A stretch of 63,253 nt of DNA, counting the filler, from Octopus bimaculoides (lineage: Eukaryota): assembly GCF_001194135.2 (NCBI RefSeq). It is 4 parts of 4 records of this genome, joined end to end, with 100 filler letters (N's around TTAATTAATTAA, not from the genome) between each part and the next. Parts side by side here need not be neighbours in the genome. Positions count along the whole stretch, not along the records: positions 1 to 24,216 come from NC_069005.1; 3 more parts are not named here. One strand, written 5' to 3'. This document shows, in pieces, positions 1-63,253 of the stretch. Position 1 is the stretch's first letter. Every line of letters starts with the position of its first letter. A model generated the notes under the pieces. It saw nothing but the letters and a program-made list of their open reading frames with translations. It was not told the DNA's origin and ran no database searches. The position numbers and the translations under genes were made by a program.

Positions 1-144
1 TCTACAAACAAAATATCTAAGGATGTATTGGTTCTTTTCAATTTGATGGCCAGATTTTTTTAATTAATTTTTTTTAACTAAACACTTTGAAACTTGATCA
101 TGGCTGCCTTGAGTTAACCTGCCTTTTCTCCTTGTCCTAAAAAT

Positions 145-358
145 TCTTTTCTACTCTGGGCACAAGGCCTGAAATTTTTGTGGAGGGGGCCAGTCGATTA
201 GATCAACCCCAGTACGCAACTAACTGATACTTAATTTATCGACCCCGAAAGGATGAAAGGCAAAGTCAACCTCCGCAGAATTTGAACTCAGAACGTAGAG
301 GCAGACGAAATGCCGCTAAGCATTTTTCCCGGCGTGATTACGTTTCTTCCATCCTCAC
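145..358 (-). mobile_element. tRNA-headed SINE, family B (my label)
   Basis: Reverse complement of the motif string gagttcaaatt..gaggttgactttgcctttcatcctttcggggtcgataaattaagta..ggggttgatctaatcgactggccccc..aggccttgtgcc. The same string recurs more than ten times in the window. Confidence 0.85.
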
Positions 359-544
359 TGCTTTGTTAACACTTATGCCTAAAAATTTGCAGGTTTTGTA
401 GTACGTTTTGACTTATCAAGACTTATTCTGAACAGCTTGACAAACACACTGAAGTCTGTAAATTATTGTGTCACAACACAAAAGATCCAATTCACTGCTT
501 AAAGTGAACAGAAACATGTGACCTAAATGTTTAGTAATAATTCA

Positions 545-1670
545 TATCTAGGTTATATGGGCTGAGAGGAAGCTCTCCTTGAAAGGTCGAGCGGAGGTGG
601 CGAATGNNNNNNNNNNTGTGACGACGTTCTCGGGGAAACTCTAGGCGTCGAGGATAATCAGCTAAGTAGTCTGTTCAGGAGAACCTTTGGGGCCCATGGA
701 TAATTTCCAAAGGTCCCTCGCCTGGCAGTGCTACCGAGGTGCGCTACCTGTTCGAGATAAACTCTACCGACATGGAAGTGCCGTCAACCGGGCCTGCCCG
801 AGGTGCGCTCAGGACAACGAAACCGTTCTGCACGCACTCGTCCAGTGCCCGAGCATTGCTGACCTGTGGGTCTATATCGAACAGCTACTGTCACGTGTAG
901 GACGGATCCGGCTATCAGCTGAGTCCATCGTGAGAATTGACCCGCCAACCTCCTTTAAGCAGGAGGGCAAGGCAATTTTCCTATGCCTAGTGGCTGTAGC
1001 GAAAGAGGTGATATGGTNNNNNNNNNNNNNNNNNNNNNNNNNNNNNNNNNNNNNNNNNNNNNNNNNNNNNNNNNNNNNNNNNNNNNNNNNNNNNNNNNNN
1101 NNNNNNNNNNNNNNNNNNNNNNNNNNNNNNNNNNNNNNNNNNNNNNNNNNNNNNNNNNNNNNNNNNNNNNNNNNNNNNNNNNNNNNNNNNNNNNNNNNNN
1201 NNNNNNNNNNNNNNNNNNNNNNNNNNNNNNNNNNNNNNNNNNNNNNNNNNNNNNNNNNNNNNNNNNNNNNNNNNNNNNNNNNNNNNNNNNNNNNNNNNNN
1301 NNNNNNNNNNNNNNNNNNNNNNNNNNNNNNNNNNNNNNNNNNNNNNNNNNNNAATGTAAAAGGAGAAAGGGCTCTATACCCCTTTCTTATTTTTTTCTGA
1401 CCAGGCTCCCGTGGTTTTATGGGTTTCTCCACGTGTAACCTTTCCTTTTTCGAAGCGCCTCCCCCTTTAGGAGTTCCACTTATTTATCTATTTATTTATC
1501 TATTTATTTATTATATCTTTCTCCGTTTTCTTCCGTTTTAGACGAACTTTCCTACCTTTTCGGACAAAACCTTTTGTAACCTTCGTCCTGTCTTTGTCCT
1601 TATATGTTTTTAATTGATATTAGCCCTTGTGGCCAATAAAACGAATTAATTATTATTATTATTATTATTA
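545..1670 (+). mobile_element. Tx1/L1-superfamily LINE 3-prime end: ORF2 C-terminal zinc-binding (zf-RVT-like) region, 3-prime UTR, AATAAA and (TTA)n tail; interrupted by N gaps
   Basis: 687-1017 reads SLAWQCYRGALPVRDKLYRHG...CPRCAQDNETVLHALVQCP...LW, matching the L.W....ALP...L / CPRC....ET..H....C motif of L1/Tx1 ORF2. AATAAA near 1635 is followed by an ATT repeat. Confidence 0.8.
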
Positions 1671-1672
1671 TT

Positions 1673-2095
1673 GAGAAGGCGGTGAGCTAGCAGAATCATG
1701 AGCACACTGGGCAAAATTTTTAATGGCTTTTTGTCTCTCTTCATGTTCTGTGTTCAAATTCCACTGAGGTTGACTTTGCCTTTCCTCCTATCAGAGTCAA
1801 TAGAATAGGTACCAGTGAAACATTGGGGTCGATGCAATTTACTCTCCCACTCCCCTGAAAATTTCAGGCCTTGTGCCTATAGTAGAAAGGATTATTATTA
1901 CTATTATTATTGAGAAGATGGTGAGCTGGCAGAATGGTTAGCATGCCAGGCAAAATGCTTAGTGGTATTCTGCCCGTCACAACATTCTGAGTTCAAATTC
2001 CACTGAGGTCGGCTTTGCCTTTCATTCTTTCGGGGTCGATGTAATCGGCTTACCTACAAAATTTCAGGCTTTGTGCCTATAATAGGATTGTTATA
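1673..2095 (+). mobile_element. Two tandem family-B SINE copies (about 1673-1890 and 1915-2095)
   Basis: Each has ggtgagct(a/g)gcagaat..gagttcaaattccactgagg..ctttgcctt..ggggtcgatg..aaaatttcaggc(c/t)ttgtgcctata followed by an ATT tail. Confidence 0.85.
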
Positions 2096-2107
2096 ATCAT
2101 TATTATT

Positions 2108-2388
2108 TCAGTTATGTTTGTTTGTTTGTCTTTGGACAAGACATCTCGAGAACCGCTGGATGGATTTGGATGAAACTTTCAGGGATGTTTGGCCTTGTGA
2201 CTGGCACGGACTGATTAGGTTTTAGGATCGATCCAGTACCGGACAAGGATTCTAGATTATTTTACCGTTTTTGAGAGCGGTCGAGTTTATTTCAGATATT
2301 CTCATTTTAAAAAATCATCTCTGGCTAATCATTGAGAGGACGTTGGTGTTGCCTTGGCGGAGGTTTGCACTCTCTGAATGTTCTTGTT
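2108..2388 (+). mobile_element. Helentron-associated (HINE/DINE-1-like) non-autonomous element, 5-prime truncated
   Basis: Homologous to 52422-52791. Contains a (TTTG)n tract, the 3-prime subterminal sequence ccttggcggaggt at 2352-2364, a short imperfect hairpin and a ttcttgtt end. Confidence 0.55.
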
Positions 2389-2655
2389 GTTATTATTATT
2401 ATTATTATTATTATTGTTAGTATACTGGGCAAAATGCTTAGCAACATTTCGTCTCTACTGACTCCTCTTCTAATTTACCCAGCACTTTGTCTTGTATTTC
2501 ACTCATTAATCTTGACTTATTTAAGTTCGCTAGAGTTACTTCCCTTTAGAGAGTTATCTCCCTCGTACAACAACTTACAATATTACAGCATATTAACACC
2601 TATTTATGGGTGTTATGTTAACACTAATAAAAAGCCGACTTACACACATATTGCC

Positions 2656-2656
<1 letters not shown>

Positions 2657-2721
<65 letters not shown>

Positions 2722-2850
2722 GGTAACGATGGTGATGGTGGTGATGATGATGTTGATCGTTGTGTTAGAGATGATGATGATGATAATAGTGGTAACAATG
2801 GTGGTGGTTGTCATTGTGGTAGCGGTGGTGATTGTCGTCATAACGAAGGT
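2657..2850. repeat. (TA)n followed by (GAT/GGT)n microsatellites
   Basis: Directly visible. Confidence 0.95.
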
Positions 2851-2953
2851 ATCCAGCTTCCTTGCTATAACACACTATCAATCCTAACTGAAAATTACTG
2901 CAATGTTCATTAATTAATTTATTTATTTATTTATTATTTATTTCAACTTTCAG

Positions 2954-3133
2954 GGTCTCATTTCAATTCCCTACAACTACTTCTGACGAAGAGGGCCGAC
3001 GTTGCTGCAATTGATACCCGATTCCTCGATGACTTTTTCCACCAACATCCTCACTACAAGAGGGAGCTCAAAGTGATGGCTACCCTTGGTCCCATGCCTG
3101 TTAGCCCTTTAGTATTTAGGAAAACGTTACCTT
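2954..3133 (+). CDS. phnD: Internal exon (phase 1-1, 180 nt) of a PhnD-like phosphonate/phosphite-binding periplasmic-binding-protein-fold gene
   Basis: Acceptor tttcaactttcag and donor CTT|gtaagt flank one open frame: (G)SHFNSLQLLLTKRADVAAIDTRFLDDFFHQHPHYKRELKVMATLGPMPVSPLVFRKTLP. It fits the PhnD/SsuA/transferrin-family pattern GSH..S...V..G.AD.AAID...L......P.....L.V...LGP.P..P.V....LP. The assignment is by recalled motif and the symbol is family-level only. Confidence 0.82.
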
Positions 3134-3496
3134 GTAAGTGATTTTTTTTTTTTTTTTTTTTTCACGTTCAAATTATTTTGTAAATCTTACAAAATGATTG
3201 TTTTGTATAAAGGAAGAAGACAGGACCTGTCTTATGAAGAATGTATACATAACATAGGTGGATTAGAGATATTTGACAGGATGAGTGCTATTCAGCAGAA
3301 CAAGAGCTATCTGACAGGATGATAGCTATTTGACTGGATGATATCAATAGGGTTTCATAAGTTTTATTCATTCAGAAGTTACCTGTGAATCTGGGAAAAA
3401 TTTGTCTGAATTTCTTGGAAGCTGCTATTGTTTAACCCCAGGACAAATCTGATCAAGCAGTCTTAAGCTCAAAAAAACATTCCAGCTATGACCATA

Positions 3497-3659
3497 GGTG
3501 CAGGAGTGGCTGTGTGGTAAGTACCTTGCTTACCAACCACATGGTTCCGGGTTTAGTCCCACTGTGTGGCACTTTGGGCAAGTGTCTTCTACTATAGCCT
3601 CGGGCCGACCAAAGCCTTGTGAGTGGATTTGGTAGACAGAAACTGAAAAAAGCCCGTCG

Positions 3660-3708
<49 letters not shown>

Positions 3709-3920
3709 TTGTGTGTCTGTGTTTGTCCCCCCCTACACATTGCTTGACAACTGATGCTGGTGTGTTTACGTCCCCGTAACTTAGCGGTTTGGCAAAAGAG
3801 ACTGATAGAATAAGTACTAGGCTTACAAAGAATAAGTCCTGGAGTTGATTTGCTCAACTAAAGGAGGTGCTCCAGCATGACCACAGTCAAATGACTGAAA
3901 CAAGTAAAAGAGAGTAAAGA
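3497..3920 (+). mobile_element. tRNA-headed SINE, family A (CORE-like segment ttgggcaagtgtcttctactatagcctc), full length with internal TA/TG microsatellite
   Basis: Near-identical copies at 60205-60600 (+), 38805-39095 (+) and 33535-34039 (-). Confidence 0.9.
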
Positions 3921-4149
3921 GTATTCCATCTTTTTTTTTTATATAAACAAAAATTCTGAGTTGAAATTTTGAGGCTGATTTGGCTGCTATTTCTAGCTGA
4001 CCAAACAATGATGTCAAGACCTGTTGTTGAATCCATAGATTGTTGAAAGCATTGTTTGTTTTGAATTCATTATATCAATAACTTCAGTCATTGTAACATC
4101 CAACCCCTGGCTTTTTTATTTATTTATTTATTTATTTTTTAATAAGATG

Positions 4150-4582
4150 CATATCATGTGGCTCTTAATTGCATTAATGGCTCTCTAGAACTAATGGATC
4201 AGTTGTACGTTGGTTGTGTGAATGGCATTGTCACAGCAGGGTCGGAGATGGGGAAACCGGCGTCTAGGGTGTGGGACAAAGAAAATAAGGGAATTACTGA
4301 CAGACTTAAAGTGTGGGGGTTTACATATAATGAAATGATTTAAAAAAGGAAAGAGAGAAATTAAGTACACACGGTATGCACTGAAAAAGAAGGGACATGT
4401 GTGTAGCATACAAAGGTTTAAAAAAGTGGCAGGGAGGATGATAGAGATGTGGCCCTCGTGATACAGGAAGGCCTCTAGGGATGATCGAGGAACCCCACTG
4501 TCCAAGATTTCCCTGAAACTCCAAGAGCAAGTCCCCTCTCCAATTCCTTCTCTCCGACTCACAGGTCTACACTAAGAAGGGT
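4150..4582 (-). mobile_element. LINE (probably Tx1-like) ORF2 end and 3-prime UTR with (AAAT)n tail
   Basis: The minus strand reads TLLSVDL-stop next to the gap. The segment aaacctttgtatgcta..tgtccc..atcatttcattatatgtaaa matches a second copy at 42430-42540. Confidence 0.55.
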
Positions 4583-5447
4583 NNNNNNNNNNNNNNNNNN
4601 NNNNNNNNNNNNNNNNNNNNNNNNNNNNNNNNNNNNNNNNNNNNNNNNNNNNNNNNNNNNNNNNNNNNNNNNNNNNNNNNNNNNNNNNNNNNNNNNNNNN
4701 NNNNNNNNNNNNNNNNNNNNNNNNNNNNNNNNNNNNNNNNNNNNNNNNNNNNNNNNNNNNNNNNNNNNNNNNNNNNNNNNNNNNNNNNNNNNNNNNNNNN
4801 NNNNNNNNNNNNNNNNNNNNNNNNNNNNNNNNNNNNNNNNNNNNNNNNNNNNNNNNNNNNNNNNNNNNNNNNNNNNNNNNNNNNNNNNNNNNNNNNNNNN
4901 NNNNNNNNNNNNNNNNNNNNNNNNNNNNNNNNNNNNNNNNNNNNNNNNNNNNNNNNNNNNNNNNNNNNNNNNNNNNNNNNNNNNNNNNNNNNNNNNNNNN
5001 NNNNNNNNNNNNNNNNNNNNNNNNNNNNNNNNNNNNNNNNNNNNNNNNNNNNNNNNNNNNNNNNNNNNNNNNNNNNNNNNNNNNNNNNNNNNNNNNNNNN
5101 NNNNNNNNNNNNNNNNNNNNNNNNNNNNNNNNNNNNNNNNNNNNNNNNNNNNNNNNNNNNNNNNNNNNNNNNNNNNNNNNNNNNNNNNNNNNNNNNNNNN
5201 NNNNNNNNNNNNNNNNNNNNNNNNNNNNNNNNNNNNNNNNNNNNNNNNNNNNNNNNNNNNNNNNNNNNNNNNNNNNNNNNNNNNNNNNNNNNNNNNNNNN
5301 NNNNNNNNNNNNNNNNNNNNNNNNNNNNNNNNNNNNNNNNNNNNNNNNNNNNNNNNNNNNNNNNNNNNNNNNNNNNNNNNNNNNNNNNNNNNNNNNNNNN
5401 NNNNNNNNNNNNNNNNNNNNNNNNNNNNNNNNNNNNNNNNNNNNNNT

Positions 5448-5818
5448 ACTACTGCTGCTGTTACTACTACTACTGCTGTTGTTACTACTACTACTACTAC
5501 TACTTCTACTACTTGTATTACTGCTGCTGCTACTACTAGTATTACTGCTGCTGCTGTTACTACTACTACTACTACTGCTGCTGTTACTACTACTACTGCT
5601 GCTGTTACTACTACTACTGCTGTTGTTACTACTACTACTACTACTACTTCTACTACTTGTATTACTGCTGCTGCTGCAACTAGTATTACTGCTGCTGCTG
5701 CAACTACTACTATTACTGCTGCTGTTGCTGCTTCTACTGCTGCTGCTGCTGCTGCTGCTGCTACTACTACTAGTATTACTACTAGTATTACTATTGCTAC
5801 TGCTGCAAGTGGCAACAA
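5448..5818. repeat. Compound (ACT/GCT/GTT)n trinucleotide array between N gaps
   Basis: Directly visible; the sub-block ctactactacttctactacttgtattactgctgctgc occurs twice. Confidence 0.95.
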
Positions 5819-6162
5819 NNNNNNNNNNNNNNNNNNNNNNNNNNNNNNNNNNNNNNNNNNNNNNNNNNNNNNNNNNNNNNNNNNNNNNNNNNNNNNNNNN
5901 NNNNNNNNNNNNNNNNNNNNNNNNNNNNNNNNNNNNNNNNNNNNNNNNNNNNNNNNNNNNNNNNNNNNNNNNNNNNNNNNNNNNNNNNNNNNNNNNNNNN
6001 NNNNNNNNNNNNNNNNNNNNNNNNNNNNNNNNNNNNNNNNNNNNNNNNNNNNNNNNNNNNNNNNNNNNNNNNNNNNNNNNNNNNNNNNNNNNNNNNNNNN
6101 NNNNNNNNNNNNNNNNNNNNNNNNNNNNNNNNNNNNNNNNNNNNNNNNNNNNNNNNNNNNNN

Positions 6163-6244
6163 AATTTGGAAGAAAGCTTGATTGTTTGTGTGCATTGTGT
6201 AAGCGGTTAAGTATGGAAGGAATTGGCTGACGACCAGTCTATGC
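6163..6244 (-). CDS. Candidate exon of an unidentified gene (runs into the N gap)
   Basis: Acceptor tcttcag. The phase-2 frame reads HRLVVSQFLPYLTAYTMHTNNQAFFQI and joins in frame to exon 10798-10980 (TG+G = Trp). Confidence 0.4.
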
Positions 6245-6689
6245 CTGAAGATCGGACATCCAAAGACAGACAGACAGACAGACCCTGTTACACTGCGAGA
6301 CATGATTTTTGGCCTTGGGTAGCAACTGTTATTTCCTGTTTGCTTACCCTTAGAAAGTATGAAAAATGGCTAATATTTCCTTCAAGCTTTGCTTTTGTTC
6401 TGATATTTATTTCAAATCTCCAAGAAAACCCCTCTCGACACTTGATTGTCATGCTCCCCCCACTACTCCTGCTCATGATCAGAGGTGCACATATTGTCAG
6501 CCACCAAGGGACATGCTCAAATGGTTACGGTCAAGCAACTGACAAGCAAATCTGTGGTATTGAGCAGAATAGTTGTCATAACGATATTTCTGCTTCGGCA
6601 GCTCAATAATGAATCTGTTTGAAACACAATGATCCTTTTCTATGATGGTATCTTGGTTAGCCTGTGAACTTTTCAGCTGACACTCATAC

Positions 6690-7085
6690 CTTGGACATTT
6701 TGATCAAAAGAGTCACCAGCAGCAGATATGGCATCATCATCACTGCAATACTGATCCCAGCCAAGTGTTTTTTTTCATGTTGGGGAACAGATGATAGTCA
6801 GCTGGGGCCAAATCAGGAGAATAGGGATGCTGATCAACCAGTTCAGAGCCAGTCATGCACAGCAGCCCTTAAAACCATGGACCTTCTGGAGCATCATCCT
6901 GATGAAACAAGACCAGTTTTCCTGGGTGTTTGGTCTTGATAAACTTTCATAACTACTTCAGCAAGTTGGCATAGTACTCTTCATTGATGGTGTGGCCCTG
7001 TTGAAGATACTCAATAAACACAAAGCCTTTTGCATCCCCCAAAACTGAAGCCATCACCTTTTCTGCAGATGAAATGACCTTAGCT
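6690..7085 (-). mobile_element. Degenerate mariner (DD34D) transposase fragment
   Basis: The minus strand reads SAEKVMASVLGDAKGFVFIEYLQQGHTINEEYYANLL..KTKHPGKL..FHQDDAP..HPYSPDLAPADYHLFPNMKK with stops and deletions. Confidence 0.85.
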
Positions 7086-7109
7086 TTTTGGGAGCAGGTG
7101 AGGAGGGGT

Positions 7110-7432
7110 GGCACATAAAAAGCACCCTTTGAACTTTAGGCCTCATGGTGGTAGTGACAAGTGACTGAGACCTTTGGTGATATACTGTGCTTGAGAACAC
7201 CTGTCAAGTGAAGTGAGATCGTAGGTGAAGCTGATGCTGGTGTTACGTAACTTGTGCCAGTGGAATGTAAAAAGCACCCCCTACACTCTTGGAGTGGTTG
7301 GCATTAGGAAGGGCATCCAGCTGTAGAGACCATACCAAATCAGATTGGAACCTGGTGCAGCTCCCCAGCTTACTAGTTTTCAATCAAACTGTCCAACCCA
7401 TGCCAGCATGGAAAGCGGATGTTAAATGATGA
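7110..7432 (+). mobile_element. Element ending in the RTE 3-prime tail (truncated RTE or RTE-mobilised SINE)
   Basis: aaaagcaccc..ggagtggttggcattaggaagggcatccagctgta..ccaacccatgccagcatggaaagcggatgttaaatgatgatg; same tail as 58319-58545. Confidence 0.75.
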
Positions 7433-7454
7433 TGTGTATGTGTGTGTCTGCACA

Positions 7455-7870
7455 CACATATGCATAAATACATACATGGAATACTAGTGGAACATTCCCA
7501 TCAAAACATCTGGCAAGTGTAAACATTACAGGCCTGATATTGTTGATTGGGACAGACAAGGAAAAGTATTTAACCATCACAGTGGTCAGCTGTCCTGTTG
7601 ATGTGAATATCTCTTTGAAAATCAAAGAGAAAGATAACTATGGACACCTGCTTCGAGACCTCCAGCTTCTGCATCCGGATTACAACTTTACATTTATATC
7701 AATAATAATTGGGTGCTCTTGGTTTCGTAAGTAAATACCTTACTGTCAGTCTGGATAAGCTTGGATTATCAGAAGGAGAATTCAACCAACTGGTTTGCAC
7801 ATTACAAATTCAGTCTGAAAAAGCAGAACAGCAAAACTATGCAAGGCTTTTCTCAGGTTTAAAAATCTGA
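7455..7870 (+). mobile_element. R4/Dong-type non-LTR retrotransposon, restriction-like endonuclease (RLE) fragment, degenerate
   Basis: Across frameshifts reads PIKTSGKCKHYRPDIV..VSCPVDVNISLKIKEKDNYGHLLRDLQLLHPDYNFTFISIIIG, matching the RPD...D/E.EK..Y RLE motif. Confidence 0.75.
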
Positions 7871-7979
7871 CATTGTTTTCATTGTCTAAATTCCAACGAT
7901 GGAGCTTTGTATCTTTGTTAGAAACCAGCTCATTCTTTGAAAGAGGAATTTAAATAATTAAATTCAGAAAAGAACACAC

Positions 7980-8011
<32 letters not shown>

Positions 8012-8669
8012 AGTAGAATTTGTGGGTGCAAGTGGATCTGTGATTGCTACTGTTATGTTTATTAGAGCTCCACGTAGATTTTTCACAATTCAGTCTGATT
8101 TCTGTAGAGTTGTTGGGTAACTTTTACACCAAGTAGTTTTACCAGTTATGAACTACAGAGCAAATGTAGGTGAAACAAGGATAAGAACAGTTTTGTGTAA
8201 TACTTCCTACACAAATTCCACCATTGTATGTATGTATGTATGTATGTATGTATGTATGTATCCGTCTGTCTACCTACCTACCTATCTATCTATCTATCTA
8301 TCTATCTACCTATCTATCTATCTAACTACCTACCTTCCTTCCCTCCCTCTCTCCTTCCCTCCCTCCCTCCCTCCCTCCTTCCTTTCTTGCACCTTCCTAT
8401 TTAGAGTCCTACAAAACTTGAAGTAGCACAACACTGAATCAAATTATTCTAAATAATACATGTAACTCCCACTAAATGTGTTGAATGTCCTTTTCTTTTT
8501 CATTCACTCATGCGTATACATCATTGTCAGACGAGACTCATCAGCTACAGATGCCGGAACTACCAGATCATGTGGTTTCACCCTGGTTAAGACTCCTCAG
8601 TGGCAGACATTCATTAGCAATGAAACAGCTGAATCCCACAGTTCAATACTGCTTCTTTTGCTATTAAAT

Positions 8670-9146
8670 GTGAAGGCGCATGGCTCAGTGGTTAGTGTGT
8701 TGGGCTCACAATCATGAGGTAATGAGCTCGATTCCCAGACCCGGCTATGTGTTGTGTTTTTGAGCAAGACATTTTATTTCATGTTGCTGCTGGTCACTGT
8801 TCACTCAGCTGTAGGAATAAGTTGCAACATCACTGGTTGTTGTTGGCACTCCGTCGCTTACGACGTTGAGGGTTCCAGTCGATCCAATCAACAGAACAGC
8901 CTGCTCGTGAAATTAACGTGTAAGTGGCTGAGCACTCCACAGACACGTGTACCCTTAACGTAGTTCTCGGGGAGATTCAGCGTGACACAGTGTGACAAGG
9001 CTGGCCCTTTTGAAATACAGGTACAACAGAAACAGGAAGTAAGAGTGAGAGAAAGTTGTGGTGGAAGAGTACAGCAAGGTTCACCACAATCCCCTGCCGG
9101 AGCCTCGTGGAGCTTTAGGTGTTTTCGCTCAATAAACACTCACAAN
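8670..9146. mobile_element. SINE family C head (+, about 8670-8830) tail-to-tail with a related SINE on the minus strand (about 8840-9146, running into the gap)
   Basis: The head is tRNA-like (ggcgcatggctcagtggttag..tcgattcc). 8850-9030 is the reverse complement of the body of the copy at 43255-43572. Confidence 0.75.
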
Positions 9147-10466
9147 NNNNNNNNNNNNNNNNNNNNNNNNNNNNNNNNNNNNNNNNNNNNNNNNNNNNNN
9201 NNNNNNNNNNNNNNNNNNNNNNNNNNNNNNNNNNNNNNNNNNNNNNNNNNNNNNNNNNNNNNNNNNNNNNNNNNNNNNNNNNNNNNNNNNNNNNNNNNNN
9301 NNNNNNNNNNNNNNNNNNNNNNNNNNNNNNNNNNNNNNNNNNNNNNNNNNNNNNNNNNNNNNNNNNNNNNNNNNNNNNNNNNNNNNNNNNNNNNNNNNNN
9401 NNNNNNNNNNNNNNNNNNNNNNNNNNNNNNNNNNNNNNNNNNNNNNNNNNNNNNNNNNNNNNNNNNNNNNNNNNNNNNNNNNNNNNNNNNNNNNNNNNNN
9501 NNNNNNNNNNNNNNNNNNNNNNNNNNNNNNNNNNNNNNNNNNNNNNNNNNNNNNNNNNNNNNNNNNNNNNNNNNNNNNNNNNNNNNNNNNNNNNNNNNNN
9601 NNNNNNNNNNNNNNNNNNNNNNNNNNNNNNNNNNNNNNNNNNNNNNNNNNNNNNNNNNNNNNNNNNNNNNNNNNNNNNNNNNNNNNNNNNNNNNNNNNNN
9701 NNNNNNNNNNNNNNNNNNNNNNNNNNNNNNNNNNNNNNNNNNNNNNNNNNNNNNNNNNNNNNNNNNNNNNNNNNNNNNNNNNNNNNNNNNNNNNNNNNNN
9801 NNNNNNNNNNNNNNNNNNNNNNNNNNNNNNNNNNNNNNNNNNNNNNNNNNNNNNNNNNNNNNNNNNNNNNNNNNNNNNNNNNNNNNNNNNNNNNNNNNNN
9901 NNNNNNNNNNNNNNNNNNNNNNNNNNNNNNNNNNNNNNNNNNNNNNNNNNNNNNNNNNNNNNNNNNNNNNNNNNNNNNNNNNNNNNNNNNNNNNNNNNNN
10001 NNNNNNNNNNNNNNNNNNNNNNNNNNNNNNNNNNNNNNNNNNNNNNNNNNNNNNNNNNNNNNNNNNNNNNNNNNNNNNNNNNNNNNNNNNNNNNNNNNNN
10101 NNNNNNNNTTTTTTTTTTTTTTTTTTTTTTTTCCTTAATTTTTTTTTCCCTTGATATGCAATTTGTATATTGATCTGCTACAACAATAGCAATGAGCGTC
10201 AGCTTTCAAATATCTCAAAATGAAGTCAAGTCACAATTGTCATAAACATCAAAAAAAGATAAACCCCATTGTGTGTGTGTGTGTGTGTGTTATCTTTTAT
10301 TTTTGTATTCAACTTATAAATTCAATAATATAAAAATTACGTAATTGCATTATCCGAAATAAATATATATTCTTAAGGAAAAAACATTTTCTTGTTCATT
10401 GTCTTTGAATTGTATTTGCGATGCTATCTAATTTAAGAAACTTGGTACCACATGCATTAGTATATG

Positions 10467-10733
10467 CAGTGGTGGACTGGGTCTGAAAATATTGGTTGCT
10501 AGGAGACTAAGGGGGTCCACCCGCAACTACAATGCTATAATTTAATATTATTTTTACTGTTAAAAATATTTGTTTCAATTATCTACAAATACAGCCAGGC
10601 TGAAATAATTAATGCATTCTTCCAGGAGTGAATAAAAAATTCTCAAACTAACATGGGCCCCATATATGGATTCTAATGACACAGGGGCCCACTTGCCATC
10701 GGGCAAGCTGGCAACCTGGCCAATCCACCACTG
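10467..10733. mobile_element. hAT-type MITE with perfect 8-bp target-site duplication
   Basis: TIRs cagtggtggactgg / ccaatccaccactg; AGTATATG at 10459-10466 and 10734-10741. Confidence 0.9.
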
Positions 10734-10797
10734 AGTATATGCATACATGAGGTAAAGAAAGCATTGGTAGAGTTATCATGGTGTTGTTATTGTTTAC

Positions 10798-10980
10798 CAT
10801 TGAGTCAACACTGATCGGTCTGTCATCCCAATATGACTATTCTGTCCCCATTTTATCCTTTTGCAAGCATCCTCCAGTACTATCTCTCGAAAAACATATA
10901 TCTGTTCTTTTACACCGGTGAGATGGTGTTTTGCTTCAGGAACAACCAGACAGCCCACCGCCACTGCCACTCGGTACAAT
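10798..10980 (-). CDS. Internal exon (phase 2-2, 183 nt) of an unidentified protein-coding gene
   Basis: Acceptor cctaacacttag, donor TG|gtaaac. Only one frame is open: LYRVAVAVGCLVVPEAKHHLTGVKEQIYVFREIVLEDACKRIKWGQNSHIGMTDRSVLTQ. The sequence is non-repetitive. Family not recognised. Confidence 0.55.
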
Positions 10981-11235
10981 CTAAGTGTTAGGTGACCAAT
11001 TTGAGCAGTGACAAAAGTAAAGCTTGATAGAGCTCTTTACTCCATAGTGTTGGTGCCTTGGGAAAAAAACACACCCAGTACATTCTTTAAAGTAGATGGT
11101 GTTAGGGTGTCCAGCTGTAAAAACTAAACCAAAGCAGAAATTGGAGCTCAATGGATCATATCAAATTCTCTCACACATGTCAGCATGGAAGATGGATATT
11201 AAATAATAATATATTTTCACTTTTTTAGCTCATGC

Positions 11236-23599: not shown

Positions 23600-24100
23600 N
23601 AGCCGTTGCGATGACATGTCCACCGATGCAACTGGTTTTTTTTTTTTTTATCTATCTCTTCCCACCCGTAAAGTTTTGCTTCATCTATGATTACAGACTT
23701 TATTTTGAAGCGATGGTTAACATAAGAAGAATAAAAAAATAAAAAAACGCAGGCCTCATGATGTGGTTGTTGTTTCATTTGTATGTGTGTAATATCGCTT
23801 GATATTATACTTGGTGGTACAGCGTGGGTTTTTGGCTGCTCTGCAGGGTAGCTAAATTGGCCGCCTCTTCCCTCTTCCTCAAATGTAACATACCTTCCTC
23901 TACAGCAAACGTAACGTACCTTCAAGCAGTGACGTAGCTAGTATGTATGTGCCGCTCGGGACAGCCCTGGGCCAATATAGTCTATACATACTTACACAGC
24001 AGACTCACAAGTGGCGTCGCTCCTCGCTACGCGACTACCTCCGGCTACATGTACATAAAGTGACTGCCCTTACAATCCACGCACCCTACACTTAGCTATT
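23600..24100 (-). promoter_or_regulatory. Possible promoter/first-exon region
   Basis: Unique CpG-rich sequence with CCAAT on both strands, tgacgt motifs and strong minus-strand donors (gaag|gtacgt, gaag|gtatgt, |gtaagt). Inference only. Confidence 0.25.
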
Positions 24101-24216
24101 ATTGCACAAGCTTTACTTGACATATTGCGAATATAATTCTTTCTGCTTTTGGGACAAGGCCACCAGTTTTGAGGGGAGGGGCCAAGTTGATTGCATGGAC
24201 TCCAGTACTCGACTTG

Positions 24217-24316
24217 NNNNNNNNNNNNNNNNNNNNNNNNNNNNNNNNNNNNNNNNNNNNTTAATTAATTAANNNNNNNNNNNNNNNNNNNNNNNNNNNN
24301 NNNNNNNNNNNNNNNN
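24217..24316. other. Artificial scaffold join: N44-TTAATTAATTAA-N44
   Basis: Exactly 100 bp; the 12-mer is palindromic and has stops in all six frames; identical blocks at 51379-51478 and 61745-61844. Confidence 0.95.
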
Positions 24317-24761
24317 ATATATATACATATATAGATAGATAGATAGATATACATATATATGTTCACATACGTCTCTGCATGCGTGTTTCTATGCGCCATT
24401 GGCGCCAAAAGTTACTATGACATGATTTTTATGAAAAGGATGAAATATCAAACCTGACCTCTGTGGAATTCGAACTGAGAGCCCTGATGCAATGAGAAGA
24501 GACATCAGTGACACAGTGTCACCGTTAGACAAGAATTAATATCGTAAAACCAACATATTTTGATAAACAGAATTGGGTCAAGTATTTTGTCCTTAATATA
24601 GAGAGATATGCTATGTAGCCCGTCTAATCACCGTAACGGTAGTCTATGTGTGTATGTGTATGTATGTGTGCATGTATGTGCGTAAGAATGTATGTATGCA
24701 TATATACGTTTATGTGTATGTCTGTAACCATGCCTAAATGTATATCTATTAATGTGTGTGT

Positions 24762-24842
<81 letters not shown>

Positions 24843-25411
24843 CACATATATATATAAATATATATGTATATATACATACACACATATATACATATATATA
24901 TGTATATATATATACGTATACATACACCTATGTTATATACATGGATATGAATATACACATACATAAACAGATGTATGTGAAATACATATACATGCCTGGG
25001 CATATACAAACACACTCATTTATAAGTGTAGATGCATTCATAGCCATATATACATACACATACATATATATATATATATAAACGCAACGCGCATGAACTG
25101 ACGCAGTACAATCTTAGTTATCTAAGTTGTGTGCGTGCGTGCGTGTTTCTATGTATGTAGGATGGTATGTAATCAAGAGGCACGGTGTCGACGTAGCCTC
25201 ATTCCTCTTTAATACATCTATCTCAACCAATCCAACTCGCAGCTTTAATGTCATTTCATATAATGAGCACTTTTAATTAATATTATCGTATTAATAAGGT
25301 TTGCGCGTGTGCGTGCGTGCGTATGTATCAGTGTGTGTGCTTGTCTGTGTATGTGTTCATATGTATCTTATTTCTTCTCTTTCTCTTCTCCCTCTCTCTC
25401 TATCTTACCAC

Positions 25412-25447
<36 letters not shown>

Positions 25448-25487
25448 GGTGCATGTATGTATATGAACATGTATATATATATACATA

Positions 25488-25521
<34 letters not shown>

Positions 25522-27039
25522 NNNNNNNNNNNNNNNNNNNNNNNNNNNNNNNNNNNNNNNNNNNNNNNNNNNNNNNNNNNNNNNNNNNNNNNNNNNNNNN
25601 NNNNNNNNNNNNNNNNNNNNNNNNNNNNNNNNNNNNNNNNNNNNNNNNNNNNNNNNNNNNNNNNNNNNNNNNNNNNNNNNNNNNNNNNNNNNNNNNNNNN
25701 NNNNNNNNNNNNNNNNNNNNNNNNNNNNNNNNNNNNNNNNNNNNNNNNNNNNNNNNNNNNNNNNNNNNNNNNNNNNNNNNNNNNNNNNNNNNNNNNNNNN
25801 NNNNNNNNNNNNNNNNNNNNNNNNNNNNNNNNNNNNNNNNNNNNNNNNNNNNNNNNNNNNNNNNNNNNNNNNNNNNNNNNNNNNNNNNNNNNNNNNNNNN
25901 NNNNNNNNNNNNNNNNNNNNNNNNNNNNNNNNNNNNNNNNNNNNNNNNNNNNATATATACGTAACAAATGATCGAGACGGAAAGTGGAACATACGAGAAA
26001 CTTTATTGCTCCCAACGATCGTTTCCTTAACAAGAATGGATACTTTTTCGTTTTTTTTTTCTTTTTTCAAACCCTTAATATCACGTGTATGTTTAATTTC
26101 TTCACAGCATCTTTAATATTTTCCATTGCTTGCAGAAAGTAATTCTTCCCAGAATTTTATCTGTTATCAACCGATTTAAAACTCTTTGAATGTTACGATG
26201 TGTCTTGGAAACGGAAACAATTCCCTGACCTATGGGCAACAAATAGGCTGTAGTAATGACCACTTCAGTAGATACTCATGTTTGGATTAAATCGATATTA
26301 GAAAGATAACCACACTAAATTCGGAGACGCCCTCCGTTGATTTTTGCGAGCTTTTTTTTTTCTTTTTTGATATATACGGTTTTATTTCAAACTAGCTTTG
26401 AGATTACTGGAGCGTAAGGGACCACAAAAAAGAAGGGGCCAACAAAATGGAAAGATATCAAGCTTAAAGGATTGAATATCATAAGCCAGAGGAAAACACG
26501 ACGATGGTTATGAGTTCCAGAATGCAACAGTTCGAGGATAGAAGCCATTAGCATTAAAAGATTTAAGACTAACAGGAAGCTCAACAGAAAAACGATTCAC
26601 TTAGAAAGAGATGTGGGTGAAACGTTTAAAAGTCTTGAAAAAGAAAAGAAAGCTACTCAAAGAGAAAGTTTATCAGAGTAATGGCCATAGAAATACTTAT
26701 AGGAAAAAACACAATGAAGATATATTTGGGTGATGAGCCAAAGACTCCGACCGAGTAGAAAGGAGGGTAGGCCACCATGTTCACAACTCGAATCTAAATT
26801 CGATCAACCGAGTTAAGACACTCATAAAAGGCACCAACCCAAAGATTATAAATAAATTTCAAGTCCCCGGGGATATTTGCACCAAACAGCATCGTAAGAC
26901 GATCTTCTCTGCTTTGGTGCCTTTGTTTCTTTCTTTGAGATAAAAGTCTTAAAGAGTAACCACTTCCCTTATAGGCCGTGCATAATAAGTCTGTATTAGA
27001 TAAACTATATTTAGTCGTTGTTTACCTCCTGCTATGTAA

Positions 27040-27070
<31 letters not shown>

Positions 27071-27079
27071 AGTAATAAT

Positions 27080-27116
<37 letters not shown>

Positions 27117-30100
27117 TTCAATTGTGCTGGGCCACTGTCAGTGGTGGATAGTAACGGGTAGAAGGGTAGAACGCAAGGAGACCTTCAAGATCTGTGCATT
27201 CAACGAGAGAAATGCACACACACAAACACACACACACAAATATATATACATAATATTTATCTATTATATATGATATATATATCTATTAGATATATGTATA
27301 TACATACATACATATATACATACATACATACATATAGACACATGCACCGGTTGTTTGGTAACGGAATTAATTATAATTACTATATAATTAACTCTAGAAT
27401 AGTGTTGAAGATGATGGTGGTGGTGGTGGTGGTGGTGGTGGTGGTGGTGACGATGACGATGACGATGATGATGACGATGATGAGGATGATAATGTATGTG
27501 CAGTGACGATGACGATTTTGACCAGGTGTGAAGGAATACTCGGACAGTGATTTGTTTTGGTGAAAAGCAGTCCCATCCACCCCACACCCAGCCCATAGCC
27601 TCAATAAATAAAATTCCGTTAATGCCATGGATTCTGTCTTAACGGCCAAATATTCTTTAAAGTCACTCCAGTCCTACTTGAACTAAAAATAAGTAAATAA
27701 AATGGTCTAAGGGGAAATAACTCAAAGAGACCAAACGACACGAAGACAAAGATATTTTTTAAGAGGCGATGTACTAACTGATGTGTATAAAAATAAATAT
27801 ATTAATTAATTGGCTAAAGAAAGAAAGCTAAAGCCTAACGGACATCTACTACCGGATGTATATCACTGAAACGCCTAAAACACAGCGAAACTACGTTTTC
27901 TGTCAGATTCGCACGGCCATCTGTCCACGATAGAAATACGAGTCCCAGGCTAAAGCCAATCTCAATACAGTGCTGGTCAACAGAAACTTCGTCTAAAGCT
28001 GCAGTCGTAAGAAAAAGAACGTGCCGTGGTCAATTATAGCAGAAATAAATATATCTGTCTACTATTACAGTGAAACTAGATATTCTGAAAGTAATCTCAG
28101 GAGTAACTCGCCGAGGATTCCATTACAAATACACCGAATGAACTGTGTCGTAACATTCCTAGTCGTCATGAATCTCAGAGCTAGCTTCATTAGTTTCGCA
28201 TTCAACGTTGAAAGGAAAAAATCGTACAACTGTCTGTGGGAGGATGTGTCTGGTGTGTTAGTTTGCAGATGACCCCCACTTAATATTAAGTGCGTTTATT
28301 ATGATAAATCTGTTTATGAAGTCTTTACTTATTTTTTGCTTAATATTACTTTTCAATTAAAAGGCGCGAACTGGTAGAATCGTTAGCACACCAAGCAAAA
28401 TGCTTATCAGCATTTCGTCTGCTCTGTGTTCGAATTCCACCGAGGTTGATTGTGACTCTCATCCCTTTCGGGGTCGATAAAATAAGTACCTTGCCTCTCC
28501 CCCGAAATTACTTGCCTTGTGTCAAAAATATGAAACCAAAATTATACTTCAATTATTTATCTACGATGTAAGACAGGGGATTACTACCTTAAGTTCAATG
28601 TGGCTGAATAGTTAAGGTCTTCACTTCGCAACCATAAAGCTTCGTGTTCGATCCCATTTCACGTAACATCTTGGAGGAAATGTTATTTTATACATTCCCA
28701 AGACAATCCGTATATTGTGAACGAAACCGGGTGGACAGTACCAGTAATTCATAAGGTAAAACCCTTGACATGCCACACTGTCATGTCGATCCTGCCTGAG
28801 GATTATGTTAAAGACACTTATGTCTGTGGAATACTCAGCCACTTAAATGTTAATTCAGGTAAATCATATGATCCTCATCACCGAACGACGGAGTAAAATT
28901 GGTAGAGCAGTATTTAGTTGTTGACTTTCCGTTTTAAGTTCAAATCTTGCAAAAGTTTTCTTTTCCTCTTTCGAGATCGATGAAAAAAATAAGAACTAGT
29001 AGTCGAGTAATGAGATCGATATAATCGATTGTTCCATACGAAAAATGTAGTATCACCTTTTAATGGATACTTCAGATCATTGACAAGTTAACCAGTTCAG
29101 TTCATTTATCTGATTTTGTCCCCAGCCATATGGTTCCTAGTCCAGTTCCAGTATGTAGCACCTTGACCAAATGTTTTCTACTCTAGCCTCGCGCCAACCA
29201 AAGCCTTATGAGTGCATTTAATAAACAGATGCGGAGAAGTTGAAGCAGAGAGATGGGATGAAAAAAAATCAGAAACGCTGATGTAGATCTTAAGTGTTAT
29301 CTTTTTCAATAAAATCTGGTCATCCAGCCGGTTGTGATAACAACTTTGTGTTGGTTGTACCTAATTTTAAATGTGTTTCTGGTTCAAGTGATTCAATTCC
29401 AGCGGTTGCTTTACTGACAAAGACACCTTGCTCGATGCAGACACTTGCCATTGATAGGACAGGATATGGTGCTGTTGCTGTACCATTGTAGGGAAGAGCT
29501 TACCTTGTTCTTTCATGTCTTGTTTTTATTCTTTCTTTCTATTTTAGAACTAACTTTCAGATCATTTTTCTGCAATATTTTATAGTATTTGTAGTGTGAG
29601 AAAATGCTTCCGTATAAATAATCGTTTCTGAGGTTGATACAAGGACAGCAATTTTGAGGAGAGGCTTTAAACAATATCATCGACTCCGGTACTTGACTGA
29701 TACTTTATTTCATCAAACCCGGAGATATGAAAGACAAAATTGACCTCGGTGAGATTTGATCCCAGAGTCTAAAGTGGCCCAAAAAATACATTTTCCGACG
29801 CTCTAACGATTGTGCGTTTCACCGCTTTGAATTTTTTTTTTTTTTTTTTTCAATTTGAGCACAAAACTAAAATATTTTTAGGGGAAAGCTGACCCATACC
29901 AGCGGCCCCAGTATTTGACAGTTTCTTTATTTTGCTGATTCCGTCCGTGGGGAAATGTAAAGCAAAATTGACGTCAGAGAGATTTGAATCCAGAAAGTAA
30001 AAAGTCACTGAAATTATACCGGAAAGGGTGGGGAATATTACCTTTCTTTTCCTGTTTTTTGCTGAGACTGTCACTTGTTATTTTGTATTCAAAGAAAATG

Positions 30101-30229
30101 CAGTGCATGGCAAAATCACACATAGAATCAGTTACGAACGGAAGTGCAGTTTCTACGAGATACAGCGCTATGGAGCCGATATACATACATACATACATAC
30201 ATACTCACACACACATATATATATGTATG

Positions 30230-30260
<31 letters not shown>

Positions 30261-30450
30261 NNNNNNNNNNNNNNNNNNNNNNNNNNNNNNNNNNNNNNNN
30301 NNNNNNNNNNNNNNNNNNNNNNNNNNNNNNNNNNNNNNNNNNNNNNNNNNNNNNNNNNNNNNNNNNNNNNNNNNNNNNNNNNNNNNNNNNNNNNNNNNNN
30401 NNNNNNNNNNNNNNNNNNNNNNNNNNNNNNNNNNNNNNNNNNNNNNNNNN

Positions 30451-31010
30451 GTGAGAAGTATCGTCACTTTTCTGCTTTTCTGCGCAATCGCGAAAATTTT
30501 CGCGCCGGTCGGCTGCGTCATTTCCTGGCTAGAGTACGGACATAGCGAACGCGCTTGTCATATTTTCGTTCTCACACAAGATGACCGAATGCATCGAGCA
30601 GAGACCATTAACCCTGTGTCTCATCACTGGTGATGATGGTCTTCGTGAAGATTGGATCGTCGCTTCGCACCATCCAGCATATCTTGAGCGATTTCCATGC
30701 GGAGTTGCTTCTTCACCAGCACCTTGGGGACGAACTTCGCCGATACTGTCAGCGTACACAAATCATCCGTAAAAATAGATTGCATCCCATTTCATGAGCA
30801 ATTTCTTGCATTGTTAAACGAGGGTCTTCCATAACTATTCGCTGAACCTTCTCAATCGGATCCTCGTTTCGGCTTGTGGATGGCCTGCATAAGCGTGCCT
30901 CGCTCTTCGTTGAGGTGAAGCCATGTTTGAAGCTTTGATCTGAGTTTTGCCCATAGCATCATCGCCAGGGGTCTGCTGATTCTTTTGGATGTATATATGT
31001 GCGTGGGTGT
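30451..31010 (-). mobile_element. Degenerate mariner transposase N-terminal/central fragment
   Basis: The minus strand reads FKHGFTSTKSEARLCRPSTSRNEDPIEKVQRIVMEDPRLTMQEIAHEMG and, after frameshifts, SAKFVPKVL...TIITSDET-like segments. Confidence 0.8.
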
Positions 31011-31664
31011 AATATATGATATATTATATACGACAGAAAGAGGAAGTATATTCACATTATACACACACACAGACGTTACTAACATATGTATACACGAAGA
31101 TAGATAAACCGACTGACAGGTAGACCCGTAGCCATCTTTAATAGACTCAACTCTTATCCGTTGTTTTTACGTAGAATGAGAAAGGTGTGGCCTTCATCGA
31201 ATTTCGAAACTTATTCTGTGACGCCGACTCTGAGAGTGTGGTACCACAGACTTTGGTAGACAAGCAACCCCTTAATAACTGCATATCTTCTTAATAGACA
31301 ATATGTCTCCTTAATAGCTTGTATGTAACACTGGTAAGTTGAATGTCAGTGCATGCTTGATGTGTGTGTTACATGATACTACTGACTACATGCATGGAGT
31401 GGCGGCGGCGGCGGCGGCGGCGATGGAGATGGTGGAGGAGGAGGTGGTAGTGGTGGTAGTGGTGGTTGATGGTGGTGGTGGTAGTGGTGGTGGTAACGGG
31501 TGGGCGGATACGTAGACATGTATGAGTTGCGAGTATGATGTGAGTGTGCATCGGGTGTATACATGTTTATGCGCATATGTAGGGGCATTTTATACACATT
31601 ATATATGTGTGCTTACACATGTATGATATATACATACATATATATATATGTGGATATATATATC

Positions 31665-31720
<56 letters not shown>

Positions 31721-32037
31721 CACACAAACACACAAACATATATATGTATATGTGCATATATATATATATATATACACACATATAGAGGCAGACAGACAGA
31801 CAAACTGAGAGATAGTTGAATAGATTCATGCGTCTGAGTATACACACTCATTTAAAAATTGACCTGTTTCTTGATAGAAAACAATCCTAGATACGTATGT
31901 GTGTATATATGTATGTATATGTATTCGTATGTCTATATATGGTTTATACTTAAACATACGTGTACATATATGGAGGCATTTCAAATTTAAGTTTGCACAG
32001 CTGTTATATATACACATAAGTGCATGTATATATATGC

Positions 32038-32099
<62 letters not shown>

Positions 32100-32423
32100 C
32101 TGTGTGTGTGTGTGTGTAACTAGTTGGACTTGCAGTATATGTCTATATTAGTATGTCGATTAAAGCAAATCCACCGTCCGTTTGCCTGAACCAGTGTAGA
32201 ACTCGCCAGAAGAACAAACCAAGTAGAACTCAGTATATACGGAGTGGGATGTATTTTTCTACGCCAATCACCTGAAGTGAAACAGCCTGCACTGACTGAT
32301 GCAACACAACTAGATGCACAATATCCCAGCCCTAAGGAACAGCCTCAAGATGGGTTGAAACGATCGATCGTCGTGCTGAATAAAGATTCGCACTAAATCC
32401 ATCTTCCGTTTCCTTTATGAGTT

Positions 32424-32464
<41 letters not shown>

Positions 32465-32470
<6 letters not shown>

Positions 32471-32650
32471 TGTTGCATGACTCGTTTCTCTGGGGTTTTT
32501 TTGGGGGGTTTTTTTTTCGTTGTTCGAAAAAAGTTCGTTTTCTATGTTTTTGTTTTTATGCTCTCGTTTCTCGTTGTGTCTACATTTTTTTTTGATGTCC
32601 TGTACCCATATATGCATATATACATATATTTATATATCATTTATATTATA
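32465..32650. repeat. Interspersed repeat, inverted homolog of 59600-59770; class uncertain (possibly Penelope-related)
   Basis: Shared string tatatgggtacaggacat..gagaaacg..cataaaaacaaaaacatagaaaac..gagaaacgag..atgcaacata on opposite strands. Confidence 0.6.
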
Positions 32651-33534
32651 TATATATATGTAAATGGAACGAAAACGCAATAGAAGGCATTAAAACGTTC
32701 GGACAGATAGACGACACAAAGGCAGACAAGAGAAACAACAGTTAGAAGGACAGCCAAAAAAGACGGGTCATTCTTGGCTTTCTGTCTTCAGTCAAGTACC
32801 AGAAGTCACGACCATTTCGAGCAGTTACACTTGCTACTCAGTGAGACCGAACACACGACCACGCAGATTGGATGCGAAGCGAGATTGTTAACCATTCGGC
32901 CACATATAAATATTATAGTAACTAACTTACTTCATCGAAGTATTTGTAAATAAGTTAATGGCGCCAGGAAATGAGATTAATTGATAATTTATAGATAAAT
33001 ATAGAGATTTGATGAATGATTCATATAGAAGCAGGGTGAGTGTAGGTCGGCTATGGGCTTGTGCCCTGATAGCACAGAAACAATGGGACGGGGAACGGTG
33101 AGGTGTAGTATCTAATAAGAAAATAAAAGTATATCGTACAGAGGTCAGATATGTTTGTTTATGTAGTGTGTGTGTGTATGTATGTGTAGTGTGCGCGTGC
33201 GTGCGTGTGTGTGTGATTATGCGGTCTGTATATATATATATATGTATGTGTTTGTATATAAGACCCTTATATATGTGCCTGTGTGTAAGTGTATATATGT
33301 GTGCGGTCTGTTTGTGTATGTTTGTACGCAAGTTGTTTATTAATGAGTGTGTGCGCGCGTGTATATGTGTGTGTGTAGTACGTTTGTATTTGTAAATATA
33401 TATAGTGTGTGCTTGAGTATGTGTGTGTGTTCGAGTGTTTACCCTTGTTACTTGTTCGTGTGTATATATGTTTGTATGTATATATATGTATGTGGTATGT
33501 GTACCAGTATGTGTGTATGTGGCATAGAATATAA

Positions 33535-33823
33535 GTTGCTATATAAGCGGCCATGCTGGAGCAATGCTTTCAAGGGTTTTTAACAAAAAAAAATCGGCCC
33601 CAAACCTTTTTTTTTTGAGCCTGCTATTCATTTTATTGTTCTCTTTTGCCGAATCGCTAGCCTACGAGGACGCAAACATACCAACACCGGTCGCCAAACA
33701 TCGATAGGTGTCAGATACAAAGACGCACATACACATACATACATACACACACATACATATACACACACACTCATACGTACATACACACACATACATACAT
33801 ACATAAATAGATACATACATACA

Positions 33824-33856
<33 letters not shown>

Positions 33857-34039
33857 TATTCCCTCTCTATTTATTTTCTCTTATTCCTTTCTGTTGAAGA
33901 CTTTCTCACTTTCCCGGGCTTCTTTCTGTTTCCGTTTGCCAAATCCATTCACAAGACTTTGGTTGGCCCGAGGCTATAGTAGAAGACACTTGCCCAAAGT
34001 GCCATGAAATGGGACTGAACCCGGAACCATGTGGTTGGG
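33535..34039 (-). mobile_element. Family-A SINE
   Basis: Reverse complement of the 3497-3920 element with an internal (TACA)n tract. Confidence 0.85.
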
Positions 34040-35133
34040 NNNNNNNNNNNNNNNNNNNNNNNNNNNNNNNNNNNNNNNNNNNNNNNNNNNNNNNNNNNNN
34101 NNNNNNNNNNNNNNNNNNNNNNNNNNNNNNNNNNNNNNNNNNNNNNNNNNNNNNNNNNNNNNNNNNNNNNNNNNNNNNNNNNNNNNNNNNNNNNNNNNNN
34201 NNNNNNNNNNNNNNNNNNNNNNNNNNNNNNNNNNNNNNNNNNNNNNNNNNNNNNNNNNNNNNNNNNNNNNNNNNNNNNNNNNNNNNNNNNNNNNNNNNNN
34301 NNNNNNNNNNNNNNNNNNNNNNNNNNNNNNATATATATATATATATATAAATTTTTCTATATATCAATATTATCTTGGTTGAAAAAACTTCGATAATGTA
34401 AATATGTTAATAATAGTTACTAGGGTAGCAAAAATCATACAAAAACTGGGATATCATACCCGGTTAATGGGTAGAAATACCGTGTTAAAGTGATGTATTT
34501 TGAGTAGATATGAAGAATAATAATAAATGGAGCAAAACGCGTATGATCAGTAAGTTCCTTTAATTCCTACATATGTTTCAAAATCTATGTGCACCCTACT
34601 CCAAAGAAGTAAGAGGTGCTGGAATTGCACATACATTCATCGTCAGGGAACCAACTTACAAAAGCAAGACATGCGCTAAGAGCATTACAGCTAAATAAGA
34701 TTTATTTACGTGAAAGAAAATACCGGAGACATAACACGTGTTGTTTACAAATATTAACAACACGTGATATTTTCAAGATGTTGACGACAAAATGTGAAAC
34801 CACGCACAAAATGACAGCTTCCAAATACTGTTTCCTGATTGGGTGAAAATTCTCAAAATTTAAACCTCTATAACATTTTTAAAAGACATATTTCTGGAAA
34901 AAATGAAATAACTCCAGTAATTCAATTTGGGCAAATGTATTATTGCGCCAAATTTTAAAATTCTTGGTAAACTTTAATTTTTGGAAATTCTGGCAGCCAA
35001 ACCGAAAAGATCCCAAGGCTATAGTGGAAGACATTTGCTCAAGCTGCCACGCAATGGGACAGAGCCTGAAATCATGTGGTTGGGAAGCAAGCTTCTTACC
35101 ACACAGCCACGCCTGTGACTATATATATGTGTG

Positions 35134-35174
<41 letters not shown>

Positions 35175-35766
35175 TTTACAGGTTCGTTAAGGTAAGATCA
35201 ACAGAACAGTACCTCATCAAGTGAGAAATAAATATCATTTAATGTACACAATAAAAATTTAAGACCTAATAATAGTTTCTTGCGATGGAGACACGTTTTG
35301 TTTGTTTGAGTAGACTCTTGAAGGTGGTGCCCCAGCATGGCCGTAGTCCAATAACTAAAAACAAGAGAAACAAGATATACAAAAAAAGGATCGGGATACT
35401 CATTACTGGAGCTCCTTTTGGCCATAGATCCATTCGATAGGATTGACCTAGGGTTAAATATCAACAACAACAGCAACAATGACAATTAACATTTCGACCG
35501 AGCAATGTTATCCCCACAACTCATCACTCCGCAACCTCCTACTCCTACCCCCCGCCAACGCCTACCACTACTACTACTACTACTACTACAAAATCACATC
35601 CTGCTGCTCCATGCCATCATCAGAGTGTCTAGCTTCAAAATTAGAAGTTGGTTACAAGAAATGAAAACGAGGTCAATTTATTGAGTAAAGAAAAAAAACG
35701 AAAATAAAACAAAATGATATAATGAAAATAAAGACAAAATTGGAATTTTTGTTAGTTTTCGGTATT

Positions 35767-35807
<41 letters not shown>

Positions 35808-36033
35808 TTGAAGTCGGAAGAAGAAGAAAAAAAGTGTCCAAGAAGACATTTGTTCCACGTGTCCATTAAGTTGCTAAACTTGTCAAATATTGCTTTTAGC
35901 TCGGGTGATTTATGATATTCACATAAGCTGCAGTTTGAAACCAGATAGTCAATAGTGATGAAGTGGTGGGGGAGCGAGCTGGAAGAGGATGAATGTTTGT
36001 GGAAGAGATGAGAGAGCATCTGTTCTAGGGCTT

Positions 36034-36073
<40 letters not shown>

Positions 36074-36518
36074 ACACACACACATATACCCACACATATA
36101 CACACATATATATATGTACGTATATGTATATATATATATGTATGTATGTGTATATATATATAAATGATACATATCTACACATACATATATATGCATATAT
36201 ACACACCCATGTATATATGCATATACATGCACACACGTATATATATATATGTACGTGTGCACATGTATATATATACATATGCATACTGCATACGCTCATA
36301 CACATATATATATACATTCATACATACATGCATACATACGTATATATATATACGCGCACACACATACATATGTACATACACATCTATACACACATATGTA
36401 CGTACATATATGAGGGTGAGTGTGCATACATACATATATATATATATATACATATATACATGCATGCACACATATATACATACATACATACATACTTACA
36501 TACATAGACACACACAAA

Positions 36519-36570
<52 letters not shown>

Positions 36571-36629
36571 AAAACTCTCAGACACGTGCAACCGTACATA
36601 CTTAGTCATACAGACACGCATCACCCACC

Positions 36630-36661
<32 letters not shown>

Positions 36662-38804
36662 CAACAACTTTCGCATCAAACAATATGGTAGCGAGATTAT
36701 TCCTTGTACGTTTAGCTCATGTGACAAACGTTCAACTTGTTGTTGATTATATAAATAAAACAAACTTTGAGTTTTGCCAAAACACAGACAAGGGAGCTAA
36801 TTTCACAATGTTATTGTCGATGTTGATATTATAACTACCACGCTGGAGCTATTGTTGTTGTTATTGTCGCTGGTGGCGGTTGTAGTGACAATGCTTGTGT
36901 TTATAGCAGTAATATTAGTATTAGCAGTAGTGGTGGTAATAATGGCGGTGAGTTGAGTTTCTTTCACGTCTTTAGCTTCATTCTTGAATAGAAAAAAAAA
37001 GAAACAGAAAGAAAGAAACTTTGAAACAATGTTTGGAAGCGAGGCGTTTGTTGTGAGGTTTGTGTAAGCAAGTATGACAAGTTTGTCGACATCAAAGTGA
37101 AAGCTTGCTTGCCTTTGAAACTATCTTATCTTTCAGTTAAAATAGGAAACCATGTTTGCTTGGTATATATATATATATATNNNNNNNNNNNNNNNNNNNN
37201 NNNNNNNNNNNNNNNNNNNNNNNNNNNNNNNNNNNNNNNNNNNNNNNNNNNNNNNNNNNNNNNNNNNNNNNNNNNNNNNNNNNNNNNNNNNNNNNNNNNN
37301 NNNNNNNNNNNNNNNNNNNNNNNNNNNNNNNNNNNNNNNNNNNNNNNNNNNNNNNNNNNNNNNNNNNNNNNNNNNNNNNNNNNNNNNNNNNNNNNNNNNN
37401 NNNNNNNNNNNNNNNNNNNNNNNNNNNNNNNNNNNNNNNNNNNNNNNNNNNNNNNNNNNNNNNNNNNNNNNNNNNNNNNNNNNNNNNNNNNNNNNNNNNN
37501 NNNNNNNNNNNNNNNNNNNNNNNNNNNNNNNNNNNNNNNNNNNNNNNNNNNNNNNNNNNNNNNNNNNNNNNNNNNNNNNNNNNNNNNNNNNNNNNNNNNN
37601 NNNNNNNNNNNNNNNNNNNNNNNNNNNNNNNNNNNNNNNNNNNNNNNNNNNNNNNNNNNNNNNNNNNNNNNNNNNNNNNNNNNNNNNNNNNNNNNNNNNN
37701 NNNNNNNNNNNNNNNNNNNNNNNNNNNNNNNNNNNNNNNNNNNNNNNNNNNNNNNNNNNNNNNNNNNNNNNNNNNNNNNNNNNNNNNNNNNNNNNNNNNN
37801 NNNNNNNNNNNNNNNNNNNNNNNNNNNNNNNNNNNNNNNNNNNNNNNNNNNNNNNNNNNNNNNNNNNNNNNNNNNNNNNNNNNNNNNNNNNNNNNNNNNN
37901 NNNNNNNNNNNNNNNNNNNNNNNNNNNNNNNNNNNNNNNNNNNNNNNNNNNNNNNNNNNNNNNNNNNNNNNNNNNNNNNNNNNNNNNNNNNNNNNNNNNN
38001 NNNNNNNNNNNNNNNNNNNNNNNNNNNNNNNNNNNNNNNNNNNNNNNNNNNNNNNNNNNNNNNNNNNNNNTATACATATATATATATATATATAATGTAT
38101 GTATATATAGTTTACTCATCGTTCTGCCAGTTTTATTTTTACTTTTATCCTAAGCTGAGCGAAAGCTGATTTTTGTTTGTTTTTAATTTACAATTTTACT
38201 GACATTTAAGATAAACGTGTTTTGATATGTTGTGTTTATAGGGGAATTATGATAATAATGGAAGTTCCAGGTATGAGCTGTTGCGACTGGCGACAACCAT
38301 CAGAGATTCCAGCTCCGTTCTGTGTATTTTCACTTTGGAGAACAGCAGACGTTAGTCTCTCACATTAAATATGACTGACATGTGTTCGTCTCTTGATTGA
38401 TGACAGACAGACGTACTGACAAGCAAACAACCAAACATAGACAAACAAACAAATAGACAGGCAGACAGACAGACAGATAAATATATAGACAGACCGACAG
38501 ACAAACAAACTGACAGACAGATAGACTGATAGGCAGACAGATAGATAGACTCACACATACATATATCCTTTGGTTTACAGGAAGCGTTTTGAATAGGTAT
38601 ATAAAGGCTGTTATCCAGCTACAGCCTAATGATATCAAATGGCGATACCAGTTTTTTGCGGGGTTACCCCGAGCTGGGCTGATATAATCTAGGATAAATA
38701 TAGTAATAACAATAATAATGCTTGGAGTGTTACTATAGTTTGATATGTACCATCCATTTTCTATTATAGTTTGATATCTACTATTAATTTTCTGCTATAG
38801 GTAC

Positions 38805-39095
38805 AGAAGTGGTTGTGTGGTAAGTAGCTTGCTTACCAACCACATGGCTCCGGGTTCGGTCCCACTGCGTAGCACCTTGGGCAAGTGTATTCTACGATAG
38901 CCTCGGGCCAACCAAAGCCTTGTGAGTGGATTTGTAAACGGAAACTGAATGAAGCCCGACGTATATGTGTGTATGTGTGTGTGTGTGTCTGTGTCTGTCT
39001 CCTACCATCGCTTGACAACCGATGTTGGTGTGTTAACGTCCCTGTAACTAGCGGTTCGGCAAAAGAGACCAACAGAATAAGTACTATTATACAGA
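38805..39095 (+). mobile_element. Family-A SINE
   Basis: gtggtaagtagcttgcttaccaaccacatggctccgggttcggtcccactgcgtagcaccttgggcaagtg... Confidence 0.9.
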
Positions 39096-39685
39096 CCTTG
39101 GGTTCCACGTTAACAACGACACCAACAACAGCCACAATAATCATATAACCACAACACCGACAACAACAACAACAACGTCCACAACAATCACAACAACAAA
39201 AACATCAACAGCAACAATGAAATTAACGATTACAATAATAATTTTTACGGTGAGGGGTGGAGAAGGGCATTAATTGATTACATTGACTCCATTGCTTCAC
39301 TGGAATTTTACTTTATCGATCTCCGAAAGAACACAAAGCAAAGACGACCTCGATGCGATCTGAACCCCCAAAATGTCAAGAACGAGAACTTATACAGACA
39401 CTCCATTAACGCTTCCACGAATTGGTCACCTTCAACAACAACAACAACAACTAAAGTTTATTATAACTTCCTTCTGGTTACCATAACAACAGAGACTGTT
39501 TTCTAATGTACCACCATAGTTTCATGTCTGCTTTGAAGCAGACAGCATTAAGAAGGGGGCCAAAGATTTGGGACCAGACACAGTTGGGGGATGACGGGGG
39601 AGTGTTCTATATCATGGTGACGACTTAATTGTCAGTGTATATTGCTATATATATATATAAACTGGCAATATGACCATCCCCAAGT

Positions 39686-39718
<33 letters not shown>

Positions 39719-40406
39719 AATGCATATATATACATACACACATATAAATATACATATATATACGCACATATACACATATATATACAGACACACACACGTA
39801 TATATGTGTACATATATATATATACGTGCGCGCGCGCGAATGTGTATGCGCGTGCTTGCGTGTGTACGTGCGTGTGTACGTGCGTGTGTGTGTATGTGTG
39901 TGATATATAACATTCCTTCCATATCTGATTTTTCACACTGCAAATTGGTTTTCTACTCATTCCATTGTCCTCTGTGTGTGTGTGTATGTGTGTGTGTGTG
40001 TGTGTGTGTGCGTGTGTGTGTGTGTGTAAAAGAGACTGTCTTGGTGTCTGGTTGCGTGAGTCAATGCAGGTGTATATGTGCGTGCGTGCGTATCGACACT
40101 GTTTCCTCTTTTGCAAGCGTTAAACTTAATACCTTATTCATTTTATTGTATTATTTCGATGGTATTTTTTAACTTTCAGTTCTTTAATTTTGTATTAAAC
40201 ACGCGCGCGCGCGCGCGCAAACATATATGTATGTATATATATATATATATTCATTTATGTATATATATACGTACATGCACAAACATATATATATATTATA
40301 TATCATATATATATATGCATATATATAGAGAGAGAGAACGAGAGAGAGACTGAGAGAGAGATGAATGCGTAAACAAGTAGATATATGGGTGGATAGATAG
40401 ATAAGT

Positions 40407-40438
<32 letters not shown>

Positions 40439-40443
40439 AGATC

Positions 40444-40511
<68 letters not shown>

Positions 40512-40907
40512 TGTTTACTCAATCATTGAATTTTGAGTAACGAATGAAAAGAGAGTGTTCAATGGAGGATGTAAGGTATATGGTTATTGAAAGTGGATGC
40601 TTATCTCGTAACCCGAGTTTCAGTATACAGCGATCATCAGGTGAGAACGCCTGAAGTTCACTCCGGTGTGAAAACAGAACTTGCGAGAAAAGAACAGATT
40701 TTTTGGCACGACATCAAGACACGGCGAACATGAGGATTACAAAGACATCCTGTCGAATTCGAAAAAATACCGGAGCGTGGGGTGAGGGTGGATCGAACTG
40801 GTTAATTCCGCCCCACCCCACCTCGAAATTGTTGGCCTTGCACAGAAATTAGAAACCATTAAAGTTGTTAGTATTATCATTATTATATTATTTTTGTGGT
40901 TGTTAGA

Positions 40908-40943
<36 letters not shown>

Positions 40944-41158
40944 GCAATTTGTTTTTCATGTTCTTTTGCGTTTACAGCCCTCACCCTGTACATTGTGTGT
41001 GTCTATGCATCATATACATACATATATACACTTACATATATAAATATATATATACATAATATATATATATGTATATGTATATAATATATATATACATATA
41101 CATATTTATATGTGTATGTATATATATATATATATATACATATACATATTTATATGTG

Positions 41159-41193
<35 letters not shown>

Positions 41194-41367
41194 NNNNNNN
41201 NNNNNNNNNNNNNNNNNNNNNNNNNNNNNNNNNNNNNNNNNNNNNNNNNATATATACACATATATACACACACACTTCAATAGTTTATAATAAAATTGTA
41301 GAACTAAACTATTGTGTACATATATGTATATACTATGTTTGGTGCCCATGGACAATAAAGAAAATGC

Positions 41368-41421
<54 letters not shown>

Positions 41422-41659
41422 TATTATTATTATTATTGGTTTATGCGGTTGAATGAAGCTGCCGTGTCATCATTCAGAGAAATGGGTCAAAGTGAAGTTA
41501 TAACTTTACAGTTTGTTACAGATAACATGTGTAGGAAACCGGTAGACAAAGATAAAGATTATGTAATCTGTGTATGTGTGCATGCATGTATGATGTCTGT
41601 TTATTTAACAGTCTATCAATATAGGAGTATACGTGTGCGGTGTGGTGTGATGTGGTGTG

Positions 41660-41741
<82 letters not shown>

Positions 41742-41853
41742 GTGTGTCTACGTAATGTTTACATTCGCCTGAACATACAGGGTTAGTTAAAATTTCTTTT
41801 GGTGTGTTCTGTACTACATTGCACCAATGAAATGTTAGCACATAGCACACCTG

Positions 41854-41917
<64 letters not shown>

Positions 41918-41959
41918 GAAACACATATACGTATATACGTGTGTGTGTGTGTGTGTGTG

Positions 41960-42200
41960 TTCTGGAATTTGGTCATTGCACGTCTTTCTAGGCCATAATT
42001 TCCACAAAGCTCCTAATGGACCAGTCTTGTTACATTTGTCATGTCGCCTTTTGTATTCGCGTTGTACCAATTTCGGGCATTCACTAACAATGCGCCTCAC
42101 CGTTTCACCCCTTTCACCACACATTCTCCATTTGTCAATCTCAGTTGTTTTATTAATTCTGCGCTTTACATAATTCGCCTTCAATGCTCGTTCTTGTGCC
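41960..42200 (-). mobile_element. R4/Dong-type LINE CCHC zinc-knuckle fragment
   Basis: AQERALKANYVKRRINKTTEIDKWRMCGERGETVRRIVSECPKLVQREYKRRHD matches the AQE..L.TN..K..I......CR.C....ET..HI...C..LA..EY..RHD motif. Confidence 0.8.
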
Positions 42201-42420
42201 ACGCTGCGCGGGCAGAACCGTTAGCGCGCCGGGCTAAATTACTTAGCGACATTTCGTCCGTCTTTACGTTTTGAGTTCAAATTCCGCCGAGATAGACTTT
42301 GCCTTTCAACCTTTAGGGGGTCGCTAAAATAAGGACCACTTGAGCACCAGGGTCGATGCAATCGACTTACCCACTCCACCAAAATTGCTGGCCTTGTGCC
42401 AAAATTTTTAAATTATTATA
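42200..42420 (+). mobile_element. Family-B SINE
   Basis: gcgggcagaaccgttagcgcgccgggctaaatt..ttgagttcaaattccgccgag..ggtcgatgcaatcgact..ggccttgtgccaaaatt. Confidence 0.85.
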
Positions 42421-42630
42421 TTTTTTTAAAACCTTTGTATGCTATGCATGTGTCCCTTTTTCTTTTATCATTTCATTATATGTAAATTCCCACATTTTAT
42501 GTTTGTCTTTGTATTGTCCCCAATAAATGAAATCATCATCATCATCATCATCATTATTATTATTATTATTATTATTATCATTATTATTATCATTATTATT
42601 ATTATATCCTTGTTCTGTTTCTCTCCACAG

Positions 42631-42734
42631 TCACCCTGAACGGTTCCCGCCCAGGCCAGACCTTACTAGGGATTATGATGGTTGTTGTCCCAAATGGTAC
42701 CCTGGAAGAATACAAGAGTCTGGGAAATTTTAAG
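42631..42734 (+). CDS. SPON1: F-spondin/spondin-1 reeler-domain exon (phase 1-0, 104 nt)
   Basis: Acceptor gtttctctccacag, donor AAG|gtaaat. Reads (V)TLNGSRPGQTLLGIMMVVVPNGTLEEYKSLGNFK, corresponding to the VTL....F.GF.L.A.......E..G.F segment of spondin-1. Confidence 0.8.
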
Positions 42735-43148
42735 GTAAATTTCCTTCGGTGTCACTCACCCTTAAATATTTCTTCACCACCCGTCTTATTGTACGTCACA
42801 CTATAATACTCAGGAACTAGTAATCAGTAGCATCTGTATAGGGCGTCTGGGAGATCCGAGTTCAATTCCTATCCTGTCATCATGGTTTTTCATGTTTATA
42901 GATAAAATATGTGCTAAAGGCGTAGGGATGACTTTATGGCTAAGACTTTCGCTTCGCATCCACGTGGTTCCGGGTTCAGTCCCACTGCACGGCACCCTGG
43001 GCGAGTGTCTTCTACTTTAGGCCAAGGCCAGCCGAAGCCTTGTGAGTGCAGATGGTAGACGGAAACTGTGAAGCCATCGTGTGGGCATGTGTGTGTGAGC
43101 ATGTGTGTGTACATGTGTGTGTGTATATGCGTGTGTGCACGTGTGTGC

Positions 43149-43179
<31 letters not shown>

Positions 43180-43254
43180 CATGTGCGTATGTGTCTCTGT
43201 GTGTGTATACATGTGTGTGCGCGTGTGTGCGTGTGTGTGTGTGTGTACGCGCGA

Positions 43255-43572
43255 ATGTGCGTGGCTTAGTGCTTAGAGTATTCGGCTTAGGATCGTCAGG
43301 TCATGGGTTCGATACCTGGTGGCAAGTTGTGTCCTTGAGCAAGACACTCTATTTCACATTACTCCAGTCCACTCAGCAGGCAAAAATGAGTTGTACCTGT
43401 AATTCAAAGGGGACCAGCCTTGTCACACACTCTGTGTCACACTGAATCTCCTTCAGAACTACGTTAAAGTACACGTGTCTATGGAGTGCTCAGCCACTTT
43501 CACGTTGATTTCACGACGAGACTGTTCCGGTGATCGGCTCAACTGGAACCCTTGTAGTCGTAACCGACGGGG
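43255..43572 (+). mobile_element. Family-C tRNA-headed SINE
   Basis: gtggcttagtgcttagag..gggttcgatacc..ccttgagcaagacact..gagtgctcagccactt..ggaacccttgtagtcgtaaccgacgg. Confidence 0.8.
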
Positions 43573-43620
43573 GGGGCCAGGTTTTTAATGTGTGTGTATG
43601 TGTGTGTGGATGGATAGATG

Positions 43621-43672
<52 letters not shown>

Positions 43673-43675
43673 TAC

Positions 43676-43706
<31 letters not shown>

Positions 43707-44675
43707 CTGACAGACAGATAGACACACACACAGACACACAGACAGATGTAGCAGTCAAATCTCTTTCAAATCTCTTCCTCGATACCACCATAGTGTCGCC
43801 CTAGACATAACCATACAAAGCTGGGATGGTCACGGCAGGAGTGCCATGGGTCATAGATCCACTCAGTTGGGTTGAAGTCGGGTTAAAGAACAACAACAAC
43901 ATCAACATGTACGAAAGAGCACCTCTGTGGTCGCTCGACCTGCTAAAAATAGCAGCAATATCTCCTTCGAATTATGAGATTAATTGAAACCTTCCAGCAA
44001 TTAACAAACTTAGGTGTGGTCCTGACCTTCCTGCGTATAGGAAACGACGAGGTGGTCACGGTTGGAATAACATTAATCATAGGTATTTTCAAATAGGGCG
44101 GAGCTGGGACTAAACAACAGTGATATCACATGCGCACACACACGCCCACACGCACACATACACGTAATCTCCGTGCACACATCTTAAAGACACACACATG
44201 CACACACATGCACTCAGAAGGACATACACACGCACACACACTAACACACGCATACGCACACATACATATAGGTACAGACATGCTCACTTCCTCACAAACA
44301 CAGACAGACACACACAAGCTTGTATATATAGAGGCACATACGCACACACACACACACTGACACTCTAACAAACACACACAGGTACACTCATACACGCATA
44401 AATATACGTACAGCCGTGCATACACCCTCACAAGCAGGCAGAAACACACACACATTTATATACACAAAGGCGCGCACACACACACACACACACATTTATA
44501 TACACAAAGGCGCGCGCGCACACACACACACACACACACATACAACCACTACGCACTTACATGGACATACACGCATAAATATATTTACATCCGTGTACAC
44601 ATCCTCACAAATACACAGACACTTATATTCACAAAGGCACACACACACGTCTACACACGCACGCATGCGCGCACG

Positions 44676-44713
<38 letters not shown>

Positions 44714-46470
44714 TATGCCGCTAGACGGGACGGGTGAAGGACCGTAGAGTTCTCTGCCCACCCTCGCTTAATTACGGGGTACATGCTTTATCTGTTTTAA
44801 AGACAAACATCTTGGGTGACTTTTTACAACAGCAGCATTTTATTATTTTACACACACACACACGCACACACACACAGGGATAAAGTTAACTGTGCTAATT
44901 ATGATTATCAAAATGAAATATAATTATTTCCTTGAAAAAATTAATTTAGAAAGGAATAAAGCCAAAAATCAAGTCGTTTATTTTCGCAAGTGCTACAGCC
45001 GAGATATTAAACAGACCCCCAAGGGGTATGTTTAAGTAACTAATCTTTGACCCCTTCTTCTGACCTGATTAAGGCTGGTAGTTTACTGAAGCTCCCTAAG
45101 GAAAACAATGGTACCCTGTTTATTGTCAAAACTATTGCACCACAAGTGTTAATCTCTGTTTTACATGGAGGTTACCATCACCAAGTGTATGTCAGCTGAT
45201 TTCTGACGTGAATGCAAGACCACACTGGTTGGGGTAGAAAGGAGACGGGTATTGGTTGATTATATCGCCTCCAGTTCGTGACTGGTACTTGAATTTTATC
45301 TATCCGAGAAATATGAAGAGTGAAGTCGACCTGAGCGGGATTTGAACTCAGAACGTAAAGAGATGTAATTAAATCTCGTATGATACTTTGCCTGCAGCTC
45401 TAGCAATTCTGACCCATTGACCGTTTGATCCCGTGACCTCCTAACACATGTTAGTCTCAGTATGTGGCTTTTTGTCAGAAGTTGTCAACGTCTTTGTTAC
45501 TTTCAAGTCCATACTAAGACGTAAATAATTACTATCATAATACATGTCACAATATTTGTCATAGTAGTTAATACATGTCACAGTTCCTTACATCACTCAC
45601 TGTATCTCACATCGTAGTGAAGGAGCCGTCGCCCCGTGAGAAATGGCAACCAAATATCACTCCAGTCTAAGAAAGAGTGCATTAGAGTGCGTAGTCCTAA
45701 TACTAAAAACAAATAACTTTAAGAGAAACCTGAAGAAGGCATAATACAGCCTTTTCTAAATATTTTTGGTACCTGTTTAAGTGCTTTTAGAATACGTTGG
45801 CCAATTCTGGGTTTACATTACTTTATACACAAGATGAGTTTAGTTGCAAAATGCGATAAACTGCTCTGCTTAAATGAAAAACAAACAATTTTGTTCCAAG
45901 ACAAGAATAAACTGAGGAATTCGAATTTGTCCATCTTTGCTGGCAGTCAGGGAAATTCCTGCTCCTAAATTTTCGTATTATCAAACAAATAATGTATAAT
46001 TACAAGCAACATGAAACGAAAATAACATTATTTCTTAATTTCGAAGATCCCAGACGTTACAAATTTCCTAACTTTTTTTATGAGTCGCCTCCTCTGAAAT
46101 CTTTTACAATTTTTACGAATGCATTTATTTCAATTTAAATATTACTTTGTATAAACCATATTTACAACGCTATTTTTTTTTATCATTTTGACTATGTACG
46201 TACAAAGTGTTATTTTCACCTGGCAAACAATATATAGCCATTATATTTTATCCAATCGATCTTTCCGTTATTTGCCATTAGCCAATCAATACTTACCACA
46301 CAAGTCAACGCTTGTAAACTTTTTAAATGTTAAATTCCACGTTTCGTTGTTTTTTTGTTGTTTTTTATAACCGTCTGAAAATTCAGCTTCCAATACATTA
46401 TCTTACTCTACTTGTATCGAATACTCATTCACTCTCACTCTATCTATCTCTTTCTTTGCCTTTCTCTCTA

Positions 46471-46502
<32 letters not shown>

Positions 46503-46521
46503 CCTCTCTCTCTCTTTCTCA

Positions 46522-46587
<66 letters not shown>

Positions 46588-46860
46588 TTCTATCTATTTC
46601 TGTCTACCTATCTCTATCTCTTTCTCTTCTTTTTGCTTATACTTACGTGTATGCATTTATTTATTTATTTATTTATTTATGTCTGTGTATATGCGTTGGT
46701 GTTTGTGTGAGTGTAAGTAAACATGAGAGCATTCGTGTGCATTCGTGCGTGTGTGTACATGTGTGAGCGTGCGTGTGTGTGTAAGTGAGACCACATCACT
46801 CCTGCACCAGGTGAACCTAGCGCCATTAATTAACACACCCTTCTTTTTTACTAATTACAG

Positions 46861-47000
46861 TTGAAAAACAATGAAGATCTTCTACAGATTGCCAGACAGT
46901 GTAACCACACAGTTCTCATTCATAGATTCCTGCTACCCAAGAAGGGTATTTCGGTCATATGGAAGGCACCAGAACGTGGCTCCGGTTGCGTACAATTCAG
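46861..47000 (+). CDS. SPON1: F-spondin/spondin-1 reeler-domain exon (phase 0-2, 140 nt)
   Basis: Acceptor ttctttttactaattacag, donor CAG|gtgaaa. Reads LKNNEDLLQIARQCNHTVLIHRFLLPKKGISVIWKAPERGSGCVQF(R), with the diagnostic W.AP..G.GCV.F reeler motif. Splices in frame with 42631-42734. Confidence 0.88.
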
Positions 47001-47039
47001 GTGAAATACACTTTCTTCTTCTTCTTCTTCTTCTTCTTC

Positions 47040-47076
<37 letters not shown>

Positions 47077-47799
47077 CATTTTCTAATTTTCTGAGCAAGG
47101 ATGCACAGCTTTTTGTCACGTATTGCGTCCATTTCTTCTTCAGTGCTACTCATGATAGTGTTATAGTCGATATTGCTGCTGCTGTTGATGATAATGATGA
47201 TGATGAAGGTGGTGGTGGTGGTGGTGGTGGTATTATTGTTATTGCTGGTAGTTGTAGTGGTAACAGAGTGTAGTAGTGTGGTGCTGGTGCTGCTGCTTGT
47301 GGTAACAGAGTGTAGTAGTGTGGTGCTGGTGCTGCTGCTGTTGTTGACATTGGTGGTTGTATTGCTTGTGGTGTCGGTGGTGTTGGTGGTAGTAGAGTGG
47401 TCTTAGTAGCATTTGTGTTGTCGTTCTTGGCAACGGTGGTGGCGCCACTGTTCCTTCCATCATAATGGTATCACTGTGATCGTGTCGCTCTTCATACAAT
47501 TCACTCTGTTTCTTTCCCCTTTAAATTAATATTCTAAAACTTAATTCTTTTCATGTTATCCACTTTACAAACACAAATGTCTAAACTTGACAACATAATT
47601 ACTAAACTTCGTCAGTTTTGTTTTGTGTTGTTTTGTCTTTGTTTTTGTTTACATAAAAAAAATCTTTTTTTTTTTACATTTATATTTGGTAACAACTTGG
47701 GTGGAGCCCATTCGTTTACACTGCGGATGCTCTTGCTGTCCTGATTGCGGTGAACATTTCGTCCCGTTACATCATAGGTGGTCATCCGACATGCAATAC

Positions 47800-48220
47800 G
47801 TATATATATTTATTTCTTTGTTGCCCGCAGGGGGCTAAACATAGAGGGGACAAACAAGAACAGAGAAAGGGATTAAGTCGATAACATCGACCCCAGTGCG
47901 TAACTGGTACTTATTTAATCGACTCCGAAAGGATGAAAAGCAAAGTCGACCTCGGCAGAATTTGAACTCGGAACGTAACGACAGACGAAATTTATTCAAG
48001 GCATTGCGCCTGTATGGCCGCAGTCTAATGACTGAAACAAGTAAAAGATCATTCTAGTAATGAAATAATTACTATGAAGCATTGTGTAGAATATATTGTA
48101 TAAAGATCGTGGGTAAGGCCAAGTCGACCTCAGCAGAATTTGAACTCAGAACGTAAAGACGGACAAAATGCCGCGAAGCATTTTGCCTGGCGTGCTAACG
48201 ATTCTACCAGCGCATCATCC
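47800..48220 (-). mobile_element. Cluster of family-B SINE copies/fragments
   Basis: aaagtcgacctcggcagaatttgaactc.. at 47940-47990 and again at 48120-48210. Confidence 0.8.
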
Positions 48221-48283
48221 TAATAATGAAGTTGTCAACCAGTTTGATTAAACATAACAAGACTTAATGCACACCTATCTTTT

Positions 48284-48361
<78 letters not shown>

Positions 48362-51300
48362 CCAACTTCTCGTTACAACACCAACACATCTCTTACAATA
48401 CGAAACTTTATTTGCACTCATTTGCTCCACATTCCACCCTTATCCCCTCTTCTTTTCCTTCCCCAACTTAATCTGTTCTTACCCTTATTATTCAGCCTCG
48501 TCTTTCCTTTACCAATATAACCACCCTCAATAAGACGCACGCAGACACACGCACACACTCACACATACGCACACGCACACACACAAAGGCAGACAGACAA
48601 AATACCTGGCAGACATTTTGATGGTTGTCTTCACCACTTTTACTCGTTAACATCGACACTCCACGAATTCCTGGTTTCTTGCAGACATTTGGTAATGTTT
48701 CAATTAGAACTACTTTTGTCTTGATTATCTGCTTCGCTTCTACACAATCTAATCTTTTATAAATACTTGGTCTTTGATGCTACTCAACCCAACTTCATTA
48801 TTTTCTTTTGCTTCAATATATTTATTAAAAGAACTCCAAGACATCCACCTGGCATCAGGGAGCAGTTTTATCTTTAGTTTTGCGTTGTTGTTTTCTCGAA
48901 GCTTCTTTTTTTCCTTTTTATGTTTGTCTTCATCTTACTTTTTCTTTCTCTTTCCCGTTCCTTCTTGGTATTAATCAAACATGCTCTTGGAAGCAAATAG
49001 AATCTCGGGGGTTTATCAAAGATTTCTTTTGTTCTAAATTCCATCAGCGTCGCTTTACAATTTTAGAAATTGGTTCTATGCAGGATTTCGACTGGGAACT
49101 TTTTTTTTCGTTTCATCTGTTTTTGTTTTTGTTTTTGACTTCTGAAAGATAAGAGACAGACAGAGATTATGTCGAAGGTGGCTTTATGGAATTCTCATTA
49201 ATAAGCATACACTATTTCTATCTCCTTTTAATAAGAATATTTTTGCCATCAATCTCAGTAAAACCATTTATAAACCCCAAAACCATGTCAGCAGTTTTTT
49301 TTTCTTTCCTTTCCATTTTATTTTTTTAGGGAGTTGGAACAAGAAGGGGGTTGTTCTCGGCAACTTATTAACACATCAGCTCATGCATGAAACGCACTCC
49401 TGGGCCAGAGGTAAAATGTCTCGAAGGCCAATTCTACAAATTAAGTTCAAATCCCGGTGGAAACCATTTCACTTCACTGACGCTCCTGTTAGTCTTTGAA
49501 ACGTGCCAAACCGCACAAATTCTATTCGTATTCAACCTTCTGCTATAAATTCATAAATCAGAGCCCTTCGAATAAATTAATCTTTCGTGACATTTTCAGT
49601 CATTTCATTACCAAATCTCTTTTTCTCCATAAAATAACATTCTACCGTGATTTATTATTTTTGTTGATTTTTTGTTGCTTTTTGTTTTTGCTGTTCAAGT
49701 TTGAAGAAGTTCTTTTGAACATACAACTAAATAAACCCCAAATTCTATAAAGGGTTCCATATTCATTACAAAATTCCACGTTGCCATACAGAGTTACGTA
49801 ACAGATTCGGTTGTGAAAGCCTGAAGAGCTAGGTTCGCTTAACAAGACCACAAGACTTACGGCGCCGAATCATATATATATATATATATANNNNNNNNNN
49901 NNNNNNNNNNNNNNNNNNNNNNNNNNNNNNNNNNNNNNNNNNNNNNNNNNNNNNNNNNNNNNNNNNNNNNNNNNNNNNNNNNNNNNNNNNNNNNNNNNNN
50001 NNNNNNNNNNNNNNNNNNNNNNNNNNNNNNNNNNNNNNNNNNNNNNNNNNNNNNNNNNNNNNNNNNNNNNNNNNNNNNNNNNNNNNNNNNNNNNNNNNNN
50101 NNNNNNNNNNNNNNNNNNNNNNNNNNNNNNNNNNNNNNNNNNNNNNNNNNNNNNNNNNNNNNNNNNNNNNNNNNNNNNNNNNNNNNNNNNNNNNNNNNNN
50201 NNNNNNNNNNNNNNNNNNNNNNNNNNNNNNNNNNNNNNNNNNNNNNNNNNNNNNNNNNNNNNNNNNNNNNNNNNNNNNNNNNNNNNNNNNNNNNNNNNNN
50301 NNNNNNNNNNNNNNNNNNNNNNNNNNNNNNNNNNNNNNNNNNNNNNNNNNNNNNNNNNNNNNNNNNNNNNNNNNNNNNNNNNNNNNNNNNNNNNNNNNNN
50401 NNNNNNNNNNNNNNNNNNNNNNNNNNNNNNNNNNNNNNNNNNNNNNNNNNNNNNNNNNNNNNNNNNNNNNNNNNNNNNNNNNNNNNNNNNNNNNNNNNNN
50501 NNNNNTATATATATATATATATATATATGGGCGCTGTCAAATGACTGAAACAATTTTGCCACTGAATTCCGAATTGAGTGAATACATGCCGAAGTGTATA
50601 GAATCAAACAAACCATTCCAACATCCTGACGACGATGAGGAGGAGGAGGAGGAGGAAGAAGAAGAAGAAGAAGAGAGGAGGAGGAGGTGATTGTTGTTGG
50701 TGAAACTAAGAATAATGATGAAGATGGTGGTGACGGTGATAGAGATGGGGACAACGACGACGATGACGATGGCGGCGACGAGGAGACCAGCGACAAACGA
50801 TGTGTATGGGAAATGGACGTGGGCGAGGAAGGAAGGGTCGCATCTGTGTACATTGAGAAACCTTCTGAAACCACTTCAAAGTCCCACATAAAAAAAGAAG
50901 GTCACACGAGAAAACGTGAGACGACTTCGGCAGGCAACAGTCAAGGAGAAAACCAGTAAAACATTCCTTTAGAATCTGAAGAATGCCAGTTCAATCCCCA
51001 CCTGTTCTCGATGCTTTGTTGCTATTCCAGTCTGAATGTTTATGAGTGTTCACAGCTAAATATATACTGGTGTATACATTATGGAGAGATGTACAACAAA
51101 CACACGCACGTATGTGTGTATGTATGTATGTATGTATGTATGTATGTATGTACGTATACATGTACGTATACATGTATTATGTACGTACATGTATGTATGC
51201 ATGTATGTATGTACGTACATGTATGTATGTATATACGTACATATATATATAAATATATATATATACGTACAAGACACATATGTATATATATGTGTGTATT

Positions 51301-51378
51301 TATAAATGTCAATATATATGTATCTATCTGTGTGAATATTCATGTTTATATATATATATACATACATATATATATATA

Positions 51379-51478
51379 NNNNNNNNNNNNNNNNNNNNNN
51401 NNNNNNNNNNNNNNNNNNNNNNTTAATTAATTAANNNNNNNNNNNNNNNNNNNNNNNNNNNNNNNNNNNNNNNNNNNN
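51379..51478. other. Artificial scaffold join: N44-TTAATTAATTAA-N44
   Basis: Same 100-bp block as 24217-24316. Confidence 0.95.
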
Positions 51479-51859
51479 GAAATTGTTACAAACACACATA
51501 TGGACGCACATACTTACATATAAGCACGAACACATAAGTGCATGCACACATATGAGCGTGCACACATACGAGCTTGCACACACTCACATGCTCATACCAA
51601 ATAGTTTCGAAACAACGCCAAAACAACGCCAGATCATATATTCAAAATAAATGGAAGTGGAGAGACAAGTTACTGAAGAGATTGCAAGAGTGCAATGAAA
51701 TAATTTAACAAAAAACTATATAAATTAGTAAAGGACTGAACCAGTGCGTGTGTTTATTACCGGCATAATGCCTCTCCTAAGGTTTAATTGTATTTTATTA
51801 TTATCATTATTATTATACTTGGGTTTTGTTGGAACTCTTGGAGTCTTGCATGCATAATG

Positions 51860-52345
51860 AGCTTACTATCTGCAGGCTATGGTACCATGCTATCTGTTTA
51901 TTCAAGTATCTAACACTTTCCTGATGATTCTGGCTGTGCCAAAGAAGCAAACCTTTTGTAACAGTTTTACTGGGCACTCTATTTCAATTTTCTTTATATT
52001 CCTCTTGATGCCTTCTGATACTGTTCCCAGGGATCCAACAATAATTTGTACTATTTTCACCTCCTTCACTTGCCATAAATGAGTCTTCTCACATTTAAGA
52101 GAATTGTATATGTCTGCTTTTTGCTTTCTTGACTATTTGTAGGTCAAAGGGGCACACAACATCAATTATAGAGCATATATGGTTCACTTTGTCCACCACC
52201 ACCACTAAGTCCAGCTTGTTGTGCTCAAGCACCTAGTCTGTTTGGATTGGGAAATCCCTCAGGATTTTGCAGGTCTTTGTCTCCACCACTCTCTGTGGTC
52301 TGTGCTCACACCATGTCTTGCTTCTCTCTAAACCCCACTTTTCAC
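51860..52345 (-). mobile_element. R4/Dong-type LINE RLE domain and ORF end, degenerate
   Basis: The minus strand reads W.EHRPQRVVETKTCKILRDFPIQTD.VLEHNK.D..VVDK..IIDVVCPFD and EVKIVQIIVGSLGTVS...LLQKVCFFGTARIIRKVLDT-stop. Confidence 0.8.
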
Positions 52346-52421
52346 AAAGTTTCCAGTATAGAATTTTCACTCCCCCTTTTTATTATTATTAATATTATTA
52401 TATTCTTCAACATATACGTTA

Positions 52422-52791
52422 TTATTACCTCCACCTTAGTGAAGGTGTAGGTATTGTTTTCAGTCGTGTTTGTTTGTTTGTCCATGTACAAGATATCTCC
52501 AGAACCGAAGGATGGATTCAGATGAAACTTTCAGGCATGTTTGGCCTCATAACTGGCATGAACTGATTAGATTTTGGAGTTGATCTGGTACTGGACAAGG
52601 ATTCTGGATTATTTTTCTGTTTTTTTTTACTTAATTTTTGAGAGTGGTTGGGTTCATTTTTAGTATTCTCATTTGTGAGAGCAGTCAAGTTTATTTCAGA
52701 TATTCTCATTTTAAAAATCATCTCTGCCTAATCGTTGAGAGGATGTTGATGTTGCCTTGGTGAACGTTTGTGCTCACTGAGTGCTCTTGTT
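52422..52791 (+). mobile_element. Helentron-associated (HINE/DINE-1-like) non-autonomous element, near full length
   Basis: 5-prime ttacctccacc, (TTTG)n tract, body homologous to 2108-2388, 3-prime ccttggtgaacg, hairpin gctcactgagt, ending tcttgtt in a TTA context. Confidence 0.55.
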
Positions 52792-53397
52792 ATTATTATC
52801 ATCATCATCATCATTATTATTATTATTATTAAGTACTGGGGTTGGTTTAATTGACTAGCCCTCTCTCCCAAAATTGCTGGCCTTATGGGTGTGTTAGAAA
52901 CATTATTATCAAAGTAACATGAGAACAATGGATTGGAAGAATTGATAGCGCAGTGTACATAATGCCTTGCAGTATTTAGTCATGCTCCTTAATGTTCTGA
53001 ATTCAATTACTACCATCTTTCCAAGATTGATAAAAGAAGTATCACTTATGTACTGAGATCAATTTAATTGACTGTTTCCTACCTGCAAAGTTTCTGTGTT
53101 TATCACTCTATTGAAAAAAAAATATTATGTTAGAAACTATTATTATTGTTATTACTTACCTTTTTGTATAAAGCAAACTGCCTTTACATGGTATTATTAT
53201 GAAAAATTATGATCAAATAGGATAGCAGATTATCAGAATTAGTGTGTACTCTACCTAGTAGTATTTAATTACATCTCTTTACATTCTGAATATAATAAAC
53301 CTTGCTGGAATGGGCTTTGTTTTCCCTCCTTTTGAAGTTTAACTAAATTCATCTTTATGGCCTTGTGTTAATTTAAGAAACCCTCTTTAGGACTGAA

Positions 53398-56080
53398 TCA
53401 TCATCATCATCATCGTTTAACGTCCGCTTTCCATGCTAGCATGGGTTGGACGATTTGACTGAGGACTGGTGAACCAGATGGCTACACTAGGCTCCAATCT
53501 GATTTGGCAGAGTTTCTACAGCTGGATGCCCTTCCTAACGCCAACCACTCAGAGAGTGTAGTGGGTGCTTTTATGTGCCACCAGCATGAAGGCCAGTCAG
53601 GAAGTACTGGCAATAGCCACGCTCGAAATGGTGTATTTTATGTGCCACCTGCACAGGAGCCAGTCCAGTGATACTGGCAAAAACTCACTCAAATGTCTTT
53701 TCATGTGCCACTGGCACAAGTGCCAGGAAGGCGACGTTGTTAACGATCACACTCAAATGGTGCTATTTACGTGCCACCGGCATGGATGCCAGACAGCTGG
53801 TGCTCTGGCAATGATCACGTTCAGACGGTGCTCTTGGGTGATCTACTGGTACAGGTGCCATCACAATTTCGCTTTCGCTTGCCCCAACAGGTCTTCGCAA
53901 GCCGAGTTTAGTGTTCAATGAAGAGACGTTGGCATGGGTGCCAGTCTACAAATTTAGTTCAATTTTGATTTCACTTGCCTCAACAGGTCTTCGCAAGCAG
54001 AGTTTACTGTCCAATGAAGAAATGTTACGCGTAATTGGACTGGCTACATCCCTGGCAGAGGCCTTGGATTTTGGTCTCACTTGGCTTGCCGGGTCTTCTC
54101 ATGCACAGCATATTTCCAAAGGTCTCGGTCACAAGTCATTACTTCGGTGAGGCCTAATGTTTGGAGGTCGTGCTTCACCACTTCATCCCAGGTCTTCCTG
54201 GGCCTGCCTCTTCCACGGATTCCCTCAACTGCTAGGGTGTGGCATTTTTTCACACAGCTATCCTCATCCATTCTCACCACATGTCCATACCAGCGCAATC
54301 ATCTCTCTTGCACACCACAACAGATGCTTCTTATGTTCAACTTTTCTCTCAAGGCACTTACACTTTGTTGAGTATGCACACTGACATTACTCATCCATCA
54401 GAGCATACTGGCTTCATTCCTTGCAAGTTTACGCATGTCCTCAGCAGTCACGGCCCATGTTTCGCTGCCATGTAGCATGGCTGTTCGTACACATGCGTCA
54501 TACAGTTTGCCTTTTACTCTGAGTGAGAGGCCCTTTGTCGACAGCAGAGGTAAGATCTCTCTGAACTTTGCCCAATCTATTCTTATTCTAGCAGCTACAC
54601 TTTCAGTGCACCCACCCCCACTACTAACTTGGTCACCCAGATATCAGAAGCTATCAACTACGTCTAGTTTTTCTCCCTGGAATGTGACAGAAGTTGTTTT
54701 CTACACATTTTCAGTGTTTATAGCACCTGAACATCTGCCACATAAAAACTAACTTCCTAGTTAACCTTCCTTTGATATTGCTGCACCTCGTATGTGTCCA
54801 TAGCTTGCACTGGGTACATCTTATAGAGTTTCTACTTACACCTTTTCTAGAGATCGAGCAGGGCCATCTACCTGAAGGGGTTTGTGTTTTGTCTACCTTC
54901 CTACTTATTAGGACTTTGATTTTAGCTAGGTTGACTCTAAGGCTCTTCGATTCTTATCCCTGCTTCCACACCTGAAACTTCTCCTCTAGTTCTCATAGTA
55001 ACTCAGCAATTAGTGCAAGGTCATCAGCATAGAGGAGCTCCCAGGGGCATCCTCTTGAATTCCTCTGTTATCGCCTGGAGGACTATGATAAATAGGAGGG
55101 GGCTGAGGACAGAACCTTGGTGGACCCCTACCTCCACCCGGAATTCTTCACTGTACTCATTGCCAACCCTCACCTTACTGACAGCGTCTCTGTACATGGC
55201 TCGCACAGCTCTCACTAACCATTCTCCTATTGCTAGTTTCCTCATTGGCCACCAGATGAGGGATCGGGGGACCCTGTCAAAGGCTTTCTCCATGTCAATG
55301 AAAGCAGGGTACAGAGGTTTATCCTTGGCTAGGTATTTCTCCTGAAGCTGTCTTACCAGAAATGGTGCTTTTCCCAAGCACGAACCCAAACAGCATCTCA
55401 TCTAAGCTGACTCGCTCCCTAATTAGTTAGGCTTTGACCCTCTCCGTGACTTTCATTACCTGATCTAACAACTTGATACCTCTGTAAATATTTGTATCTA
55501 AAGCGTCACCTTTACCTTTGTAACAGTTGACTATGGTGCTGCTACACCAGTCAGTGGGTATGACTCCTTCGTGTATCACCTGGTTAACAATACAGGTAAC
55601 TAGGCTATAGCCGACACTACCAGATATATTGAGTATCTCTGTGGTGATTCCTGATGGGCCAGGGGCTTTCCCTGTCTTCATACTCTTAATTGTCTTATCT
55701 ACCATGGTACTGTCAATTCGGATAGCTGGTCCCTCTGTTGGGTCGACATTCGGCAGACTCTCTCCCATTCATTCTCTTTATTGAGCAATCTTTCATAGTG
55801 GCATCTCCAAACCTCTCTCTTTGCAGCCTCGTTTAGTGCAAGCGTACCATCATCCATGCGAACACATTTCTCTCCCACGACACCATGATTCTCTCTCACA
55901 CACTGTCTTGCAACACGAAATACTTCAAGTCTTTGGTCCTCACGGTGCAGAACATTGGCAAACTTTTTCTTATCTGCTTCCCTTCTGGCTAAATAAACCT
56001 GTCTCCTAGCTTTCCTTCTGGCAGTCTGATACAATTCCCTGCTACCTCCGTTCTTCCAGTCCTTCCAAGCCTGTTTCGTT
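53398..56080 (-). mobile_element. 5-prime-truncated RTE-type LINE: RT region with stops/frameshifts (about 54077-56080), long 3-prime UTR and (GAT)n tail
   Basis: KSMKTGKAPGPSGI, FIDMEKAFDRVPR, VGVHQGSVLSPLLFIIV, PWELLYADDL and RGRGRPRKTW motifs; premature stops after YADD. Confidence 0.95.
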
Positions 56081-57429
56081 TGTTCTGAATTCTGAAGATG
56101 ACATCACTATTCAACCTTCAATAAAATATTGTCAAATATTGGAATTGTTATCAATGACCCTACCTCTCTCCAAAATTTGTGACCTTGTGCTGGTTTGACT
56201 GTAGGATGGAAAGGTTTGTTTCCCAACCGCATGATTTCAGGTTCTGTCCCACTGCATCACACCTTCAGCAAGTGTCTTCTACTACAGCCTCAGGATGATT
56301 AAAACCCTGTGAATGGATTTGGAAGATGAAAACTGAAAGAAGCTCATCATATGTGTATGTGTGTGTGTCTTGGTGTCTCCTTGTCTTGACATTGCATAAT
56401 AGTTGTAAATGAGCATCACTGTCACACAAGCAGTGTCCTTCATTTCCAAGTTTGCATGAAAATATGGCTGGCCAGAGGGAAATATTCTTTTGCTTGGAAT
56501 CTGGTGAGGGTTGGTGACAGGAAGAAGATCTAACCATAGAAAATTCACCTGAATAAATTCTATTCAATCATAAAAAAGTAGACGTTAAAACAGTGATGAA
56601 GATGATAATGTACCTATGTTAAAAATCATTAATTTAAGGGCAGCTGAGTGAAAGAAATGGCACAGCACTAACTAGTTGATTTATAATATCAATTACCATC
56701 AAAATAATATGTTGTTTTTATTTTTTTACTCATTTCTTCAAAGTCTGTGAGACAAATATCAGATATGTCCTGAGCTTGGTCTCAATTTAATCAACATATT
56801 CATCTCCTATAAATTTATAGCCTTTGTATCTATATGAGAAACCTTTATTAGTCTGAAGCAGGGAGCTGGAAGAAATGGTAGAGCAGTAGACTATATTCTT
56901 TGCAGTATTCATTTTAAGCAGCAATTCCCTATACAAACTTCCTTAAGAATTTTCCACTTTGTACCAATATTAAAAATCATTATTGAATAGACAGTGGATT
57001 TAACAGAATTGGTTTAATAGAGTATCAAACAAAATGCATTGTAGTATATGGTTCCAGCTCTTTATGTTCCAAGATCAAATCTCACCAAAGTCACCTTAAC
57101 TTTTCATTCTTCTAGGATCACTTAAATAAAGTACTGGGATCAAATATAAATGACTTCCTCCTCCTCCCACAATTCTGATGTTATGCCTATGTTGAAAATT
57201 ACTGTTGTTATTCTAGAGAGTAGTGGATTGTAAGAATCATTAAAGGATCAATAAAATAAAGTACCAATCAAATATTGGTTCAATTCAAGCTACTAAACTT
57301 CCTCTGCAAATTTCTGGCCTTGTGCCTTTTTAGAAATGATAATTGTTGCTATTGTAAATAGAAGTAATGTAGATGAAGATATGAGCAAGTAAAGAGATTT
57401 TGGAGTAAAGGACAATAAATTTTCAATTA

Positions 57430-58545
57430 ATATGGTTACAAACCCCTTCAGGTAGATGGCCCTGCTCAGTATGTAGAAAAGGAGTAGGTAGTAACTCTAT
57501 AAGATGTACCCGGTGCAAGCTATGGACACATAAGAGGTGCAGCAACATCAAAGGCAGGTTAACTAGCAAGTTAGTTTTTGTTTGTGGCAGATGTTCAGGT
57601 GCAATAAAGACTGCAAACAAACAGGAAACAACTTCTATCTCATTCCAGGGTGAAAAACTAGAGGTAGTCGATAGCTTCCGCTATCTGGGCGACCAAGTTA
57701 GTAGTGGGGGTGGGTGCGCTGAAAGTGTAGCTGCTAGAATAAGAATAGCCTGGGCAAAGTTTAGNNNNNNNNNNNNNNNNNNNNNNNNNNNNNNNNNNNN
57801 NNNNNNNNNNNNNNNNNNNNNNNNNNNNNNNNNNNNNNNNNNNNNNNNNNNNNNNNNNNNNNNNNNNNNNNNNNNNNNNNNNNNNNNNNNNNNNNNNNNN
57901 NNNNNNNNNNNNNNNNNNNNNNNNNNNNNNNNNNNNNNNNNNNNNNNNNNNNNNNNNNNNNNNNNNNNNNNNNNNNNNNNNNNNNNNNNNNNNNNNNNNN
58001 NNNNNNNNNNNNNNNNNNNNNNNNNNNNNNNNNNNNNNNNNNNNNNNNNNNNNNNNNNNNNNNNNNNNNNNNNNNNNNNNNNNNNNNNNNNNNNNNNNNN
58101 NNNNNNNNNNNNNNNNNNNNNNNNNNNNNNNNNNNNNNNNNNNNNNNNNNNNNNNNNNNNNNNNNNNNNNNNNNNNNNNNNNNNNNNNNNNNNNNNNNNN
58201 NNNNNNNNNNNNNNNNNNNNNNNNNNNNNNNNNNNNNNNNNNNNNNNNNNNNNNNNNNNNNNNNNNNNNNNNNNNNNNNNNNNNNNNNNNNNNNNNNNNN
58301 NNNNNNNNNNNNNNNNNNGGTGGCACATAAAAGACACCATTTCGAGCGTGGCCGTTTTCGTGCGGGTGACACGTAAAAGCACCCACTACACTCTCTGAGT
58401 GGTTGGCGTTAGGAAGGGCATCCAGCTGTAGAAACTCTGCCAAATCAGACTGGAGCCTGGTGTTGCCATCCGGTTTCACCAGTCCTCAGTCAAATCGTCC
58501 AACCCATGCTAGCATGGAAAGCGGACGTTAAACGATGATGATGAT
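57430..58545 (+). mobile_element. Second RTE-type LINE copy (same family, 5-prime truncated, gapped)
   Basis: GRWPCSVCRKGVGSNSIRCTRCKLWTHKRC..CGRC, then LEVVDSFRYLGDQVSSGGGCAESVAARIRIAWAKF. The same 3-prime tail ends ..cggacgttaaacgatgatg. Confidence 0.93.
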
Positions 58546-59278
58546 GATGATGATTAAATAGATGAAAAGAAAAAGTGGGTGACAAGGGTAATCCGGGTTG
58601 ATTCTGTTTTGAAAGGGAAATATTGAGTAAAATAAGCATTATTATGAATGATGGAAGTATTGTCAATTGACAAATGTAGAATAGTGGACTAAATGCTGTA
58701 TAATATTTTGTTTCATCCTTTTCTATTCTAAGTTTAAATCCTGCTAACAGCAACTGTACCTTTCGTGTTTCTGTAGCCAATAATAATAAAACATGATTTG
58801 AGGTGTCTATTGTAACAACAGCCTACCCTTTTTCTGAAAGAATTGTGGTATCTTTTCAATGTAAGAACTCATTATAAATAGTTTAAAAGAAGTGATTTGG
58901 CAGACACATTAGAGTGCCAGCCAGGTAAAATGTGTATATGTATGTCTGTAATATAATTTGTTTGTGCATTGCACTGGTTGCATAACATGTACATTCACAC
59001 CCACACTGAGGGAATACTAGTGCTCAGTACAACCTAATTTGCTGACTCCACTAACTTTTGCTATATTTTAACAGCTGTTTTACTTTCTGTTTATTCTGTT
59101 TCTTCCTCCCTAACTGCCACTCTTCTGTTTTAATATTTTGAACAGCAACTGGAAAGTTGCAGTGCAAAAGAAGCAGCAGAGTGCAACTGTTCAAATTCTA
59201 ATCTTACTAGTCTTGTGTTGTCGTTGCCTTCATATAACAAAAGCTTTACAATTGATTATCTGTCAGTGTGTGTGTGTG

Positions 59279-59366
<88 letters not shown>

Positions 59367-60204
59367 TTAATAAATTATAGGGCAGTAAAAAAAAATTTTA
59401 GAAATTTTATTTACCACCAGTGGTCTAGCAAGAATAAAAAACCACTCAATAGACTATATATTATTCATTTAAAATACTTTAAATGTATATATATATAGAT
59501 ATAGATAAAACTTACTTGGAAAAGAATGCGTGGCATTCGATCATATAATAATGTAGATAATATATAAATATATGCATATATCCATACATATATGTACATA
59601 CCTACATATATATGTATATATACATGCATATATGGGTACAGGACATAAAAAAAAAACGTTGAACACAATGAGAAACGAAAACATAAAAACAAAAACATAG
59701 AAAACAAACTTTTTTTCAAACAATGAAAAAAACAGAGAAACGAGACATGCAACATAAAGAATATACTCCTTCATCAGCTGTTCTTGTTTTATCTACTCAG
59801 TGTATCGAAGGCAAGGACAATACGCGACTTCGTTGAAACAGTCCTTCCCGCAAAGCAAATTAAATAAAATTTGGGATTTTTTGCAGAGGGTGAAAGTGTT
59901 AACAAGAATAGGACAGTGAGAACAAGACAGTAAAAACAAACGGTGAGCCAAGACGATAGAAAAAAATTATTATGAATGCTAGGTAGACAAACCATGAGAG
60001 AAGAGACAGAAAAAGGCACGTCTTTTCTTTAGGAAGGCAGTGGACAGAAAGGAAGATCCCCTTTCGTCACGTGTCAGCAAAGAGAGTGTCAAGGAGGAGG
60101 AGTGAGAGAGAGAGAGAGGGAAGGGTGGGTGACACTATTCCTAATGTGAAGGTCTGAGGGTAGAGTCCTCAGGCAAGGTACTTTATTTCACACTGCACCC
60201 ATGG

Positions 60205-60600
60205 GTATAGGAGTGGCTGTGTGGTAAGTAGCTTGGTTACGAACCACATGGTTCCAGGTTCAGTCCCACTGCATGGCACCTTGGGCAAGTGTCTTCTACT
60301 ATAGCCTCGGGCCGACCAAAGCCTTGTGAGTGGATTTGGTAGACAGAAACTGAAAGAAACCTGTCATATATATGTATATATATGTGTGTGTATATATGTT
60401 TGTGTGTCTGTTTGTCCCCCCAACATTGCTTGACAACCGATGCTGGTGTGTTTACATCCCTTGTAACTTAGCGGTTCAGCAAAAGAGTCCGATAGGATTA
60501 GTACTAGGCTTACAAAAGAATAAGTCCTGGGGTCGATTTGCTTGACTAAAGGCGGTGCTCCAGCATGGCCACAATCAAATGACTGAAACAAGTAAGAAAA
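60205..60600 (+). mobile_element. Family-A SINE
   Basis: Full-length homolog of 3497-3920. Confidence 0.9.
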
Positions 60601-60673
60601 CAAAAATCTACACAGATCAAAATGAATACCATCCAAGTACTAGTGTAGCCTTCTGTCTCTTCAACTGTTATAC

Positions 60674-60740
60674 CTTGGATGTTCTTCTGGATCAAGATGT
60701 CTGAAAAGGTGTCTATGTCTGCTTATAGCTACATAGGTAC
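60674..60740 (-). CDS. Weak candidate exon (phase 1-2, 67 nt), gene unidentified
   Basis: Acceptor ttttcactaattatcttag, donor AG|gtataa; open frame TYVAISRHRHLFRHLDPEEHP. Confidence 0.3.
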
Positions 60741-61079
60741 CTAAGATAATTAGTGAAAACATGGTACATGTTACCAAGCCATACTTGTTTGCAGGTGATC
60801 GCTGGCTCTAAGGGTTTTGATAAAAAGAGATTTGTTCATATACTTAATTTTTGAAAAGAAGGGTAATTGATTATACCAACCACAACACTTCACTGGTACT
60901 TTATTTTAGGATGAAAGGATGAAAGACAAAGTTGCACCCCTGCCAGATCAACTTTGCCTTTCATGGTCAATAAAATAAAGTACTATTCAGGTACTGATGT
61001 TGATGACATTAACTAACACCCTCCTCACAAATTTCAGGCCTTGGGCCTAAATCAGTGACAAATATTATTATTATTAATA

Positions 61080-61470
61080 GTAGTAGTAGTAGAATGTCAG
61101 ACAAAATGTTTAGCAGCATGTTCTGACATCAAATCCCACCAAGGTCAACTTTGCCTTTTGTCTTTTCAGGGTTGATGAATTGAGTACCAGTCAAGCACTG
61201 GGGTCAATATAATGAACTATACCAACTTCTAAATTTTAGGCCTTGTGCCTACAGTAGAAAGAATTATTATTAGAATCATTAGGACATCAGAAAAAATCCT
61301 TGCCATATTTGTTCGTTCTTTATTTCTGAGTTCAAATTTGGTTGAGGCCAATTTTGCCTTTTACTCCTTCCAGGATTGATAAAATGAGGAACCACTCAAG
61401 TACTGGGTCAATATAATCAAGATATCCACTGCTCCAAATTTCTGGCCTTCAGCCTAGTGTAGAAACATTA
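61080..61470 (+). mobile_element. Two old family-B SINE relics in tandem
   Basis: aaatcccaccaaggtcaactttgccttt..ggccttgtgcctacagtagaaag and a second copy ending ggccttcagcctagtgtagaaac. Confidence 0.7.
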
Positions 61471-61479
61471 TTATTATTA

Positions 61480-61482
61480 TTA

Positions 61483-61517
<35 letters not shown>

Positions 61518-61744
61518 GTTCAGTAGTTTTATTTTTATAACGTGCTTTCACTTCACTACCGATCGCAGCTCTGTGCGCCTTGGGTATGTGCTGTGGTTTG
61601 CTGTGGTGCTCTTATGTTTACTGTATTGAAAGTGTTTTGCGTAGAATGTGTGCAGTACCCAGTAGTGCAATTTTCTGTATGTTATATATATTTGTAAGTC
61701 CTGGTGTTTTTGTTATGTATTTGTCTGAATATTTTTTCATTATA
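61480..61744 (-). mobile_element. R4/Dong-type LINE 3-prime end abutting (TAA)n
   Basis: The minus strand reads IMKKYSDKYITKTPGLTNIYNIQKIALLGTAHILRKTLSIQ-stop (QK.ALLGTA.ILR..L is the typical RLE-clade C-terminus), then a UTR and a TAA repeat. Confidence 0.8.
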
Positions 61745-61844
61745 NNNNNNNNNNNNNNNNNNNNNNNNNNNNNNNNNNNNNNNNNNNNTTAATTAATTAA
61801 NNNNNNNNNNNNNNNNNNNNNNNNNNNNNNNNNNNNNNNNNNNN
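61745..61844. other. Artificial scaffold join: N44-TTAATTAATTAA-N44
   Basis: Same 100-bp block as 24217-24316. Confidence 0.95.
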
Positions 61845-63253
61845 CCCCAGTCCTCAATTGGTACTTATTTTATCGACCACGTAGGGATGAAAGGTAAAGT
61901 CGACTGCGGCGGAATTTGAACTTAGAATGTAAAGACGGACGAAATGTCGCAAAGCATTTTGCCTGGTGATACGATTATATTAATATTAAAAAAAAGTTTA
62001 GAAACGAGTTGATATCTTCTTGTAACAGCCTTGAGATGAGATGATGTCACTATGTACCAGTCCACTTCTACAAATATATCACTGTAAAGCTACCAAGATC
62101 TGACACAAATTAGTAAAAGTATCGAAGACAAATCTTATATAACAGTGTAAAGTTGAGATGGCATCAATTTATACCATATTAAAATTATGGCACAAGGCCG
62201 GCAACTTAAGATGGTGGGTATTAGCAACGCCCAAACGATATCAGACCAAGTTGACTTCGGCGAAAAATAAATACCCGGAACAAATACAGTAAGGCCTTTT
62301 CCCCAATGGGTTAACGATTATATGAAATTCAAAAATCTGAACTGAGGAAGTATTTCCTGGAATTCACCGAACAGTTTTGAGGTTCTGATTCGTCGAAGGG
62401 TCATATGTAAAAAAATTTTAGGGTTGCTCTCTTCACGGCAAACTTAAACGGTTGCCACGTGAATTTATGAAAGATATGTTTGCAGAGTAACATGACCTGA
62501 AGTAAGTTCAAATTAGAATGATTTTTAATCTAAACTATTTAAGTTTGTTACGTTGACATGAAGATTTATTTTACGTTAGATGTCTCTGGGATTTAGTGAT
62601 ATATATGTATGTGTGTGTGTGTGTTTGTGTGTTTATGTGTGTATTTATGTATGCATATGTGTGTGTGTGAGTTGGTGTGTATGTATACATATGTGTATGT
62701 ACGTATATAAATATATGCATACACTCAAACATACACACGCACACATACATACATGCATTTATACAAACATACATACATACGTACATACGTACGTACATAC
62801 ATACATACATACATACATACATACATACATACATACATACATACATACATACACATATACATAATGTTCTGCGTTCCTCAGTTCTGTTTCCTGATTGCTA
62901 TCTCGAAATAGTTGCGATCATTCGATGAACATAAAATATTTTTTAGTTCCGTAAACAACAATAAAGCAAAAATACCAAACAGCAATATAGCAAAAACAAC
63001 ACCAAAGCAACGATAACCGCGTTAATGTTTAATTCTAATTCTCCAGATAATTTTTATTTATATCGTTCGTTTATTTGTCGTCTTTGCGAAATTAATGGAA
63101 ATGTTGAAAAGACATTTCCTCCTTTTCAAACCTCCATTGGCATAACACATGTATGTAAGCATGCATATATGTATGTATGTATGTGTGTATGTATGTATGT
63201 ATGTCATTAATCAGTTTATTTCAAGATTTCTTGTCAATAAAGAAAGAATCGGT

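What the first reader, a model, noticed from the sequence alone, without database searches (positions are those of the whole stretch)
2954..3133. Spliced animal gene encoding a bacterial-type phosphonate/phosphite-binding (PhnD-like) protein
Seen in the sequence: a 180-nt exon with canonical splice sites and a single open frame containing the GSH..S, AD.AAID and LGP.P..P.V..LP motifs; it is absent from the supplied ORF track. Established: these motifs characterise PhnD/SsuA/transferrin-family type II periplasmic binding proteins of prokaryotic ABC importers; animals lack binding-protein-dependent importers; molluscs make abundant 2-aminoethylphosphonate compounds such as ceramide aminoethylphosphonate. 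Inference: this is a domesticated (horizontally acquired or anciently retained) solute-binding protein that may bind, sense or carry phosphonate, phosphite or another oxyanion without its permease, or a single-lobe relative of the transferrin ancestor. I recall automated PhnD-like annotations in other marine invertebrates, so the family may be catalogued but functionally uncharacterised.
Basis: partly seen in the sequence, partly recalled or inferred. Interest (0 to 1): 0.8.

Follow-up and report, generated by a model that had tools for sequence, protein, structure and literature searches.

The report
Octopus exon of bacterial-type binding protein
The 180-base stretch is a real exon of an already catalogued but unstudied Octopus bimaculoides gene for a bacterial-style PhnD/ArrX-like solute-binding protein that has no export signal or transporter partner and whose intron layout is shared from molluscs to amphioxus.

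Summary
Window 2954-3133 (+) is a 180-nt exon with an AG acceptor and a GTAAGT donor. One frame is open. Its peptide passes the Pfam Phosphonate-bd threshold (PF12974, 36 bits, cut-off 27).

It is the penultimate coding exon of Octopus bimaculoides LOC106874892, which RefSeq calls an "uncharacterized protein". Relatives are annotated in other octopods, gastropods, bivalves, Lingula, a hemichordate, amphioxus, Artemia and prawns.

Five species from four phyla share the same five-exon layout and intron phases, and this exon is exactly 180 nt in each. The gene therefore predates the protostome/deuterostome split. It is neither contamination nor a recent transfer.

No member examined has a signal peptide, and every animal member ends in -YY. 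The nearest prokaryotic relatives are leaderless proteins, mostly without a transporter nearby.

The fold and pocket resemble the arsenic-oxyanion sensors ArrX and AioX more than PhnD proper, whose NCBIfam cut-offs are missed. Octopods have replaced several pocket residues.

All O. bimaculoides models end in "LPCK*", which is intron read-through. By synteny, the true last exon lies in the N gap at 9146-10108.

The function is unknown. I infer an intracellular small-oxyanion binder. The gene is catalogued, but I found no paper on it.

The parts
2954..3133 (+). Coding exon 5 of 6 (the fourth of the five conserved coding exons) of O. bimaculoides LOC106874892. It is 180 nt, entered in phase 1 and left in phase 1. 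It encodes the conserved Gly-Ser-His helix cap, the AAID strand and the LGPxP strand of the binding-protein fold.
   Evidence: The peptide is 100% identical to XP_052832645.1 residues 183-242. The orthologous exons in O. sinensis, Lingula, C. virginica, Branchiostoma and Glandiceps are all exactly 180 nt with the same phases.
2915..2953 (+). Pyrimidine-rich tract and AG acceptor of intron 4.
   Evidence: tttatttatttattatttatttcaactttcAG. The boundary is the same as in O. sinensis.
3134..3141 (+). GTAAGT donor of intron 5. RefSeq models read through it, using the last exon base plus GT, then AAG, then TGA, to give Cys-Lys-stop. This produces the artificial 'LPCK' C-terminus.
   Evidence: All three O. 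bimaculoides isoforms end ...KTLPCK, whereas the orthologues continue ...KTLPSDVKK... and end in YY.
2959..2961 (+). His codon of the GSH motif (H189 in O. sinensis P0089 numbering). It matches the ligand-binding His of ArrX and AioX (H192). I take it also to match E. coli PhnD H157, though phmmer places H157 one residue earlier.
   Evidence: Alignments; 99% conserved in the 118-sequence alignment; pocket residues taken from PMC5908839 and PMC10284923.
3013..3015 (+). Asp codon of the AAID motif (D207 in P0089 numbering). It is invariant in the family and aligns with AioX D210, which hydrogen-bonds phosphate, and with PhnD N175.
3103..3105 (+). Ser codon at alignment position 237. This position aligns with E. 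coli PhnD D205, the 2-AEP amine ligand. It is Tyr in most animal members and Gln in most bacterial members, and varies in octopods (S/N/D).
1..2953 (+). The 3' part of intron 4. Exons 1-4 lie beyond the left edge of the piece; in O. sinensis intron 4 is 13.9 kb.
   Evidence: tblastn with P0001 finds only residues 182-244 in the piece. Synteny with L001 43548-46183.
3142..9145 (+). Intron 5, interrupted by N gaps at 4583-5446 and 5819-6162 and carrying transposon remnants.
   Evidence: Collinear blastn chain to O. sinensis L001 46658-53099.
9146..10108 (.). Assembly gap (963 N) where synteny places the missing last coding exon. It should be about 179 nt and encode roughly 60 residues ending in YY.
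   Evidence: Window 7684-8837 matches L001 52001-53099, and window 10125-10531 matches L001 55520-55934. The O. sinensis last exon is at L001 54655-54833, between these anchors. No C-terminal exon is detectable anywhere in the readable sequence.
10109..12000 (+). 3' flank of the gene, collinear with the region downstream of the O. sinensis gene.
   Evidence: window 10125-11998 matches L001 55520-58109.

Best explanation
Window 2954-3133 is the penultimate coding exon of Octopus bimaculoides LOC106874892.

What the gene is. It is an intron-containing nuclear gene for a protein that should be about 280-300 residues long. The protein has the two-lobed 'Venus flytrap' fold of bacterial PhnD/PtxB/ArrX-type (Pfam PF12974) solute-binding proteins. 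It has no signal peptide and no transporter partner.

Age. The gene was already present, with its present introns, in the common ancestor of protostomes and deuterostomes. It survives in molluscs, brachiopods, crustaceans, hemichordates and cephalochordates.

What the exon encodes. It encodes part of the ligand cleft: the His that caps a helix N-terminus (GSH), the invariant Asp of the AAID strand, and the LGPxP strand.

Inferred mechanism. The protein sits in the cytosol and closes over a small tetrahedral or pyramidal oxyanion of the phosphite, phosphate, phosphonate or arsenate type. The contacts would be the Ser-x-Ser loop, His, Asp, Tyr and Cys that it shares with ArrX and AioX. It would act as an intracellular binder or sensor, or possibly as an enzyme, rather than as an importer subunit.

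Octopod peculiarity. Octopods have replaced several of these pocket residues (C93S, Y127I, S161T, N209R, Y237N/S/D), so their ligand or affinity probably differs.

Annotation artefact. The 219-245-aa O. bimaculoides protein models are truncated. They read through the donor site into 'CK-stop' because the real last exon lies in the assembly gap at 9146-10108.

Shown: the identity of the exon, family membership, the age of the gene structure, the lack of a leader, and pocket conservation. Inferred: cytosolic location, ligand class, and the missing exon lying in the gap.
For: Exon and family:
- Splice sites and frame are as described.
- PF12974 scores 36.2 bits for the exon alone and 100.4 bits for the full O. 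sinensis orthologue.

Identity:
- 100% match to XP_052832645.1.
- Orthologues occur in O. sinensis, O. vulgaris and Argonauta. Homologues occur in Lingula, Crassostrea, Littorina, Lottia, Tegillarca, Haliotis, Gigantopelta, Glandiceps, Branchiostoma, Artemia, Macrobrachium, Candidula and Bradybaena.

Age:
- Exact splice mapping gives exons of about 190, 145-151, 146, 180 and 179-182 nt with phases 1, 2, 1, 1 in octopus, Lingula, oyster, amphioxus and hemichordate.
- All 23 full-length members of the animal clade end in YY (34 YY-ending sequences in all, counting fragments and isoforms), and no sequence outside the clade does.
- The animal sequences form one NJ clade, with bootstrap support of only 55/100.

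Constraint:
- The exon is 88.9% identical to the O. sinensis exon, against about 79% for the flanking intron.
- dN/dS is 0.33 over the exon.

No leader:
- N-termini run straight into the first beta strand.

Fold:
- The AF2 model has pLDDT 88.9.
- Best Foldseek hits are ArrX, AioX, PtxB and PhnD, at E 1e-22 to 1e-16 and TM 0.8-0.85.
- By sequence, ArrX is the best solved relative (E 1.6e-14).

Pocket:
- The family consensus C93/Y127/S159/S161/H189/D207 matches AioX C106/Y131/S161/S163/H192/D210.

Link to phosph(on)ate-type chemistry:
- In Rubrobacteraceae the leaderless homologue directly follows a lipoprotein PhnD, PhnC and PhnE on the same strand.

Truncation:
- Synteny brackets the gap.
- All O. 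bimaculoides isoforms end in LPCK.
Against: - No ligand, localisation or expression data were available.
- Pocket mapping rests on sequence alignment and on a model of the O. sinensis orthologue, not on coordinates I could inspect.
- Octopods lack three of the six AioX-type pocket residues, and Argonauta has Tyr in place of the His. That could mean loss of binding in this lineage.
- Most bacterial relatives (72 of 80 loci) have no transporter nearby, and their neighbourhoods are uninformative. The operon link comes from a single lineage.
- Many further invariant polar residues (E69, R71, D88, D130, N155, D156) would also fit an enzyme.
- The missing last exon is inferred, not seen.
- NJ support for a single animal clade is modest (55/100).
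- Only the best 120 of 2242 profile hits were listed, so presence in cnidarians, sponges or other eukaryotes is unknown.
Confidence: 0.7

Rival explanations
1. The protein is a true phosphonate-binding protein specific for 2-aminoethylphosphonate. It would be a PhnD retained to carry or sense the AEP that molluscs put into lipids and glycans.
For: - PF12974 membership.
- The Ser-Thr-Thr/Ser-x-Ser loop and the His are equivalent to the PhnD phosphonate ligands.
- The Rubrobacteraceae homologue lies in one row with phnD-phnC-phnE and a LysR regulator. That regulator's second-best model is the AEP-catabolism LysR (166 bits, below its cut-off).
- AEP compounds are abundant in molluscs (papers listed).
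Against: - It scores below the PhnD equivalog and TIGR01098 cut-offs.
- The E177/D205 acidic pair that holds the AEP amine in E. coli PhnD is replaced by N/R209 and Y/Q/N/S237.
- Most animal members have Tyr at position 237, near where PhnD1 has the Tyr that caps a small pocket.
- The pocket carries the AioX/ArrX-type Cys.
- The family also occurs in amphioxus, a hemichordate, prawns and land snails.
Confidence: 0.15
2. The protein is a cytosolic enzyme built on the binding-protein fold, as Thi5/NMT1, MqnA/MqnD and HisG are. It would act on a small phosphorus, sulfur or arsenic oxyanion or its ester, rather than being a passive binder.
For: - It has no leader and no transporter or kinase partner.
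- An unusually large set of invariant polar residues is shared by animals and bacteria: E69, R71, D88, C93, D130, N155, D156, H189, D207.
- Foldseek also finds Thi5 (E 2e-10).
- Pfam gives a marginal NMT1 hit for the Lingula protein.
- In Rubrobacteraceae the gene sits where ptx/htx operons carry their oxidising enzyme, downstream of the importer genes. That comparison is from my own knowledge of ptxABCD and htx.
Against: All the close structural relatives are non-catalytic binders. No catalytic motif was identified and no cofactor-binding domain is present. Octopods have lost C93 and Y127, yet the gene stays open and constrained.
Confidence: 0.2
3. In octopods the gene is decaying, either as a pseudogene or as a truncated remnant. 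The LPCK end would then be real, and the deviant pocket would reflect relaxed constraint.
For: All O. bimaculoides models end at LPCK. No last exon is found in readable sequence. Octopods deviate at about ten otherwise 90-100% conserved positions, and Argonauta has H189Y.
Against: - The frame is intact in O. bimaculoides, O. sinensis, O. vulgaris and Argonauta, and the last three have full C-termini ending in YY.
- The exon is more conserved than its introns, and dN/dS is 0.33.
- Splice sites are conserved.
- The synteny anchors place the missing exon exactly in a 963-N gap.
Confidence: 0.08
4. The sequence is bacterial contamination of the assembly, or a recent horizontal transfer into octopus or molluscs.
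For: The domain is otherwise typical of prokaryotes, and the closest non-animal relatives are bacterial MAG proteins at about 30% identity.
Against: - The exon has spliceosomal introns and octopus transposons and repeats on both sides.
- The locus is collinear with O. sinensis over more than 12 kb.
- The intron positions are the same in four phyla.
- Composition is AT-rich, as in the rest of the window.
Confidence: 0.01
5. The protein is a single-lobe relative of the transferrin ancestor and binds iron with carbonate.
For: NCBI's umbrella name is 'PhnD/SsuA/transferrin family'. Foldseek lists the transferrin N-lobe at E 2e-10.
Against: The transferrin match is far weaker (TM 0.55-0.59, 11-12% identity) than the matches to ArrX, AioX, PtxB and PhnD. 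Pfam finds only PF12974 and no transferrin family. There is no signal peptide, unlike secreted transferrins.
Confidence: 0.02

Closest known systems
ArrX (Chrysiogenes arsenatis) and AioX (Rhizobium sp. NT-26), periplasmic arsenate and arsenite sensor binding proteins (PDB 6X6B, 6XL2, 6ESK, 6EU7; PMC5908839)
   Same: - They are the best solved relatives by sequence (E 1.6e-14) and by fold (E 7e-22, TM 0.8).
- The family consensus shares the pocket Cys (DVAFMC against ArrX DLAFIC), Tyr, Ser-x-Ser, His and Asp.
- They are binding proteins that do not feed a transporter.
   Different: - ArrX and AioX are exported to the periplasm and signal to a histidine kinase. The animal proteins and their nearest bacterial relatives have no leader and no kinase partner.
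- Octopods have replaced the Cys, the Tyr and the second Ser.
- Identity is only 18-22%.
E. coli PhnD (PDB 3P7I), the 2-aminoethylphosphonate-binding subunit of the PhnCDE importer
   Same: Same Pfam family and fold. The Ser-Thr-Ser-type loop and the His that bind the phosphonate oxygens are equivalent.
   Different: - It scores below the PhnD model cut-off (68 against 261 bits).
- It has no signal peptide.
- No phnC or phnE is present in the animal loci.
- The amine-binding E177/D205 pair is absent.
- The position of PhnD G65 is Cys in the family and Ser in octopods.
PtxB, cyanobacterial PhnD1/PhnD2 and HtxB (phosphite, phosphate, methylphosphonate and hypophosphite binding proteins; PDB 5JVB, 5O2J, 7S6G, 5ME4)
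   Same: These give the highest TM-scores (0.84-0.85 for Trichodesmium PtxB). The oxyanion pocket is small, with Ser-Thr-Ser, His and an Asp acceptor. Most animal members have a Tyr at position 237, near the capping Tyr of PhnD1.
   Different: They are periplasmic ABC importer subunits, 14-19% identical. They are not the closest relatives by sequence.
Leaderless PF12974 proteins of Rubrobacteraceae and other Actinomycetota, Chloroflexota, Thermoanaerobaculia, Planctomycetota and Myxococcota (MAG annotations 'PhnD/SsuA/transferrin family substrate-binding protein')
   Same: They are the nearest non-animal relatives (27-38% identity). They are about 275 aa, lack a leader, and share nearly all conserved pocket and core residues.
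   Different: They have no introns and no C-terminal YY. In Rubrobacteraceae the gene follows phnD-phnC-phnE. They are also uncharacterised.
Cytosolic enzymes with the type II binding-protein fold (Thi5/NMT1 HMP-P synthase)
   Same: They are intracellular, have the binding-protein fold and have no transporter. Foldseek E is 2e-10.
   Different: The structural match is much weaker (TM about 0.55). The Thi5 active-site residues were not examined.
Transferrin lobes
   Same: Distantly the same type II binding-protein superfamily, with an anion site at a helix N-terminus.
   Different: TM is about 0.59 and identity 11-12%. Transferrins are secreted, two-lobed and iron-binding. None of these features is seen here.

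Membership tests
Pfam PF12974 Phosphonate-bd (PhnD/PtxB/AioX-type type II binding proteins) | Profile score above the gathering threshold (27 bits) | tested here: met
   The exon alone scores 36.2 bits. The full O. sinensis orthologue scores 100.4 bits over model positions 6-238 of 242.
Pfam PF12974 Phosphonate-bd (PhnD/PtxB/AioX-type type II binding proteins) | Two-lobed alpha/beta type II binding-protein fold | tested here: met
   AF2 model of the orthologue P0089 (pLDDT 88.9, pTM 0.83). The top 43 Foldseek PDB hits are family members (ArrX, AioX, PtxB, PhnD, HtxB and relatives), with TM up to 0.85. The model is of the O. sinensis protein, because the O. bimaculoides sequence is incomplete.
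PhnD proper (NCBIfam TIGR03431 equivalog; ABC phosphonate importer subunit) | Equivalog model score of at least 261 bits (or subfamily TIGR01098 of at least 112 bits) | tested here: not met
   P0089 scores 68.5 bits for TIGR03431 and 77 bits for TIGR01098. A genuine neighbouring Rubrobacteraceae PhnD scores 203 bits for TIGR01098.
PhnD proper (NCBIfam TIGR03431 equivalog; ABC phosphonate importer subunit) | N-terminal signal peptide or lipoprotein signal for export | tested here: not met
   N-termini of 27 animal and bacterial members run into the first beta strand within 5-25 residues, with no hydrophobic leader. This was judged by eye, and no predictor was run. For contrast, the Rubrobacteraceae lipoprotein PhnD begins MFRKLFFLLSLSVFAVALAGC.
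PhnD proper (NCBIfam TIGR03431 equivalog; ABC phosphonate importer subunit) | Encoded with the PhnC ATPase and PhnE permease | tested here: not met
   In the four animal loci where neighbours were examined, these are unrelated eukaryotic genes or none at all. Of 80 bacterial loci, 72 have no ABC ATPase within 4 kb, and 8 (all Rubrobacteraceae) follow phnD-phnC-phnE.
PhnD proper (NCBIfam TIGR03431 equivalog; ABC phosphonate importer subunit) | Acidic pair E177/D205 that binds the amino group of 2-AEP | tested here: not met
   The aligned positions are R209 (octopods) or N209 (family), and S/N/D237 (octopods), Y (other animals) or Q (bacteria). This rests on alignment only.
AioX/ArrX/ArxX subfamily of arsenic-oxyanion sensor binding proteins | Pocket Tyr88, Cys106, Tyr131, Ser161, Ser163, His192, Asp210 (AioX numbering, PMC5908839) | tested here: inconclusive
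   The family consensus, including non-octopod animals, has Cys93, Tyr127, Ser159, Ser161, His189 and Asp207. Octopus keeps only Ser159, His189 and Asp207, with C93S, Y127I and S161T. The equivalent of Tyr88 was not mapped with confidence.
AioX/ArrX/ArxX subfamily of arsenic-oxyanion sensor binding proteins | Periplasmic location and genetic coupling to a sensor kinase and response regulator (AioSR/ArrSR) | tested here: not met
   There is no leader. No kinase or regulator gene appears in the bacterial or animal neighbourhoods examined.
AioX/ArrX/ArxX subfamily of arsenic-oxyanion sensor binding proteins | Binding of arsenite or arsenate | not testable with these tools
   This needs ITC or DSF with purified protein.
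Transferrin family | Transferrin Pfam domain, a secreted two-lobed architecture, and Fe/carbonate ligands | tested here: not met
   Pfam finds only PF12974. The protein is a single binding-protein unit of about 280 aa without a leader. The Foldseek match to the transferrin N-lobe is weak (TM 0.55-0.59). The Fe/carbonate ligand residues themselves were not examined.

The most novel reading that the evidence does not exclude
Bilaterian animals have kept, for more than half a billion years, a cytosolic receptor or enzyme for a reduced-phosphorus, phosphonate or arsenic oxyanion. It would derive from a leaderless bacterial PhnD/ArrX-type binding protein acquired before the protostome/deuterostome split. 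Its marks are a Cys-Tyr-Ser-Ser-His-Asp pocket and an animal-specific C-terminal -YY tail. It would be the first free-standing importer-type binding protein known to work inside animal cells. Octopods would then have retuned its pocket for another ligand.
Probability: 0.25. Interest if true: 0.8.

Novelty: new variant of a known kind. Interest (0 to 1): 0.55.

Why it matters
Free-standing binding proteins of the bacterial importer type are not known to function in animals. Animals use the fold only as domains inside receptors, or as transferrins.

Here a whole, leaderless PhnD/ArrX-like protein is conserved across several animal phyla, with its intron positions, under purifying selection. No paper in the searchable library mentions it.

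If its ligand is a phosphonate, phosphite or arsenic oxyanion, it would open a directly testable route into how invertebrates handle these compounds. Relevant cases are aminoethylphosphonate lipids and arsenic accumulation in seafood species.

There is also a practical point. The O. bimaculoides RefSeq and UniProt entries (XP_014778289.1/A0A0L8GT18, XP_052832645.1 and XP_052832646.1) are C-terminally truncated by an assembly gap, and they end in two residues translated from an intron.

Tried and rejected
- Word-indexed homology search with the 60-aa peptide found no candidates. The exhaustive HMMER search was needed.
- A Pfam scan of all stop-free + strand fragments of at least 25 aa in 1-20484 found no other PF12974 exon. 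The same was true of the longer fragments (at least 55 aa) on the - strand and in the + strand from about 20,600 to 24,100. Only transposon domains appeared.
- tblastn of the 88 representative-search proteins, and then of the C-terminal 60 residues of three homologues, against the piece found no last exon. It also found no exons 1-4.
- The look-up of encoding contigs had no record for the O. bimaculoides protein P0001 or for the Artemia protein P0020. I therefore could not fetch the rest of the O. bimaculoides locus or test crustacean intron positions.
- PDB phmmer with the exon alone gave only spurious ankyrin and designed-repeat hits, with PhnD at E about 0.1. The full-length orthologue was needed.
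- Rfam found nothing in the piece.
- Literature searches for animal PhnD-like proteins, for the locus names and for PF12974 found no paper on the animal family.
- The first NJ bootstrap run was invalid because saturated distances produced NaN values. It was repeated correctly.
- Contamination, recent transfer and a transferrin relationship were considered and rejected (see the rival explanations).
Full report
**1. The observation**

The piece reads ...tttatttcaactttcAG|GGTCTCATTTCAATTCC...GGAAAACGTTACCTT|GTAAGTgatt. The acceptor AG is at 2952-2953, behind a long pyrimidine-rich tract. The donor GTAAGT starts at 3134.

Of the six frames across 2954-3133, only one is open. It gives (G)SHFNSLQLLLTKRADVAAIDTRFLDDFFHQHPHYKRELKVMATLGPMPVSPLVFRKTLP. 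The exon is 2 + 59x3 + 1 nt, so it is entered and left in phase 1.

This peptive alone scores 36.2 bits (E 5.5e-9) against Pfam PF12974 'Phosphonate-bd', whose gathering threshold is 27. It covers model positions 143-202 of 242. It scores 23 bits against NCBIfam TIGR01098.

A bacterial-style ORF list shows only a 22-aa fragment in this frame, because the first in-frame start codon is the GTG at 3073.

**2. Which gene it is**

The word-indexed protein search found nothing with 60 residues. The exhaustive HMMER search over 1.84 billion representatives found 88 relatives.

The best is a 244-aa protein that is 100% identical over the exon. This is XP_052832645.1, 'uncharacterized protein LOC106874892 isoform X2 [Octopus bimaculoides]'. 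Isoform X1 is XP_014778289.1, which UniProt lists as A0A0L8GT18, 'Solute-binding protein family 3/N-terminal domain-containing protein'.

The window is therefore octopus nuclear DNA. It is AT-rich, full of microsatellites and broken by ten N gaps.

Orthologues are O. sinensis LOC115224559 (P0089, 306 aa, 82% identical), O. vulgaris CAI9740805/6 and Argonauta hians GAB1608163.

**3. The gene model is truncated by an assembly gap**

All three O. bimaculoides isoforms end ...RKTLPCK. The last two residues and the stop are simply the donor site read through: the last exon base plus GT, then AAG, then TGA. Every orthologue instead continues for about 60 residues (...LPSDVKKTITKALLEMPQNP...LVPTYY).

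I mapped the O. sinensis protein exactly onto its locus L001. The exons are at 10001-10072 (an alternative first exon), 26660-26855, 29771-29915, 32391-32536, 46427-46606 (the counterpart of our exon, also 180 nt) and 54655-54833.

blastn of the window against L001 gives a collinear chain:
- window 94-2665 matches L001 43.5-45.9 kb;
- window 2742-3194 matches L001 46183-46658;
- the chain continues to window 7684-8837, which matches L001 52001-53099;
- it resumes at window 10125-10531, which matches L001 55520-55934, and runs on to window 11998, which matches L001 58109.

The O. sinensis last exon lies between the two anchors that flank the 963-N gap at window 9146-10108. No trace of it occurs in readable sequence. 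The most economical reading is that the true last exon sits in that gap and that the 219-245-aa RefSeq and UniProt models are artefactually short. Exons 1-4 lie left of the piece, since intron 4 is 13.9 kb in O. sinensis.

**4. Is the exon under constraint?**

Against O. sinensis the exon is 88.9% identical, while the 200 nt upstream and 60 nt downstream are about 79-80% identical. There are 11 non-synonymous and 9 synonymous differences, giving dN/dS of about 0.33. This is one small exon, so the estimate is rough. It does argue for a functional coding sequence.

**5. How old and how widespread**

A profile search and cluster look-ups show annotated homologues in many animals:
- Brachiopod: Lingula anatina.
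- Bivalves: Crassostrea virginica (auto-named 'PhnD2') and Tegillarca.
- Marine gastropods: Littorina, Lottia, Haliotis asinina (auto-named 'PtxB'), H. rufescens and Gigantopelta.
- Land snails: Candidula and Bradybaena.
- Hemichordate: Glandiceps.
- Cephalochordate: Branchiostoma.
- Crustaceans: Artemia and Macrobrachium.

Exact splice mapping in O. sinensis, Lingula, C. virginica, Branchiostoma and Glandiceps gives the same structure in all five. The coding exons are about 187-208, 145-151, 146, 180 and 179-182 nt, with intron phases 1, 2, 1, 1. The exon under study is exactly 180 nt in each.

Shared intron positions across protostomes and deuterostomes mean the gene, already interrupted by these introns, was present in their common ancestor. 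This excludes contamination and recent transfer.

Two more findings support a single animal lineage:
- All 23 full-length members of the animal clade end in the dipeptide YY (34 YY-ending sequences in all, counting fragments and isoforms). No sequence outside the clade does.
- The animal sequences form one clade in an NJ tree. Bootstrap support for it is only 55/100. Cephalopods get 86 and octopods 85.

Whether cnidarians, sponges or protists have the gene is unknown. Only the top 120 of 2242 profile hits were listed.

**6. Prokaryotic relatives**

The closest non-animal sequences are 27-38% identical. They are proteins of about 275 aa from uncultured Actinomycetota (many Rubrobacteraceae), Chloroflexota, Thermoanaerobaculia, Planctomycetota and Myxococcota, found in 272 species-level genomes. 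Like the animal proteins, they start directly with the first beta strand (M...LRFVTYLSPxIP) and have no signal peptide.

In three metagenome contexts there is no ABC transporter nearby. Two of them share the row ArgRS, this gene, a metallophosphoesterase, CpgS_N and GlpX.

A motif scan of 80 loci found an ABC ATPase within 4 kb in only 8, all of them Rubrobacteraceae. In those the order is:
- a LysR regulator;
- a genuine lipoprotein PhnD (TIGR01098, 203 bits);
- a PhnC-like ATPase;
- PhnE (TIGR01097, 251 bits);
- the leaderless family member, 3 nt after PhnE.

That is a single lineage. It does link the leaderless subfamily to a phosphonate/phosphite-type importer.

**7. Family membership and structure**

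The full orthologue scores 100 bits on PF12974. It fails the curated cut-offs of TIGR01098 (77 against 112) and of the PhnD equivalog TIGR03431 (68.5 against 261). It is a member of the superfamily but not a PhnD.

By sequence, the best solved relative is ArrX, the arsenate-sensing binding protein of Chrysiogenes arsenatis (E 1.6e-14). It is ahead of E. coli PhnD (about 3-6e-7 for its two PDB entries) and AioX.

An AlphaFold2 model of P0089, built with a 118-sequence alignment, has mean pLDDT 88.9 and pTM 0.83. Foldseek against the PDB ranks ArrX, AioX, PtxB, PhnD and HtxB first, with E from 7e-22 to 1e-14 and target TM up to 0.85. Transferrin N-lobes (TM 0.55-0.59) and Thi5 come far behind.

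**8. The pocket**

According to PMC5908839, the AioX pocket is Tyr88, Cys106, Tyr131, Ser161, Ser163, His192 and Asp210. PhnD shares the Ser, Ser, His and Tyr residues but has Gly65 and Asn175 in place of the Cys and Asp. It uses Glu177 and Asp205 for the amine of 2-AEP.

In the 118-sequence alignment the family is 95-100% conserved at these positions:
- Cys93, in the motif DVAFMC (ArrX has DLAFIC and PhnD has DIAWYG);
- Tyr127;
- Ser159 and Ser161;
- His189;
- Asp207.

This is an AioX/ArrX-type constellation, shared by bacteria and non-octopod animals. Position 209, which aligns with PhnD E177, is Asn. Position 237, which aligns with PhnD D205, is Gln in bacteria and Tyr in most animals. That site lies next to where cyanobacterial PhnD1 carries the Tyr that caps a small pocket (PMC10284923).

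Our exon encodes His189 (codon 2959-2961), Asp207 (3013-3015) and position 237 (Ser, 3103-3105).

Octopods stand out from the rest of the family. They carry C93S, Y127I, S161T, N155S, D156H/R, N209R and Y237N/S/D, and Argonauta even has H189Y. Their pocket has been remodelled, or the constraint on it has been partly relaxed.

**9. Most likely mechanism**

Shown:
- the fold;
- the lack of a leader;
- the lack of a permease or kinase partner in animals;
- a conserved oxyanion-type pocket.

Inferred: the protein is cytosolic and closes on a small oxyanion of the phosphite, phosphate, phosphonate or arsenate class. It would serve as an intracellular binder or sensor. An enzyme on the same fold is a serious alternative, because many additional polar residues are invariant. 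The specific 2-AEP idea is weakened by the missing acidic pair and by the taxonomic spread. No ligand can be assigned with these tools.

**10. Novelty**

The gene is catalogued (RefSeq, UniProt, automatic 'PhnD2' and 'PtxB' names). I found no paper dealing with the animal family.

New here are:
- the conserved exon structure across phyla;
- the leaderless subfamily shared with particular bacterial phyla;
- the AioX/ArrX-like Cys pocket and its loss in octopods;
- the animal-specific C-terminal YY;
- the gap-caused truncation of the O. bimaculoides models.

I rate it a new variant of a known kind and of moderate interest. The exon itself is ordinary. The family it belongs to is an unexplored and rather surprising animal protein.

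**11. Surroundings**

No other cellular gene was detected on either strand. The only domain hits are transposon remnants:
- a zf-RVT fragment on the + strand at about 640-1010;
- a mariner Transposase_1 fragment on the - strand at 6956-7135;
- a Tc1-like DDE_3 fragment on the + strand at about 14.3-15.0 kb.

There are also many short interspersed repeats with multiple copies in the O. sinensis locus. Rfam finds nothing.

One oddity remains. Window 18514-19158 is 78% identical to the start of intron 1 of the O. sinensis gene, next to its alternative first exon. That exon would fall in the gap at 17505-18481. This points either to scaffold mis-ordering or to a duplicated 5' region, and it is unresolved.

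Noticed in passing
window 18514-19158 (and N gap 17505-18481): This stretch lies about 15 kb downstream of the exon. It is 78% identical to O. sinensis L001 10200-10878, the start of intron 1 right after that gene's alternative first exon (MPLCKSCC...). The exon's counterpart would fall inside the N gap. Either contigs are mis-ordered in the scaffold, or the gene's 5' region is duplicated downstream. No such copy occurs within 10 kb downstream of the O. sinensis gene.
   Followed up: partly
not in window: first exon of isoform X1 (P0095 residues 1-24; O. sinensis L001 10001-10072): The alternative N-terminus MPLCCKSCCRKDVAGKDGKKGKKT (O. sinensis: MPLCKSCCRQDVAGKECKNGKKKT) is a cysteine cluster followed by a polybasic run. 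From my own knowledge, this resembles N-terminal palmitoylation and membrane-anchor motifs such as that of GAP-43. One isoform may therefore be tethered to a membrane from the cytosolic side.
   Followed up: no
C-termini of all animal homologues (e.g. P0089 305-306); predicted to lie in window gap 9146-10108: Every member of the animal clade ends in -YY (one ends in -FY), after a low-confidence tail in the model. No sequence outside the clade does. The reason for this strict conservation is unexplained.
   Followed up: partly
window about 640-1010 (+): A LINE-type reverse-transcriptase C-terminal zinc-binding fragment (Pfam zf-RVT, 31.5 bits) lies in intron 4, next to the N gap at 1018-1352.
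   Followed up: partly
window 6956-7135 (-): A mariner-type transposase fragment (Pfam Transposase_1, 38 bits) lies inside intron 5.
   Followed up: partly
window about 14300-15000 (+): A Tc1-like DDE_3 transposase remnant lies downstream of the gene. It scores 27.5 bits, just under the cut-off, and has a long open stretch (DYLSILSDQIHPMVAELFPEGNAIFHDDNAPIH...).
   Followed up: partly
window 145-360, 1650-2040, 3494-3912, 7250-7434, 12865-12990, 14020-14140, 16297-16610, 20690-20875, 20990-21215: These are short interspersed repeat families, each with several to more than 15 copies at 72-92% identity in the 65-kb O. sinensis locus. The 3494-3912 element is an insertion in O. bimaculoides relative to O. 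sinensis intron 5.
   Followed up: no
L043 539-4816 (Rubrobacteraceae MAG chromosome OZ243953.1) and seven similar loci (L038, L039, L054, L057, L063, L067, L078): The gene row is LysR, lipoprotein PhnD, PhnC, PhnE, then a leaderless PhnD-like paralogue only 3 nt after PhnE. A cytoplasmic second 'binding protein' placed behind a complete importer is unusual and may hint at the subfamily's role.
   Followed up: partly
L002/L003/L004/L005 (Actinomycetota metagenome contigs): In other Actinomycetota the leaderless homologue sits in a conserved row: arginyl-tRNA synthetase, this gene, a metallophosphoesterase, a CpgS_N-domain protein, GlpX fructose-bisphosphatase and Rho. No transporter is present.
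   Followed up: no
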